A stretch of 63,522 bases of DNA, the filler included, from Thermodesulfobacteriota bacterium (GTDB taxonomy: Bacteria > DASVDK01), in NCBI GenBank assembly GCA_036381125.1. It is 4 parts of 4 records of this genome, joined end to end, with 100 filler letters (N's around TTAATTAATTAA, not from the genome) between each part and the next. Parts side by side here need not be neighbours in the genome. Positions count along the whole stretch, not along the records: positions 46,438 to 61,414 come from DASVDK010000232.1; 3 more parts are not named here. One strand, 5' to 3'. The notes under the pieces were generated by a model. The model worked only from the letters and a program-made list of their open reading frames with translations. It did no database searches and was not told the DNA's origin. This document shows positions 1 through 63,522 of this stretch, piece after piece; the stretch's first letter is position 1; every line of letters begins with the position of its first letter. Made by a program: the position numbers and the translations under genes.

Positions 1-2
1 TC

Positions 3-866
3 ACCAACATCCAGTCGGCCGACGGCGTCGTGTGCGCGGTCGGCACGGCGATGGCGTACCCGGAGGTGCGCAAGATCGCCCACATCCACCCGGACTACTC
101 GTACGGGCGCAACGCCTTCGACCACTTCACGATCGCCATCAACAAGCTCCTGCCCGGCACGACGGTCGTGTCCGAAGGGTGGCCGAAGCTCGGGACGACC
201 GACTTCACCTCGCACATCACGAAGGCCATGTCGGCCAAGCCGGACCTCCTCGTCACGTCGGTCTGGGGAGGCGACTACGTCGCCATGTACAAGCAGGCCC
301 TGGGCTACGGCCTCTTCAAGAGGATGAAGTTCACGAGCACGATCGCGATGGCGGTCGCGCCGCACGCGATCGGCAAGGACCACCCCGAGGGGGTCATCGG
401 CGGCGTCCACGCGAACTACCACTTCACCTATCCCGCCGGCAACAGGTGGCCGCTGAACACCCAGTTCGTGAAGGCGTACCACGCCAGGTGGAAGGAGTAC
501 CCGAACTTCCAGGCGGAAGGCGCCTACACCGGCATGCACATGCTCCGGATGGCCATCGAGCGGGCCAACCGGCTCACCGGCGGGTGGCCCGACGACGACG
601 CGATCATCAGCCAGCTCGAGAACCTCTCCACGGCCGGGCCGGCCGGGTACATCTACTTCCGGCCGGACAACCACCAGGCCTACAAGGACGCCATCACCGG
701 CTTCGTGAAGAACGTGCCCGAGTACCCCTTCCCGATCCTCGACCCGGACCGGATGATCACCGTGCCGATCCGGAACATCACGGCGCCGCCGGGGTGGCCC
801 AAGGGGGAGCCGACCTCGACGTACACCTGGATCGACCAGACCTGGCCGAAGGCCTCGTCGACCTAG
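3..866 (+). CDS. Branched-chain amino acid (HAAT) ABC substrate-binding protein, 5'-truncated
   Basis: LivJ/K-like motifs (PDYSYGR, WPKLGTTDFTSHI, EGAY); frame open to the window edge; precedes a livHMGF-like set. Confidence 0.85.
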   Translation, partial: TNIQSADGVVCAVGTAMAYPEVRKIAHIHPDYSYGRNAFDHFTIAINKLLPGTTVVSEGWPKLGTTDFTSHITKAMSAKPDLLVTSVWGGDYVAMYKQALGYGLFKRMKFTSTIAMAVAPHAIGKDHPEGVIGGVHANYHFTYPAGNRWPLNTQFVKAYHARWKEYPNFQAEGAYTGMHMLRMAIERANRLTGGWPDDDAIISQLENLSTAGPAGYIYFRPDNHQAYKDAITGFVKNVPEYPFPILDPDRMITVPIRNITAPPGWPKGEPTSTYTWIDQTWPKASST

Positions 867-886
867 GTGTGCCGGGGAGCGCGGCC

Positions 887-2965
887 ATGGCTCGCGCGAC
901 GATCCTCCGTGCCGCGCTCCTGCTCGTCTACTCGGCGGCGGCCTTCCCGGCCGTCGCCGGGCACGAGTCGCCCTTCTATCCGTCCTTCTACCCGCAGGAG
1001 ATCCGCGTCGAGACCGTGGCCCCGGAGGCGGCCGCGGCGGCGCTCCGCAAGGGGAGCCTTCACGCCTACGTCGGGGCCGACCCCTTCGGCGGCGGCTCGC
1101 TGCCGGCCGAGGTGCGCGCGGTCGAGTCGCTCGAGGGCTTCCTCGTCGCGATCCCGGGGCCGTCGGCGCGCACGCCCGAGGCGCGCTGCGCCGCCGCCGC
1201 CCGCGCGGCGGCGGGCGTGAGCGGGCCGGGCCGCCATCCGCACCCCTACGCCGTCACGCCGTACCACGCCGACTACCTCGTCCACGCGGACCTCGCCGCG
1301 GCGGCCGCGGCGGCCGTGCGGCGCGCGCCGGCCGCGGCGCCGGCCGATGCCAGGGTCGAGGTGGTTCGGCTCGACGACCTCGTGGCGGAGGATCGCGCCG
1401 CCGCCGCGGGCTTCCCGGGGCCGCCCTGGCTCAAGGCCGGCTGGTTCCACGCCTACCGCCTCCAGGCGGACGCGCTCGCCGACCCGGCGGCACGCCGCCG
1501 CGTCGACGAGATGGCCGCCCGGCTCATGGCCGGCGAGCCGCGGGACGCCGCGGAGCGCGCCACGCTCGAGCGGTCGCTCGTCACGGCGCTCGCGGCCGGC
1601 TGCGAGCGGGCCGTCGTCGGGTACGTCACGCGCCGCGAGCCCTACGGCGCGGAGTACAGCGAGGGGATCGAGAACGTCGCCTTCGACTCGCAGAGCGGCC
1701 TCGGGTCGGCCGTGTTCCTCCGCACCGCCAAGCTCAAGGACTTCCCCTGGAACGGCTGGCTGAGGCTCGGCGTCTCGACTCCCCCCGCCGCCGCCTGGAA
1801 CCCGGTGGGGGGCTTCACCGACCCGGCCGGCCGGCTGATCTGGGCGGCGGTCGGCGACCCGGCCCTCATCCCCGACCCCTACGGCGGCGGGTGGTCGCCG
1901 AACCGCGTGGTCGTCGAGGCGTGGCAGGCGGACCCGGGACCCGTGCCGGCCGGTGCGGCCGTCGGCGAGCCGGGGACGCCGGCCGTCGCACGCGTCCGCT
2001 ATCGCGCGCTCGCGTCGCTCTTCCACGACGGCAGCCGCATGACGCAGGCCGACCTCATCGCCCCCTACCTCTACGCCGCGCGCTGGGGCGTGGCGCCGCT
2101 CGCCCGGGACCGGCTCGCGGGGCTCGACGTCGCGCGCGTCGACCGCAAGACGGTCCAGCTCGCGCCCGACATGGCGCTCGCCTACGACGTGTTCGTCGTC
2201 GACGTCTACCTGCGCCGCCTCGCGGGCGGGCGCGACGAGAGCGCCGCCGTCGCGCCCCCCTGGAGCAGCGTCCCGTGGCACGTCCTCGCCCTGATGGACG
2301 AGGCGGTGGCCCGCGGCCTCGGGACGCTCTCCGGCATCGACCTCGTGCGGGACCAGCGGGTGAAGCAGGTCCTTGCGGGGCTCGTCGATCGCTTCGCGGC
2401 CGAGGGCCACGTCCCGGAGCCGCTCCGGGGTCGCGTCACCGCCGACGAGGCGCGGGCGCGCTGGGCCGCCCTTCGCCGGTTCTTCCGGCAGCACGGACAC
2501 CTCCTCGCGGCCAACGGCCCCTACCTGCTCGATCGGTGGACCGCCGACTCGGCCGTCCTCCAGGTGTTCCGAGACCTCAGCTACCCGCTCGGCGTCGGGA
2601 CGTTCGATCGCTTCGCCCTGCCGCGCCGCGCCTTCGTGTCCGGCGTCGAGGCGAAGGGGGACCGGCTCGAGGTGTCGGCCGAGGTCGAGCGGGTCTTCCG
2701 CTACCAGCGGACCTACGAGCTGATCCGCGAGCCGTTCGGGTCGGCCGCCTCGGCCGACCAGATCACGAAGGACACCCTCGTCGCCCGGTACGTTGCGCTC
2801 GGTGCCGAGGGCCGCGTCCTTGCCGTCGGCGAGGCCGCCGAGCCCGAGGGCAACCGCTTCGGCATCGACCTCGGCGGGCTGCCGGCACGCGCGGTCGCCG
2901 TCGCGCTGGTCCTCAACGGCAACACGATGGACCCGGACGTCCGGGTGGTGCCATGGACACGCTGA
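887..2965 (+). CDS. Secreted protein with SBP family-5 (peptide/nickel ABC)-like segments
   Basis: ATG at 887 after GGGGAG; signal peptide; WNPVGGFTD, FHDGSRMTQADL and ANGPYLLDRW resemble family-5 SBPs. Confidence 0.6.
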   Translation: MARATILRAALLLVYSAAAFPAVAGHESPFYPSFYPQEIRVETVAPEAAAAALRKGSLHAYVGADPFGGGSLPAEVRAVESLEGFLVAIPGPSARTPEARCAAAARAAAGVSGPGRHPHPYAVTPYHADYLVHADLAAAAAAAVRRAPAAAPADARVEVVRLDDLVAEDRAAAAGFPGPPWLKAGWFHAYRLQADALADPAARRRVDEMAARLMAGEPRDAAERATLERSLVTALAAGCERAVVGYVTRREPYGAEYSEGIENVAFDSQSGLGSAVFLRTAKLKDFPWNGWLRLGVSTPPAAAWNPVGGFTDPAGRLIWAAVGDPALIPDPYGGGWSPNRVVVEAWQADPGPVPAGAAVGEPGTPAVARVRYRALASLFHDGSRMTQADLIAPYLYAARWGVAPLARDRLAGLDVARVDRKTVQLAPDMALAYDVFVVDVYLRRLAGGRDESAAVAPPWSSVPWHVLALMDEAVARGLGTLSGIDLVRDQRVKQVLAGLVDRFAAEGHVPEPLRGRVTADEARARWAALRRFFRQHGHLLAANGPYLLDRWTADSAVLQVFRDLSYPLGVGTFDRFALPRRAFVSGVEAKGDRLEVSAEVERVFRYQRTYELIREPFGSAASADQITKDTLVARYVALGAEGRVLAVGEAAEPEGNRFGIDLGGLPARAVAVALVLNGNTMDPDVRVVPWTR

Positions 2966-3828
2966 TCATCAACGTGCTGAACGCGCTGCTGTACGCGTCG
3001 ATCCTGTTCCTGATCGCGGGGGGCCTGTCCCTCATCTACGGCGTCATGCGGATCGTGAACCTCGCGCACGGCGGCCTGTACGCGATCGGCGCGTACGTGG
3101 CGGCCTGGTCGGTCGGCCTCCTCGCCGCCCAGGTGCCGGTGGGGGTGCTCTTCCTGGTCCTGCCGGTCGGCGCGGTCGCCGCGGGGCTGGCCGGCGCGCT
3201 GATCGAGCCGACGCTCCTGAAGCCCCTCTACCGCCGGGCCGAGGAGTACCAGCTCCTCATCACCTTCGGCCTCTTCCTGGTCCTCGAGGACGCGATCCGG
3301 TTCCTCTGGGGGGCGCAGCCGCTCTCGGCCACCACGCTCTGGGCGGCGCTGGGGAGCCTCGAGTTCCTCGGCGCGATCTACCCGGTCTACAACCTGCTCG
3401 TCATCGTCGTCGGCATCGTCACCGCCATGCTCGTCTGGGCGTTCGTCTACCGGACGCGGTTCGGCGTCGTGCTGCGGGCGACCTCCCAGGACCGGAAGAT
3501 GGCGGCGGCGCTGGGGGTGGACGTGAAGCGCGTCTACCTGCAGGCCTTCACGATCGGCTGCTTCATGGCCGGGCTCGGCGGCGCGGTGATCGTGCCGAGC
3601 CAGGCGGCGGTGCTGGGGATGGGGGTGGACGCCCTGGTGCTGTCGTTCGTGGTGGTCGTCATCGGGGGGCTCGGGAGCCTGGAAGGGGCGCTCGTGGGGG
3701 CGCTCATCGTGGCCTTCGTCCGGGAGGCGGGGATCAACTGGTTCCCCGAGATCGAGCTGGCCATCCTCTACCTCATCGCCGCCGCCGTGCTGCTCGTCCG
3801 GCCCGCCGGCCTCTTCGGCCGGGCATGA
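2953..3828 (+). CDS. livH: Branched-chain ABC permease (LivH-like)
   Basis: GLSLIYGVMRIVNLAHG; VVVIGGLGS; RPAGLFG. Confidence 0.9.
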   Translation: MDTLIINVLNALLYASILFLIAGGLSLIYGVMRIVNLAHGGLYAIGAYVAAWSVGLLAAQVPVGVLFLVLPVGAVAAGLAGALIEPTLLKPLYRRAEEYQLLITFGLFLVLEDAIRFLWGAQPLSATTLWAALGSLEFLGAIYPVYNLLVIVVGIVTAMLVWAFVYRTRFGVVLRATSQDRKMAAALGVDVKRVYLQAFTIGCFMAGLGGAVIVPSQAAVLGMGVDALVLSFVVVVIGGLGSLEGALVGALIVAFVREAGINWFPEIELAILYLIAAAVLLVRPAGLFGRA

Positions 3829-4772
3829 GGCCGATCGTCGTCGGCGCCGTCCTCGCGGCGCTGCTCCTCGCCCTGCCCTACGTGGCCGCGCCCTACCAGG
3901 CCATCCTCATGGCGTACGGCCTCGTCATGGCGATCGCCGCCATCGGCTTCAACCTGCTCCTCGGGTACTCGGGGCTGCTCTCCTTCGGCCACGCCGCCTT
4001 CTTCGGCGTCGGCGCCTACGCCGTGGCGATGATGTACAAGTACTGGGGGACGACGTCGATGGAGGCCGCCCTCGCCGGCGGCCTCCTCGCCTCGGCCGTC
4101 GTCGCGGCGGTGTTCGGCGTGGTCTGCGTGCGCTACACGCGGATCTTCTTCTCGATCCTCGCCCTGGCCCTCTCGCAGGTGCTCTGGAGCCTCGCCTTCA
4201 AGTTCTTCTGGGTCACCGGCGGCACCGACGGCCTGCGGGTGCCGACCCCGATCCTACTCGGCGGTCTCCTCGGGAGGCCGGAGGACAAGATCGGCTACCT
4301 GTCGCACCGGTACTACTACTACGTCCTCGCGATCTTCGTCGCGGCGACGGCGCTCATGTGGGTGATCGTCCACTCCCCGTTCGGCAAGGCGCTGCAGGCG
4401 ACGCGCGACAACGAGACGCGGGCCGAGTTCGTCGGCATCCAGGTGCGCCGCTACCGCTGGCGCGCGTTCCTGATCTCGGGGGCCTTCACGGGGCTGGCCG
4501 GGGCGCTCTGGGCGCCGCTGAACGGGCTCGTCACGCCCGACATCCTCTACTGGCCCTTCTCGGGCGAGATCGTCTTCCTGGCCGTGCTCGGCGGCTTCCG
4601 GACGTTCTGGGGGCCGATCGTCGGGGCGATCGTGTTCAACTACCTCAAGACCTACGCCATCGGGTACACGGTCTACTGGCAGTTCCTCCTCGGCGCGGTG
4701 CTGATCGCGCTGGTCCTCGCCCTGCCCGACGGCATCGTGGGGACCCTCAAGAAGCTGGGGAAGCCGCGATGA
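3825..4772 (+). CDS. livM: Branched-chain ABC permease (LivM-like)
   Basis: NLLLGYSGLLSFGHAAFFGVGAY; TGGTDG; SPFGKALQATRDNE; ATGA overlap. Confidence 0.9.
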   Translation: MRPIVVGAVLAALLLALPYVAAPYQAILMAYGLVMAIAAIGFNLLLGYSGLLSFGHAAFFGVGAYAVAMMYKYWGTTSMEAALAGGLLASAVVAAVFGVVCVRYTRIFFSILALALSQVLWSLAFKFFWVTGGTDGLRVPTPILLGGLLGRPEDKIGYLSHRYYYYVLAIFVAATALMWVIVHSPFGKALQATRDNETRAEFVGIQVRRYRWRAFLISGAFTGLAGALWAPLNGLVTPDILYWPFSGEIVFLAVLGGFRTFWGPIVGAIVFNYLKTYAIGYTVYWQFLLGAVLIALVLALPDGIVGTLKKLGKPR

Positions 4773-5530
4773 GGCTTCTCGAGGCGACGGGCCTGACGAA
4801 GCGGTTCGGCGAGCTGATCGCGGTGCGGGGCGTCGACTTCGTCGTCGGCGAGGGGGAGGTGCTGGCCCTCATCGGCTCGAACGGCGCCGGCAAGACGAGC
4901 CTCGTCAACCTCGTGAGCGGCCTCCTGCCGCCCGATGCCGGCCGCATCGCGTTCGACGGCGTCGACGTGACGCACACGTCGGTGCACGAGCGGATCGACC
5001 TCGGCATCGCCCGCAGCTTCCAGCTCGTGAACCTCTTCGACGCCCTGACCGTCCTCGACAACGTCGAGCTGCCGATCTTCGCCCGCGAGAAGCGAACCCG
5101 CCGGCTCCTCGCCCTGGCCGACCGGGACCTCGACGTGCGCGAGGAGGCCATGCAGGTCCTCGGCCACTTCGGCCTCGAGACCAGGGCGTACGCCACGGCC
5201 GGCGGGCTCTCGCACGGCGAGCGGAAGCTCCTGGACGTGGCGGTCGCCTACGCGCTGGCCCCCCGGCTCCTCTTCCTCGACGAGCCGACCTCCGGCGTCA
5301 GCACCCGCGAGAAGGCGCCCATCATGGACCGCATCACCGCCGTCGTCCGGTCGGAGCGGATCTCGGCCGTGATCATCGAGCACGACATGGACGTCGTCTT
5401 CCGCTACGCCGATCGCATCGTGGTCATGCACGAGGGCACGGTGCTCGCCGACGGTCCCCCCGCCGAGATCCGCGAGCATCCGCAGGTCAACGCCGTCCTC
5501 CTGGGGAAGTCGGTCCATGCTCGCGGTTAG
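4769..5530 (+). CDS. livG: Branched-chain ABC ATPase (LivG-like)
   Basis: Walker A GSNGAGKT; LFLDEPTSG; IEHDMD. Confidence 0.9.
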   Translation: MRLLEATGLTKRFGELIAVRGVDFVVGEGEVLALIGSNGAGKTSLVNLVSGLLPPDAGRIAFDGVDVTHTSVHERIDLGIARSFQLVNLFDALTVLDNVELPIFAREKRTRRLLALADRDLDVREEAMQVLGHFGLETRAYATAGGLSHGERKLLDVAVAYALAPRLLFLDEPTSGVSTREKAPIMDRITAVVRSERISAVIIEHDMDVVFRYADRIVVMHEGTVLADGPPAEIREHPQVNAVLLGKSVHARG

Positions 5531-6236
5531 GGGGATCGACACGCACCGCGGGCCGGTCCACGTGCTGCGCGGCCTCAGCCTCGAGGTGCGGCGCGGCGAG
5601 GCGGTCTGCCTCGTCGGCCGCAACGGCGCCGGCAAGACGACCGCCATCGAGAGCATCATGGGCTTCCTCCCCGTCCGCTCCGGCAGCGTCGTCCTCGGCG
5701 ATCGCGACATCACGCGGCTCGCCCCGCACGAGCGGGCTCGGCTCGGCGTCGGCTACGCGCCCGAAGGGGCCGGCGTGTTTCCCGACCTGACGGTCGCGGA
5801 GAACCTCGACATCAGCCTCTGGCTCGCGGCCGGTCACGCGGGTGCGGGGAGCGCCGCGCCGGCCGCCATGCTGGAAGACCGAATCTTCGCCGTCTTCCCC
5901 GAGGTGCGCCGCCTCCTCGACCGCCGCGGCACGCACCTGTCGGGCGGCGAGAAGAAGATGGTGGCCATCGCCCGCGCCATGGCGCTCGATCCCCGCGTCC
6001 TCCTCCTCGACGAGGCGTTCGAGGGGCTCGCGCCGGTGGTCGTCGACCGCTTCATCGACGCGGTAGCCCGGATCAAGGCCATGGGGATCTCGCTCCTCCT
6101 CGCCGAGTCCAACGTCGTGACGGCCACCAGGGTGGCCGACCGGCTCTACGCCATCGAGCGAGGGGAGATCATCTACGCGGGCGACCCGGCCGCGGTGTTC
6201 GACCAGGCCGAGGTCATGCGGACGATCCGGGGGTGA
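5517..6236 (+). CDS. livF: Branched-chain ABC ATPase (LivF-like)
   Basis: GRNGAGKTT; LSGGEKKM; LLLDEAFEGLAP. Confidence 0.9.
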   Translation: MLAVRGIDTHRGPVHVLRGLSLEVRRGEAVCLVGRNGAGKTTAIESIMGFLPVRSGSVVLGDRDITRLAPHERARLGVGYAPEGAGVFPDLTVAENLDISLWLAAGHAGAGSAAPAAMLEDRIFAVFPEVRRLLDRRGTHLSGGEKKMVAIARAMALDPRVLLLDEAFEGLAPVVVDRFIDAVARIKAMGISLLLAESNVVTATRVADRLYAIERGEIIYAGDPAAVFDQAEVMRTIRG

Positions 6237-6790
6237 CGCGGATGCCGGAAGGCGCACTCGAGACCTTCGTGAAGGCGGTCGGCGCGGCCGTCCGATCGGG
6301 GCGCGGCGGGGCCGCGCTCGTGGCCGAGGTGGAGTCGAACATGCGGGCGCTCGTGCGGGAGCGGACGTGGCTCGAGGCGCGCTACCGCCGCCCCATCCCG
6401 GGACGGCCCTACGCGCAGTACCTTCTCCACCTGCCCGAGGACGGCGCCTTCTCGGTCGCGTCGTTCGTCTGGAGCCCCGGGGAAGGCTCCCCGGTGCACG
6501 ACCACGGGACGTGGGGGGTGATCGGGCAGTACGAGGGCGAGGAGGAGGAGACGAGGTACGACCGCGCGACGCTGCGCGAGGCGGGGCGGGTCGTCTTCCG
6601 CCCGGGCGACGTCTCCCACGTTCTGCCGCCCGACCGCGAGGTGCACCGCATCCGCAACCTCGGCTCGGCCCCGGCGGTGTCGGTGCACGTCTACGGCGGC
6701 GACATCGGCCGCCAGCCGCGGCACACCTTCGATCCCGCGACCGGCGCGGCCCGCCCCTTCGTGTCCGGGTACGACGCGCCCCAGGCGTAA
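6233..6790 (+). CDS. Cysteine dioxygenase family cupin, 3-mercaptopropionate dioxygenase-like
   Basis: YAQYLLH..FSVASFVWSPGEGSPVHDHGTWG..HRI..SVHVYG: three-His facial triad, Gln-type. Confidence 0.8.
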   Translation: MTRMPEGALETFVKAVGAAVRSGRGGAALVAEVESNMRALVRERTWLEARYRRPIPGRPYAQYLLHLPEDGAFSVASFVWSPGEGSPVHDHGTWGVIGQYEGEEEETRYDRATLREAGRVVFRPGDVSHVLPPDREVHRIRNLGSAPAVSVHVYGGDIGRQPRHTFDPATGAARPFVSGYDAPQA

Positions 6791-6821
6791 AAAAACGGGG
6801 AGGCCCCGAGGGGGCTCCCCG
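6789..6821. terminator. GC hairpin preceded by an A7 tract (intrinsic terminator, U-tract on the minus strand)
   Basis: AAAAAAACGGGGAGGCCCCGAGGGGGCTCCCCG overlapping the stop codon. Confidence 0.6.
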
Positions 6822-6975
6822 ATCAGCCCGGGGTCGGCGCCTGACGAGCCCCGGGTCGTACCCAGCAACTGTATACGATCTGTCCCCGCCGGCGCAAGGC
6901 GTCGCGCCGCAGCGCGTGACAGCGGCCCTCGGGCTCCGCTAGAGTGATCGTCAGGATCGATGCGAGGAGCCGTGA

Positions 6976-7503
6976 ATGGCCACCAAGGTGAGCGATCTGA
7001 GACCTCGCGCGACGGCCCGGCCGCCCGCGGGGCACGAGTACCGGCTGTTCGACAACCTGATCTTCAAGGTGCACCGCCTCGCCAGCTCGTACTTCAAGAG
7101 CGCCTCGCGCTACTACCAACGCCATTTCGACATGGGCATCCCGGAGGTGAGGCTCCTCAACGTCGTCGGCCACTACGAGCCGCTCGGCTCCTGCGACGTC
7201 GTCGAGCACTCCTCCATGGACAAGGCGATGGTGAGCCGCGCCCTCGCCACCCTCATCCGACGCGGCCTCATCAGGCGCGCCAAGGACCCCTCGGACAGCC
7301 GGCGCATCGTCCTCACGTTGACCGAGAGCGGGCGGGCCGTCTGGAAGCGCATCCTCGTCGCCAAGCGCGCGCGCCACGCGCGTTCCATCGCCTGCCTGAG
7401 CGCCGAGGAGACCAGCCAGGTCTACGAGCTGCTCGACCGTCTGTACGACGCGGCCGAGGCCATGCGGCAGGAGGAGCTGCGCGCGGCGGACGACGCGCCG
7501 TAG
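6976..7503 (+). CDS. MarR family transcriptional regulator
   Basis: MDKAMVSRALATLIRRGLIRR..DPSDSRRIVLTLTESG winged helix. Confidence 0.9.
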   Translation: MATKVSDLRPRATARPPAGHEYRLFDNLIFKVHRLASSYFKSASRYYQRHFDMGIPEVRLLNVVGHYEPLGSCDVVEHSSMDKAMVSRALATLIRRGLIRRAKDPSDSRRIVLTLTESGRAVWKRILVAKRARHARSIACLSAEETSQVYELLDRLYDAAEAMRQEELRAADDAP

Positions 7504-7523
7504 GGGGCGGGCGCTTGCCCTCG

Positions 7524-7554
7524 GGTTACACGGGTGTCCCGTAACCGTGTAACC
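7524..7554. terminator. Inverted repeat between convergent genes
   Basis: GGTTACACGG-N11-CCGTGTAACC perfect 10-bp arms. Confidence 0.45.
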
Positions 7555-7663
7555 TCGACGCATCACGCCGGGGCACCTCCGAGCCTTCGTGCCCGCCGGC
7601 GGAGGCGGAGATGCCCGTTGTCCGCATCGACGCGGCCGATCCCCACCGAAGCGGGCGAGGCCG

Positions 7664-8776
7664 TCATGCCAGGCGGTACTTGCGGATCAGGTCCCAGTCG
7701 AGCTCGAGGCCGAAGCCGGGGCCCTGCGGCACCTCGAGGATGCCGTCCTTCACCGGCGCGCGGTTGACGATCAGCCGGTCCCAGATGGGGTCGCGGTCCG
7801 GATCGGGGAAGCACTCCACGTAGGTGCCGTGCGGGACCGCGGCGAGCATGTGCGCCGCGATCTGGGGCTCCTCGTGATGCGCCATCTGCACCCCCGCCAG
7901 GGCGCAGGCGGCCGCGGCGCGGCGCCATTCGGTGATCCCGCCGGCCTCCGACGCGTCGAAGTTCACGAGGTCCACGGCCCCCGCGTCGAGGAGCCGGCGC
8001 ACGCCGGCCGCCGTCACCTCGCTCTGGCCGGCGTTGATGGGGATCCGCGTCCGCCTGCGAACCTCCGCCATGCCGCGCGCGTCGTCGTGCCAGTGGACCG
8101 GCTCCTCGAACCAGCGGATGTCGAGGTCCTCGACGAGCGAGGCGAAGCGGATGGCGTCGCGCACGCTCCACCCGCGGTTGGCGTCCACGGCGATGATGAA
8201 GTCCTTCCCGCCCCCCTCGCGGGCGGCCTTGACCCGCTTCGCGTCATCCTCCGGGGAGAGCCCGCCCACCTTCACCTTGCAGCCGGCCATCCCGACGCTG
8301 CGCAGCCACTCCATCTCCTTCGCGAGGTCGGCGATCGTCTTCCCCTGCTGGTAGTAGCCGCCGATGGCGATGACGGGCAGCCGGTCCCGGTAGCCGCCGA
8401 GGAGCCGGCAGACGCTCGTGCCCGACGCCTTGCCCATGAGGTCCCAGAGGGCGGTGTCGACGCAGGCGATCGCCTCCATCACCAGCTTCCGGTCGCGAGC
8501 CGGGATGGAGCGCGTGAACATCCGCTCCCAGAGCCGCTCGTAGGCCCAGACCTCCTCGCCCTTCACGAGCGGCTGGAGTTCCTCCTCCACGATCCTCGCG
8601 ACCTCGCGGCCGTGGGCGCGGTTGTCGCCGTTGTAGACCTCGCTGACGAGGCCGTTCGACGTGTGGATGCGGGTGATCACCGTGTTGCGCGTGGTGACGT
8701 GGTAGCCGCTGCCCGAGAAGGCGCGGGCGAGCGGGATCTCGATCGGAATCGCTTCGACGCGTTCGATACGCATCAT
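7664..8776 (-). CDS. Mandelate racemase/muconate lactonizing enzyme (enolase superfamily)
   Basis: DTALWDLMGK; KVKVGG; VDANRGW; WFEEP; start MMRIERVEAIP overlaps the upstream permease stop. Confidence 0.9.
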   Translation of the reverse strand: MMRIERVEAIPIEIPLARAFSGSGYHVTTRNTVITRIHTSNGLVSEVYNGDNRAHGREVARIVEEELQPLVKGEEVWAYERLWERMFTRSIPARDRKLVMEAIACVDTALWDLMGKASGTSVCRLLGGYRDRLPVIAIGGYYQQGKTIADLAKEMEWLRSVGMAGCKVKVGGLSPEDDAKRVKAAREGGGKDFIIAVDANRGWSVRDAIRFASLVEDLDIRWFEEPVHWHDDARGMAEVRRRTRIPINAGQSEVTAAGVRRLLDAGAVDLVNFDASEAGGITEWRRAAAACALAGVQMAHHEEPQIAAHMLAAVPHGTYVECFPDPDRDPIWDRLIVNRAPVKDGILEVPQGPGFGLELDWDLIRKYRLA

Positions 8777-9594
8777 TCCCCCTTGGTGCCCCCGGCCGCG
8801 AGCCCGGTGACGAGGTGCCGCTGCACGAGGAGATAGAAGAGCGTCCCCGGCAGCGTGATGAGGACGGCGCCGGCGAGGAGCATGCCCCACGAGTAGATGT
8901 TGTCCTGGCCGATCCAGGTGGCGAGCCCGACCGAGAGGACCTTCTTGCGCTCGGAGGAGGTGAAGACGAGCGCGAAGAGGAACTCGTTCCAGGCGTGGTT
9001 GAAGCTGAAGACCCCCACCGACACGAGCCCGGGGAGGGCGAGCGGCAGCGTCACGCGGCAGAGCGCCTGTATGCGCGTGCAGCCGTCGATCATGGCGCTC
9101 TCCTCGAGGGAAGGGGGGATCGCCTTGAAGTACGACTGCATGAACCAGAGGGTGAGCGGGAGCGTGAAGGCCGTGTTCGCCACGATCAGCGCGAAGAGCG
9201 TGTTGGCCAGGCCGAGCTTCACCAGGTAGACGTAGAGCGGGATGACGAGCAGCACCTCCGGCAGCATGTAGCAGAGGAGGCTCACCTGCGCGAAGCTCCG
9301 CAGGCCCCGGAACCGGAAGCGCGAGAGGCTGTAGGCGCCGATCGACCCGATGGCGAGCGCGAGCAGCGTCGCCCCGCCCGCCACGATCAGGCTGTTCGCG
9401 AAGTAGACGAGGAAGCTCGTCTGCTCGATCAGCTCGCGGTAGTTGGCGAAGGTCCAGTCCGACGGCCAGAAGGTCGGCGGGTAGGCGTACAGCTCCTGCC
9501 GCGTCTTGAAGGAGCCGACGACCATCCAGAACAGCGGGAAGCCGACGACGGTCACGGCGAGCGACACGAGGGCGTAGAGGCCGACGCGCCTCAT
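8773..9594 (-). CDS. Carbohydrate ABC permease (MalG-like)
   Basis: EAA motif IPPSLEESAMIDGC; AWNEFLFAL. Confidence 0.9.
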   Translation of the reverse strand: MRRVGLYALVSLAVTVVGFPLFWMVVGSFKTRQELYAYPPTFWPSDWTFANYRELIEQTSFLVYFANSLIVAGGATLLALAIGSIGAYSLSRFRFRGLRSFAQVSLLCYMLPEVLLVIPLYVYLVKLGLANTLFALIVANTAFTLPLTLWFMQSYFKAIPPSLEESAMIDGCTRIQALCRVTLPLALPGLVSVGVFSFNHAWNEFLFALVFTSSERKKVLSVGLATWIGQDNIYSWGMLLAGAVLITLPGTLFYLLVQRHLVTGLAAGGTKGE

Positions 9595-10487
9595 TGCCGG
9601 GCCTCCGCGCGGCGCACCGCCACGAAGTAGGCGACCAGGACGACGCCGAGCAGGAGGAACGAGAGCATCGAGACCGCGGCCGCCCGCCCCAGCTCGAAGT
9701 CGGTGAACCCCTTCAGGTAGACGAGTATGGGAAGGGTGGTCGTGGCGTTGAGCGGCCCGCCGCCGGTGAGGAGGTAGATGATGTCGAACTTGTGGAAGGT
9801 CCAGATGGTCCGCAGGAGCGCCGAGAGGAGGAACACCGGCATGATGTGCGGCAGCGTGATCACCCGGAACTGCACGAACGCGCCCGCGCCGTCGATGGTG
9901 GCCGCCTCGTACTGCTCCTGGGGGATCGCCTGGAGGATCCCGAGGAGCGCGAGGACCACGAACGGGAAGAACTTCCAGACCCCGACGAGGATCACCGAGA
10001 GCATCGCCATGCCGGGGTCGTTCAGCCAGAGCACCGGGCCTTTGGTGATGCCGAGCGAGATCAGGATGTAGTTCAGGACCCCGATGATGTCGTGGAACAT
10101 GAAGCGCCAGGTCAGGACCGCCACGACGGTGGGGACGAGGTACGGCGTCAGCGCGAGGGCACGCGCCAGCCCGCGGAAGCGGAAGCGGCGGTGCAGGAGC
10201 AGCGCGACGCCGAGCCCGAGGACCATCTCGAGCGCGACGCTGCCGAAGGTCCAGACGAGCGAGTTGACGAGCGCGTTGTGGAAGTCGGGGCTCGCGAGCG
10301 CCCAGAGGTAGTTGTCGAGCCCCGCCCAGGGGCCCTCGTCGGAGCCGGTCTCGACGTGCTGCAGGCTGATGCGGACGACCGAGAGCGTCGGGACGAACGA
10401 GAGGAGCGTGATGACGAGGGCGCTCGGCAGGAGCGAGAGATAGGCAAGCCGCCGGTCCCCCTTGTAGAGTGCGCCAGCCCTCTCCAC
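9591..10487 (-). CDS. Carbohydrate ABC permease (MalF-like)
   Basis: GTG after GAGGAG; GLDNY; IPQEQYEAATIDGAG; LLTGGGP. Confidence 0.9.
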   Translation of the reverse strand: MERAGALYKGDRRLAYLSLLPSALVITLLSFVPTLSVVRISLQHVETGSDEGPWAGLDNYLWALASPDFHNALVNSLVWTFGSVALEMVLGLGVALLLHRRFRFRGLARALALTPYLVPTVVAVLTWRFMFHDIIGVLNYILISLGITKGPVLWLNDPGMAMLSVILVGVWKFFPFVVLALLGILQAIPQEQYEAATIDGAGAFVQFRVITLPHIMPVFLLSALLRTIWTFHKFDIIYLLTGGGPLNATTTLPILVYLKGFTDFELGRAAAVSMLSFLLLGVVLVAYFVAVRRAEARQ

Positions 10488-10501
10488 CCGCGTCTCCTCG
10501 G

Positions 10502-10551
10502 TTGACAAGCGAAATACCGTTCCTTTAGCATGGCCATGTTGACCAGTCAAC
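10502..10551 (+). promoter_or_regulatory. sigma70-type promoter plus palindromic operator
   Basis: TTGACA-18-TAGCAT (10502-10531); GTTGAC-CA-GTCAAC (10538-10551) just before the RBS. Confidence 0.65.
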
Positions 10552-10565
10552 GGAGGGAGGGGGTC

Positions 10566-11885
10566 ATGAAGGCCGTCGTCGCCGTCGTCCTCGCGCTCCT
10601 CGTCGCCGGCCCGGCTCACGCCGCCGAGGTCGTGCGCTTCCTGCACAACGAGACCGACCCGCCGAGCATCGAGTTCTTCAATCGGGCGATCAAGCAGTTC
10701 GAGGCGGAGCACCCCGGCATCCGGGTCGAGATGGAGGCCGTGAGCACCGACGGCCGCCTCCAGAAGGTGACCGCGGCGATGAACGCGCGCACCATGCCCG
10801 AGGTCTTCAAGATCCTGCCCGAGGAGCGCTTCAACTTCGGCCGCCGGGGCTTCCTCGTTCCGCTCGACGACGTGGCGCGGGAGATCGGCCTCTCCGACTT
10901 CCCCGAAGAGCTGATCATCCGCATCGACGGCAAGATCTACGACCTGCCGTACACCCTGGGCAACTTCTCCACGCTCTGGTACCGCGCGGACCTCCTCGAG
11001 GCCAAGGGCGTGGCCGTGCCGAAGACCTGGGACGAGTGGCTCGCCGCCGCGCGCGCGCTCACGGACGGCGACACCTACGGCACCGTGTTCCCCGCGGGCA
11101 AGAACCGGATGACGAGCCTCTTCTTCTCGTCGCTCTTCTGGTCGGCCGGCGGCACCTACTTCGACAAGAACCTCGAGGTGACGTTCGACAAGGGCGACGC
11201 CGCGGTCAAGGCCCTCGCCTTCCTCAAGGAGCTGGCCCGGTACGCGCCGCCGGGCATCGCGTCGTACTCGTACAACGACATGATCAACACCTACCTGACC
11301 GGCAAGATCGCCCTCGACCTCTACGCGCCGCGCCTCATCGCCAACGCCGCGTCGAACCGGCCGGACCTCGTGGGAAAGACGCGCGCCGCGCCGCCGCCGG
11401 CCGGCCCCTCGGGCGTGGGGGTGCGCTTCGTGAACCAGAACAGCTTCGCGATCGCCTCCGAGCGCGTCGGGGCCGGGAACGTCGAGGCGGCCAAGACGTT
11501 CCTCAAGTACATCCTCACCGGCGACCGGGCGGCCGAGTTCTCGCTGACGGCCTATCCGCACCTGATCCCGCCCCTCGCGTCGGTGCGCAACCACCCGCTC
11601 GTGCGGCAGGGGACGCCGGCCCTCAAGGACCGGCCCGACTTCGCGAAGATGGCCTACGACACGTCGAACAGCCTCGACTTCGAGAACGAGGCGGGCGCCC
11701 GGATCGTCGACGGCAAGGTGGTCCCCGGCGTGGCGAACCCCTACATCGGCTCCATCGTCGCGCGGGACATCCCCGCGCTCGTCGTGCAGCGCGTCGTGCT
11801 GCAGGGCCAGGATCCGGCCGAGGCGGTCAGGTGGGGCGCGGCCGAGATGCGCCGCATCGTGAACGACCTCCGGAAGCGGCAGTGA
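10566..11885 (+). CDS. Carbohydrate ABC substrate-binding protein
   Basis: Signal peptide (..GPAHA); FEAEHPGIRV; WYRADLL..PKTWDEW. Confidence 0.9.
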   Translation: MKAVVAVVLALLVAGPAHAAEVVRFLHNETDPPSIEFFNRAIKQFEAEHPGIRVEMEAVSTDGRLQKVTAAMNARTMPEVFKILPEERFNFGRRGFLVPLDDVAREIGLSDFPEELIIRIDGKIYDLPYTLGNFSTLWYRADLLEAKGVAVPKTWDEWLAAARALTDGDTYGTVFPAGKNRMTSLFFSSLFWSAGGTYFDKNLEVTFDKGDAAVKALAFLKELARYAPPGIASYSYNDMINTYLTGKIALDLYAPRLIANAASNRPDLVGKTRAAPPPAGPSGVGVRFVNQNSFAIASERVGAGNVEAAKTFLKYILTGDRAAEFSLTAYPHLIPPLASVRNHPLVRQGTPALKDRPDFAKMAYDTSNSLDFENEAGARIVDGKVVPGVANPYIGSIVARDIPALVVQRVVLQGQDPAEAVRWGAAEMRRIVNDLRKRQ

Positions 11886-13393
11886 GCATCCAGCTTCGCG
11901 AACGGGTCAAGCTGCCGCCGTCGGAGCTGTTCGTCGAGAGCTACTACAGGCCGTCCGTCGGCCGCTCGTTCCAGTACCTCTTCGACGTCGAGGCCTGGAT
12001 CCACCTCGCCCACGCGCTCATGCTCGGCCGGCGGCGGATCGTCTCGCGGGGGGACGTCCGCCGGATCGTCAAGGCGATCCTCGAGCTGTCGGAGGCCGGC
12101 CCCGAGGCCCTCGACGTCGACTTCACCCAGGAGGACCTCTACTCGTACGTCGAGCGGTGGCTCGTGGGCCGACTCGGGCCGGAGGTGGGCGGCCGTCTCC
12201 ACACCGGGCGCAGCCGCAACGACCTCCACACCACGTCCTGGCGCATGGCGCTGCGCGCCTCCGTGCTGGAGACGCTGAACGCCCTGGCCGACCTCAGGGA
12301 GACGGTGATCCGGCTCGCTGCGAGGCACGTCGACACCGTCATGCCCGGCTACACCCACACGCAGCACGCGCAGCCGATCACGCTGGCGTACTACCTCCTC
12401 AGCGTCGCCGACCTGCTGGCCCGCGACCACCGCCGCCTGCGGGCGGCGCTGGCCGAGACCGACCGGTGTCCCCTCGGCTCGGGCGCCCTCACGACGACCG
12501 CCTTCCCGATCGACCGGGTCTGGACGGCACGCGCCCTCGGGTTCGCGGGCGTCCTCGAGGTCGGGTACGACGGCGTCTCCGCCCGCGACGACATCCACCA
12601 GACCTGCGCGGCGCTCGCCATCCTCATGACGAACCTGTCGAGGGTCGCCTTCGACCTCCAGGCCTGGAACACCGCCGAGTTCCGGTTCGTCGAGATCGGC
12701 GACCAGCACGCCTCGGTGAGCAGCATCATGCCGCAGAAGAAGAACCCGGCCGCCCTCGAGCACATCAAGGCCGCGACCGGCATGGTGACCGGGGCCCTCG
12801 TGGCCGCGCTGGCCTGCACGAAGAACACGTCGCTCAGCGACGTGAACGACGGCGTCACGGCCATCAACGAGCCGGTGCTCGACGCCGCCATGCGGACGCG
12901 CCGGATCCTCCGGCTGGCGGCCGAGGTGCTCGAGGCGCTGACGGTCAACGCGGACGTGATGCTCCGCGCGGCGCAGGTCGGCTACGGCACCGCGACGGAG
13001 CTGGCCGACGTGATCGTGCGCGAGACCGGCCTCTCCTTCCGGATGGCGCACAACATCGTGGCCGGCGTCGTCCGCGAGGCGATCGAGGCCGGCAAGACCG
13101 CGGTCGACATCACCGCGGCCGACCTCGAGCGGATGAGCCGGCAGCTCTTCGGCGAGCCGCTCGGCATCTCCGACAAGGCCGTGGCCGGCGCGCTCGACCC
13201 CGCGCGCAACGTGAGGGTCCGCACCGTGCTCGGCGGCCCGGCGCCGGCCAACGTCCGCCGGATGCTGGCCGCGCGCCGGCGCGACCTCGCCCGAGACCGG
13301 GCCGACCTGGGCAGGACGGCCGCGCGCATCGCGAAGGCGCGCGACCGCGTTTTCGCCCTGGCCGCCCGAGAGGCGGCGCAGGCCGAGGCGTAA
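11882..13393 (+). CDS. Argininosuccinate lyase-like C-N lyase (aspartase/fumarase superfamily)
   Basis: HTGRSRND; GYTHTQHAQP; SSIMPQKKNP; GTGA overlap with the SBP gene. Confidence 0.85.
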   Translation: MSIQLRERVKLPPSELFVESYYRPSVGRSFQYLFDVEAWIHLAHALMLGRRRIVSRGDVRRIVKAILELSEAGPEALDVDFTQEDLYSYVERWLVGRLGPEVGGRLHTGRSRNDLHTTSWRMALRASVLETLNALADLRETVIRLAARHVDTVMPGYTHTQHAQPITLAYYLLSVADLLARDHRRLRAALAETDRCPLGSGALTTTAFPIDRVWTARALGFAGVLEVGYDGVSARDDIHQTCAALAILMTNLSRVAFDLQAWNTAEFRFVEIGDQHASVSSIMPQKKNPAALEHIKAATGMVTGALVAALACTKNTSLSDVNDGVTAINEPVLDAAMRTRRILRLAAEVLEALTVNADVMLRAAQVGYGTATELADVIVRETGLSFRMAHNIVAGVVREAIEAGKTAVDITAADLERMSRQLFGEPLGISDKAVAGALDPARNVRVRTVLGGPAPANVRRMLAARRRDLARDRADLGRTAARIAKARDRVFALAAREAAQAEA

Positions 13394-13409
13394 GCGGGGT
13401 GAGCCCGGC

Positions 13410-14591
13410 ATGGCCGTGAGCCCCGTCTGGCCCATCGTGGCCGCGGGGTTCGTCTCCATGGCGGTGTCCGGACTCATCTGGCACTCGTTCAGCCTCTTCC
13501 TCGTCGCCCTCGAGCGGGAGTTCGGCTGGAGCCGGGCCACCATCTCCGGCGCCTACACGCTCTTCACCATCGTGAACGCCCTCGGCGCGCCGGCCGTGGG
13601 GTGGCTCCTGCCGCGCGTCGACTCGCGCGCGGTGCTCGGGATCGCGTCGCTGCTCCTCGCCGGCGGCCTCCTCCTCGCCTCGCGCGTCGAGTCGGCTGCC
13701 GGCTTCTACCTGGCGTTCGGGCTCGTCGCCGGCGCGGGCGTCCAGGCGTGCAGCACGCTCGCGCTCTTCACCATCCTCGCCAACTGGCTCGGGCCGCGCG
13801 CCGCGCCCGGCATGTCGCTCGTCGACTCCGGCTCGGGCATCGGCGTCTTCCTCGGGCTGCCCGCGCTGCACGCGGTCATCGAGGCCGCCGGCTGGCGCGC
13901 CGCCTACGTCGGCCTCGGCGTCCTCGTGCTCGTGACCGTGCTGCCGATGAACGCGATCCTCATGCGCTACGGCCCGCCCGGCTTCGCCGCGGCGGCCGCC
14001 GCCGCACGCCGCGACGGCTCCGCGCCGGCCGCGAAGCGGCCCGGGATGGCGTGGATCGGCGTCGCCTTCTTCCTCGGCCCCGTCGCGTTCCACGGCCTCA
14101 TGACCCAGCAGGTGGCGCTCTTCCAGGACCAGGGCGTCGAGGCGGCCGCGGCCGTCTGGATCGCTTCGGCCACCGGCCTCTGCGTCTTCGCCTTCCGCTT
14201 CGCGGCCGGCTTCGTCGTGAGCCGCTTCGGCGAGACCGCCGCCATGGCGGCGCAGTGCGTCGCCGCCGCCCTCGCCGTCGGCTGCCTGCTGCTCCTCCTC
14301 GGCGGGGCGGGCTCGTCGGTGCTCTACGCGTATCCGGTCCTCCTCGGCGCCGGCTTCGGCCCCCAGGCCATCGTGCTCGCCCTCGGCACCCGGCGTCTCG
14401 TGGCGCCGGCCGACTTCGGCGTCGCGTACGGCGTCCTTCGCCTCGTAGGCGGCGCCGGCATGGCCGTCGGCCCCTCGCTGGCCGCGGGCGTGTTCGACGT
14501 CACCGGCAGCTACGCGGCCGCACTCGTGCTGCTCGTCGTCATGGTCGGCGGGCAGTACCTCTCGTATCGCACGGCGCTCGCGCGGGCGTGA
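13410..14591 (+). CDS. MFS transporter
   Basis: About 12 hydrophobic segments; EFGWSRATISGA; GWRAAY. Confidence 0.85.
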   Translation: MAVSPVWPIVAAGFVSMAVSGLIWHSFSLFLVALEREFGWSRATISGAYTLFTIVNALGAPAVGWLLPRVDSRAVLGIASLLLAGGLLLASRVESAAGFYLAFGLVAGAGVQACSTLALFTILANWLGPRAAPGMSLVDSGSGIGVFLGLPALHAVIEAAGWRAAYVGLGVLVLVTVLPMNAILMRYGPPGFAAAAAAARRDGSAPAAKRPGMAWIGVAFFLGPVAFHGLMTQQVALFQDQGVEAAAAVWIASATGLCVFAFRFAAGFVVSRFGETAAMAAQCVAAALAVGCLLLLLGGAGSSVLYAYPVLLGAGFGPQAIVLALGTRRLVAPADFGVAYGVLRLVGGAGMAVGPSLAAGVFDVTGSYAAALVLLVVMVGGQYLSYRTALARA

Positions 14592-14630
14592 TGCGAATCA
14601 TCGGCGCCATGCGCATCCCGCCCGCGGCGT

Positions 14631-14646
14631 CGGCACGGTCCCTGCT
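14631..14646 (+). promoter_or_regulatory. Putative sigma54 (-24/-12) promoter
   Basis: CGGCAC-N5-CTGCT about 65 bp upstream of the lipoprotein ATG. Confidence 0.45.
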
Positions 14647-14709
14647 GTTCGTCTCTCCGCACGTCCACGGGCAGGAGGCTCGTGGCCAACCGCAGGAGAG
14701 ATCGACGCG

Positions 14710-15129
14710 ATGAGCACTCGCACCCTCACCACCCTTGCCGCCGCCGCGATCCTCGGCGGCGGGCTCGCCGCCGGATGCGCGGCCTTCGACCGCGACGACG
14801 AGCCCGCGGCGACGACCAGCCCGTCGACCACGAGCGGCTCCACCACCTCGACGAGCCCCTCGAGCACCGGCGGCCCGATGACGACGTCGAGCCCCGAGGG
14901 GAGCGTCTCGGGCACCACGACGCCGGGCGGCGCCACGTCGAGCGGCACCACCGGCACGAGCCCCTACGGGACCGGCACCTCGAGCGGCACGATGTCGCCC
15001 GGCAGCACCGGCTCGAGCGGCACGACCGACAGCACCACGTCCGGCGGCGGCAGCTCCGGGGCCATGCCGTCGGCGAGCCCGTACGGCAGCGGCGGCTCCG
15101 GCGCGCTGCCGGGCGCAAGCCCGCAGTAA
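14710..15129 (+). CDS. Small Ser/Thr/Gly/Pro-rich lipoprotein
   Basis: RBS AGGAGA; lipobox LAAGC; low-complexity mature region. Confidence 0.75.
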   Translation: MSTRTLTTLAAAAILGGGLAAGCAAFDRDDEPAATTSPSTTSGSTTSTSPSSTGGPMTTSSPEGSVSGTTTPGGATSSGTTGTSPYGTGTSSGTMSPGSTGSSGTTDSTTSGGGSSGAMPSASPYGSGGSGALPGASPQ

Positions 15130-15142
15130 GGCAAGACGGGAA

Positions 15143-15172
15143 GGCCGGGACGGCCGCGCGGCCGTCCCGGCC
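15143..15172. terminator. 30-bp perfect palindrome between convergent genes
   Basis: GGCCGGGACGGCCGCGCGGCCGTCCCGGCC. Confidence 0.6.
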
Positions 15173-15213
15173 CGGTGGTGCGATGAAACGCCGGCGAGGC
15201 GAGACGTCGCCGG

Positions 15214-17430
15214 CTAGTTGCCGCCGAAGCTGATCCAGGTCCCCGCCAGGTCGCGCTGCTCGACCCCCTTCTTCGACCAGTCGCAGACGCCCGTCGGGAA
15301 GATGGCCTTCAGGCGCGCCCACTGCTCGTCGGAGAACGGCACCCGGTAGTCGCGGCGGCTCACCGGCTTGAGCCGGCACTTGATGACGTCGGCCGCGATG
15401 TCCGCCCCCGCCACCTCCCGCGGGAACGAGTACGACGGATAGAGCTGCTCGCAGGTCGAGTTCGGGTCGCGGTCGAGCGTCTCCGCGACGAAGGTCGGAC
15501 TCGCGTCACGGGTCAGGCAGCCCTCCTGCAGGTCGGGCGGCCTGTTGCGCACGACCTTCTGGAACGTGCTTCCGGGCCGCGTGTCCTCGTTGATGGCCGT
15601 GATCCACCGGTCCATAGTGAGGATCATCCGCCGGAGCAGCGGGCTCGCCGTGCTGTAGAGGCCGTACCGGTTGTCCTCGACCACCGAGACGTGGTTGGCC
15701 GCGGTGCCGTTGGCCTTGAGGAGCCGCTTGCGCAGGGACAGCGTGTGGTACCGGACGTGGATGTCGCCGTTCGGGGCCTCGTCGTTGTACGCCCGGTAGT
15801 CGATGATCGGGATCTCGTGCAGGCCGCCGCCGTTCGTGAGCCGGCCGGTGAGGTAGGCCGCCCGCATCGCCTTCGTATCGCCGACGGTACGCTGCCCCGG
15901 CGGCAGGATGTTCGCGTCGTCGTCGAAGCCGCCGATCTTCTCGTTGAGGTCGAGGAACTGATCCACCGTGATCAGCCCCGCGTTGAGGACCTTGAGGCCG
16001 TACTGGATGCCGACGTTGTCGAGCGGCCGGCGGGCGAAGCCGGTCTTCCTGTCCCTGCCGTAGACGTTGACGTGGTGATCGAAGACGTCGCACCGGACGC
16101 CGTCCGGCTTGGTGGCGGGGTCGTACCTGAGCATGGCCGGCAGCACGCCGCAGTTCCGGTTGATGTCGCCCCGCGGGTCGATGCGCCGGGCGCCGACGGC
16201 CACGTTCGGCGCCGTGGCATAGACGCCGAAGCCGGTGACGAGCCGCTTCTGCTCGGCCGTCCACTCGACGCCCGCGCGGGTGGTGAAGTAGTTGTCGAGG
16301 AGCCACGCGTCGGTGATGAAGCTAACGGTCGCGAAGCCGACCTCCGGGAAGGAGCAGCCGGGGATGATGCCGTCGAGGAGGCCCGGGTAGTTGTCGGCGA
16401 TCTGGTGCTGCTGGTAGGAGCCGCCCGAGCAGCCGAAGCCCTGCGTGTGCCTGGGCGGGCCGTAGGCCTCGATGAAGCGCTCCTTGACCATCATCATCGT
16501 CTCGGCCGCCGTGAGGTCGGAGCAGTTGTTGCCGAAGACGTTGAGCGAGGCCGAGGCGACGGCGTAGCCGTTCGACAGCATGAAGTCGTCGGTCACGCCG
16601 CCGGTGCTCCGTCCCTGCCGGTACCAGCCGTTGATGCAGCCGCCGCCGAAGGTGTAGATGAGCCGCCCGTTCCAGCCCTTCGGCTTCGTGTGGAAGTTCG
16701 GCTCCGGCTCGGCCAGCGGATCGTGCAGGATCGTCGTCTGGTAGATGGAGCGGTTGACCGTGCCGGTCTCCATCCGGACGATGTACGGCACCGTCACGCC
16801 GAGCGTGCTGGTCGTCTGCGCCAGATCGGCCGGGTAGCTGGACGTGCCGGCCGGCCAGGGCGCGAACTCGCCGGCGGTGGTTTGGTAGAAGTAGTCCACC
16901 CGCCTCGTGATCGAGCAGTTGTCGTCGAGCGCCGGGCCGAGGTTGCCGCCGATCACCGGGAGCGTGAAGGACTCCGTCTCGCAGATGAACGGCTGCTGGT
17001 GCGGCCCGGAGAAGACCGGCCCCTCGATGGGGTGATTGATCAGGGTGATCCGCGCCTTCGGCTCCCGGCCCCGGCGATGCTCGTCCTCCCGCACCTCGAG
17101 CCTGTTGTTGCCGAGCTCGAGGCCGGTGACGAGCCCCGTGAACGTCCGGAACGACTCGTTCACGACGAACGCGCCGGTCACGTTCCTGCCGTTCAGCTCC
17201 ACCCGCACGTCGTGGAGCCTGACGCCCCGGGGCACGTCGATGCGGACGAGCGCGTCGCCGCCCGTCACCATGTCGGCCCTGCCGGACAGGACCGCGATCT
17301 CGAAGTTGTTCTTGTCGTGCCACCCGTGGCCCCGGCCCGCCGCCCCGGCCGGGCCGGCGGTCACGAGCAGCGCCGCCGCGCCCACGAGCGCGGCGCACGA
17401 GGCGAACGGGCGTGTCCAACCGCGAGGCAT
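15214..17430 (-). CDS. Secreted tannase-like alpha/beta hydrolase (DUF6351-like)
   Basis: Signal peptide; DMVTGGDALVRI; GFGCSGGSYQQ nucleophile elbow; FPTGVCDWSKKGV C-terminus. Confidence 0.75.
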   Translation of the reverse strand: MPRGWTRPFASCAALVGAAALLVTAGPAGAAGRGHGWHDKNNFEIAVLSGRADMVTGGDALVRIDVPRGVRLHDVRVELNGRNVTGAFVVNESFRTFTGLVTGLELGNNRLEVREDEHRRGREPKARITLINHPIEGPVFSGPHQQPFICETESFTLPVIGGNLGPALDDNCSITRRVDYFYQTTAGEFAPWPAGTSSYPADLAQTTSTLGVTVPYIVRMETGTVNRSIYQTTILHDPLAEPEPNFHTKPKGWNGRLIYTFGGGCINGWYRQGRSTGGVTDDFMLSNGYAVASASLNVFGNNCSDLTAAETMMMVKERFIEAYGPPRHTQGFGCSGGSYQQHQIADNYPGLLDGIIPGCSFPEVGFATVSFITDAWLLDNYFTTRAGVEWTAEQKRLVTGFGVYATAPNVAVGARRIDPRGDINRNCGVLPAMLRYDPATKPDGVRCDVFDHHVNVYGRDRKTGFARRPLDNVGIQYGLKVLNAGLITVDQFLDLNEKIGGFDDDANILPPGQRTVGDTKAMRAAYLTGRLTNGGGLHEIPIIDYRAYNDEAPNGDIHVRYHTLSLRKRLLKANGTAANHVSVVEDNRYGLYSTASPLLRRMILTMDRWITAINEDTRPGSTFQKVVRNRPPDLQEGCLTRDASPTFVAETLDRDPNSTCEQLYPSYSFPREVAGADIAADVIKCRLKPVSRRDYRVPFSDEQWARLKAIFPTGVCDWSKKGVEQRDLAGTWISFGGN

Positions 17431-17726
17431 CTCCCCCCTCCCAGTCGCGCTTGCCCTTGTCCAGGCGCCTGCCACGGCAGCGCCGCTTGTCGACAAGACA
17501 GGCGGCCCATGGGTCAGGCGGCGTGCGCAGCGACTGTATACCAGTGTTAGGAAGCGGAGGAATACGGGATCGATCACATCGACGACGCCTCGCTCGGTCC
17601 GCGGTGTCTCGCGCATGCACAGGAGGCGGCAGCATTGCTACGATGCGCTCCGTTGGCTCGCATGCGGCTCGTGGTGACGGCGTCAGGGTCACCGGAAGGG
17701 CCCCGGGAGTCCGGGAGGAGGGATCG

Positions 17727-18788
17727 ATGAAGCGTGCGGCGATCTCGGCGTTCGCGCTGGCGGCCGGGTTGCTCGTCCTCGGCGCCGCGGCCTGGCGGGC
17801 GGAGGCCCAGGAGGCGTCGGGCGAGGTCACGTTGATGTCCTACGCCGGCGTCTTCCAGGACCAGTACGTCAAGGCGGTGGTCGAGCCGTTCATGGCGAAG
17901 CACCCGAAGATCAGGGTGAAGTTCACGACCAGCGGCAACTCGGCCCAGATGCTGGGAGCGCTCCGGGCCCAGAAGTCCGACCCGCAGGTGGACGTCATCA
18001 TCTTCGACGCCGGCACCGGCCTGGTCGGCAACCGTGAGGGGCTGCTCGACACCATCTCCGAGCAGGAGGTGCCGAACCTCGCGAACCTCTACCCGGCGGC
18101 CATCGTGCAGAAGGGCTACGGGCCGGCGGTCACCTTCGACAACCTGGTCCTCGTCTACGACACCACGAAGGTCACGAGCAAGCCGGACAGCCTGGCCGAG
18201 CTCTGGAAGCCCGAGTACAGGGGCAAGGTCGGCGTCTCCGGCATGCCGAACATCCAGGGCATCGCGTTCACGGTGATGACCGCGAAGATGATCGGGGAGG
18301 ACTGGACGAAGTCGATCGACCGGACGGTGAAGAAGCTCGCCGAGCTGGCGCCCTCGGTCCAGACGTTCGACCCGTCGCCCGACGGCTACACGCTCGTCCT
18401 CAACGGCACGCTCGAGTGGGCGACCGGCTGGAACGCGCGCGCGCAGTTCTTCCGCAACGAGTCGAAGGGCAAGCTCGGCGTCCTGCTGCCGAAGGAAGGC
18501 AGCGTCATGCAGATCAACACGATCAACCTCGTGAAGGGCGCGAAGAACCGGGCGGCGGCGCTGGCGTTCATCGACTACGCGCTCTCGGCCGAGGCGCAGA
18601 AGGCCTTCACCGAGGCGATGTACTACGCGCCGGCCAACCGGACGGCGAAGATCAGCGAGGAGGCGCTCGGCCGGACCGCCACGGCCAGGATCGACGAGAT
18701 GCTGCCGCTCGACTGGGGGTGGGTGGCGAAGATCCGCGACCAGTGGAACACCCGCTGGCGGCGCGAGGTCATCGCGGCCGGCCGCTGA
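17727..18788 (+). CDS. Polyamine/opine-type ABC substrate-binding protein
   Basis: RBS GGAGGAGG; signal peptide; LWKPEYRGKV; PKEGS; FIDYALSAEAQ. Confidence 0.9.
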   Translation: MKRAAISAFALAAGLLVLGAAAWRAEAQEASGEVTLMSYAGVFQDQYVKAVVEPFMAKHPKIRVKFTTSGNSAQMLGALRAQKSDPQVDVIIFDAGTGLVGNREGLLDTISEQEVPNLANLYPAAIVQKGYGPAVTFDNLVLVYDTTKVTSKPDSLAELWKPEYRGKVGVSGMPNIQGIAFTVMTAKMIGEDWTKSIDRTVKKLAELAPSVQTFDPSPDGYTLVLNGTLEWATGWNARAQFFRNESKGKLGVLLPKEGSVMQINTINLVKGAKNRAAALAFIDYALSAEAQKAFTEAMYYAPANRTAKISEEALGRTATARIDEMLPLDWGWVAKIRDQWNTRWRREVIAAGR

Positions 18789-18795
18789 CGACGGC

Positions 18796-19869
18796 ATGGA
18801 GCACGCACACATCGCGCTGCGCTCGCTCTCCCGCGACTACGGCACCGGCAGGCCGGCGGTCGACGCCCTCGACCTCGACATCGAGCGGGGCGAGTTCGTG
18901 GGGCTCCTCGGCCCCTCGGGGTGCGGCAAGACCACCACGCTGCGGATGATCGCCGGCCTCGTCCAGCCGACGCGCGGCGCGGTCTTCCTCGGCGGCCGGG
19001 AGATCACCCGCGAGCCGGCCTGGCGGCGCAACCTCGGCCTCGTGTTCCAGAGCTACGCGCTCTTCCCCCACATGACCGTGGCCGCGAACGTCGCCTTCGG
19101 GCTCAGGCTCCGGAAGGTCCCGCGCGCCGAGGTCGAGCGGCGGGTGGCCGAGGCGCTGAGGCTCGTGCGCCTCGAGGGCTACGGCGACCGGCGGCCGCGC
19201 GAGCTGTCGGGCGGCCAGCAGCAGCGCGTCGCCATCGCCCGCGCCCTGGTGATCGAGCCGGACGTGCTCCTCCTCGACGAGCCGCTCTCGAACCTCGACG
19301 CGCGGCTCCGCGACGAGATGCGGGTCGAGATCCGGGAGATCCAGCAGAAGGTTGGCATCACCACGATCTTCGTGACCCACGACCAGCAGGAGGCGCTGAC
19401 CCTCTGCGACCGGATCGCCGTCATGCGCGACGGTCGTCTCGAGCAGGCCGGCACGCCGGCCGAGGTCTACGACCGGCCGGCCACCGCCTTCGTCGCCGGC
19501 TTCGTCGGGCGGATCAACGCGATCGGCTGCGAGGTGGAGGAGCGCGCCGGCGCGCGCCGGCTCGTCGCGGCCGGCCGCCCGATCCCGGCCCCGGCCGCCC
19601 TTCCGGCCGGCCGCTCCATGTCGGCCATGGTGCGGCCGCACGTCGTCGAGCTGCGCGCGGCGCTCTCGGACGGGGAGCCGGGCCTCGTCGGCACCGTGAA
19701 GCGGCGCACCTTCGTCGGCAACCTGATCGAGGTCGAGGTCGACTGTGGGCCGGAGGCGAGAATGCTCGTCGAGGTCAGGCCGGGCTCCGATCAGGACCGC
19801 CTGGCCGCGCCCGGCGCCGGGGTCGGGCTCGTCTGGCCCGCCGATCGGACGATCGTCTTCCCGACATGA
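18796..19869 (+). CDS. PotA-like ABC ATPase
   Basis: [31 protein letters not shown]-terminal TOBE-like region. Confidence 0.92.
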
Positions 19870-20690
19870 CGCCCTACGTCCTGGTCGTGCCGGCCCTCGT
19901 CGCGCTCGCCGTCTCGTTCCTCGTGCCGATGGCCTGGCTGGTCCGGATGTCGCTCAACCGCTCCGACTACGGCGCCATCGTCGAGGCGGTGAGCCTCGAG
20001 ACCTACGTGAGCGTGCTGACCGATCCGTTCTACCTGGAGTTGCTCGGCCACACGCTCCGGCTCTCGCTGACGACCGCGCTCGGCGCCCTGCTCCTCGCCT
20101 ACCCGGTCGCGCTCTTCCTGTACCGCTGGCGGTCGCCGTGGCGGACCCCGCTCGCCATCCTGGTCGCGTCGCCGCTCATGGTCTCGGCGGTGCTGCGCGC
20201 CTACGGCTGGATGGTCGTGCTCGGCGACGGCGGGTGGGTGAACTCCATGCTCATGGCCGCCGGGCTCGTGGCCGAGCCGATCCGCATGGTGAACAACCTG
20301 ACCGGCGTCACGATCGGGCTCACCGAGAGTATCATGCCCTACGTGTTCCTCACGGTGCTCGCCGGGCTCGGGCGGATCGACGAGGCGTTCGAGGAGGCGG
20401 CCATGTCGCTCGGCGCGCCGCCGCACCTGGTCTTCCTCAAGGTGACGCTCCCCTTGAGCCTCCCGGCGGTCGTCCTCGGGGGGACGATCGGGTTCGTGCT
20501 GTCGATCTCCTCGTTCATCACGCCGTCCTTGCTCGGCGGCGGCCGCGTCTTCCTGCTCGCGACCGAGATCTACGACCTCGCCCTGGTCAACCTCGACTGG
20601 CCGAAGGCCGCCGCCCTCTCGTTCGTGATGCTCCTGCTCTTCGCGGCCGCGCTCGCCCTGGTGACGCGGCTCCTCAGGCGGGTGAGCTGA
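19866..20690 (+). CDS. PotB-like ABC permease
   Basis: [18 protein letters not shown]. Confidence 0.9.
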
Positions 20691-20693
20691 CCC

Positions 20694-21473
20694 GTGGTCC
20701 TCCTCGGTCGCGCGTACGTCGCCGGCGTCTACGCCTTCGTCTTCCTGCCGCTCGTGCTCGTGCTCCTGATCTCCTTCTCGGGCGACAGCTACCTCAACTT
20801 CCCGCCCGGCTCGTGGAGCCTGCGCTGGTACGAGACCCTCCTCGACAACCGGGCGTTCATCGCCGCGGCACAGCGCAGCTTCCTCATCGCCCTCGTGGTC
20901 ACGGCCGCGAGCCTCGCCCTCGGCATCCCGGCGGCCTACGCGATCGCCCGGATGGAGTTCCGGGGACGCGGCCTCGTCCAGACGCTGCTCTTCGCGCCGC
21001 TCCTCCTGCCGACGCTCGTGCTCGCGCTGGCGATGCTGCTCGTCTTCTATCCGCTCGGGCTCGCCGCGACCTATCCCGGTCTCGTCCTGGCCCACCTCGC
21101 GATCTGCCTGCCGTTCGCGGTGCGGGTGCTCACCACGTCGCTCTCGGTCATGCCGCCGGACCTCGAGGACGCCGCCGCGACGCTCGGCGCGCGGCCGCTC
21201 GAGGCCTTCCGGTACGTGACGCTGCCGCTGCTCCGCCCGGGCATCGTCGCCGCGGGAGCGCTCTCGGCAACGCTCTCCTTCGACGAGATCGTGATCTCGC
21301 TCTTCATCGTCGGCCCGCGGCTCTCGACCCTGCCGGTCGAGATCTACCGGTACGTCGACGAGCGGACCGACCCGCTGATCGCCGCGGTCGCGGTCGTCCT
21401 CATCACCGTCACGCTCCTGACCGTCATGCTCGTCGAGCGGACGGTCGGCTTCATGCGCGCCTTCGGGCGCTGA
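20694..21473 (+). CDS. PotC-like ABC permease
   Basis: WSLRWY; EDAAATLGA; LSFDEIVISLF. Confidence 0.9.
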   Translation: MVLLGRAYVAGVYAFVFLPLVLVLLISFSGDSYLNFPPGSWSLRWYETLLDNRAFIAAAQRSFLIALVVTAASLALGIPAAYAIARMEFRGRGLVQTLLFAPLLLPTLVLALAMLLVFYPLGLAATYPGLVLAHLAICLPFAVRVLTTSLSVMPPDLEDAAATLGARPLEAFRYVTLPLLRPGIVAAGALSATLSFDEIVISLFIVGPRLSTLPVEIYRYVDERTDPLIAAVAVVLITVTLLTVMLVERTVGFMRAFGR

Positions 21474-21486
21474 CCAGCGAGGAGTC

Positions 21487-22323
21487 ATGACCATGAAGGT
21501 CTCGCTCATCCAGATGAACACGCGGAGCGACCGCGCCGAGAACCTGGCGCAGGCGAAGGCGCTCATGGAGGCGGCGATCGCCGCGGACCGACCGGACCTC
21601 CTCGTGCTGCCGGAGCACTTCGAGTACGCCGGCGGGACGACCGCCGAGAAGGTCGCGGCGGCAGACCGGGTGCCGGGGGGCGCGGCCTACGAGATGGCCC
21701 AGGGGGTGGCGAAGGCCAACCGGGTCTGGGTGCACGCCGGCAGCCTCCTCGAGCGGATCGAGGGGGACTCGCGCATCTACAACACGACCGTCGTGTTCGA
21801 CCGGAGCGGGAGGGAGGTCGCCCGCTACCGGAAGATCCACCTCTTCGACGTGACCGCGCCCGACGGCACGCCGTACAACGAGTCGGCCACGATCAGGCCG
21901 GGCGAGGACATCGTCCTCTACGACCTCGAGGGGCTCACCGTCGGCTGCGCCATCTGTTACGACCTCCGCTTCGGCGAGCTGTTCATCACGCTCGGCAAGC
22001 GGGGGGCCGACGTCATCGTCCTGCCCGCCGCCTTCACGCTGCAGACCGGCAAGGACCACTGGGAGGTCCTCTGCCGCGCCCGCGCCATCGAGACGCAGAC
22101 CTACTTCCTCGCCGCCGCCCAGTGGGGGAGCTTCACGGGGCCGAAGGGCGACACGCGCCACACGTACGGCCACTCGATGGTGGTGGACCCCTGGGGGCAC
22201 GTGGTCGCCCGCGCGTCGGACGGCGTCGGCCACGTCACCGCGGCGATCGACCCGGCGCAGCTCGCCCGCGTGCGCGGCCTCATCCCCATGAACGCGCACC
22301 GCCGGCTCGGCGTGAGCCGCTAG
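21487..22323 (+). CDS. Carbon-nitrogen hydrolase (nitrilase superfamily, Nit1-like)
   Basis: Catalytic triad LPE / YRKIHLFD / ICYDLRF; RARAIETQ. Confidence 0.9.
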   Translation: MTMKVSLIQMNTRSDRAENLAQAKALMEAAIAADRPDLLVLPEHFEYAGGTTAEKVAAADRVPGGAAYEMAQGVAKANRVWVHAGSLLERIEGDSRIYNTTVVFDRSGREVARYRKIHLFDVTAPDGTPYNESATIRPGEDIVLYDLEGLTVGCAICYDLRFGELFITLGKRGADVIVLPAAFTLQTGKDHWEVLCRARAIETQTYFLAAAQWGSFTGPKGDTRHTYGHSMVVDPWGHVVARASDGVGHVTAAIDPAQLARVRGLIPMNAHRRLGVSR

Positions 22324-22333
22324 GGGGGCCGCG

Positions 22334-23011
22334 GTGTACACGATCGAGCCGATGCCGGAGCCGGTTCCCGCGGAGGACCTCGCGCTGCTCGCCAGGGTCG
22401 AGACGGCGACGGTCGGCCACTGGCGGCACATCGGCTTCATGCACCGCGCCATCCAGCCGCTCCTCAGGGGCAAGCGAGTCGTCGGCACGGCCGTGACCGT
22501 GGCGATCCCGGGGCCCGACTCCACCCTGCTCCACCACGCGCTCGGGCTCCTCCGGCCGGGGGACGTCGTGGTCGTCGACCGGCTCGGCGACGACCGCCAC
22601 GCCTGCTGGGGCGGCGGGGTGACGATCGCGGCGAAGACCGCGGGCGCGGTGGGCGCCGTCGTGGACGGCCCCTGCACCGACCTCGCGGAGATCGAGCAGT
22701 CCGACTTCCCGGTCTGGTGCCGGGGCCTCTCGCCGATCACCACGCGCCTCTACGACCTCGGCGGCGCGCTCAACATCCCGGTCGCCTGCGGCGGCGCCGT
22801 GGTGCGGCCGGGCGACGCGATCCTGGCCGACGAGAGCGGCGTGCTCGTCCTCCCCCGCGGCGAGGTCCGCGCCGTCGCCGAGCAGGCGATCGCGCGGCAG
22901 GAGCGGGGAGCGGCGCGGGAGGCCGAGGTGCGGGCCGGCGCGAAGCTGGGCGAGCTCTCCGGCGCGACGGCGAAGGTGCTTGCCGCGCTCGAGGCCGCCC
23001 GGAAGCGCTGA
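22334..23011 (+). CDS. RraA/HMG-aldolase family protein
   Basis: [33 protein letters not shown]. Confidence 0.85.
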
Positions 23012-23029
23012 CGAGGAGCGCGACCCCCC

Positions 23030-23520
23030 GTTCCTCGCCGCCGTCGCCATCAGCTTCGGACCCCCGCGGAGTACACGGTGCTGCCGGGACCGAGCGGATG
23101 CGGGAAGTCGACGCTCCGGCGCTGCCTCGCCGGGCTCGAGACCCCGGACGCCGGCCAGGTCCTCATCGACGGCGAGGTCGCAAAACGACCCGGCCCGGGG
23201 CGTGTTCCTCCCGCCCGAGCGGCGGGTGCTCCTCCTCGACGAGCCGCTCTCGAACCTCGACGCGGTGCTCCGCGTCAAGACCCGGGTGCAGCTCCGCGAC
23301 CTGCAACGCCGGCTCGGCATCACCATGATCTACGTCGCGCACGACCGGGAAGAGGCCATGGCGCTAACGTGGTCGACCTCACCTGCCTGGGCGACTCCTG
23401 CGACATCGAGGTGGAGTCCTCCGGCATCCACCTGCGAGTCGGCGCGGGCTCGGGCACTCGCGTGGACGTCGGGGACCGGGTCCGGGTCGAGTGCCGCCCG
23501 AGCGCTGCCGCCTGCTGGCC
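23030..23520 (+). pseudogene. Decayed ABC ATPase (internal deletions and frameshifts)
   Basis: Walker [10 protein letters not shown], Walker [22 protein letters not shown] and a TOBE-like piece lie in different frames; Q-loop and signature regions are missing. Confidence 0.75.
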
Positions 23521-23590
23521 GGCGACGCCGCCGCCGGCGGCCCGTCCGTCGGGCAGCCGCTCCACGCCTGACTCTGAAGGAGGCCAACGG

Positions 23591-24961
23591 ATGAAAGAAA
23601 TCGTCGCCCTCGCCCCGACCGGCATGCTCGGCTCGGGGTACCTGCCGGAGTCCTTCCGCCTGGCCATGGAGCGGAAGCCTCACTTCATCGGGCAGGACTC
23701 GGGCACCATGGACAGCGGCCCCAACAAGCTCGGCACGGGCACGCCGCTCTTCTCGCGCGCCGCGTACAAGCGGGACATCGAGATCATGCTGCGCGGGGCC
23801 CGCCGTGCCGGCATCCCGCTCCTGATCGGCTCGTGCGGCGGCTCCGGCTCCGACATCGGCCTCGCCTTCGTGCGCGACATCGTCGAGGAGGTGGCGCGGG
23901 AGCACAGGCTCCACTTCAAGATGGCGCTGATCCACGCCGAGCAGCAGAAGGGCTACCTCACCGAGAAGTTCCGCGCGGGGCGCATCAAGCCGCTCTGGCC
24001 CGAGCGGCCGTTCACCCAGGCAATGATCGACCGGGCCGAGCACATCGTCGGCATGATGGGCGCCGAGCCCTTCATGGCCGCGCTCGACCGGGGCGCCGAG
24101 GTCGTGCTCGCCGGCCGCTCCAGCGACACCTCGATGTTCGCCGCGTACTTCTTGCGGGAGGGCATCGATCCGGGCATCGCCTGGCACACCGCGAAGATCC
24201 TCGAGTGCGGCGCCGCCGCGGTCGTCCAGCGCCGCAATCCCGACTGCATGCTCGGCTTCGTCCGCGAGGACCACTTCATCATCGAGCCGTCGAATCCCGA
24301 GTTGCGCTGCTCGCCGCAGAGCGTGGCGTCGCACACGCTCTACGAGAACGGCGACCCGTTCCACCTCGTCGAGCCGGCCGGCACGCTCGACACCGAGTTC
24401 ACAACGTACGAGGCGGTGAACGACCGCGCCGTCAAGGTGTCCGGCTCGCGCTTCGTGCCGGCGAAGCCGTACACCGTCAAGCTCGAGGCCTCGGAGAAGG
24501 TGGGCTACCAGAGCGTCCTGATCGGCGGCGTCCGCGATCCCTTCATCCTGCGCCAGCTCGACACCTGGCTCTCGACGCTCAAGGAGCGGGTCGCGGAGCG
24601 GATCCACAACGTGTACGCGGGCGAGGTGCGTCCGGAGGACTACACGTTCAACGTGATCGTGTACGGGCGGGACGGCGTCATGGGCCCGCTCGAGCCGAAC
24701 AGGACGGTCGGACACGAGGTGGGCCTCGTCTTCGAGGTGACGGCGCAGACCCAGCAGCGGGCGACCGACATCTGCAAGAGCGTCAGCCACCTCGCGGCGC
24801 ACCATCCCGTCAAGGAATGGAGCGGCCTCATCACGGGCGTCGCGTTTCCCTACGCCCTCGCGCCGCTCGAGCGCGGCCTCGTCTGCCGGTTCACGATGAA
24901 CCACGTCGTCGAGGTGGACGACCCGCTGGAGATGTTCCCGATCGAGTACGTGCAGGTCTAG
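23591..24961 (+). CDS. AtuA/DUF1446 family protein
   Basis: [47 protein letters not shown]. Confidence 0.8.
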
Positions 24962-24970
24962 GGGGAGGAC

Positions 24971-25279
24971 ATGGCGACGACGCTCAAGGACGTGACGCGG
25001 CTCATCCGCAGCAAGAACGCTGGGGCCTTCCAGCTGACCTTCGACATCATGTTCGACGACGAGCAGACCTACAGGCGGGTCCGGGACGCCAACGTCATCA
25101 CCAAGCCGCTCATCCGGTCCCTGTACGGGACGCCCGAGGAGGACATCCTGATCGTCAACTACGACGCGGCGCAGGCCATCAAGATCACCATCCCCCGCCC
25201 CGTCTCCTGCGGCGACCTGGGAGAGCGGGACATCTTCGGGGGGCAACAGTACGCGCCCCTCATGGACATCGAGATCTGA
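24971..25279 (+). CDS. DUF4387 family protein (AtuA-like partner)
   Basis: IRSKNAGAFQLTFDIMF..AIKITIPR..DIFGGQQYAPL. Confidence 0.8.
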   Translation: MATTLKDVTRLIRSKNAGAFQLTFDIMFDDEQTYRRVRDANVITKPLIRSLYGTPEEDILIVNYDAAQAIKITIPRPVSCGDLGERDIFGGQQYAPLMDIEI

Positions 25280-25772
25280 GGGGAGCGCGCCCATGGCGGA
25301 GGCCATCAAGGGCGCGGGGGGGGACCGGCACCGTGGTGACGATCGACGAGGTGAAGGTCTCCCACTGCCTCTTCCCGCCGGCCGCTTGCGCGGCGGTGAG
25401 GCGGGCCGGCGCCGTGCACGTGGGCCCGGTCGACGGCACCGCCAACGGCCTGCTCCTCTCCGCGCCCCCTTCCCGGGTCGGCCCCGGCGGGCGGGTGACC
25501 GCCCCCTCGCTCGTCGAGGCAACGCCGGCGGGTCTCGCGCGGGCCGGCAGGTCGTCGAGCGTGTCGTCGGTACGGGTCGACACGGCTCGCCGATAGGAAG
25601 GAGGCGTCCGCGGGATCGGCGGTCGGTCCACGGGGGAGCGGCGCGCGGCCGGCCCGGCAGGCAGCCGGCCGTGAGGCGAGGCGCGCCCCGGTCTTTCGGC
25701 TTGACAAGGACTCGGCCCGCACCACAGTCTAGTATCAATCGTGCCCTCTCGATCCGGTCCGCATGGTGGCGT

Positions 25773-26633
25773 GTGACTGACCTCGTCCTGGTCCTCGCGA
25801 TGAACGGGCTCGTGTGGGGCCTCATCGTCGCCCTGATCGCGCTCGGTCTCTCCATCATCTTCGGCCTGCTCGACTTCATCAACGTCGCCCACGGCGACTT
25901 CTTCATGGTCGGCACCGTCCTCGCCTGGACCATGATCGAGTACACGGACAACTACTGGCTCGCGTTCCTCGTCGTGCCGCTCGCGGGGCTCGTCCTCGGC
26001 GCGGCCACCGAGCGGGCGGTCCTCAGGCCGGTGCAGACCTCGGCGTCGTTGTCCATCGTCGCCGCCTTCGGGCTCTCGCTCATCCTGCAGGAGACCGTGC
26101 GCGCCACCTTCGGCGCCACGCCGAAGCGGATCCTCGATCCGATCGGGGCGACCGTCTCCGTCCTGAACGTCCAGTACCCGATCTACCGGCTCTTCGCGGC
26201 GGCCGTCTCCGTCGTCGCCCTCGTGGGCTTCTTCCTCTTCCTGCACCGGACGAAGTTCGGGACCTGGATGCGCGCGGTCCGCCAGGACCGGGAGACGGCC
26301 ATCGCGATGGGCGTGCCGGCGAACCTCGTCTTCGCCGTCACCTTCGGGCTCGGCACGGCCATGGCGATGCTCGGCGGCGTCGTCGCGGCGCCGATCACGA
26401 CGGTGGAGTTCCGGCTCGGGCTCGACGTCCTGCCGCTCTGCTTCATCGCGGTGATCATCGGCGGCCTCGGGAACCTCCCCGGGACGGCGGCGGCCGCGGT
26501 GCTCCTCGCCGTGCTCGAGGGGGTCATCACGAGCTTCAGCGAGCCGACGACGGCCCGGATCGCGTCGCTCGTCCTCATGAGCGTGGTCCTGCTCCTGCGG
26601 CCGCAGGGGATCTTCGCGAGGAGCCGCGCGTGA
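25773..26633 (+). CDS. livH: Branched-chain ABC permease (LivH-like)
   Basis: GLSIIFGLLDFINVAHG; IIGGLGN; RPQGIF; TTGACA at 25701. Confidence 0.88.
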   Translation: MTDLVLVLAMNGLVWGLIVALIALGLSIIFGLLDFINVAHGDFFMVGTVLAWTMIEYTDNYWLAFLVVPLAGLVLGAATERAVLRPVQTSASLSIVAAFGLSLILQETVRATFGATPKRILDPIGATVSVLNVQYPIYRLFAAAVSVVALVGFFLFLHRTKFGTWMRAVRQDRETAIAMGVPANLVFAVTFGLGTAMAMLGGVVAAPITTVEFRLGLDVLPLCFIAVIIGGLGNLPGTAAAAVLLAVLEGVITSFSEPTTARIASLVLMSVVLLLRPQGIFARSRA

Positions 26634-27628
26634 ACGCCGCGGCGGCCTTCCGGCCGTCCGGCGGCGCCGGCCCCGGCGTGGTGCCTCCGGCCTTCTTCGT
26701 GCTCTTGGCCGGCGGCGTCGTCGTGCTGCCCTGGCTCGTCCCGGACTACCAGCGGGTCTTCGTCGCCGAGATCCTCGTCTGGGGCCTCTTCGCGATGTCG
26801 TTCGGCATGGTGTACGGCTACGGCGGGATGCTCTCGTTCGCCCAGGCCGTCTTCTTCGGGGCGGGCTGCTACGGCTTCAACGTCGGGACCTACGCCCTGA
26901 GCCTCAACACCTGGGGCGCCATCGTCTCCGCCATCCTCGCCGCCGTCCTCCTCGCCGTGCCGATCGGGTTCGTGGCGACGCGCGTGCGCCATCACCACTT
27001 CCTCATCGTGACCGTGATCGTGTCGGTGCTCGTCACGGCCGTGCTCTCGTCCGGCCACTGGCGCTGGGTCGCCGGCCCCTACGTGACCCGCTCGCTCGAC
27101 TTCGTCCCGGAGGTGCCGCTCGGCCCCGTCCGGCTCAGCTTCGGCAACGAGCTGGTCGCCTACTACTTCACGGTGACGCTCGTCGCCGCCGCCTTCGCGC
27201 TGGCAACGCTCCTGGTCGAGTCGCCGTTCGGCCGCGCGCTCGTCGCGGTGCGCGAGAACGAGGTCCGGGCGCAGCTCGTCGGGCTCGACGTGAACCGGCT
27301 CCGGTGGATGATGTTCGTGGCGGCGGCCGGCGTCGCGGGACTGTCGGGGTCCCTCTACGCGCTCCTCGCGCGCTACACGAACCTCGAGTTCTTCGAGTGG
27401 ACCTACTCCGGCCGCGCGATCGTCATGGCGATCCTCGGCGGGACCGGCTCGCTCGTCGGACCCTTCGTCGGGACCGCCTTCTACATGCTCCTCGGCGAGT
27501 ACCTCTCCCGCTACCTCGAGCAGTTCGTCGTGCTGGTCGGCGTGCTGCTCCTCGTCGTGATCCGATTCGCCCCGGAGGGGCTCTTCGGCCTCGTCCTGCG
27601 GGGGCTCGCGGTGGCGCGGAAGCCGTGA
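26630..27628 (+). CDS. livM: Branched-chain ABC permease (LivM-like) 1
   Basis: GYGGMLSFAQAVFFGAG; SPFGRALVAVRENE. Confidence 0.88.
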   Translation: MNAAAAFRPSGGAGPGVVPPAFFVLLAGGVVVLPWLVPDYQRVFVAEILVWGLFAMSFGMVYGYGGMLSFAQAVFFGAGCYGFNVGTYALSLNTWGAIVSAILAAVLLAVPIGFVATRVRHHHFLIVTVIVSVLVTAVLSSGHWRWVAGPYVTRSLDFVPEVPLGPVRLSFGNELVAYYFTVTLVAAAFALATLLVESPFGRALVAVRENEVRAQLVGLDVNRLRWMMFVAAAGVAGLSGSLYALLARYTNLEFFEWTYSGRAIVMAILGGTGSLVGPFVGTAFYMLLGEYLSRYLEQFVVLVGVLLLVVIRFAPEGLFGLVLRGLAVARKP

Positions 27629-28599
27629 GGGCCGCGGCCGGCGCGCGGCGCCTCGACGCGTTCGCCTGGGCCGGGATCGTGGCCGCGGCCGGCCTCGTCG
27701 CCGCGCCATGGGTCCTCCCGCTCGTCGTGGAGGACTTCTGGGTCAACGTCCTCGCCGAGATCATGATCTGGAGTCTCTTCGCGGCCAGCGTGAACCTGCT
27801 CCTCGGCTACACGGGGCTCCTCTCCTTCGGCCAGGCGCTCTACTTCGGCGTGGGCGCCTACGGGCTCGCGCTGGGCATCGACATGCTCGGCCTCTCGTTC
27901 TGGCCGTCGTTCCTCCTCGGGGCGGTCCTGGCGACGGCGATGGCGGCGATCGCGGGGGTCTTCGCCGTCCGCCTGACCTGGCACTACTTCGCCATCATCA
28001 CGGTCGTCTTCTCGCTGATCTTCTACTTCCTCGCGGTGGGGTGGAAGGACCTCACGGGCGGCGACGACGGCCTCCCGTTCTCGCCGCCGCCGGTGCTGGA
28101 GCTGGGCGGGACGGAGCTGAGCCTCTTCGACCCGACGTTCCAGTACTACTTCATCCTCGTCGTGGTGGGGCTCTGCTTCCTCCTGATGCGGGCCGTGCTC
28201 GCGAGCCCGCTCGGGCATGCATTCGTCGCCGTGCGCGAGAACGCCTCCCGGGCGAGCCTGATCGGCCTCAGCCCCTACCGGATCCGCTACGCCTCCTTCG
28301 TGCTCTCCGGCTTCTTCGCGGGGGTGGCGGGGGTCCTCTTCGCGCTCTTCGCTCGGTACGTCTCGGCGCAGTACCTCTTCTGGACCGTCTCGGGGGAGGG
28401 CGTGGTCTGGACCATCGTCGGCGGCGCCGGGACGCTCTTCGGGCCGGCGATCGGTGCGGCGCTGCTGATCGTCCTGCGCGAGGAGCTGTCGGTCTACTGG
28501 GAGCACTACCTCCTCCTCGTCGGCGTCATCGTGATCGTGTTCGTCGCCTTCGCGCCCGAGGGCGTCATGGGCCTCCTCATGAAGCGGTCGAAGCGATGA
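27625..28599 (+). CDS. livM: Branched-chain ABC permease (LivM-like) 2
   Basis: GYTGLLSFGQALYFGVGAY; TGGDDG; APEGVMG. Confidence 0.88.
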   Translation: MRAAAGARRLDAFAWAGIVAAAGLVAAPWVLPLVVEDFWVNVLAEIMIWSLFAASVNLLLGYTGLLSFGQALYFGVGAYGLALGIDMLGLSFWPSFLLGAVLATAMAAIAGVFAVRLTWHYFAIITVVFSLIFYFLAVGWKDLTGGDDGLPFSPPPVLELGGTELSLFDPTFQYYFILVVVGLCFLLMRAVLASPLGHAFVAVRENASRASLIGLSPYRIRYASFVLSGFFAGVAGVLFALFARYVSAQYLFWTVSGEGVVWTIVGGAGTLFGPAIGAALLIVLREELSVYWEHYLLLVGVIVIVFVAFAPEGVMGLLMKRSKR

Positions 28600-29381
28600 C
28601 GACGCCGATCCTCGAGATCAAGGGGCTCACCAGGCGGTTCGGCGGACTCGTCGCGGTCGACCGGGTCGACTTCACGCTGCCGGGCGGCGAGCTGCACGCG
28701 ATCATCGGTCCCAACGGGGCCGGCAAGACGACGCTCTTCAACCTGATCTCCGGCTTCCTCCGGGCCGACGCAGGACGGGTGATCTTCCGGGGTCAGGACA
28801 TCCTCGGCAGGCCGCCGCACGAGATCAGCCGGGCCGGCATCGCCCGCACGCTCCAGGTGAAGAGCGTCTTCGGCGGCCTCACCGTCTTCGACAACGTCTG
28901 GATCGCGGCCGAGGCGCAGAAGCCCTACCTGCACCCGCTCCGCCCGATGCGGCGGTCGACCGACACCGCAAAGTGGGTCGAGGCGCTGCTCGAGGACATG
29001 GGCCTCACGCCGTACGCGCACGAGCTCGCCGGCAACCTCTCCTACGGGGACGTGGCGCTCCTCGAGATCGCCATCGCGCTCGCCATGAAGCCGAGGCTCC
29101 TGCTGCTCGACGAGCCGGTCTCGGGGATGAGCCCGAGCGAGACGAAGCGGACGGCGGCCAAGATCCGGGAGCTGTCGCGGAGCGTGGACATCATCCTGGT
29201 CGAGCACGACATGGAGGTCGTCTTCGAGATTGCCGACGTCATCACCGTCATGAACCAGGGCGCCGTCCTCTGCCAGGGGCCGCCCGAGGCGATCGCGAGG
29301 GACCCGCGCGTCCAGGAGGCGTATCTGGGCGCCGCCGAGGACGACGCCGACGCGGCCGGAGGGACCCGTGCTCCGGCTTGA
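28596..29381 (+). CDS. livG: Branched-chain ABC ATPase (LivG-like)
   Basis: GPNGAGKTT; LLLDEPVSGM; VQEAYLG. Confidence 0.9.
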   Translation: MTTPILEIKGLTRRFGGLVAVDRVDFTLPGGELHAIIGPNGAGKTTLFNLISGFLRADAGRVIFRGQDILGRPPHEISRAGIARTLQVKSVFGGLTVFDNVWIAAEAQKPYLHPLRPMRRSTDTAKWVEALLEDMGLTPYAHELAGNLSYGDVALLEIAIALAMKPRLLLLDEPVSGMSPSETKRTAAKIRELSRSVDIILVEHDMEVVFEIADVITVMNQGAVLCQGPPEAIARDPRVQEAYLGAAEDDADAAGGTRAPA

Positions 29382-29398
29382 AGGCGTCCACGCGCACT
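29368..29398 (+). CDS. Start of a LivF-like ATPase, truncated by the gap
   Basis: GTG start, MLRLEGVHAH, overlapping the livG end. Confidence 0.55.
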
Positions 29399-29498
29399 NN
29401 NNNNNNNNNNNNNNNNNNNNNNNNNNNNNNNNNNNNNNNNNNTTAATTAATTAANNNNNNNNNNNNNNNNNNNNNNNNNNNNNNNNNNNNNNNNNNNN
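29399..29498. other. Artificial contig spacer
   Basis: N-run with TTAATTAATTAA (stops in all six frames). Confidence 0.97.
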
Positions 29499-29541
29499 GC
29501 GTCATCTGACGGACTGCGGCCGGTCGAAGGAGGAGGACGCC

Positions 29542-30453
29542 ATGCCGCGCGATGCCGCGCTGCCCGTCTGGCGCTCGATGCTGTACGTTCCCGTCAACGT
29601 CGATCGCTTCGTCGACAAGGCGCACACTCGAGGGGCCGACGCGATCCAGCTCGATCTCGAGGACAGCATCCCCCCCGCCGAGAAGGCATCCGCGCGCCGG
29701 CTCGTCCAGGAGGCGGCGGAGAAGGTCGCCCGCGGCGGCGCCGACGTGCTCGTCCGAATCAACCGGCCGTGGCGGGAGGCGCTCAAGGATCTCGAGGCCT
29801 CCGTCTCGCCCCGTGTCCAGGGGCTCGCCATTCCCAAGGTCGAGAGCGCGGATCACCTCAGGATGATCGCCGAGGTCGTCGGCGAGCTCGAGCGTGAGCG
29901 CGGGATGACCGTCGGCTCGACGAAGCTCGTCGCCATGATCGAGACCGCCGACGCGTTCCTCCGGATGGAGGCGATCGCAGCGGCCGACCCGCGCGTCGTC
30001 GGCCTCACGCTCGGCTCCGAGGACTTCGCGCTGTCGGTGGGGATGGAGCCCGAGGCCGACGGTCTCCTCTTCCCGAAGGTTCAGGTCGTCATCGCGGCCC
30101 GCGCCGCGGGGATTCTCCCCCTCGGCTTCGTCGGCACCGTCGCCGACTACCAGGACCTCGACCGCTTCCGCGAGGTCGTGCGCCGATCGCGCCGCCTCGG
30201 TTTCCTGGGCGCAAGCTGTATCCATCCGGGGCAGGTCCGGGTGCTCAACGAAGAGTACCGGCCGTCCCCCGACGAGGTGGCGCACGCCCGCCGCGTGGTC
30301 GCGGCCTACGAGAAGGCGGTCGCGGCCGGAATCGGCGCCTTCGAGGTGGACGGCAAGATGGTCGACATCCCGATCGTCGAGCGTGCCCGCGCCCTCCTGG
30401 ACCGGGACGAGGCCATACGAGAGCGGGAGCGCCGTGCCGCGGCCGCCGGGTAG
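29542..30453 (+). CDS. CitE/HpcH-HpaI aldolase-citrate lyase family
   Basis: RSMLYVP; LDLEDS; VRIN; MIETA; GSEDF; CIHPGQV; DGKMVDIP. Confidence 0.9.
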   Translation: MPRDAALPVWRSMLYVPVNVDRFVDKAHTRGADAIQLDLEDSIPPAEKASARRLVQEAAEKVARGGADVLVRINRPWREALKDLEASVSPRVQGLAIPKVESADHLRMIAEVVGELERERGMTVGSTKLVAMIETADAFLRMEAIAAADPRVVGLTLGSEDFALSVGMEPEADGLLFPKVQVVIAARAAGILPLGFVGTVADYQDLDRFREVVRRSRRLGFLGASCIHPGQVRVLNEEYRPSPDEVAHARRVVAAYEKAVAAGIGAFEVDGKMVDIPIVERARALLDRDEAIRERERRAAAAG

Positions 30454-31258
30454 GCCGCGGCGCACCGACCAGCCGGCCGGGGCGCCGGCCGGCCGCGCGT
30501 ACGGGCGTGTGATCGACGCGCTCGCCCTCCTCGCCTCGAGCCAGGGCGGCCTCACCGGATCGGACGTGAGCCGTCGGCTCGGTCTGCCGAAGAGCACGGT
30601 CTTCCTGCTCCTCGACCACCTGCGCGACCGTGGCGTCGTGGTGCTCGACCCGGAGACCCGCCGGTTCTCGGTCGGCCCGGCGCTGGTCGGCCTCGCGTGG
30701 CGGATCATCGGCGTGCTCGACCTCGTCCGGATGGTGCGGCCGCACCTCGAGATGCTGTCGCTCGAGATCGGCGAGGACGTGTACCTGGCGGTGCGCCACG
30801 GCACCGAGTTCGTCTACGTCGACAAGGTAGAGGGGGCGCTGTCGGTGCGGCTCAACACTCGCCTCGGCACGCCACGCCCGCTCCACTCGACCGCCCCTGG
30901 AAAGCTCTTCCTCGCGTTCGGGCCAGAGGGGCTCCTCGACCGCGTCGTCGCCGAGCGAGGACTTTTCCCCGTGACGACGACCACGATCACCGATCCGGTC
31001 CGGCTCGCAGAGGAGCTTGCGGGGATACGGGAGCGCGGCTACTCGTTCAGCGACGGCGAGAACGTGGAAGGGATCGCGGCGCTGGCCGCCCCGGTGCGGG
31101 ACCACACCGGCCAGGTGGCCGCGGCCCTGAACGTGGCGACGCTGCGCGCCCGCGCGATCGAGCGACGGGATTTGTTGGCCGAGCGGCTCCTCGCGGCCTC
31201 GCGGCGGGTGAGCGAAGCGCTTGGAGCGCCGAAGGCCGCCCCGTCGGAGGCTCGGTGA
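30434..31258 (+). CDS. IclR family transcriptional regulator
   Basis: HTH LGLPKSTVFLLL; PLHSTAPGK; IRERGYS..GIAALAAPV; start codon uncertain. Confidence 0.88.
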   Translation: MPRPPGRPRRTDQPAGAPAGRAYGRVIDALALLASSQGGLTGSDVSRRLGLPKSTVFLLLDHLRDRGVVVLDPETRRFSVGPALVGLAWRIIGVLDLVRMVRPHLEMLSLEIGEDVYLAVRHGTEFVYVDKVEGALSVRLNTRLGTPRPLHSTAPGKLFLAFGPEGLLDRVVAERGLFPVTTTTITDPVRLAEELAGIRERGYSFSDGENVEGIAALAAPVRDHTGQVAAALNVATLRARAIERRDLLAERLLAASRRVSEALGAPKAAPSEAR

Positions 31259-31462
31259 TCGAAGCTCTCCCGACTCACCGGTAGGGTGCCGAGGTAACCC
31301 ACGTGCCGCTGCCCGCTTGCGTGCCCGACCTTGTCGCCGTCGGCGGCAGGATCACCTTTCCACCGCGGGCCCGGTGACAGTGGTGCCGCTTACCCTGATC
31401 GTCCAGCGATTCGACCGCCTTGCGCGCGCCTGCCCCCGAAACATCCTCCCCCTCTCCAGGTA

Positions 31463-31548
31463 AACTACCGGGGGTCTGAACTACCGGGGGTCAGGCCTTT
31501 CCATTTTCCATGGGGTCAGGTCTTTCCATTTTCCATGGGGTCAGGCCT
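31463..31548 (+). repeat. Left RAYT-flanking tandem array
   Basis: 2x AACTACCGGGGGTC(T/A)G, then 2.5x 25-bp GGGGTCAGG(T/C)CTTTCCATTTTCCAT (31487, 31512, 31537). Confidence 0.9.
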
Positions 31549-31664
31549 CAACGTTTTCCGCGCCGAGCGCGCGGACCGGTCTTTCACAGGCAGGTCTTCC
31601 ATCGCCGTCTCGAGCCGTGCGCCGGGGCAGGTCTGCGCCTGTCGAACCTGTCCAGGAGGTGCAC

Positions 31665-32681
31665 ATGGCTCGTCCACTTCGAGTCTCCTTCCCGGGGGCC
31701 GTTTACCACGTCACGGCTCGCGGCAACGAACGTCGCCCCATCGTCGCCGACGACGAGGACCGCCAGCGTTTCGTACGGACGCTGGCCGGCATGATCGAGG
31801 AGCACGAGGTCATCTGCCACGCATGGGTCCTGATGACCAATCACTATCACCTGGTCGTCGAGACCCCCCGTGCCAACGTCTCCCAGGCGATCCACTATCT
31901 CAACGGACAGTACAGTCAGGCCTACAACCGGCGCCACGAACGGGTCGGTCACCTGTTCCAGGGTCGGTTCTCCGGGATCCTTGTCGACAAGGAGAGCTAT
32001 CTGCTCGAGGTCTGTCGCTACGTCGTGCTCAACCCGGTGCGAGCCGAGCTCGTCGACTCACCGGAGGATTGGCCGTGGAGCAGCTTCCGTGCGACGGCCG
32101 GACTCGCCCCATGCCCGCCGTGGCTGACGACCGACTGGCTTCTCGGTCATTTCGGCACGCGTCGTGCGACCGCGACCGAAGCCTATCAGCGCTTCGTCGC
32201 CGAGGGGTTGGCGCGGGACCGATCGCTCTGGTCCGAGATGCGCGGACGCGCCGTCCTCGGTAGCCAGGCCTTCGTGTCGGAGATCCGCGCGCGCGTGGCC
32301 GCGGTGGAGGATCCTGACCTGCTCTCGCCCGTTGCCGAGCCCTGGCCGGAGACGCCGAGCATGGACGAGGTCCTGGCCGGCGTTGCCGCGGCCTACCGGC
32401 TCCCGGTGGCCGAGCTGATGGAGCCGCGGACGCCGTACAGGGAGGCCCGCCGCGTCGCCATCTTCCTTGCACGCCGCGTCGCGCGTCGCGGCCTTGCCGA
32501 GGTGGCGGCACGCTTCGGTGCCGGGAAGGCAGCGGTGAGCAAGGTGGCTCGCGCCATCGGGAGCCGTGTACGGGTGGAGCCGGCTCTGCGAGGTCGCGTC
32601 GAGGCGAGCCTTGGAAAATGGAAAGACCTGACCCCATGGAAAATGGAAAGACCTGACCCCATGGAAAATGGAAAGACCTGA
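31665..32681 (+). mobile_element. REP-associated tyrosine transposase (RAYT, IS200/Y1 HUH family) with a C-terminal DnaA_C-like HTH
   Basis: RBS AGGAGGT; MARPLR..PGAVYHVTARGN; HUH motif NHYHL; GHLFQGRF; catalytic Tyr in RYVVLNPVRA; WPWSS. Confidence 0.92.
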
Positions 32682-32685
32682 CCCC
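32612..32685 (-). repeat. Right RAYT-flanking tandem array (inverted relative to the left array)
   Basis: 3x (A)TGGAAAATGGAAAGACCTGACCCC, the reverse complement of the left unit. Confidence 0.93.
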
Positions 32686-32699
32686 GGGGAAGAGGAGGA

Positions 32700-34286
32700 A
32701 TGGTGAAGGGTGACGACTGGCAACGGCCGCTGACGGTGCTGCCGCCGGGGCGGCGGATCGCGGTGACGGCGGGGCTCATGCTCGGCATGTTCCTCGGCGC
32801 GCTCGAGGCGACGGTCATGGGGACGGCGATGCCGACCGTGGTCGCGCAGCTCGGCGGGCTCGAGCACTACAGCTGGGTGTTCACCGCGTACATGCTGACC
32901 TCCACCGCCACGGTGCCGATCTGGGGCCGCCTGTCGGACCTCTACGGCCGGCGGACGACCTACGTGATCGGCGTCGGCCTGTTCCTCCTCGGGTCGATGC
33001 TCTGCGGCCTGTCGACGTCCATGTTCCTGCTGGTCCTCTTCCGCGCGGTGCAGGGGCTCGGCGCCGGGGCCATCGTGCCGATCGGGCTCACGATCATCGG
33101 GGAGATCTACACGCTCCGCGAGCGAGCCCGCATGCAGGCGGTCTTCAGCAGCGTCTGGGGGATCGGCTCCATCGTGGGGCCGCTGATCGGCGGCTTCCTG
33201 ACCGACGCGCTCTCGTGGCGCTGGGTCTTCTTCGTGAACGTGCCGTTCGGTCTCGCGGCCGTCGCGGTGCTGCAGGCCACGTACGCCGACCGGCCGCGGA
33301 GCGGCCAGGTGCGCATCGACTGGCTCGGCGGCGCGCTCCTGCTGGCGGCCGTGTCGATCCTGCTCGCGGGCCTCTCGGGGCTCACCCTGCCCCGGTGGCC
33401 CTGGATCGTCGCCGGCGCGGTCCTGATCGGCCTCTTCGTCGCCGTCGAGCGGCAAGCCGGCGACCCCATGCTGCCGCTCGACGCCCTCGGCGACCGGGCG
33501 AGCGCGACCGCGTTCGGCACGGCGACCTTCGTCGGCATGGCCATCTTCGGCGCGATCGCCTTCATCCCGCTCTACGTCCGCGCGACCACCGGCGCGAGCG
33601 CCACGGAGGCCGGCGCCACCCTCACGCCGCTCATGCTCGGCTGGGTCGGCACGGCCATCCTGGCCGCGCGCCTCATGCTCAAGGTGGGCCACCGCCCGAC
33701 GATCGTCACCGGCACGGGCCTCATGACGGTGGCGCTGGTCGTGCTCGCGCTGATGGGGCCCGAGACGGGCCGGCTCTGGCTCCTTGCCGACGTGACGCTC
33801 CTCGGCGCGGGCAGCGGTCTCTCGAACCTGACCCTCCTGCTCTTCGTCCAGGCCCAGGCCGCGCCCGAGCGCCTGGGGCTGGCGACCTCGCTGCAGCAGT
33901 TCGGCCGGAGCATCGGCGGCGCGGTCGGCACGGCCGTCATGGGCGCCATCTTCGCCGCGCGCCTCGGCGTCGAGGCGGGCGGCGGCGAGGGGGACCTCAT
34001 TGGGGCCACCTGGGGCGGGCCGGCCATGGCCGAGCGCTTCGCGTCGGCCCTCGGCGGGGCGTTCCTCGCGGGCGCCGTCATGGCGGGAGTCGCCCTTCTG
34101 ATCGCGCTCCGGCTGCCGCCGCTCGTCCGGTCCCGGCGCGTCGCCGAGACGGGCGGACCTGCCGCCCGCGAGCCGGAGGCGACCCGTGCCGAGCCGCCCG
34201 CCCCGGAACCGCACCCGATCGCGGGCGATCAGGACGCTGCCCGCACGCGGGATGCCGGGCGGGGACGCGAGGCCTCCGGTCGGTGA
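32700..34286 (+). CDS. DHA2 (EmrB/QacA-type) MFS efflux transporter
   Basis: LEATVMGTAMPTVV; WGRLSDLYGRR; SWRWVFFVNVPFG. Confidence 0.9.
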   Translation: MVKGDDWQRPLTVLPPGRRIAVTAGLMLGMFLGALEATVMGTAMPTVVAQLGGLEHYSWVFTAYMLTSTATVPIWGRLSDLYGRRTTYVIGVGLFLLGSMLCGLSTSMFLLVLFRAVQGLGAGAIVPIGLTIIGEIYTLRERARMQAVFSSVWGIGSIVGPLIGGFLTDALSWRWVFFVNVPFGLAAVAVLQATYADRPRSGQVRIDWLGGALLLAAVSILLAGLSGLTLPRWPWIVAGAVLIGLFVAVERQAGDPMLPLDALGDRASATAFGTATFVGMAIFGAIAFIPLYVRATTGASATEAGATLTPLMLGWVGTAILAARLMLKVGHRPTIVTGTGLMTVALVVLALMGPETGRLWLLADVTLLGAGSGLSNLTLLLFVQAQAAPERLGLATSLQQFGRSIGGAVGTAVMGAIFAARLGVEAGGGEGDLIGATWGGPAMAERFASALGGAFLAGAVMAGVALLIALRLPPLVRSRRVAETGGPAAREPEATRAEPPAPEPHPIAGDQDAARTRDAGRGREASGR

Positions 34287-34409
34287 GCGGCCAACGCCAC
34301 GCTTGACCTGCCGGCCGGCGGTCATGTAGCGTCATCGTGTCCATCCATCTGCAGGCGTCCGCGGCCTCGGGTGCGCGCGCATCGACCCGCGGCGCCGAAG
34401 GAGGCAGCC

Positions 34410-35432
34410 GTGATCCGTCGCACGGGCCGACTCCTGACCCGCCTCGTCCTCGTCCTCGCGCTCGCGGCGCACGCCCTTCCGGTACACCGCGCGGTCGCGG
34501 CCCCGGCGGCCGCGTCCCTCGGCACCGCGCGCGGCGTCAAGGTGGCGGAGCAGAGTTACGGAGGCACGCGCTGGCTGCCGCTCGGCGGCCGGTCGCTGCC
34601 GGTCCTCGCCGACACCCGGATCCGCACGGCGGCCGGCGGGGCCGTCGTCGACCTCGTGGACGGCACGCGAATCGGCGTGCTCCCCTTCAGCACCGCCGCC
34701 ATCCGGTCCGCCGGCGATCGACTGGAGGTCACGCTCGAGCGAGGCCGGCTCACGTTCCGGTGGCCGGCGGAGTCCCGGGCGGTCATCCACACGCCGGCCG
34801 CCAGGCTCGCGCCGCGCCCGGGCGAGGCCGCTGCGGGCGAGGTGGCCGCCGGCGCGAGCACCGGCGTGAGGCTCGCGAGCGGCCGGATCGACGTCGTGGA
34901 CCTCACTACCCGCGCCCCGGTCCTCGTCGCGTCGCGGCAGCCGATCGTCCTGCCGTCGGTTGCCGCCGGCGCTCGCGTCTTCGCGGCCGACGACGAGCCG
35001 CAGGCGGCGCGATCGGGGCGGCCGGTCTTCGGCCCGCAGGGCGACAGCGTCGGCTACCTGGAGGACACGCGGACGCTCGTGGTCCACCCCGGCTTCGCGT
35101 CGGACCTGACCGCCCCCTTCCCAGGCGAGATCGTGCGGCGCGCGATGGCCGCCATCCCGCCCGACCGGCAGCCCGGGGCGACGCCGCTCTTCGACGTCGA
35201 CGGTGACGCCGTCGGCTACGTGTCCGGACCGGCCTTCTACCCGATGACGGCCCAGGCCGGCGGCGGCCCGGTCTTCCAGGAGACGATCCCCGAGGAGGGG
35301 TGGCCCTGGTACTACTACGCTGCCGCGCCCGTGGCTGCCGGCGGCATCGGCGTGGGGATTGCCGCGGCGGCCGGCGGCGGGGGCGGGGGCGGCGGCGGCG
35401 GCGACAGCCCCGCGAGCCCCGTCTCGCCGTAA
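34410..35432 (+). CDS. Secreted FecR-like protein, paralog 1
   Basis: RBS AAGGAGG + GTG; signal peptide; FecR-like DTRIRTAAGGAVVDLVDGTRIGV..LERGRLTF; C-terminal TM + PASPVSP. Confidence 0.75.
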   Translation: MIRRTGRLLTRLVLVLALAAHALPVHRAVAAPAAASLGTARGVKVAEQSYGGTRWLPLGGRSLPVLADTRIRTAAGGAVVDLVDGTRIGVLPFSTAAIRSAGDRLEVTLERGRLTFRWPAESRAVIHTPAARLAPRPGEAAAGEVAAGASTGVRLASGRIDVVDLTTRAPVLVASRQPIVLPSVAAGARVFAADDEPQAARSGRPVFGPQGDSVGYLEDTRTLVVHPGFASDLTAPFPGEIVRRAMAAIPPDRQPGATPLFDVDGDAVGYVSGPAFYPMTAQAGGGPVFQETIPEEGWPWYYYAAAPVAAGGIGVGIAAAAGGGGGGGGGGDSPASPVSP

Positions 35433-35725
35433 GCCGCGCTGCGCCGGCGCCTCTCACCCATCATCGACCCGTCATCATGCGACGCGCCGGTCGGCCGGCG
35501 CGTCGGCCAGTCGCAGCGGGCGCGCCGGCCGCGCGGCGCGTCCGCCACCAGCCGGGCACGTGACACGTGTCTCACGCGTGAAACGGCCGTCGCATCTCGG
35601 GGTTTCGCGATGTGACGCCGATTTTGTTCTTGGCTCGCGACCCAATCTACGTTAGAAGGCGCGCCGACCTCGGGACCACGTGGACGGAGTGGATCGAACA
35701 CTCGCCACGATCCAGGAAGGTGCGC

Positions 35726-36835
35726 ATGAACCATCGTCGGAACCTCCTCTCGACCTTCTGGGTCGCCGCGCTCGTCGGCGCGCTCGTCATCCCTTCGCAG
35801 TCGCTTGCCGCCGTCGCGCTCGGCAGCGCACGCGGCGTCCGCACGGCCGCGCTCTCGCTCGACGGCCGAGGCGGCTGGCTGTCGCTTGCGAACCGCTCGC
35901 TCCCGGTCATGTCGGGCTCGCGCCTGCGCACCACGACCGGCGCGGTCGCCGTCGACCTCGCGGACGGCAGCCGCCTCGTCGTGATGCCGTTCAGCGCGGT
36001 GCGCGTCGACGCGGCGGCGGGCGCGGCGGCTCAGGTCGCCCGCGTCTCGCAGCGCAGCGGCGCCGCCGTCGCGGCGGCCGAGGTGACGCTCGAGTACGGC
36101 CGCCTCGGCTTCCAGGTGCGGCCGTCGAGCCGGTTGTCGATCGTCACGTCGACCGCGCGGGTGAGTCCGGTGTCCGGTCGCGCGGCCGCGGGCGAGGTCC
36201 TCGCCGCGCCGACCGGCACGACCGGCGTGCGCATGGCGAGCGGCACGGTAACCGTGCGCGAGACGACCGGCGCGCGGCGCACCCTCGAGGTGGGGCGCAC
36301 GCCGGTCTTCGTGCCGGGGCCGCCCCCGCCGGGCGCTGCCTTCAGCGCCGACGTGCCGGCCGCGGCCCCCTCCGGCGCGCGCGCCGTCTTCACCGCCGAG
36401 GGCGAGAACGTCGGCTACGTCGGTCGCGACGGCCAGGTCGTCGTCCAGCCCGGCTTCGCGCGAGACCTGGCGCAGCCCTACCCCCGCCAGGTCGTCCAGG
36501 GGGCGCTTGCGCGCATCCCGTTCGAGGCGCGCGGCGAGGCCGTCGTGCTGCTCGACGCCAACGCCGGCTACGTCGGCTTCGTCCGCGAGGGGCTCGTCTA
36601 CGCGGCGGCGGGCGATCGGCCGCCGCTCACCCGGGTGGCCCAGGCAACCGAGGGCGCTGCCGAGGTCCCCGATCAGGACGAACCGGCCGCGGAGAAGCCG
36701 AGGATCACCCGGTGGCCGTGGCACTACACGGTCGGCGTGCTGGCGGTCGTGGGGGGCGCCGCCGCCGCGGCGACCGGGGAACTCGCCGGCAGCGATTCCG
36801 ACGGCGACCCGCCCGCGACTCCGGTCGGACCGTAG
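35726..36835 (+). CDS. Secreted FecR-like protein, paralog 2
   Basis: Colinear with paralog 1 (LGSARGVR, RSLPV, DLADGSR, LEYGRL); C-terminal TM + PATPVGP. Confidence 0.75.
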   Translation: MNHRRNLLSTFWVAALVGALVIPSQSLAAVALGSARGVRTAALSLDGRGGWLSLANRSLPVMSGSRLRTTTGAVAVDLADGSRLVVMPFSAVRVDAAAGAAAQVARVSQRSGAAVAAAEVTLEYGRLGFQVRPSSRLSIVTSTARVSPVSGRAAAGEVLAAPTGTTGVRMASGTVTVRETTGARRTLEVGRTPVFVPGPPPPGAAFSADVPAAAPSGARAVFTAEGENVGYVGRDGQVVVQPGFARDLAQPYPRQVVQGALARIPFEARGEAVVLLDANAGYVGFVREGLVYAAAGDRPPLTRVAQATEGAAEVPDQDEPAAEKPRITRWPWHYTVGVLAVVGGAAAAATGELAGSDSDGDPPATPVGP

Positions 36836-36891
36836 GTGGCGTCCGGGACGAGCCTGTCGTCGCGGCGCGATTCCCGAACGCGCTCGTGAAG

Positions 36892-37040
36892 GGGTCACAT
36901 GGCCCGTGGAGATCTTGCTGACGGCGCGACGCGGTGTGACCGGCGTCGCGCGGCGGCCGACCTCGTGCGTGCCGAGCAAGCCAGCGGCCTGTTTCCAGGC
37001 CGGCTTGTGCTTGACAGGCCAACTGAACAAGTCGTAAAAC
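36892..37040 (+). promoter_or_regulatory. Palindrome GGGTCA-CA-TGGCCC and sigma70-like promoter
   Basis: Palindrome at 36892-36905; TTGACA-18-TAAAAC at 37011-37040. Confidence 0.5.
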
Positions 37041-37183
37041 CGTGCCGAGCGTCGAGCGCCTGGCCTGGTGCGCTCGCCGTTCCTCCCGTTCTTCTGCATG
37101 GATGACCTTCGCGACCCGGGCAGTGGAGCGCGCAGCGCGGCTCCTTCGCCGACGCCCGGGTCACCTCCCGGGGAGGACGCGAC

Positions 37184-38215
37184 TTGATCAACCGCACGAA
37201 CCTGGTGGCACGAACGCTGGCCGCAACGCTTGCGGCGACGATGATGGCGTCTCCCATCACCGCGTGGAGCGCTCCCGCGTCGCTCGGCACGGCGCGCGGC
37301 GTTCGCGCGGCGGAGATCTCCATCGATTCGGGCGCGCGGTGGCTCGCATTGACGGGACGCTCGCTGCCGGTCCTCGACGGCGCGCGCATCCGGAGCACGA
37401 GCGGCGCGGCGATGCTCGAGCTCGCCGACGGCAGTCGCGTCAACGTGCTGCCCTACAGCGCGGTCCGGGTGCGGGAGGCCGCGGACGGCCTCGAGATCGC
37501 GCTCGAGTACGGCCGGCTCACGTTCCGGTTGCCGGAGGCGACGCGCGTCGTCATCACGACCGAGGCCGCCGCGCTCGAGCCGGTGCGCGGCGAGCCGATG
37601 GCGGGCGAGGTCTTCGCGGCCGAGGAGACGACCGGCCTCAAGATGTCGCGCGGCCGGCTCGCCGTGCGGCCGACGGCCGCGGCGGAGCCGGTGCGGCTCG
37701 CGAGCCTCGAGCCGGTCTTCCTGCCGAAGCCGCCGGCGGCGTCCGGCGCCGTCTTCACGACCGACCTCGACGAGGCGGCGGCGCCGGCCGGCTCGCGGAG
37801 CGTCTTCGCCGCGAGCGGGGAGAACCTCGGCTACGTGCGGCCCGATGGGCAGTTCGTCGTCCACCCGGGGTACGCGAACGACCTGACGGGACCATTCGCG
37901 CCGCGCACGGTCGCGCTCGCCATGGCGTCCGTGCCCGAGGTCCATCGGGCCACGGCGGAGCCGCTCTTCGACGTGAACGGCGCCTTCGTCGGCTACACCT
38001 CGGGGCCGGTGTTCTACGCCCAGGCGACGGGGACGCCGACGCCGGCGGTCTCCACGAGCGGCGCCGCGGCCGCCGGTGCGGGAGCGGCGCCGCCGCTCAT
38101 CGCGGGCGCCGTGATCGCCGGCACCGCGGGGCTGGCGGTGATCGCCGGCGCGGCCAACGACTCCGACCCGAGCGGTTGCCGGAGCGCCGCGACGCCGGTC
38201 AGCCCCTGCCCGTAG
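37184..38215 (+). CDS. Secreted FecR-like protein, paralog 3
   Basis: RBS GGAGGA + TTG; same core motifs; C-terminal TM + AATPVSPCP. Confidence 0.75.
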   Translation: MINRTNLVARTLAATLAATMMASPITAWSAPASLGTARGVRAAEISIDSGARWLALTGRSLPVLDGARIRSTSGAAMLELADGSRVNVLPYSAVRVREAADGLEIALEYGRLTFRLPEATRVVITTEAAALEPVRGEPMAGEVFAAEETTGLKMSRGRLAVRPTAAAEPVRLASLEPVFLPKPPAASGAVFTTDLDEAAAPAGSRSVFAASGENLGYVRPDGQFVVHPGYANDLTGPFAPRTVALAMASVPEVHRATAEPLFDVNGAFVGYTSGPVFYAQATGTPTPAVSTSGAAAAGAGAAPPLIAGAVIAGTAGLAVIAGAANDSDPSGCRSAATPVSPCP

Positions 38216-38315
38216 CGTCGGGCGCGGCGCGGCACGGCCGATTCGCCGCCGGCCGGTGACCACCACGGCTCGAGGACGCGGGGCCGACGCCCCGCGTCAG
38301 AGCGAGGCAAGGGAC

Positions 38316-39380
38316 GTGCGCGCAAGTCTCGCGTATCTGCTCACCATCCTGATCGCGTCGGCCGCCGGGCCGCTCGCGGGCTGCGGCGCCGCGCGGACCG
38401 CCCCGCCCCTGCCGGCGGACGGCGCGGCCGCACCGGCGCCGGCGGAGCCCGGCACCGCCGCGCTCAACACGCGCCTCCTCGCGCAGGTCTCGCCGGCGGG
38501 CGGCGAGGACCTCCCCATCGGCCCGGGCGACCTCGTCGAGGTGTCGGTCTTCGAGGTCCAGGAGCTGACCGGCCTCAAGGTGCGCGTGCCGGTGCGGGGG
38601 ACCGTCACGCTGCCGCTCATCGGCGAGGTGCCGGCGTCGGGCCGCACGGCCCAGGAGCTGGAGGCGGCCATCCGCGAGCGCCTCCAGGAGAAGTACATGC
38701 ACGACCCGCAGGTGTCGGTGTTCGTGCTCGAGCAGAAGAGCCAGCGGATCTCGGTGCTCGGCGCGGTGCGGCGCGGCGGCGTCTACCCGATGACGAGCCA
38801 GCTCCGCCTGGCCGATGCGCTCGCCCTGGCCGAGGGGCTTGCCGACGACGCCGACCACGTCGTCTACCTCATCCGCCGCGTCCCGGCCGGCACCGTGGCG
38901 CTCGCCCAGGCCGGGCAGCCGGTCGCCGCCGCGCCTCCGCCCGCCGGCGGGCCGACCGAGGAGGTCATGGCCCGCATCGACCTCGAGCAGCTCGCCAGCG
39001 GCCGCGACGAGCTGAACGTCGTCCTGCAGGCGGGCGACGTGATCCAGGTGCCGAAGGCCGGGTCGTACTACGTCAGCGGGTCGGTGGAGCGGCCGGGGTC
39101 GTTCTTCCTCAAGACGCGCACGACGCTCCAGCAGGCGATCAGCGCCGCGGGGGGCGTCACGAGCACCGCCGACTGGGACGACGTGCGGATCTACCGGACC
39201 CACCCCGACGGCTCGCGCGAGGTGCTCGACTTCAGCCTCGAGGCGATCGAGAAGGGGGCGCCGGCGCCGGAGATCCGCAAGCACGACGTCATCGTCGTGG
39301 GGAAGTCCTACGCCAAGGCGTTCTTCTTCGGCGTGGCCGACTTCTTCAAGGGCATCTTCGGGTTCTCGAAGGGCATATGA
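38316..39380 (+). CDS. wza: Polysaccharide export outer-membrane lipoprotein (Wza/OPX)
   Basis: Lipobox LAGC; IGPGDLVEVSVF..LPLIGEV; SLBB repeats. Confidence 0.88.
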   Translation: MRASLAYLLTILIASAAGPLAGCGAARTAPPLPADGAAAPAPAEPGTAALNTRLLAQVSPAGGEDLPIGPGDLVEVSVFEVQELTGLKVRVPVRGTVTLPLIGEVPASGRTAQELEAAIRERLQEKYMHDPQVSVFVLEQKSQRISVLGAVRRGGVYPMTSQLRLADALALAEGLADDADHVVYLIRRVPAGTVALAQAGQPVAAAPPPAGGPTEEVMARIDLEQLASGRDELNVVLQAGDVIQVPKAGSYYVSGSVERPGSFFLKTRTTLQQAISAAGGVTSTADWDDVRIYRTHPDGSREVLDFSLEAIEKGAPAPEIRKHDVIVVGKSYAKAFFFGVADFFKGIFGFSKGI

Positions 39381-41710
39381 GCGACCTGCCGCAGGCGCAC
39401 GGCGGCGTCGGACCGCCTCCCCCCGCACTCGAGCCGACCCGGGTCTACGCGTACGCGCCCGATCAGGACGAGGCGCACCTCCGGGACTACTGGCGCGTCC
39501 TCGTGCGCCACCGCTGGACGGTCGTCACGGTCTTCGTCGCCACCGTGCTCACGGCGACCATCTGGACCTTCACGACGAAGCCGATCTACACCGGCACGGC
39601 GACGCTCCGCATCGAGCGCGAGTCGCCGAAGGTCCTCAAGTTCGAGGAGGTCGTCCAGTCGGACCCCGAGGACGACTACTACCAGACCCAGTACCGGATC
39701 CTCCAGTCGCGGACGATCGCCAACCGGGTGATCGGCATGCTCGCGCTCGACCAGCACCCGGAGTTCCAGAACACGGAGCCGAGGAGCCTCCTCGCGGGAA
39801 CCATGGCGTGGGCGCGCGAGACGCTCGTCCGGTTCCTGCCGATGCCGCCCCCGCCGCCGCCGGAGGGCGCGGAGGACCTGGTCCAGGAGTCCCCGCTCAC
39901 GCGCGCCTTCCTCGAGCGGCTCACCGTCCGGCCGGTCCGCAACGCGCGCCTGGTGGAGGTGAGCTTCGAGAGCGAGCACCCGGAGCTGGCCGCCCGCGTG
40001 GCCAACACGATCGCCGACGCGTTCATCGCCCAGAACCTCGACCTCAAGGTCGAGGCGACCCGCTCGGCGAGCCAGTTCCTCGCGCGCCAGCTCGACGAGG
40101 CGCGGGTCAAGCTCGAGGACGCCGAAGCGCAGCTCACCGCCTTCCTCCAGCAGAACGAGATCCTCTTCCTGGGCGCCGAGGGGCGAGGCGGGGAGCGGCA
40201 GGACCTCGTCACGCAGCAGCTCGCCGTCCTCTCCGACGCCCTCATGAAGGCCAGGGCGACGCGGATCGAGAAGGAGGGCGCCTTCGCCCAGGCGCGCGGC
40301 AACGTCGAGGCGCTGCCGGCCGTGCTGAGCAACCCCGTCGTCGGCACCCTCAAGGACCAGCTCGTGAAGCTCGAGGGGGAGTACCGGCGGCTCGGCGAGG
40401 TCTTCAAGCCCGACTACCCGCGCATGCGCCGCATCGAGCGGAACATCGCGGAGGTCCGCCGCCAGCTCGCCGTCGAGACCGGCAAGATCGTCGACTCGCT
40501 CGAGGCCGACTACCGGGCCGCGCTCAGGACCGAGCAGGAGATCCAGCGCGCCGTCGACGCGCAGCGCGCCCTCGTGCTCCAGCTCGGCACCCAGATGGCC
40601 CAGTACCGGCTCCTCAGGCGGGAGGTCGACACCGCGCAGGGCCTCTACACGTCGCTCCTCACGCGCCTGAAGGAGACGAGCGTCGCCGCCTCGCTCCTCG
40701 TCTCGAACATCAGCATCGTCGACCGGGCCGAGGTCCCGCTCCGGCCCTCGCGGCCGCGCAAGGCGCTGAACCTGCTCCTCGCCTGCGCCGTGGGGCTCTT
40801 CGGCGGCGTCGGCCTCGCCTTCTTCCGCGAGTACCTCGACACCACCATCAAGGACGCCCGCGAGGTCGAGTCGACGCTCAGGCTGCCGACCCTGGCCGTG
40901 GTCCCCGCGCTCGAGACGGTGGAGCGCCAGCGGGCGAGGCGTCGGGCCCTCGCCAACGGCGAGACCGGGCCCTTCGCCCTCGTCGCCCACAACGACGCGG
41001 GGTCGATCCTCACGGAGGCGTTCAGGAACTTCCGCACGAGCCTCCTCTACTCGTCGCCGGACCATCCGCCGCGGACGATCCTCTTCACCTCGCTGCAGCC
41101 GGCGGACGGCAAGACGTCGCTCGCCACCAACCTCGCCATCGTCCTCGGCCAGCTCGGCGCGGGCGACGTCCTCCTAGTGGACGGCGACATGCGCAAGCCG
41201 AGGCTGCACGAGGTCCTCGACGTGCCGCAGACGCCGGGGCTGTCGACCTTCCTCACCGGGCAGGCGTCGCTCGAGGAGGTCGTCAAGCCGACCCGGATCC
41301 CGAACCTCTTCGTGATCCCGTCCGGCCAGGTCCCGCTGAACCCCGCCGAGCTGCTCTCCTCGTCGCGGGCGCGGAGCGTGCTCGACGACCTCGGCCGGCG
41401 CTTCGCGCACGTCGTCCTCGACGCGCCGCCGCTCTTCGGCGTCGCCGACGCCATGGTGCTGGCGCCGAAGGTCGAGGGGGTGATCCTGGTGCTCCGGCAC
41501 GGCCGGTCGAGCCGCGACGCCGCGCAACGCGCCGTCGCCAACCTCGCCGGCGTTCGCGCCCGCCTGCTCGGCGTGATCCTGAACGACGTGGACGTGAAGG
41601 GCGCCGGCTACTACTACCAGTACTACGGCGCCTACGGGTACGGCGGCTACGGGTACGGCGGCTACGCGGCCGCCGGCCCGACGGCGAGCCGATCCGGGCA
41701 GGGCGACTAG
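39377..41710 (+). CDS. wzc: Polysaccharide co-polymerase/tyrosine autokinase (Wzc)
   Basis: Two TMs with a coiled coil; Walker A DGKTS; VDGDMRKP; LDAPP; C-terminal Tyr cluster YYYQYYGAYGYGGYGYGGY. Confidence 0.92.
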   Translation: MSDLPQAHGGVGPPPPALEPTRVYAYAPDQDEAHLRDYWRVLVRHRWTVVTVFVATVLTATIWTFTTKPIYTGTATLRIERESPKVLKFEEVVQSDPEDDYYQTQYRILQSRTIANRVIGMLALDQHPEFQNTEPRSLLAGTMAWARETLVRFLPMPPPPPPEGAEDLVQESPLTRAFLERLTVRPVRNARLVEVSFESEHPELAARVANTIADAFIAQNLDLKVEATRSASQFLARQLDEARVKLEDAEAQLTAFLQQNEILFLGAEGRGGERQDLVTQQLAVLSDALMKARATRIEKEGAFAQARGNVEALPAVLSNPVVGTLKDQLVKLEGEYRRLGEVFKPDYPRMRRIERNIAEVRRQLAVETGKIVDSLEADYRAALRTEQEIQRAVDAQRALVLQLGTQMAQYRLLRREVDTAQGLYTSLLTRLKETSVAASLLVSNISIVDRAEVPLRPSRPRKALNLLLACAVGLFGGVGLAFFREYLDTTIKDAREVESTLRLPTLAVVPALETVERQRARRRALANGETGPFALVAHNDAGSILTEAFRNFRTSLLYSSPDHPPRTILFTSLQPADGKTSLATNLAIVLGQLGAGDVLLVDGDMRKPRLHEVLDVPQTPGLSTFLTGQASLEEVVKPTRIPNLFVIPSGQVPLNPAELLSSSRARSVLDDLGRRFAHVVLDAPPLFGVADAMVLAPKVEGVILVLRHGRSSRDAAQRAVANLAGVRARLLGVILNDVDVKGAGYYYQYYGAYGYGGYGYGGYAAAGPTASRSGQGD

Positions 41711-41715
41711 CGCCC

Positions 41716-42993
41716 GTGCGAACCCTCCTCGTCCGTCTCGACTCCCGGCCGCGACGAGCGGCGGCGCTGGTCCTCCTCCTCGGGCTCCTGGCGGTGGTCG
41801 GCGCCCGGGTGATCCGGCAGGCGGCCGCGTCGGTCATCGCCGCCCTGGCGTCGGGCCCGGCCGACCTCGAGCGGGCGATCGCCCTCGACCCGGGCAACCC
41901 CGACCTCAGGCTCAGGGCCGCGGACATGTACGCGAACGCCTTCGGCGAGGCCGACGTCTCGCGCGCGCGGGCGCACCTCGAGGCGGCGCTCCTCGAGCGG
42001 CCGACCCACGGCGCGGCCTGGCTCCGCCTGGCGGCGGTCGAGGACCACCTGGGCCGCGCCGAGGCGGCCGAGGCCGCCCTTGGCCGGGCGCTGGCCTACG
42101 ACCCCCACAGCGTGTCCCTGCGGTGGGAGGCGGCGCTGCTCGCGCTGCGCCGCGGGGACTCGCCCCTCGCGCTCGAGAACTTCCGCTACGTCCTCACGTA
42201 CGACCCCTCGCGCCGCGACGCGGCGTTCCAGCTCGCGCGCTCGCTCCTCGCGCCCGACGAGCCGGTCTCGTCGCTCTTCCCCGACGACGCCGACGTCCTC
42301 CGGGCGATCCTCGAGATGGCCGTCCGCGACGGGGACGTCGACCTGTCGAAGGCGGTGTGGGAGCGTCGCGTCGCGATGAACCCGCCGCTCGCGCCCGAGC
42401 TGCAGCGCCGCTTCCTCGACCTCCTCCTCGAGCAAGGCGAGGGGCGCACCGCCCGCCGGCTCTGGGCGGCGATGGCGCCGGTCACCGGCCGGCCGGAGGC
42501 GTCCGACCTGGTCTGGAACGGCGGCTTCGAGCAGGGGCAGCTCCTCGGGTGGGGCTTCGACTGGCAGGTGCGGCGCGTCTGGGGCGTCGAGGTCCGCATC
42601 GACGGCTCGCAGGCGGCAAGCGGGCGCCAGTCGCTCCGCCTCGCCTTCAACGCCTTTCCGACGCTCGACTTCGACGGGGTCTCCCAGCTCGTGCCGGTCG
42701 AGGAGGGCCGCTCGTACCGCCTGAGCGCCCTCGTCCGGGCGCAGGACTTCGTCACGCGGTCGGGCCTCAAGCTCCAGGTGCTGGCCCACGACCGGGACGA
42801 GGTGCTGGGCGAGACGGCGCCGGTGTCCGGCACGACGGAGGGCTGGGTCCCGCTCGACGCCGAGGTCGAGGTGCCTCCCGACGTGACCCTCGTGCGGATC
42901 CGGCTCAGGCGCGAGCGCGCGCCCGGCCCCGAGGGGAACCTCGGCGGCAAGGTCTGGGTGGACGACGTCAGTCTCACCCCGCTTGCAGGGTGA
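41716..42993 (+). CDS. Membrane-anchored TPR protein with a C-terminal carbohydrate-binding-like domain
   Basis: N-terminal TM; RAIALDPGNP TPR-like repeats; LVWNGGFE..GFDW..KVWVDDVSL CBM4/9-like sandwich. Confidence 0.7.
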   Translation: MRTLLVRLDSRPRRAAALVLLLGLLAVVGARVIRQAAASVIAALASGPADLERAIALDPGNPDLRLRAADMYANAFGEADVSRARAHLEAALLERPTHGAAWLRLAAVEDHLGRAEAAEAALGRALAYDPHSVSLRWEAALLALRRGDSPLALENFRYVLTYDPSRRDAAFQLARSLLAPDEPVSSLFPDDADVLRAILEMAVRDGDVDLSKAVWERRVAMNPPLAPELQRRFLDLLLEQGEGRTARRLWAAMAPVTGRPEASDLVWNGGFEQGQLLGWGFDWQVRRVWGVEVRIDGSQAASGRQSLRLAFNAFPTLDFDGVSQLVPVEEGRSYRLSALVRAQDFVTRSGLKLQVLAHDRDEVLGETAPVSGTTEGWVPLDAEVEVPPDVTLVRIRLRRERAPGPEGNLGGKVWVDDVSLTPLAG

Positions 42994-42997
42994 GCCG

Positions 42998-45900
42998 ATG
43001 AGCTGGGCGGATCGCGTCGTCGAGGGGACGGTCCTCTTCCTCCTGGTCTTCACGCCGCTCGCCTTCGGGACCGTGCAGCCCTGGTCCGAGGCGGTGGCGG
43101 TGCTGGCCGTCCTGGTCGCCGCCGCGGCCTGGATCGTCCGGATGTCGCGTGACTGGGAGCTGCGCGTCGAGCTGCCGCCCGGGTGGCTGCCGGCGGCGCT
43201 CTTCTTCGCCCTGGTCCTCTCGCAGCTCGTGCCGCTGCCGTTGCCGCTACTCGGTCTCGTCTCGCCGATCGCCGGCGAGGCCAGGTCGGCGGCCGGCGAG
43301 ACCGTGGGGGCGTCGGCGTGGGCGTTCGGCCCGATCTCGCTCGCCGCCTCGGAGACGGCGCGGCAGGGGATCAAGCTCTTCGCCGTCGCGCTCCTCTTCC
43401 TCGCCTACTACAACACCTGCCGCAGCCGCGAGCAGGCGAGCCGGGCGATCTGGACGATGATCCTCGTCGGCTCGTCGATCGCCGTCTTCGGGCTCGTGCA
43501 GCGCTTCACCTGGAACGGCTACCTCTACTGGGTCGGCCCCGAGTCGCCGCGGGCGAGCGCCTTCGGCCCGTTCGTGAACCGGGCGCACTTCGCCGGGCTC
43601 ATGGTCATCGTCGTGCCGGTCGCCATGGCGTTCGTCCTCGCGTCGGCCGCGGATCGGCGGCGGCGCGACCACCACGAGACGCTCCTCGACCGGATCCGCG
43701 CCTGGAACTCGAGGGAGAGCGGTCCGATCCGGCTCGTCCCCTTCCTGATCCTGGTCATGGGGGGCGCGGCGCTCGTGGCCGGGTCCCGGGGCGGCGTCGT
43801 GAGCCTCGCGGCGGCGCTCCTCAGCATGATCGCGCTCGGCGTGCGGCCGCGCTCCGGCGTCAGGCGCAGGGCGCGCCTGGCGATCACCGCGGCGCTCGTC
43901 ATCCTGGCCGGCGTCTGGATCGGCGGCGACATCCTCTTCGGCACCCTCGAGCGGCTCGCGGACGAGGTCGGCCGGCCGGCCGAGAGCCCGCGCCTCCACA
44001 TCTGGTCGGACGCCCTCGCGCTCTGGCGCGGCTCGCCGCTCGTCGGGACGGGGCTCGCGAGCTTCGGCGCGGTCTTCCCGCTCGTCCGGACGCTCCCCGC
44101 GCCGGTCGCCTTCACGCACGGCGAGAGCGACTGGGTCCAGCTCTTCACCGACACCGGCCTCGTGGGGCTCGGGCTCGCCCTCTGGGCCGTCTTCGCCCTC
44201 GGCCGCACGCTCCTCGGGGCCCTCGGCCGGGCCAGGAGCTCGCGCGGCCGCGCCTTCGCGCTCGCCGGGTTCGTGGTGCTCCTCGGCACCGCCGTCCAGG
44301 GCATCGGCAACTACAACCTGCCGGTGATGTCGAACTTCGTCTACCTCGGCGTGGCGCTCGTCGTGACGATGCGGCGGTGGAACGCCGCGGAGTCGGCGGC
44401 CGAGCGGCGGCCGGGCGGATCGCTCCCGGAGCCGCAGGCCGCCGCGCCGGCGCCTGCCGCGAGTTCCGGACCGGACGGGCTCGCGACGCTCCCCGGCGCG
44501 GGCGTCCTCCACTCGATCCGGCGGCACCGGGCGGCGGCCGCCCTTGCCGCGTACGGCGCGATCACCGGGCTCGCCTACGTCCTCGCGTACCTCCTCCGGT
44601 TCGACTTCGCCTGGCCGGAGACGCACACCGAGACCTTCGTCGCGAGCCTCCTTTTGCTCGTCGCCATCCGCCTCGTCTGCGCGCGGGCCTTCAAGCTCGC
44701 GACCGGGCGGTGGCGCTTCGTGAGCACGCACGACGTGCTCAACCTCGCGAGCAGCACGAGCGTCGGCGTCCTCGTCTTCTACGCCCTGGCCGAGGTCCTG
44801 CCGTTCGCACCTCCGGTGCCGCGATCGGTGATCCTCATCGAGTGGGTGCTGAACGTCCTCCTCACCGCCGGCCTGTGGCTCGCCTACCGGGTCGCCTTCG
44901 AGCAGGTGCGGTACCGGCAGACGGGCGGAGGGGCGAGGCAAAAGCGCGTCCTCATCGTCGGCGCCGGCGAGGCGGGCAACCTCCTGGCCCACGAGATGAT
45001 CCGCTTCCCGGTCGGCTACAGGCCGGTCGGCTTCGTCGACGACGACCGGACCAAGGCCGGCGCGAGCCTGCACGGCGTCGAGGTCCTCGGCGGGATCGGC
45101 GACCTCCCGAGGCTCGCCCGCGCGCTCCGCGCGGACGAGATCATCATCGCCACGCCGTCGGCGTCGCCCGAGCAGATGCGCCGCATCGTCGAGCGGTGCG
45201 AGGCGACGGAGCTGCCCTTCAAGGTCCTTCCGGGGATCGCCGAGGTCCTCGACGGCCACGTGCGGCTCAACCAGCTCCGCGAGGTGCAGATCGAGGACCT
45301 CCTCGGCCGCGAGCCGATCCAGCTCGAGCTGCCCAGGCTCGCCGAGGACCTGCGCGGCCGGACCGTCCTCATCACCGGCGCCGCCGGCTCCATCGGATCG
45401 GAGCTCTCGCGCCAGGTGGCGCTCCACCAGCCGGCCAGGCTCGTCCTCCTCGACCAGGCCGAGACCGACCTCTTCTACCTGGAGCGCGAGCTGCGCGAGC
45501 GGTTCCCGTCGGCCCTCCTCGTGGCCGTTGTTGGCGACATCACCGACCAGGCGACCGTCGAGCGGGTGCTCCGCGACCACCGGCCCGCACGGGTCTTCCA
45601 CGCGGCCGCCTACAAGCACGTCCCGATGATGGAGACGAACGTCCGCGAGGCGATCCGCAACAACGTCCTCGGCACCTCGTGCGTCGCCGACGCCGCCGGC
45701 CGGCACGGAGCGGAGACGTTCGTCCTCGTCAGCACCGACAAGGCCGTGCGCCCCACGAGCGTCATGGGCGCCACCAAGCGGCTCGCCGAGATGGTCGTCC
45801 TCGACCTCCAGCAGACGCATCCGGGGACCGCCTATGCGGCGGTGCGGTTCGGCAACGTCCTCGGCAGCGCCGGGAGCGTCATCCCGATCTTCAAGCGGCA

Positions 45901-46337
45901 GCTCGAGGAGGGGAGGCCGCTCACCGTCACGCACCCCGAGGCGACCCGGTACTTCATGACGATCCCCGAGGCCGTGCAGCTCATCCTGCAGGCGGCGCTC
46001 CTCCCCGAGATCCGGGGGCGGATCGCCATGCTCGAGATGGGCGAGCCGGTGCGGATCGTCGACCTGGCCAGGAGGATCCTCCGCCTCGCCGGCCGCGGAG
46101 GGCGGGGCGACGAGGGGATCGAGTTCACGGGGCTTCGGCCCGGCGAGAAGCTCCACGAGGAACTCGTCGCGCCGGACGAGAAGACCGCGCCGACCGCGAT
46201 CCCGAAGGTGCAACTGATCGTCACGCCGGCCGGGCAGGGGAGCGAGCTGCGCCGGCAACTCGCCACCCTGTCGCACCTCGTCGACGAGGGATCGGACGCC
46301 GATCTCGTCGCGGCCCTCAAGCGGATCTTCCCGGGCA
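42998..46337 (+). CDS. Fusion of an O-antigen ligase/Wzy_C family domain and a CapD/PglF-type UDP-sugar 4,6-dehydratase; 3' end runs into the gap
   Basis: N-half FGPFVNRAHFAG, GSRGG, GTGLASF, HGESDWVQ; C-half ITGAAGSIGSEL, HAAAYKHVP, STDKAV, MGATKR, RFGNVLGS; single open frame. Confidence 0.85.
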
Positions 46338-46437
46338 NNNNNNNNNNNNNNNNNNNNNNNNNNNNNNNNNNNNNNNNNNNNTTAATTAATTAANNNNNNN
46401 NNNNNNNNNNNNNNNNNNNNNNNNNNNNNNNNNNNNN
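46338..46437. other. Artificial contig spacer
   Basis: N-run with TTAATTAATTAA. Confidence 0.97.
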
Positions 46438-48601
46438 CCACGCGGTAGTCGAACTGCGCGCCCGCCCGTCGCTCCAGCTCGGCGAGCGCCTCCGCCTGCG
46501 ACATCGCCGGGCGGTAGGGACGCGGCGAGGTCATGGCGTCGAACGCGTCGGCGACCGACAGGATGCGGGTCGCGAGCGGGATCTGCGCGCCCGCGAGCCC
46601 CTCGGGATAGCCGCTGCCGTCGAGCCGCTCGTGATGCGAGAGGACCATCGCGCGCTCGACCTCGAAGCCGGGGACCGCCTCGAGGATCTTGGCGCCGAGC
46701 GTCGCGTGCGTGCGCGCGAGACGGGTCTCGGCTTCGGTGAGCGGGCCCGGCTTGCGGAAGAGATCGCCGGTGATCGCGAGGCGGCCGATGTCGTGCAGCC
46801 GCCCCGCCACCCGCAGCCGCGCGAGCTGCGGTTCCGGCACGAGCAGCTCGCGGCCGAGGGCGCACGCGAGGTCGGCCACGCGCCGGCCGTGGCCGTGGAA
46901 GCCGCTGCGCGCGTCCACCATGACGGCGATGGCCGAGGCCGCCAGCTCGAGGAAGCGCCGCTGCTCGCGCTCGAGACCGAGCCCCTCGCGCACGAAGTCC
47001 GCGATCGGCTCGGCCAGCGCGAGGACCACGTCGAGGTCGGCCTCCGTGAAGGCTTCGCGGCGGCGCGGGTTGGCCACGTGCAGCGTGCCGATGACCTCGT
47101 CGCGGGCGACGAGCGGCACCGCGAGGCAGGAGCGGCTCGTGTAGTCACCCGAGCCGTTGGGCCGGAAGCCCGGCATCGTGGCTGCCAGCGCCGCGATGTC
47201 CGGCGTGGCGAAGGCGCGCCGCGTGGCGGCGACGACCCCGGCCACGCCCTCGCCGAGCCGCACGCGAAACGTGGCCAGCACGGCCGGCGAGGCGCTCTGG
47301 CCGTGGGCGCTCTTGACGAGCAGCTCTCTGCGCGTCCGGTCGAGCACCATGAGCGAGGCCCGGCCGCCGCCGACGGCCTCCATCGCCATGCGGGAGAGGA
47401 GGTCGAGGAGCTGCCCGACGGTCGCGAAGGAGTTCACCGCCCGCATGACGAGGTCGTAGTCGATCGTGCCGGAGGCGTCGGCTGCGGGCGCCTCCTCGGG
47501 CGGAAGCTCGGCCGCCTGGACCACGCGGTTGCGGCCGAGCGCCTTCGCCCGGTAGAGCGCCAGGTCGGCCGCGTGCACCAGGTCGGCCCGTTCGCGCGCG
47601 TCGACCGGCGCCGTGGCGGTGCCGATCGAGATCGTGAGCCGCACGTCCGGCTCCGGCCCCGACCCGGGGAACCGGTGCCGCTCGACCGCCTCCGTGACGC
47701 GGCGTGCGAAGGTGAGGGCGCCGACCTCGTCGGTCTCCGGGAGGATCACCGCGAACTCCTCCCCCCCGAAGCGGCACGCGGTGTCGCCGCGCCGCGCCGC
47801 GTGCCCGAGGATGCGGGCCACGTCGCGCAGCGCCTGGTCGCCCGCGGCGTGCCCGTAGCGGTCGTTGTAGGCCTTGAAGTGGTCCACGTCCGCCATGAGG
47901 AGCGACAGCGGGCGCCTGGCGCGCAACCCCCGCGTCAGCTCGCGGGCGAGCGTCTCGTCGAAGTACCGCCGGTTGTAGAGGCCGGTGAGCTGATCGGTGG
48001 TGGCCAGGCGAGCGAGGAGGGCGCGGTCCTGGTGGCGGTGGAGGATCGCCTCGGCCTGGACCGCGAGGATCATGAGGAACCGGGCGTCCTCCGTCGAGAA
48101 GGCGCCGCGCCGCCGGGCGAACAGCTCGAGCGCGCCGCGCGGCTGCCCCGCCGCGAAGAGCGGGACCGAGAGGGCGGAGCCGGCCTCGAGGGGACCGAGG
48201 ACGAGCGCCGCCTCCGGATCGTCCGGCGACGGCAGCAGCATCGGCTGGCCGAGCCCGAGCGTCCACTCGGTGAGGCGCGTGCCCTCCGCGAGGGCGTCGT
48301 CGAGCGGCGCCTCGACGCCGCGCGTGACCGCGAGCGTGAGCCGCTCCCGGTCCTCGTCCCAGAGGTAGAGGAGCGCTCGGTCGAAGTGCACCATCTCGGC
48401 GGCCTGGTCGACGAGCACGTTCAGCGCCACGCCGAGGTCCATCTGCAGCGCGCCGAGGAGGCTCGCCCGAAGGAGCACGTTCACGTGTGCCACCCGCCGC
48501 CTGATGGCCTGGGGCGTCAGCTCCGGCGCCAGCGCCTGGGCGAAACGCCGCCCGGCGTCCAGACGGCCAGCCGCGCTGCGCGGGCGCACGTCCATGGACA
48601 T
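46438..48601 (-). CDS. GAF-GGDEF-GAF-HD-GYP c-di-GMP enzyme; C-terminus truncated by the gap
   Basis: DQLTGLYNRR; DVDHFKAYND; RRGD..RFGGEEF; LHDIG; HHERLDGSGYPEG. Confidence 0.92.
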
Positions 48602-48617
48602 GACGCACCGCATGCCG

Positions 48618-48633
48618 AGCAAGCGGTGTGCCA
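48618..48633 (-). promoter_or_regulatory. sigma54 (-24/-12) promoter
   Basis: Minus strand reads TGGCAC-ACCGC-TTGCT, matching the consensus. Confidence 0.7.
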
Positions 48634-48665
48634 GAGGCGGACCGGTCGTACCTGCCGCCGCTCGA

Positions 48666-48694
48666 TTGACACGTGCCGAGCAGGCACCAATAAT
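48666..48694 (+). promoter_or_regulatory. sigma70-type promoter for the epimerase/dehydrogenase genes
   Basis: TTGACA-17-AATAAT. Confidence 0.6.
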
Positions 48695-48778
48695 CCCCGA
48701 AGGCGCTTGCTCGGGGCGCCGGTTCGAGTGCGTGGAATCGGGTGCGCCGGCCGGAGCGCCGCGGAGAGGGAGGCACCG

Positions 48779-49735
48779 ATGGCGAAGACCCTCGTGACCG
48801 GCGGCGCCGGCTTCATCGGGTCGCATCTGGTCGAGGCGCTGCTCGCGGCCGGGCACGAGGTCGTCGTCGTCGACAACCTGTCCACCGGCGCCCTCGACAA
48901 CCTCCGGTCCGTCCGGGGCGCCATCCGGTTCGTCGAGGGCGACGTGCGGGACCAGGCCGCGCTGCGCCCCCTCCTCGCCGGCGTGTCGTGGGTCTTCCAC
49001 CTGGCCGCTCTCGCCTCGGTCCCCCGCTCGGTCGCCGACCCGTTCTCGAGCCACGACCACAACGCCACCGGGACGCTCGCCGCGCTCCTCGCCGCGCGCG
49101 ACGCGGGCGTCTCGCGATTCGTCTACTCGGCCTCCTCGTCGGCCTACGGCGACACCGAGACGCTGCCCAAGGTGGAGACGATGCCGGCCCGCCCGAGGTC
49201 GCCCTACGCCATCGGCAAGTACGTGGGCGAGCTGTACGCCGAGACGTTCCATCGCCTCTACGGGCTCGAGACGGTCTCGCTCCGATACTTCAACATCTTC
49301 GGCCCGCGTCAGACGCCCGACTCGCCGTACGCGGCCGTCATCCCGAAGTTCGTGACGGCGCTGCTCCGCGGCGAGTCGCCCGTCGTCCACGGCGACGGCC
49401 GGCAGACGCGAGACTTCACGTTCGTCGCCAACGCGGTCGCCGCCAACCTGAGAGCGGCCGAGGCGCCGGCCGACCGGGTCGCGGGGCGGGTCTTCAACGT
49501 CGGCTGCGGGGAGCGGACGAGCCTCCTCGATCTCCTCGACGAGCTCGCCTCGCTCACCGGGTCGCGCGTCGCGCCGCGCCACGTCGAGCCGCGTGCCGGC
49601 GACGTGCGCGACTCGCAGGCCGACATCGAGGCCGCGCGCCGCGCCCTCGGCTACGAGCCGTCGGTCGGCCTCCGGGACGGCCTCGCCCGCACGGTCGAGT
49701 GGTACCGGGAGACCGGAAGGGCGGCGACCCGATGA
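48779..49735 (+). CDS. NAD-dependent UDP-HexNAc(A) 4-epimerase (WbpP/TviC-like)
   Basis: TGGAGFIGSHL; SSSAYG; YAIGK; LRYFNIFGPRQ; GDGRQTRDF. Confidence 0.9.
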   Translation: MAKTLVTGGAGFIGSHLVEALLAAGHEVVVVDNLSTGALDNLRSVRGAIRFVEGDVRDQAALRPLLAGVSWVFHLAALASVPRSVADPFSSHDHNATGTLAALLAARDAGVSRFVYSASSSAYGDTETLPKVETMPARPRSPYAIGKYVGELYAETFHRLYGLETVSLRYFNIFGPRQTPDSPYAAVIPKFVTALLRGESPVVHGDGRQTRDFTFVANAVAANLRAAEAPADRVAGRVFNVGCGERTSLLDLLDELASLTGSRVAPRHVEPRAGDVRDSQADIEAARRALGYEPSVGLRDGLARTVEWYRETGRAATR

Positions 49736-51036
49736 GCGGAGGGCTCGTCGCCGGCCGCCGCATCGCCGTGGTGGGCCTCGGCTACGTCGGCCTGCCGCTG
49801 GCGGTCGCGTTCGGGCGCAAGGGGCGAGTCGTCGGCTTCGACATCGCGGCCGAGAAGGTGGCCCGGCTCGCCCGGGGCGAGGACCCGACCGGCGCCGTCA
49901 CCCCCGACGACCTCGCCCGCGCGGAGGTCGAGTACACGAGCGACCCGCGCCGGCTCGCCGAGGCGGACTTCGTCGTCGTGGCGGTCCCCACGCCGGTCGA
50001 CGAGACCAAGCGGCCCGACCTGCGGGCGCTCGCGTCCGCCTCGCGCCTCGTGGGGGAGCAGCTTCGCCGGGGCGCCATCGTCGTCTACGAGTCCACCGTC
50101 TATCCCGGCTGCACCCGTGAGGTCTGCGTCCCGCTCCTCGAGAGGGCCTCGGGCCTCACCGCGGGGCGCGACTTCGCCTACGGCTACTCGCCCGAGCGGA
50201 TCAACCCGGGCGACACCGAGCACACCCTCGAGCGGATCGTGAAGGTCGTCTCGGCGAGCGACCCGGCCACGCTCGACGTCGTGGCCGACGTGTACGGGCA
50301 GGTGGTCGCGGCCGGCGTCTTCCGGGCGGCCAGCGTCGAGACCGCCGAGGCGGCCAAGGTCATCGAGAACACGCAGCGCGACCTCAACATCGCGCTCATG
50401 AACGAGCTCTCGCTGATCTTCCACCGGATGGGGCTCGACACGCGCGAGGTGCTGGCCGCCGCCGGCACCAAGTGGAACTTCCTGCGCTTCGTGCCCGGCC
50501 TGGTCGGCGGCCACTGCATCGGCGTCGACCCCTACTACCTGACGCACAAGGCGGAGGCGCTGGGGCATCACCCGGAGGTCATCCTCGCCGGGCGGCGGAT
50601 CAACGACGCGATGGGCCAGTACGTCGCCGAGCAGACCGTGAAGACGCTGATCCGGGCCGGCAAGGGGGTGCGCGGCTGCCGGGTGCTCGTGCTCGGGCTG
50701 ACGTTCAAGGAGAACGTCCCCGACCTGCGCAACTCCCGCGTCGTGGACGTCGTGCGGGAGCTGGAGGACTACGGCGTCGAGTGCCGGCTCCACGACCCGA
50801 TCGCCGACCCGCACGAGATCGCCGAGGAGTACCGCGGCCGGACCGTCGTGGCCGATCCCGCGGCGGCCGTCCCGGTGGACGGCGTGGTGCTTGCCGTCGC
50901 GCACGCCGCCTACGCGCCGCTCAGGCTCGAGACGCTCGCAGGGTGGTGCCGGGGCACGCCCGTCCTGATCGACGTGAAGGGGCGGTTCCCGAGGGCCGCG
51001 GCCGAGGCGGCCGGCATCGCGTACTTCGCGCTCTGA
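49732..51036 (+). CDS. UDP-HexNAc 6-dehydrogenase (WbpO/TviB-like)
   Basis: GLGYVGLP; ESTVYPG; SPERINPGD; GGHCIGVDPYY; FKENVPDLRNS. Confidence 0.92.
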   Translation: MSGGLVAGRRIAVVGLGYVGLPLAVAFGRKGRVVGFDIAAEKVARLARGEDPTGAVTPDDLARAEVEYTSDPRRLAEADFVVVAVPTPVDETKRPDLRALASASRLVGEQLRRGAIVVYESTVYPGCTREVCVPLLERASGLTAGRDFAYGYSPERINPGDTEHTLERIVKVVSASDPATLDVVADVYGQVVAAGVFRAASVETAEAAKVIENTQRDLNIALMNELSLIFHRMGLDTREVLAAAGTKWNFLRFVPGLVGGHCIGVDPYYLTHKAEALGHHPEVILAGRRINDAMGQYVAEQTVKTLIRAGKGVRGCRVLVLGLTFKENVPDLRNSRVVDVVRELEDYGVECRLHDPIADPHEIAEEYRGRTVVADPAAAVPVDGVVLAVAHAAYAPLRLETLAGWCRGTPVLIDVKGRFPRAAAEAAGIAYFAL

Positions 51037-51059
51037 GCCGCGGCAGGACGGGGCCGCGC

Positions 51060-51089
51060 TTGACACGGCCTCCGCCTGGCCGGTACCAT
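51060..51089 (+). promoter_or_regulatory. tRNA promoter
   Basis: TTGACA-18-TACCAT. Confidence 0.6.
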
Positions 51090-51118
51090 ACCGGCACCAT
51101 CCACCCACGGACCGATCC

Positions 51119-51194
51119 GGGCGCGTAACTCAGCGGTTAGAGTGCCATCCTCACACGGTGGAAGTCGCTGGTTCAAGTCCAGCCGCGCCCACCA
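51119..51194 (+). tRNA. tRNA-Val(CAC)
   Basis: Acceptor stem GGGCGCG/CGCGCCC; anticodon arm CCATC-CT CAC AC-GGTGG; GGTTCAAGTCC; encoded CCA. Confidence 0.95.
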
Positions 51195-51207
51195 ACTCCT
51201 TTCCTCG

Positions 51208-51236
51208 TCCATGGGGTCAGGTCTTTCCATTTTCCA
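51208..51236 (+). repeat. Solo copy of the RAYT-associated 25-bp unit
   Basis: TCCATGGGGTCAGGTCTTTCCATTTTCCA is identical to 31507-31535. Confidence 0.9.
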
Positions 51237-51322
51237 GGCAGGCGAACGGTGCGGACCGACGCCGGTCGTTTTCCGCGGGCCGCAGCCGACCCGCCCCGCG
51301 CCTCACCCTGTCGGGATCCGTC

Positions 51323-51985
51323 CTAGAAGCTGATTCGCACGCCGAGCCGCGCGTTGCTGTCGACGGCCGGCACCTGCACGAAGAGGATCGCCCGCGAGAC
51401 CACGTTGGCCCACCGGCCGTCGAGCGTCAGGAAGGAGGCGGTGTGGAGCGCCGCGATCGAGCCGAAGTAGGCGAGCACGGCGCCGTCGCTTGGCCGCTCG
51501 CCGAGCAGGCGGTTCGTCTCTCTGAAATCGGACGACCCGTTGATCTCGAGCGTCTGGGCCATGTCGAGGAACAGCGCCGACTGCGCGGCCAGGAAGAGCC
51601 CGACGTCGCGCTCGGCCGGCACCACCACCTCGGCCCAGCTATCCCCCCGTCCCGGCCGGGAGGCGAGGGGGACCTCCGTCTCGATGTACTCGCGCGGCGT
51701 GGGGACGCGATCGGAGAGCGCGACGGACTGCCGCGCCTCCCGGGCCCCGGCCGCGTCCAGGCTGCCCGATCGGAAGGTCGGCGTTCCGGTCTCCGCCGGC
51801 GCCGCCGGCGGCTCGGCCGCGCGGAAGCGGAGGGTGTACGCGGGGTCCCAGCGCGCATCGGCCAGGAGCCTGACCCCGGAGGCCGAGCGGCCGGCGCCCC
51901 CCTCGGCGTGCGCCGGGGTCGCGAGACCCAAGCTCACCGTCACCACCGCCGCGACCAGGCCGAAGGTGCGCGCACGCCAGGCCAT
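51323..51985 (-). CDS. Secreted/envelope hypothetical protein
   Basis: RBS GGAGGAG; signal peptide ..TPAHA; DMAQTLEI..ETNRLLGERPS motif; ends in LGVRISF. Confidence 0.7.
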   Translation of the reverse strand: MAWRARTFGLVAAVVTVSLGLATPAHAEGGAGRSASGVRLLADARWDPAYTLRFRAAEPPAAPAETGTPTFRSGSLDAAGAREARQSVALSDRVPTPREYIETEVPLASRPGRGDSWAEVVVPAERDVGLFLAAQSALFLDMAQTLEINGSSDFRETNRLLGERPSDGAVLAYFGSIAALHTASFLTLDGRWANVVSRAILFVQVPAVDSNARLGVRISF

Positions 51986-52142
51986 GACTCCTCCAGGGTC
52001 CCAGGGCCCGAACCGACCAGGCCCTTTCTCGATGTCATATGACCCATACGACATTTCCGACCGCTTGTGAAGCAAGAAGTGATGCCGGTCGCTCGATCAC
52101 CGTGCATACGATCACAACGCCACCCGTCGGGCAAGGTATGCG

Positions 52143-52172
52143 TTGACATCGGGCAGCAAGCTCTCCTAGAGT
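52143..52172 (+). promoter_or_regulatory. sigma70-type promoter
   Basis: TTGACA-18-TAGAGT upstream of 52264. Confidence 0.55.
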
Positions 52173-52263
52173 GCCGAAAAGCGGCGCATCGGAAGACGTC
52201 GGTGCCGCATTCGGTTCCTGGTATCCATGGCCTTCCCATCCAGACTCGGGCGCGGAGGCGGGA

Positions 52264-53571
52264 ATGAGGCTTCGCCGGGAGCGAAGACGGCGGCAGGAGC
52301 GTTCTGGTCCGGGTGCCGGCGTCGGGCGGCTCAAGATCAGCGGGGTGCTGGCGTCGGAGCCGGCGGGCAAGAGCCTGAAGGACTGCGAGCACGGGGAATG
52401 CTTCGTCACGTATGATGCCGGCAGCGAGGACCAGGAGGTGCGGCGGCGCTTCGGCGTGACGGGGCTGCGCCGCATGAAGCTCCTGCGCATCGCCACCGAG
52501 GCCCACGAGCAGGGCATCGACCTCACGCAGGAGGACCTCGCCTACCGCATCCTCAACTGCGGCCTCAAGACCATCAAGCGCGACATCGCGTACTTCCGCA
52601 AACAGGGCCTCTTCCTCCCCACGCGCGGCCAGCAGAAGGACATCGGGCCGGTCCTCACCCACCAGGTCGAGGCGGTGCGCATGGCCATCGAGGGCAAGCC
52701 CACCTGGGAGATTGCCAGGCGCATCCTGCATCCGCCGCGCGCCATCGAGCGCTACCTCGCCACCTTCGCCCGCGTCGTCGCCCTTGCCGACGGCGGGGCC
52801 GAGCGCCGCGCCGCGGCGGCGAGCCTCGGCCTCTCCGAGCGGCTCTTCTCCGACTTCCTCGCGCTGCGCGACCGCTACGCGGACACCGAGCACGCCGGCC
52901 GGATGGCCGAGATCCTGGCGAAGCGACCCGAGCCCGAGCCGGCGCGCGAGGAGACCGGCCGCGGGCGGCTGCCGATCTACGACGAGCAGGTCAAGGTGCT
53001 ACGCCGCGAGTTCTTCCAGTTCCTGCTCGAGCACGAGATCCGCCGCGCGAGACGCTACGGCCAGCCGCTCACGTTCCTGCTCATCGAGCTCGACGGCGGC
53101 AGTCGGGGGCGGCCGCTGCCGAGCAGCGTCCTCAACCGCGCCCTGGCGGGACAGCTCCGCTCGACACTGCGCAAGACGGACGTCGTCGGCCGCCTCGGCG
53201 CCTCGCGCTTCGGCGTCATCATGACCGCCGACACGCAGGCGGCCTACCGGGTCGCCGAGCGGATTCGCGGCCTGATGGCCGGGCTCGACGGCGGGGGCGA
53301 CCCCGCCTCGCCCGAGTCGGGCATGCGGGCGACCGTGAGCGTCGGCGGCGCGTCGCTGGCCGCCGGCGCGCTCGACTCGCCCGAGGCGCTCACCGAGATG
53401 GCCGCGACCATGCTGTCGCAGGCGCGCGAGGGTGGGGGCAATCGCACCCGCCTCCACGCCTTCCCGGACGTGGCGGCCCCGGCCGCGGCCGAGCCGGGAA
53501 CCCCGCCCGCGGAGGTCGCCGAGGTCCCAACGGAGGAGGAGGCCCCGGGCGGCGCACGCCGGAGCGCGTGA
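52264..53571 (+). CDS. DUF1670-like double-HTH fused to a degenerate GGDEF domain (paralog 1)
   Basis: EPAGKSL..EAHEQGIDLTQEDLA..TIKRDI..PTRGQQKDIGP..TH..EIARRILH..IERY; C-terminal RKTDVVGRLGASRF, TVSVG, AREGGGNR. Confidence 0.8.
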   Translation: MRLRRERRRRQERSGPGAGVGRLKISGVLASEPAGKSLKDCEHGECFVTYDAGSEDQEVRRRFGVTGLRRMKLLRIATEAHEQGIDLTQEDLAYRILNCGLKTIKRDIAYFRKQGLFLPTRGQQKDIGPVLTHQVEAVRMAIEGKPTWEIARRILHPPRAIERYLATFARVVALADGGAERRAAAASLGLSERLFSDFLALRDRYADTEHAGRMAEILAKRPEPEPAREETGRGRLPIYDEQVKVLRREFFQFLLEHEIRRARRYGQPLTFLLIELDGGSRGRPLPSSVLNRALAGQLRSTLRKTDVVGRLGASRFGVIMTADTQAAYRVAERIRGLMAGLDGGGDPASPESGMRATVSVGGASLAAGALDSPEALTEMAATMLSQAREGGGNRTRLHAFPDVAAPAAAEPGTPPAEVAEVPTEEEAPGGARRSA

Positions 53572-53697
53572 CGCTCGCCCGCGCGGGTCGCCGGGCCTCG
53601 CGCATTCGGGCGCACGGACCCGGATGGTGGCCGAGTTCGTCGCGCCGGTGCGCCACGTCACCGACACGCGGTCGCGTCGCGATCTACCCTCCGCCGA

Positions 53698-53994
53698 ATG
53701 TTCCGCGACCTGTGTGAAGCCGAAGTGTTCTTCTCCGCGGACTACCCGCCGCTTCGGCAGCTCGTGCACGATCTGTCGCCCGAGCGCCTTCGCCTGCGGG
53801 CCGCGATGATCGTCCCCGCCGGCGTCCGCGTGCAGGTGCGGCTGCGGCTGCCCGGCATCCGCCGGCCGGTCTCCCTCGTCGGGTCGGTCACCCCGATGCC
53901 CGAATCCGGGCAGTGCGAGGTCGCCTTCACCGACGTCTCGGCGTCCGCGCGGCTCGCGATCGCGCGCTACGCGGAGCTGGATCAGGAGAGCTGA
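53698..53994 (+). CDS. PilZ-like protein (degenerate or N-terminally frameshifted)
   Basis: VHDLSPERLRL..GVRVQVRLRLPG..VSLVGSV..VAFTDVS..IARY resembles the PilZ fold pattern. Confidence 0.55.
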   Translation: MFRDLCEAEVFFSADYPPLRQLVHDLSPERLRLRAAMIVPAGVRVQVRLRLPGIRRPVSLVGSVTPMPESGQCEVAFTDVSASARLAIARYAELDQES

Positions 53995-54033
53995 GGTCGG
54001 CCGCCCCGGGCTGCGGGCGGCCGCGGGAGAGGC

Positions 54034-54068
54034 GGCGCACGGACGACAACCGTCCGGGCGCCTTTTTT
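54034..54068 (+). terminator. Intrinsic terminator
   Basis: GGCGCACGGACG-ACAAC-CGTCCGGGCGCC-TTTTTT. Confidence 0.8.
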
Positions 54069-54168
54069 GTGTTCAGGAATCACATTCTCTCACGTAGAAT
54101 GGAACACGTGTGGGCGAGCAGGCCTGCTCGGGCCTTGCCGCCTCAAGGAGACTCGTCAGAGGGATCGC

Positions 54169-55419
54169 GTGACCGTACGGAGCCCCGCCGAACCGCGAGT
54201 CGGCCAGCTCAAGATTTCCGGCGTTCTGTCATCGGAGCCTGCCGGCAAGCCGCTACGCGACTGTGCGCGCGGTGAGTGTTTCGTCACGTACGACGCGGGG
54301 GAGGAGGACGAGGAGACCCGCCGGCGCCACGGCGTGATCGGACTGCGCCGCTTCAAGCTCCTGCGGATCGCCACCGAGGCGCACGACCAGGGCATCGACC
54401 TCACGCAGGAGGGCCTCGCCAAGATCCTCGGCGCGGGCGTCAAGACCGTCAAGCGCGACATCGCGTACTTCCGCAAGCACGGCATCTTCCTGCCGACGCG
54501 CGGCCAGCAGAAGGACCTCGGGCCCATCGTCCCCCACCAGGTCGAGGCGGTCCGCCTCACCCTCGACGGTCTCGACGACTGGGAGGTGTCGCGCCGCATC
54601 CTCCACTCCCCGGGCATGGTCGGCCGCATCATCGGCAGCTTCGCCCGCGTCGTCGCGTTCCTGCGCGAAGGGCGCGACCCCGAGGACATCGCCTATCTCG
54701 TCGACGTGCCGCTCAGGCTCGTCGACGAGTACCGCCGCGTCGCCGCCGAGGCCGCCGCCGATCCGGCGCGCCAGGCCCGTCTCGAGGCGCTCGTGGCGCG
54801 GCATGCCCCGGGGCCCGCCGACGAGGCGGCCGCGGGCACGGGAGGGGAGAACGGCGCGCAGCCGCGCGAGGGACAGGGTCGCAGGCGCCCACCGCTCTTC
54901 GACGAGCAGGTCAAGGTGCTCCGCCGCGAGGTCTTCGAGTTCCTCTTCGACCTCGAGGTCCGCAAGGCCACCCGCTACAAGCTGCCGGTTGCCGTCGTCG
55001 CCATCGAGGCCGCGGCCGGCGACGGACCGACCCAGGCGGGGCGGACCCTGGCCTCCATGACCCTCGCCGAGCACCTGCGCGAGCAGGTCCGCGCGACCGA
55101 CGTGATCGGCCGCGCCGCGGTCTCGCGGTTCTACATCCTCCTTCCGGTCGCCGACGTGCCGGCCGCGCAGGGCTTCGTCCAGCGCCTCCTGCGCGACCGC
55201 AACATTCCGCCCCAGACCCGGATCGTGGCCGGCGCCGCCTGCTTCCCGGCGCACGGCTCGCGCGCCTCGGAGCTCCTGCGCGAGAGCGAGCGCGCGCTCG
55301 GGACTGCGCGGGCGACCGGGAGGGCCTTCGCGTTCGCGTCCGATGCGTTCCCCGGGTCGAACCGGGCGGTGGAGCCCTCCGCTGGAGGCGGCACGAATCT
55401 CACCAGCCGGGCAATGTAG
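54169..55419 (+). CDS. DUF1670-like double-HTH fused to a degenerate GGDEF domain (paralog 2)
   Basis: N-domain closely similar to 52264; DEQVKVLRRE; RATDVIGRAAVSRF; GAACFPAHG; start codon uncertain. Confidence 0.8.
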   Translation: MTVRSPAEPRVGQLKISGVLSSEPAGKPLRDCARGECFVTYDAGEEDEETRRRHGVIGLRRFKLLRIATEAHDQGIDLTQEGLAKILGAGVKTVKRDIAYFRKHGIFLPTRGQQKDLGPIVPHQVEAVRLTLDGLDDWEVSRRILHSPGMVGRIIGSFARVVAFLREGRDPEDIAYLVDVPLRLVDEYRRVAAEAAADPARQARLEALVARHAPGPADEAAAGTGGENGAQPREGQGRRRPPLFDEQVKVLRREVFEFLFDLEVRKATRYKLPVAVVAIEAAAGDGPTQAGRTLASMTLAEHLREQVRATDVIGRAAVSRFYILLPVADVPAAQGFVQRLLRDRNIPPQTRIVAGAACFPAHGSRASELLRESERALGTARATGRAFAFASDAFPGSNRAVEPSAGGGTNLTSRAM

Positions 55420-55629
55420 GGGACGCTGATCGGCCGACATCGGCCTGGACCGATCGGCCGTCACCGAGGCGTGCGACCGCGTCGACGGCACCTCACGTCG
55501 TGAGCCCGCGGCGCGGGGATTCGCCGTACAGGTGCGCCCGGATCATGTACGGGTCGCCTGATACTATGCGAATCAGAGAAAGCCGGCCTGGATCGGGCCA
55601 CTGGTGCCGGCAAGTAGCGGAGGTCCGGA

Positions 55630-56607
55630 ATGCCGCGGGCGACGGGTGAAGCGATGGTGGCGAGCGCCGTCGCGGGCGCGCGCGAGGACCTCGCGGCTGC
55701 CGATCTCTACCGTCGGCTGCTCGCGCGGTGCAGGGCAACGCTCACGACCCTGCCCGACAAGCCCGAGGAAACCCCCGAGACCACGCTGCGCGCGCTGTGG
55801 CACCTGGCCGCGGGCGTCCCGTTGTCCGCGCACGCTGCCGCGAGCGCGACGCCGATGCCGCTCGACAGCGGACAGGTCGCGCGCCTCGAGAGGCTCCTCG
55901 AGGCCCGCCTGCGCGGCACGCCGCTGGCCCATCTGACGGGGCGGCAGCGCTTCTTCGGTCTCGAACTCCTGGCCGGTCCCGAGGCGCTGATCCCGAGGGC
56001 AGAGACCGAGCTGCTCGTCGCGGTCGCCCTCGAGCGCGTCCGCGCGGCCGTCGCCGCACGCGGCACCGCACTGGTGGTGGACGTCTGCACCGGGAGCGGG
56101 AACGTGGCGCTCGCGCTCGCGGCCAATGCACCGCGAGCGACCGTCTACGCCGCCGATCTCTCCAGCGCGGCCGTCGACCTGGCGCGCCGCAATGCCGTCC
56201 GGCTCGGGCTCCACGAGCGCGTGGAGGTCCGGGTCGGCGACCTCCTGACGCCGTTCGAGGAGCCCGGCTTCCTCGGCCAGGTCGACGTGCTGACCTGCAA
56301 CCCCCCGTACATCTCCGAAGCCAGGGTCGACCGGATGCCGCCCGAGATCTCGAGGCACGAGCCGCGCATGGCCTTCGACGGCGGCCCCTTCGGCGTCAGC
56401 ATCCTCCAGCGACTCACGCGCTGCGCCCGCCGGTTCCTGCGACCCGGCGGGTGGCTCGTCTTCGAGACCGGCGCCGGACAGGGAGGCGCGATGGTGCGTC
56501 GCCTGGCCGCGAACCCGGACTTCGCGGACGTCCGCTCCGTCGCGGGCCCCGACGGGACGGTGCGCGTCGTGCTCGGGCAGACCACGCCGGCCATCGGCAT
56601 CGCCTAG
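55630..56607 (+). CDS. HemK/PrmC-family SAM methyltransferase
   Basis: PLAHLTG..FFGL; LIPRAETE; DVCTGSG; NPPY; AFDGG. Confidence 0.85.
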   Translation: MPRATGEAMVASAVAGAREDLAAADLYRRLLARCRATLTTLPDKPEETPETTLRALWHLAAGVPLSAHAAASATPMPLDSGQVARLERLLEARLRGTPLAHLTGRQRFFGLELLAGPEALIPRAETELLVAVALERVRAAVAARGTALVVDVCTGSGNVALALAANAPRATVYAADLSSAAVDLARRNAVRLGLHERVEVRVGDLLTPFEEPGFLGQVDVLTCNPPYISEARVDRMPPEISRHEPRMAFDGGPFGVSILQRLTRCARRFLRPGGWLVFETGAGQGGAMVRRLAANPDFADVRSVAGPDGTVRVVLGQTTPAIGIA

Positions 56608-56801
56608 CCCGAGCCATCGGCAATCAGGCTTCCGGGCCCAGCGGGCAGGTGCCTTCGGCCCGGCCGCGGCCCTGCCGCGACCTCCAGCCATCCTGGCGAC
56701 GGTCCCCTTAATCTCCCGGAACCACACGCTTCTTCCGACGGTTGCACCGTACAGCCTCCAGGCAGGCCAGGAGGCAAGCGGGAGTCGGCTTGCCGATACG
56801 G

Positions 56802-56886
56802 GCCTCAATTGACCTGGGGCTTTTCGCTTGACTCCTCACCAACAGCCTGTAACATCAGTCACAGATTCAAGTGGGTCAGTTGACCC
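56802..56886 (+). promoter_or_regulatory. EPS operon promoter region
   Basis: TTGACT-16-TAACAT (56828-56855); CRP-like TGTAA-N6-TCACA (56848-56863); perfect GGGTCA-GT-TGACCC (56873-56886). Confidence 0.55.
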
Positions 56887-56927
56887 CGAAACCAATCCAG
56901 TGACCCTGATCACCTAACGAGGGCCTC

Positions 56928-57533
56928 TTGCAGCGTTCAGCTCGGCTGTTCGTCGGGGTGGTGCTCCTGGCAGCGGCCACCGGATGCGCATCGCCGACGC
57001 CTCCACGCCTCGTGGGCGGCACCGCCGCCGACGAGGCGACGCCCACGTCGGCCACCTACACCATCGGCCCCGAGGACGTGCTGATGGTGTCGGTCTGGAA
57101 GGAGGAAGGGCTCACGCGGCAGGTCCGCGTGCGGCCCGACGGGTTCATCTCGTTCCCGCTCGTGGGCGAGGTCCGCGCGGCCGGCCTGACCGCGGCACAG
57201 CTCCAGGCCGATCTGACGCGACGGCTGCAGGCGTACGTCACGGCGCCCGCGGTCAGCGTGATCGTCGAGGAGATCAACAGCTACAAGGTCTTCGTCCTCG
57301 GCGAGGTCGAGCGGCCCGGCCTCGTCCCGGCTCGATCGCAGATCACGGTGCTCCAGGCGTTGTCACTGGCCGGTGGCCTCAAGCCGTTCGCGGACGGCGA
57401 CCGGATGGTGCTGGTGCGGGAGGTCGACGGCAAGACCGTCAGGGTCCGCCTGAACTACCGGGACCTCGTGCTCGGCCGCAACGGTGCCGTGAACCTCGTC
57501 CTCGAGTCCGGCGACACCCTTGTGGTTCCGTAG
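56928..57533 (+). CDS. Short Wza-like polysaccharide export lipoprotein
   Basis: Lipobox ATGC; YTIGPEDVL..VRPDGFISFPLVGEV; LESGDTLVVP. Confidence 0.9.
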   Translation: MQRSARLFVGVVLLAAATGCASPTPPRLVGGTAADEATPTSATYTIGPEDVLMVSVWKEEGLTRQVRVRPDGFISFPLVGEVRAAGLTAAQLQADLTRRLQAYVTAPAVSVIVEEINSYKVFVLGEVERPGLVPARSQITVLQALSLAGGLKPFADGDRMVLVREVDGKTVRVRLNYRDLVLGRNGAVNLVLESGDTLVVP

Positions 57534-58728
57534 GGGTTGGGTGGAAGCCGCGGCCGTGCTCACCATCGTGTGCGGTGCGCCGCAGGCGGCCCGAGGGGCC
57601 GTGTATTCCCTGGAGCCGGAGCTGTCGGTGACCGAGACGTACGACGACAACGTGAACCGCAGCGACGAGGATCCCGAGCACGACTTCGTCACGAGCGTTC
57701 GTGCGGGGATGAGCGCGACGGCGACGACTCCCCGGTTCCGGAGTGCCGCGAGCTACGCGCTCGGGACGGAGTTCTTCGCCCGGGAGACGGAGGAGGACGG
57801 GCACCTGCAGCACGACGCGTCGCTGTCGGCCCTCTACGACGTGAGCCAGCAGTTCAGCCTGCGCGTGGCCGATACCCTCCGCGTGGCCGACACGTCCGAG
57901 CCCGAGGCCGCACGCGCGGTACCCCTGCCCGAGGGGCAGGTCCCGCCGCCGCCGAGTGCGCAGGCGCCGGGGACCACGTCGACCCGCCGCGTCAGGCAGG
58001 TTGCCAACACCCTCGTCGCCGGCGTCGATTACCGGTACAGCGCGTTCACGACGCTCGGCGCCGAGTACAGCCTGGCGGTCCAGCGGTACGACGCGCCGGA
58101 CTTCACGGATTCCAACACCCACTCCGGGCTCTTCCAGGCAAGCCGCGCGGTCGGGCGAAACGACAGCCTCGGGCTGTCGGCATCGGCCGCCTGGACGGAG
58201 ATTACGAACCGCGCCGGTGACGAGCAGTGGTTCTACGACACGAGAGGGACCTGGCGTCACAGCTTCACGGAGTGGACGGCGCTGAGCACCAGTGTCGGCG
58301 TGGCCTGGACGGATGAGCCGGGCATCGATCCGGGGCTCGTCGGCGACGCGTCGATCACGCACATTTCCGACAGGAACCGGTACCTGGCCGAGTACGAGGG
58401 GTCCTTTCGGGCGAGCAACGAGAGCGGGGAGGCGGTCCGATCCGACCGCGTGGCCGTTAGTCTGGCGCGCGACCTGTCCCCGTACGTGACGGGTGAACTC
58501 GGAGCGGCGGCCGTCAGGAACGAGACGCTCCGGGGCGAACGAGACACGGCGTATAGCTACAGCGTGACTGCTCGGCTTACCGGCCGGATCGCGCGATGGC
58601 TCGATTGGGTCCTGGGGTACACGTTCGAGCGGAACGACGCGGAGGCGCCGCAGAACGACTTCACGAATAACCGGGTCACGGCCGGCGTCACGATCCGCTT
58701 CCCGCCGGCCACGAGCAGGCAGCTCTAG
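57520..58728 (+). CDS. EPS-associated outer-membrane beta-barrel
   Basis: LSVTETYDDNV; alternating beta strands; FTNNRVTAGVTIRF; start codon uncertain. Confidence 0.75.
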   Translation: MWFRRGWVEAAAVLTIVCGAPQAARGAVYSLEPELSVTETYDDNVNRSDEDPEHDFVTSVRAGMSATATTPRFRSAASYALGTEFFARETEEDGHLQHDASLSALYDVSQQFSLRVADTLRVADTSEPEAARAVPLPEGQVPPPPSAQAPGTTSTRRVRQVANTLVAGVDYRYSAFTTLGAEYSLAVQRYDAPDFTDSNTHSGLFQASRAVGRNDSLGLSASAAWTEITNRAGDEQWFYDTRGTWRHSFTEWTALSTSVGVAWTDEPGIDPGLVGDASITHISDRNRYLAEYEGSFRASNESGEAVRSDRVAVSLARDLSPYVTGELGAAAVRNETLRGERDTAYSYSVTARLTGRIARWLDWVLGYTFERNDAEAPQNDFTNNRVTAGVTIRFPPATSRQL

Positions 58729-58740
58729 GAGACCGAGGAC

Positions 58741-60402
58741 ATGGCGCAGACGGTGAGCCCGCTGCCGACGACACCGGCGGACATCCTGCACGTCGTCAGG
58801 CGGCGCAAGTGGCAGATCCTGGTGCCGTTCCTGGTGATCGGCGGCCTCGCGGCGTTCCTCGCCCACGCGCTGCCGTCCGTGTACCGGTCCTCGACGACGA
58901 TCCTCGTCGTCAAGGCGCAGGTCCCCGAGACGTTCGTGCGCAGCACGGTCACGGCGGAGATCGACGACCGGCTCGCGACGATCACGCAGCAGATCCTCTC
59001 GCGGACCCGACTCGAGCGGATCATCAAGCAGTTCGACCTCTACGCCGAGGAGCGGGCCACGCAGCCGATGGACGCCGTCGTCGCCCGGATGCGCCGCGCG
59101 ATCGAGGTCGAGGTGCAGCGGGGGAACAACGCGTTCACGGTGTCCTTCGTCGGCAGCGAACCCCGCCTGGTGCGCGACGTCACGAACGAGCTCGCCGCCG
59201 TGTTCATCGAGGAGAACTCGAAGATCCGCGAGGAGCTTGCCGCCAACACGTCGCAGTTCCTCGACACGCAGCTCGAAGCGCTCAAGCAGACGCTGAACGA
59301 GCAGGAGCGGCAGGTCCGGGAGTTCAAGGAACGCTACATGGGGCAGCTCCCCCAGCAGCAGGAGGCGAACCTGCGGCTCCTCGACCGCCTCCAGAGCCAG
59401 AGCCAGGCCATTGCCGACCGGGCGCGAGCCGCCGAAGAGCGCCGCCTGCTCTTGCAGGCACAACTCGGCGCGACGCCGAAGTTCAACGAGGTGGTCGTGC
59501 GGGTGACGCGCTCGGGGTCCGGCGCCGGCAGGGAGACGACCGTCCTGTCGTCCGCATCCCCGCGAGATACGAACCGGGCGCGACTCGAGGAGGCGCGGGC
59601 CACCCTCCTGCAGCTTCGCACCCGGTACACGGAGGCGCACCCGGACGTCGTGCGTGCGAGGCGGCAGCTCGAGGAGCTGGAGGCGATCGTCGCCGGGGGG
59701 GGCGTGGCCGCCACGGACGCTCCCGGCGAGTCGACCGGCCCCGACGACCACATCGCCGTCGACGAGATCCGACAGGTCCCCAACCCGGTGTACGAGCAGA
59801 TCCAGGCTCAACTGCGGGCTACCGACCGCGAGATCGAGTACCTGCGGGCGAGCCATCGCGACATCCTCGCGAACATCGAGGTCGTGCAGCGGAAGGTCGA
59901 GAGCGTGCCGAAGCTCGAGCAGCAGCTCGCCGACCTCACGCGAGACTACAACAACACCCAGGCGAGCTATCAGGCGCTGCTCTCGAAGAAGCTCGAGGCG
60001 GAGATGGCCGAGGATCTCGAGCGGCGGCAGAAGAGCGAGCAGTTCCGGGTCCTCGACCCGGCCGTCCTGCCGCAGACGCCCTACCGGCCGAATCGGGCGC
60101 AGATCCTCGCTGTCGGGCTCGTTGCGGCGCTCGGAGTCGGCGCCGGCGGCGCGCTCGGCCTCGAGCTGTTGAAGGGCGCCGTCCGGAGCCCCGCCGATCT
60201 GAAGGCGCTCGCCCCTCGGCTCTCCGTGCTCGGCGTGATTCCCACGGTGGAGGACCGGGCCAGGCTTCGCCGGCGCCGCCTGCTGACTGCACTGGGCGTC
60301 GCGCTCTTCCTCGTGGCGTACGGCGCAGGCGCCGCGGCAGCACTCGCGTACAAGGACCGGATCGTCCGACTCCCGGGCGTGCAGATGCTGGTCATGAGGT
60401 AG
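58741..60402 (+). CDS. Polysaccharide chain-length determinant (PCP without fused kinase)
   Basis: YRSSTTILV; QQILSRTRL; YTEAHPDV; FRVLDPAVLPQTPYRPNR. Confidence 0.88.
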   Translation: MAQTVSPLPTTPADILHVVRRRKWQILVPFLVIGGLAAFLAHALPSVYRSSTTILVVKAQVPETFVRSTVTAEIDDRLATITQQILSRTRLERIIKQFDLYAEERATQPMDAVVARMRRAIEVEVQRGNNAFTVSFVGSEPRLVRDVTNELAAVFIEENSKIREELAANTSQFLDTQLEALKQTLNEQERQVREFKERYMGQLPQQQEANLRLLDRLQSQSQAIADRARAAEERRLLLQAQLGATPKFNEVVVRVTRSGSGAGRETTVLSSASPRDTNRARLEEARATLLQLRTRYTEAHPDVVRARRQLEELEAIVAGGGVAATDAPGESTGPDDHIAVDEIRQVPNPVYEQIQAQLRATDREIEYLRASHRDILANIEVVQRKVESVPKLEQQLADLTRDYNNTQASYQALLSKKLEAEMAEDLERRQKSEQFRVLDPAVLPQTPYRPNRAQILAVGLVAALGVGAGGALGLELLKGAVRSPADLKALAPRLSVLGVIPTVEDRARLRRRRLLTALGVALFLVAYGAGAAAALAYKDRIVRLPGVQMLVMR

Positions 60403-60410
60403 CGGGTCGC

Positions 60411-61223
60411 ATGTACGAGAGCTTCTTCGGCTTCACCGCGAAGCCGTTCTCGACCCTCGCCGACCCACGTTTCCTGGTGGAGACGGAAACGCACCGGGAG
60501 GCCCTTGCCGCTCTCCAGTACGGGATACAGGAGCGGAAGGGCTTCATCGTCCTCACCGGGGAGGTGGGCACGGGAAAGACCCTCATGATCCGTGCGCTGC
60601 TCGAGCGGCTCGGACCCGAGGTGGCCACGGCGTACGTGACGAACCCGAGGATGGACCTCGTGGGGTTCTTCACGTGCATGTTCGCCGAGTTCGGCATCCC
60701 GAATCGACCGGCGACCAAGGGCGATTGCCTGGTCGCCCTGAACGGATGGCTCATCGATCAGCTCGTGGAGGGGCGTACGCCGGTGCTGATCGTGGACGAG
60801 GGGCAGAGCCTCAGCCGCGAGATGCTCGAGGAGCTTCGGCTCCTCACGAACCTCGAGACGGCAGAGCACAAGCTCCTGCACCTCGTCCTCGCGGGGCAGC
60901 CCGAGCTGGACACGATCCTCGCCGACCCGGCGTTGCGGCAGTTCGTGCAGCGGATCACCGTGCGGCATCGGCTCCTGCCGCTCTCGAAGGAGGAGACGCG
61001 TCAGTACGTCTCCCTGCGCCTCGCGAGGGTCGGGGCCGACGCTCGCCGGATCTTCACCGACCGCGCGCTCAGGTGGATCTATCGCTATGCGCGAGGGATC
61101 CCGAGGATCACCAACGCGCTCTGCGATTCGGCGCTCATGATCGCCTACAGCGCAGGGCAGCGCGAGGTGACGCACAGGACGGTGAAGGAGGCTGCGCGCA
61201 TGGTCGCGGCCGTCGCAGCTTAG
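60411..61223 (+). CDS. ExeA-like AAA ATPase (XrtA/PEP-CTERM-system type)
   Basis: MYESFFGFTAKPF; GEVGTGKT; IVDEGQ; LAGQPEL; GIPRITNALCD. Confidence 0.88.
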   Translation: MYESFFGFTAKPFSTLADPRFLVETETHREALAALQYGIQERKGFIVLTGEVGTGKTLMIRALLERLGPEVATAYVTNPRMDLVGFFTCMFAEFGIPNRPATKGDCLVALNGWLIDQLVEGRTPVLIVDEGQSLSREMLEELRLLTNLETAEHKLLHLVLAGQPELDTILADPALRQFVQRITVRHRLLPLSKEETRQYVSLRLARVGADARRIFTDRALRWIYRYARGIPRITNALCDSALMIAYSAGQREVTHRTVKEAARMVAAVAA

Positions 61224-61249
61224 GGTTCCAGGGCAGGAGCGAGCGAGAC

Positions 61250-61414
61250 ATGGGCAGGATCTACGACGCGCTGCGCAAGGCCGAGCAGGAGCGGCGCCAG
61301 AGGGGCGGGGCGGCGACCCGCACGGAGCCGGCGCTGCTCCTCGACGAGGAGCTCCCCGGAGGTGGTGCGCGCGTCGAGCCGCTGTTCGGCGACGACGGCG
61401 CGCGCGCGGAGCCG
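61250..61414 (+). CDS. N-terminus of a probable stand-alone tyrosine autokinase, truncated by the gap
   Basis: MGRIYDALRKAEQER; follows PCP and AAA genes. Confidence 0.6.
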
Positions 61415-61514
61415 NNNNNNNNNNNNNNNNNNNNNNNNNNNNNNNNNNNNNNNNNNNNTTAATTAATTAANNNNNNNNNNNNNNNNNNNNNNNNNNNNNN
61501 NNNNNNNNNNNNNN
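61415..61514. other. Artificial contig spacer
   Basis: N-run with TTAATTAATTAA. Confidence 0.97.
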
Positions 61515-61719
61515 GGCTGCGCGCGGCCAGCCCGCGTATCGAGCCGAACCTGGCGAGCAGGCGCGCCGCCAGCGTGGCCGCCGGCCGTCCCGGGCCGCCG
61601 GAGCCGAGCACCAGCGCCAGGAGCTCGGCCGACGCGAGCCCCTCGGGCCCCACGGCGAAGAGCCGCTCGCGCGGGCGGTCCTCGTTCCCTGTCCGCCCCG
61701 AGCCTCCCTCTGCGATCAT
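61515..61719 (-). CDS. radC: RadC family protein, N-terminal part
   Basis: [36 protein letters not shown]. Confidence 0.85.
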
Positions 61720-61866
61720 GCGTGGAGGCGAAGCGACGACCGTGCCGCCGTAACTCCCCGACCGCGCGCGACCGGCCGGCGTCCGGCCGGGCTCGACCGT
61801 CCGGTCTCCGGACGTCCGGCCGCGAGACGGCCCGTCCGGCGCGTGGCCGCCCGGACGTCGAGGCGC

Positions 61867-63297
61867 TCACCCCACGCGCTGCAGCGCCGCGGCCACCCGC
61901 CTCGCGCAGGGCGCGATCTCGTCGTCCAGCAGGGTCCTCGGGTCGAGCAGCAGCGCATCGTCCTTCAGGCGCGCGACGACGGCAGGCTCCTCGGCCCGGA
62001 GGGCCGCCTCGAGCGCGACGAGCGCCGCGCCGGCGCGGCCCGGGTCGGCCGCGCGCGGCGCCACCGCGACGACGGTCGTCGGCGGCTCGGCCAGCGGCAG
62101 CGCGCCGCCCCCGACCCGGGAGACGTCGGCCCTTAGCGAGAGCGCGGCCTGCGGGGCGAGTCGCCGGATGTGCGCCTTGAGGTGCGCCGCGCGCGCTCTG
62201 AGCGCCTCCTCGGTCATGGCGAGCATCCGGAGCGTCGGGATCCGCTGCAGCGCCGTGTCCGGGCCAGCCTCGTAGAGCCGGAGCGTCGCCTCGAGGGCCG
62301 CCAGGGTGAGCTTGTCCGGCCGCAGGGCCCGCATGAGGGGGTTCTTCTTGACGGCCGCGACCGCCGCGGCCCGCCCCACGACGATGCCGGCCTGCGGACC
62401 GCCGAGGAGCTTGTCGCCGCTGAAGGTCACCAGGTCCATGCCCGTGGCGACCGCCTCCTGGACCGTCGGCTCGCGCGGCAGGCCGAGGCGGCCGAGGTCG
62501 ACCAGGCACCCGCTGCCCAGGTCCTCCAGGGCCGCGAGGCCGCGCCGGTGGGCCAGGGCGGCCAGCTCCGCGCCGTCGACCGCGTGCGTGAAGCCGACGA
62601 TGCGGAAGTTGCTGGTGTGGACGCGGACCAGGACGGCGGTGCGCTCGGTGATGGCCGCCTCGTAGTCGCGCAGGTACGTCTTGTTGGTGGTCCCCACCTC
62701 GCGCAGCGTCACGCCGGAGGCCGCCATGACGTCCGGCATCCGGTAGGCGCCGCCGATCTCCACCAGCTCGCCCCGCGAGACGATCCCCTCGCGGCCGGCC
62801 GCGAGCGTGTTGAGGGCGATCATGGTGGCCGCGGCGTTGTTGTTCACGACGCAGGCCGCCTCGGCGCCGGTGAGCGCCGCGAGGAGCCCCTCGACGTGCG
62901 CGTGGCGGGAGCCGCGCTCGCCCGACGCGAGGTCGAACTCGAGCGTCGAGTAGCCGGCCGCGACCGCCTCCATCGCCTCCAGCGCCTCGGGCGCCAGCAC
63001 CGAGCGGCCGAGGTTGGTGTGGATGACGACGCCGGTGGCGTTGAGGAGCCGGCGCAGGTTCGGCCGGGTGCGGGCGTCGAGCGTGCGCTCGACGGCGGCC
63101 GGCAGGCCGGCGAGGAAGGCGCCCGGCTCGAAGGCCTCCCCCGACAGGAGCCGGCGGCGTGCCTCGTCGAGGATGCCCCGGATCGCCTCGACGACGAGCG
63201 GGCGCGGGCGGCGGCGCAGGAGCGCCTCCACGCCGGGGCTCTTGAGGACCTCCGTGACCGACGGGAGCTGGCGCAGGCGGGCGCGCGTGTCCGGCAT
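61867..63297 (-). CDS. selA: L-seryl-tRNA(Sec) selenium transferase
   Basis: NATGVVIHTNLGR; VNNNAAA; SRGELVEIGG; EVGTTNKT; PLP lysine in FSGDKLLGGPQAG. Confidence 0.95.
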   Translation of the reverse strand: MPDTRARLRQLPSVTEVLKSPGVEALLRRRPRPLVVEAIRGILDEARRRLLSGEAFEPGAFLAGLPAAVERTLDARTRPNLRRLLNATGVVIHTNLGRSVLAPEALEAMEAVAAGYSTLEFDLASGERGSRHAHVEGLLAALTGAEAACVVNNNAAATMIALNTLAAGREGIVSRGELVEIGGAYRMPDVMAASGVTLREVGTTNKTYLRDYEAAITERTAVLVRVHTSNFRIVGFTHAVDGAELAALAHRRGLAALEDLGSGCLVDLGRLGLPREPTVQEAVATGMDLVTFSGDKLLGGPQAGIVVGRAAAVAAVKKNPLMRALRPDKLTLAALEATLRLYEAGPDTALQRIPTLRMLAMTEEALRARAAHLKAHIRRLAPQAALSLRADVSRVGGGALPLAEPPTTVVAVAPRAADPGRAGAALVALEAALRAEEPAVVARLKDDALLLDPRTLLDDEIAPCARRVAAALQRVG

Positions 63298-63370
63298 GCG
63301 GAGATTGTACCCGGAAACGCGAGCGGCCCGGGGTCTCCCCGGGCCGCCCGGAGACGCGCGCCGGCGCCGC

Positions 63371-63522
63371 CTACCCCTGATAGGGCCCGCCCATGATGAC
63401 CACGTACCGGAGGACGAAGCCGCCGACCAGCACCAGGACGGCCGGCAGGGCCAGCGCGAAGGTCGGCCGCCCCGCGTGGTGACCCGCGCGGAGCTGCAGG
63501 ACGAAGGGCGCGACGAGGCCGA
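63371..63522 (-). CDS. C-terminus of an NrfD/PsrC-like membrane subunit (partial)
   Basis: GLVAPFVL..LVLVGGFVLRYVVIMGGPYQG*. Confidence 0.6.
   Translation of the reverse strand, partial: GLVAPFVLQLRAGHHAGRPTFALALPAVLVLVGGFVLRYVVIMGGPYQG

Follow-up and report, generated by a model that had tools for sequence, protein, structure and literature searches.

Two tandem genes of a Thermodesulfobacteriota bacterium each encode an N-terminal DUF1670 domain joined to a GGDEF domain, in which the catalytic motif has been destroyed and the RxxD motif of the inhibitory site (I-site) has been kept. Judging from the sequences, there is about an even chance that both proteins are one-component regulators in which c-di-GMP, bound at the I-site, changes the binding of DNA.

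The genes lie in a window of 63,522 nucleotides (the whole stretch of DNA analysed, filler included), which consists of several contigs joined by runs of N; the contig under study covers positions 46438-61414 (Table 1). The DUF1670 domains (PF07900) scored 128 bits (4.5e-37) in paralog 1 and 117 bits (8.9e-34) in paralog 2, above the Pfam gathering cut-off of 25 in both cases, which upholds the assignment made in the initial annotation. The GGDEF domains (PF00990) likewise exceeded their Pfam cut-off of 23.8, with 47 bits (3.1e-12) in paralog 1 and 30.9 bits (2.8e-07) in paralog 2, the latter being a partial match that falls under the NCBIfam cut-off; the two tandem fusions claimed there thus stand with both of their domains. 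The open frame of paralog 1 has alternative starts at 52171 and 52264 and ends at 53571 (+), and that of paralog 2 starts at 54067 or 54169 and ends at 55419 (+), where the database start, a GTG at 54169, gives 416 aa.

Table 1. Features of the contig carrying the fusion genes; positions are those of the whole window.
Feature	Position	Strand	Basis or remark
GAF-GGDEF-GAF-HD-GYP enzyme, cut by contig end	46438..49582	-	intact RRGD, GGEEF, HHE..GYP
Sigma-70-like promoter match TTGACA-18-TAGAGT, 5' of paralog 1	52143..52172	+	consensus match only
Paralog 1 (P0001, 435 aa), DUF1670 N-domain and degenerate GGDEF	52264..53571	+	Pfam
DUF1670 domain of paralog 1 (residues about 20-220)	52321..52923	+	AF2 model, HTH sub-domain matches
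GGDEF-fold domain of paralog 1 (residues about 237-400), catalytically dead	52972..53463	+	Foldseek, PDB profile
I-site RKTD (R303, D306), paralog 1	53170..53181	+	R and D invariant, 24/24
Former A-site GASRF replacing GG[DE]EF, paralog 1	53197..53211	+	motif lost
Small ORF, weakly PilZ-like (98 aa; 89 aa from database start)	53698..53994	+	sub-threshold Pfam/NCBIfam
GC-rich hairpin followed by T-run, 3' of small ORF	54034..54062	+	likely terminator
Paralog 2 (P0015, 416 aa), DUF1670 and more degenerate GGDEF	54169..55419	+	Pfam
I-site RATD, paralog 2	55090..55101	+	sequence
Former A-site AVSRF, paralog 2	55117..55131	+	sequence
Promoter-like TTGACT-16-TAACAT and inverted repeat GGGTCA-GT-TGACCC, 5' of export gene	56828..56886	+	candidate operator only
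Four XrtA/PEP-CTERM-type EPS genes: export protein, outer-membrane protein, chain-length determinant, system ATPase	56928..61223	+	NCBIfam

The degenerate GGDEF domain and its I-site

The GGDEF fold, compared for paralog 1, resembled c-di-GMP-bound GGDEF structures in Foldseek (3ign, TMt 0.81; 5euh, TMt 0.83), with PDB profile matches down to 1.7e-14. Positions 53170-53211 of paralog 1 read RKTDVVGRLGASRF and positions 55090-55131 of paralog 2 read RATDVIGRAAVSRF. In both, the RxxD is followed by three residues, an arginine, one further residue and then the former GG[DE]EF, which is the spacing of RRGDTACRFGGEEF in the neighbouring active cyclase. The loss of the catalytic motif (to GASRF and AVSRF) and the canonical spacing of RxxD, both reported in the initial annotation, were therefore confirmed. 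Compared with the active GGDEF of the same window, the GTP-site segment HFKxxND..GH..GD is deleted in the fusions and the asparagine of LTGLxN is absent. With GG[DE]EF and the GTP-binding segment lost, the fusion GGDEF domains are, by their sequence, not active diguanylate cyclases.

Conservation of RxxD in homologs had been set beforehand as a check that could refute the c-di-GMP reading, and the motif was kept in all 24 members of the fusion family, within a shared R-x-x-D-x-x-G-R. An intact GG[DE]EF occurred in 0/24, the pentapeptide being present in 15 variants, and the old A-site positions 312-314 showed an entropy of 1.3-1.8 bits. Among the 164 columns of the domain, 23 were invariant in the 24 members, including R303, D306, G309, R310, R315 and R333, the last of which aligns with the first Arg of ERIR in 3ign and of other GGDEFs. 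Counting against the c-di-GMP reading, RxxD can persist for structural reasons.

A different explanation, which we consider unlikely, is that the dead GGDEF serves as a ligand-independent dimerisation or docking module, so that the protein still binds DNA and does not sense c-di-GMP directly; the docking partner might be the cyclase/HD-GYP enzyme or the PilZ-like protein. The strong erosion of the paralog 2 GGDEF fits this, as does the conserved pairing of the paralogs with the small PilZ-like gene between them, which would suit a protein-protein module. There is also a precedent in MabR, whose GGDEF-like domain has neither A- nor I-site motifs and yet forms part of an HTH regulator and its dimer interface (PMC11617747). 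However, such a role leaves the invariance of R303, D306, R310 and R333 (24/24) beside a freely drifting A-site loop unexplained, and the PucR-type Pfam models PF17853 and PF13556 matched neither paralog at E <= 1.

That the retained pocket binds a nucleotide other than c-di-GMP, for instance (p)ppGpp, cGAMP or a further cyclic dinucleotide, appears highly improbable, since the residues kept match the canonical c-di-GMP I-site and the gene for an intact c-di-GMP cyclase/HD-GYP enzyme lies 2.7 kb from the fusions. Altered ligands nevertheless have precedents: PDB entries 9g85 and 9g86, by their titles, contain PleD with c-di-GMP plus ppGpp or pppGpp, and the GGDQF domain of Ralstonia RSp0334 acts on 2',3'-cGMP.

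The DUF1670 module and the origin of the fusion

The AF2 model of the paralog 1 DUF1670 domain, built with 85 sequences, reached a pLDDT of 88.9 and a pTM of 0.80. Besides a beta-hairpin and a long helix, it predicts one winged HTH, the PTRGQQKDIGP linker and two further three-helix units, in place of the "two HTHs" originally proposed. The linker is conserved in paralog 1, and the family pattern TRG..K..G..H is invariant. The sub-domains resembled winged-HTH and HTH DNA-binding domains, namely those of NiaR, LexA, DeoR, TrpR, Mu C/Mor and resolvase, at Z 5-6.2; all structural matches were under Z 8, and such values can reflect a common helical arrangement. Sub-threshold to threshold matches of DUF1670 relatives to HTH_11, DeoR, MarR, Crp and HTH_23 were also obtained. 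Foldseek found no whole-domain relative of DUF1670 in the PDB (E <= 0.001), and in a PDB profile search with the fusion the matches were confined to the GGDEF part, with none to DUF1670. The literature searched held no characterised member, the term itself being absent from those papers. Going by the model, the DUF1670 module is probably DNA-binding.

A phmmer search with the N-domain returned 854 representative clusters of DUF1670, and the fusion to GGDEF is rare, with two cases among the 150 clusters listed. The fusion family comprises 24 clusters at 90% identity, all from uncultured MAGs labelled Thermodesulfobacteriota by NCBI. In the tree all fusions grouped together (100/100), and within this group each paralog type had a clade of its own (98/98 and 100/99); on this phylogeny the fusion arose once and was then duplicated. 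Identity between the paralog types is 59% in the DUF1670 domain and 38% in the less conserved GGDEF domain, which counts against the c-di-GMP reading. In three cases both types fell on contigs of equal length (14977, 16589 and 66849 b), and homologs of the PilZ-like ORF were found on contigs matching the fusion contigs in size, synteny in the distant members being judged solely by such matching sizes. A scan of genome contigs for the locus yielded only one unrelated GGDEF locus and the 4.4 kb contig of a relative of 91% identity (L001), which shows no more than the upstream part of the arrangement, and a metagenome scan gave one stand-alone DUF1670 locus of 2.1 kb. Larger fused forms were not seen among proteins of 763-2175 aa, a set that provides weak evidence on this point.

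The description of DUF1670 as a stand-alone family holds for most members, but tandem forms with two or three copies exist. Stand-alone members, which occur in many phyla of bacteria and archaea, share with the fusions the beta-hairpin, the winged HTH, a TRG..KD.G..H linker and the HTH core, the nearest being 57-61% identical. In contrast to the fusions, they are 260-310 aa long without GGDEF and have some 55-60 additional conserved residues at the N-terminus. Given the few fusions among the listed DUF1670 clusters and this missing extension, what is proposed for the fusions does not transfer to other DUF1670 proteins beyond "probably DNA-binding", and the suggestion that the fusions give DUF1670 a function goes too far. 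A mobile-element or defence origin of DUF1670 was considered separately and rejected, as stand-alone members had no match to phage families (PHROGs 0/3), none of the proteins matched a defence system (PADLOC 0/5), and no relatives were found on plasmids or viral contigs.

Gene neighbourhood and possible targets

The PilZ-like gene, the GGEEF/HD-GYP enzyme and the EPS export genes named as context in the initial annotation all lie on the contig under study, but the PilZ call is weak. The small ORF matched Pfam PilZ with E 0.069 and 13.9 bits (cut-off 22.5) and TIGR02266 with 9.6e-7 and 28.9 bits (cut-off 68.7), thus staying under both cut-offs; it has no RxxxR motif, and DLSPER stands where DxSxxG is expected. 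An Atlas feature search gave a score of 0.95, with 27 of 30 matches in PilZ sets. For the GAF-GGDEF-GAF-HD-GYP enzyme, the first approximately 320 aa at the N-terminus of the open frame are probably non-coding. Among the EPS genes, the match to TIGR03007 was above its cut-off (315 bits; 278.85), and those to TIGR03027 (148 bits; 180), TIGR03016 (75 bits; 90.85) and TIGR03015 (273 bits; 324.5) fell under theirs. XrtA, the exosortase, was not found in the incomplete genome of the relative of about 90% identity.

The promoter scan of positions 51000-57000 returned three sites where 0.2 were expected, as consensus matches only. The hairpin behind the small ORF is a likely terminator, so that paralog 2 would be transcribed from a promoter of its own; the terminator scan did not pick the hairpin up. 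Apart from it, the inverted repeats in the intergenic regions were unremarkable, and the six intergenic regions of the locus had no shared operator motif, only short GC-rich coincidences. The Rfam scan of the contig for a riboswitch gave a tRNA as the sole match.

Linkage of the fusions to EPS genes was seen on this one contig, where the stretch between paralog 2 and the export genes holds a PrmC-like methyltransferase gene and a gap of 320 b. This separation bears on another possibility, namely that the I-site does bind c-di-GMP while DUF1670, rather than being a promoter-specific transcription factor, acts as a nucleoid-associated or otherwise non-specific DNA- or RNA-binding module, or on targets other than EPS. 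The multi-copy tandem forms of DUF1670, the want of a characterised member and of a whole-domain PDB match, and the precedent of CdbA from Myxococcus, a c-di-GMP-binding nucleoid protein, would agree with it. Nonetheless, the matches of the winged-HTH and HTH sub-domains are to specific regulators, and the PHROGs, PADLOC, plasmid and viral-contig searches gave no match; this possibility is decidedly unlikely.

Proposed regulation and known c-di-GMP receptors

In the favoured reading, that of a c-di-GMP-dependent regulator, the N-terminal DUF1670 module, with its winged HTH, two three-helix units and TRG..K..G..H linker, would bind DNA. The C-terminal GGDEF domain, unable by its sequence to make c-di-GMP, keeps the product-inhibition pocket formed by RxxD and the downstream Arg. 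This pocket would be occupied by c-di-GMP, probably as an intercalated dimer, which may cross-link or re-orient two GGDEF domains in a homodimer or a heterodimer of the paralogs and so alter the seating of the DNA-binding modules on their operators. The signal would probably come from the GAF-GGDEF-GAF-HD-GYP enzyme encoded nearby and from further cyclases, and the proteins would probably act on the promoters of the two paralogs themselves and on the neighbouring XrtA/PEP-CTERM-type EPS export genes. The binding of ligand and of DNA, the dimerisation and the choice of targets are all inferred.

The proposed re-use of the I-site has parallels. A review table lists PopA (2 uM), PelD (0.5-1.9 uM) and SgmT as GGDEF-domain c-di-GMP receptors. 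As the sequence suggests for the fusions, these have lost cyclase activity and kept RxxD as the receptor site, and two of them, PelD and SgmT, control extracellular polysaccharide or matrix. Their outputs differ, however: a membrane synthase complex for PelD, a proteolysis adaptor for PopA and, for SgmT, a histidine kinase acting through the separate DNA-binding response regulator DigR. None of the three carries a DNA-binding domain within its own chain, whereas the proposed output of the fusions is a fused multi-HTH module. The combination of sensing c-di-GMP and binding DNA in one protein is shared with BldD, which is dimerised by c-di-GMP itself through RxD/RxxD motifs, and with FleQ, VpsT, Clp, BrlR, MrkH and LtmA, but none of these is described with a GGDEF sensor in the reviews consulted. 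The PucR family, including M. tuberculosis MabR (PF17853 GGDEF_2 and PF13556 HTH_30), also joins a GGDEF-like fold to an HTH. In MabR, by contrast, both motifs are absent, with HGTWL at the A-site and RHGR at the I-site, and the HTH is C-terminal and of another family (PMC11617747), while the fusions have an N-terminal DUF1670 followed by PF00990 with RxxD.

With PucR/MabR already pairing a GGDEF-like fold with an HTH, and PelD, PopA and SgmT established as I-site receptors, the term "new class" of c-di-GMP transcription factor is overstated; DUF1670::GGDEF joins known modules in a new way. A more far-reaching version, to which we give somewhat less than even chances, is that this would be the first transcription factor family to sense through the I-site of a bona fide PF00990 GGDEF. 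A recycled cyclase feedback pocket would then be coupled to a multi-HTH module and duplicated into an obligate pair, possibly a c-di-GMP-cross-linked heterodimer, controlling XrtA-type exopolysaccharide export.

The family is small and known only from uncultured Thermodesulfobacteriota MAGs, and its reach is therefore narrow. If the proposal is true, it would add a new sensor-output pairing to the c-di-GMP effectors, in which the I-site of a GGDEF domain is coupled directly to the binding of DNA, and XrtA/PEP-CTERM-type EPS loci would gain a candidate regulator. It would also open the DUF1670 DNA-binding fold, with its hundreds of uncharacterised bacterial and archaeal members, to experiment for the first time. 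Its main value would be as a clean example of the re-use of a feedback site.

The locus of the two DUF1670–GGDEF proteins

The window joins at least four contigs, each join being a pair of 44-N runs separated by 12 bases (29399–29498, 46338–46437 and 61415–61514), and both paralogs lie on the contig of 14,977 b at 46438–61414, inside which alone arguments from a shared contig are valid. The G+C content is approximately 72%, and close relatives (proteins 87–92% identical) come from MAGs that NCBI names 'Thermodesulfobacteriota bacterium'. With the start of paralog 1 taken at the ATG of the initial annotation (P0001, 435 aa) and that of paralog 2 at a GTG matching the database form P0015 (416 aa), both domains were recovered above the Pfam cut-offs (25 bits for DUF1670, 23.8 bits for GGDEF) in both proteins, as had been proposed: DUF1670 at 4.5e-37 (128 bits) and GGDEF at 3.1e-12 (47 bits) in paralog 1, and at 8.9e-34 (117 bits) and 2.8e-07 (30.9 bits), respectively, in paralog 2. 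The NCBIfam GGDEF model, with a cut-off of 37.4, scored 51.6 for paralog 1 (above) and 25 for paralog 2 (below). The inter-domain linker (residues 221–236 in paralog 1 numbering, used throughout; 16 residues) contains one invariant column, shows 23% identity between the paralog types and is 13–23 residues longer in proteins of the paralog 2 type.

Features of the contig carrying both paralogs
Feature	Position	Strand	Remarks
GAF-GGDEF-GAF-HD-GYP protein	46438–49582	-	RRGD, GGEEF, HHE..GYP intact; truncated at contig end
Nucleotide-sugar dehydrogenase, TviB-like	49759–51036	+	
tRNA-Val	51119–51194	+	
250-aa ORF	51323–52075	-	No Pfam/NCBIfam match; divergent from paralog 1
Sigma-70-like consensus match	52143–52172		Upstream of paralog 1
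Paralog 1	52264–53571	+	Pfam DUF1670 + GGDEF
98-aa PilZ-like ORF	53698–53994	+	Weak PilZ scores
Hairpin plus T-run	54034–54062	+	
Paralog 2	54169–55419	+	Pfam DUF1670 + GGDEF
PrmC/HemK-type methyltransferase	55630–56607	+	TIGR03534, 204.9 bits (cut-off 199.1)
Sigma-70-like consensus match	56828–56855		Upstream of export gene
Inverted repeat GGGTCA-GT-TGACCC	56873–56886		Candidate operator
Four XrtA/PEP-CTERM-type genes	56928–61223	+	NCBIfam models
Export protein, XrtA/PEP-CTERM-type			TIGR03027, 148 bits (cut-off 180)
Outer-membrane protein, XrtA/PEP-CTERM-type			TIGR03016, 75 bits (cut-off 90.85)
Chain-length determinant, XrtA/PEP-CTERM-type			TIGR03007, 315 bits (cut-off 278.85)
System ATPase, XrtA/PEP-CTERM-type	60399–61223		TIGR03015, 273 bits (cut-off 324.5)

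The c-di-GMP context ascribed to the locus held for the intact GGEEF/HD-GYP enzyme and the EPS export genes, whereas the PilZ-like gene it named is a weak match. This small ORF matched PilZ in Pfam (E 0.069) and TIGR02266 (9.6e-7) below cut-off and is without the RxxxR motif; its Atlas feature score was 0.95, with PilZ sets accounting for 27 of the 30 matches. Its homologs form seven clusters, 78–99% identical, on contigs of 14,977, 39,684, 6,689 and 16,589 b, lengths that also occur among the contigs of fusion proteins. The gene order dehydrogenase, 250-aa ORF, paralog 1, small ORF and start of paralog 2 recurs on a 4.4 kb contig of a relative, which at approximately 90% DNA identity carries little weight. 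A search of this relative's fragmentary genome did not turn up XrtA. The 250-aa ORF has a hydrophobic stretch at its N-terminus and F as its last residue, and it is conserved on the relative's contig; it could possibly encode a secreted or outer-membrane protein and be a target of the regulators.

A scan of 6 kb gave three sigma-70-like sites, where 0.2 would be expected. The inverted repeat, a candidate operator, lies 18 b past the promoter-like -10 that precedes the EPS export gene; with both strands counted, two sites account for four matches of at most two mismatches (0.55 expected). Comparison of the intergenic regions of the locus yielded no common motif, and Rfam returned tRNA and no other family on the contig, hence no c-di-GMP riboswitch. 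We regard it as quite unlikely that the fusions are c-di-GMP receptors but no EPS-specific transcription factors.

On other contigs of the window, a second polysaccharide locus (38256–46337) encodes an export protein resembling Wza and a Wzc-like chain-length/tyrosine-kinase protein (TIGR01005, 292 bits, below cut-off), and also has an open frame of 1118 aa combining Wzy_C, CoA_binding_3 and Polysacc_synt_2 matches. An 800-aa protein (15214–17616, minus strand) matches DUF6351, a tannase-like family, over its full length (838 bits). SelA (Pfam 493 bits), the L-seryl-tRNA(Sec) selenium transferase, is encoded at 61867–63297 (minus strand); the organism probably uses selenocysteine.

Lost active site and conserved I-site of the GGDEF domain

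The I-site and A-site motifs quoted for the two paralogs are present: the stretches RKTDVVGRLGASRF and RATDVIGRAAVSRF line up position for position with RRGDTACRFGGEEF from the active cyclase encoded on this contig. Aligned to this active GGDEF domain, both paralogs lack the Asn of LTGLxNRR, and a five-residue deletion takes out HFKxxND..GH..GD, the GTP- and metal-binding segment of cyclases. The search yielded 24 full-length family members; R-x-x-D-x-x-G-R-x precedes the old A-site in all of them and GG[DE]EF occurs in none. The former A-site pentapeptide has drifted into 15 variants, in which only the R in fourth and the F/Y in fifth place are fixed, and positions 312–314 have entropies of 1.3–1.8 bits, while 23 of the 164 columns of the domain are invariant, among them R303, D306, G309, R310, R315 and R333. 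R333 aligns to the first Arg of the ERIR motif in 3ign, and position 261 is R in 12 members and K in the other 12. In PleD numbering, RxxD presumably equals R359/D362, R333 equals R390 and position 261 the secondary-site R313.

The full-length AF2 model of paralog 1 (mean pLDDT 70.6; most GGDEF blocks 84–93) can be superposed on the c-di-GMP-bound GGDEF domains of 3ign (TMt 0.81) and GcbC 5euh (TMt 0.83), and the 43 PDB sequences matched by the family profile are all GGDEF domains, confined to profile positions 228–396. The A-site is dead and drifting and the I-site frozen, a pattern that would be expected where selection maintains the I-site as a ligand-binding site and is not in itself proof of binding. 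We consider it very improbable that the pocket binds a different nucleotide ligand.

The nearest relatives of this domain outside DUF1670 proteins are PAS-GGDEF proteins of approximately 415 aa (P0038–P0120 in the database searches), the named ones labelled Gemmatimonas. In a motif scan of the 120 proteins listed, GGEAF was found in 68 and GGESF or GGEGF in a few, all with RxxD; P0110, a 334-aa protein, has ESARF and RxxD. The relatives with GGEAF-type motifs may make up a large group, either of I-site receptors or of cyclases of an atypical kind.

The DUF1670 domain and the origin of the fusion

In a confident model built from 85 DUF1670 sequences (pLDDT 88.9, pTM 0.80), the N-domain (residues 1–235) comprises a beta-hairpin (residues 22–29 and 43–49) bearing the conserved SEPAGK..C..G.C.VT.D.G.ED, a long helix (54–82), a winged HTH (85–130; LTQEDLA...KTIKRDIAYFRKQG), the linker PTRGQQKDIGP..H and two more three-helix units (133–176 and 181–219). 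R121 in the linker is the only invariant residue of the DUF1670 family, with G122, G128 and H133 near-invariant. The two HTHs originally described thus became, in the AF2 model, one winged HTH and two helical HTH-like units. Foldseek found no PDB chain at E <= 0.001 for the N-domain model. An exhaustive aligner matched residues 58–130 to NiaR, LexA, Mga, DeoR-type and Z-alpha winged helices (Z 5.2–5.8) and residues 131–220 to TrpR (Z 6.2) and to phage Mu C and Mor, resolvase HTH and sigma region 4 (Z 5–5.8), all of them sub-domain matches below Z 8, where a score can reflect a common helical arrangement. Within the DUF1670 regions of relatives, Pfam matched HTH_11 at up to 2.4e-10 (40.6 bits, cut-off 25), and likewise DeoR, HTH_24, MarR, HTH_5 and HTH_23. 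From these HTH matches it can reasonably be inferred that the N-domain binds DNA.

A phmmer search of 1.84 billion representatives, with the N-domain as query, returned 854 clusters at E <= 0.001 (358 at 1e-10, 30 at 1e-30). Among the best 150 of these, the only GGDEF fusions were P0008 and P0011, one per paralog type, and most of the remainder were stand-alones of 260–300 aa with DUF1670 starting around residue 55–65; a few carried unassigned N-terminal extensions (Pfam was run on nine of this remainder). DUF1670 had been regarded as a stand-alone family, which is mostly true of these best 150 clusters, although GGDEF fusions and tandem two- or three-copy proteins of 500–950 aa also exist. 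The tandem forms (P0133, P0139, P0145 and P0148, approximately 930–950 aa; P0155, P0164 and others, approximately 500–570 aa) hint that DUF1670 may act as a multimer on DNA. Atlas clusters cover Chloroflexota, Nitrospirota, Planctomycetota, Ignavibacteriota, Methanobacteriota, Thermoplasmatota and others, and a control search matched Methanosarcina acetivorans.

The fusion family is small, with 24 clusters at 90% identity, all from uncultured bacteria. In a maximum-likelihood tree of DUF1670 parts (24 fusions with GGDEF cut off, 26 stand-alones; midpoint root only), the fusions fell on one side of a branch (support 100/100), split by paralog type (98/98 and 100/99) and had the stand-alones P0025–27 as sister (97/84). 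This single clade with two paralog types places one fusion event before one duplication in the sequence tree. Compared with the nearest stand-alones (57–61% identical), the fusions have lost a conserved N-terminal region of approximately 55–60 aa. Three times the two paralog types occur on equally long contigs (14,977 b, the contig described here; 16,589 b, P0270 and P0016; 66,849 b, P0008 and P0024), which indicates, without proving, that the pair is kept together.

Regulatory mechanism and relation to known systems

The I-site of cyclases binds an intercalated c-di-GMP dimer able to bridge two domains, as established for PleD and WspR. For the fusions, the sequences show the identity of the domains, the dead A-site, the frozen I-site, the single origin and the content of the locus; ligand binding, DNA binding, oligomerisation and targets are what we infer. 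In this reading c-di-GMP would bind the I-site of the dead GGDEF domain and could bridge two such domains, bringing two DNA-binding modules together, and the N-terminal modules would change their engagement of DNA. We give about an even chance to the fusions being one-component regulators in which c-di-GMP at the former product-inhibition site has this effect. The bridging proposed resembles the ligand-mediated dimerisation of BldD.

The sensor half of the fusions would work like PelD, PopA and SgmT, which one review (PMC10519070) lists as GGDEF-domain receptors, and it has the I-site RxxD that defines such receptors in sequence. The nearest published architecture is the PucR family, where the MabR crystal structure has a GGDEF-like domain beside an HTH (PMC11617747). 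MabR has HGTWL at the A-site and RHGR at the I-site, whereas the fusions keep RxxD, and neither paralog matched the PucR-family Pfam models. A ligand-independent scaffold of the PucR/MabR kind is an unlikely role for the dead GGDEF domain. None of the c-di-GMP-responsive transcription factors listed in passages of three reviews (PMC12564702, PMC10333796, PMC10519070) has a GGDEF domain as sensor. In the open-access full texts searched, neither DUF1670 nor an HTH-GGDEF combination was mentioned by name, and none of the papers listed described a DNA-binding domain joined to a GGDEF domain with an I-site.

The fusions join two known ideas, the I-site receptor and the GGDEF-fold regulator, and do not make up a class of their own. 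Nor do they give DUF1670 a function, since two fusions among the best 150 of 854 clusters say little about hundreds of stand-alones. The core proposal of the initial annotation, that the fusions act as c-di-GMP-dependent DNA-binding regulators, is plausible as a prediction from sequence, and that both paralogs were kept points either to a heterodimer or to a division of tasks between two regulators.
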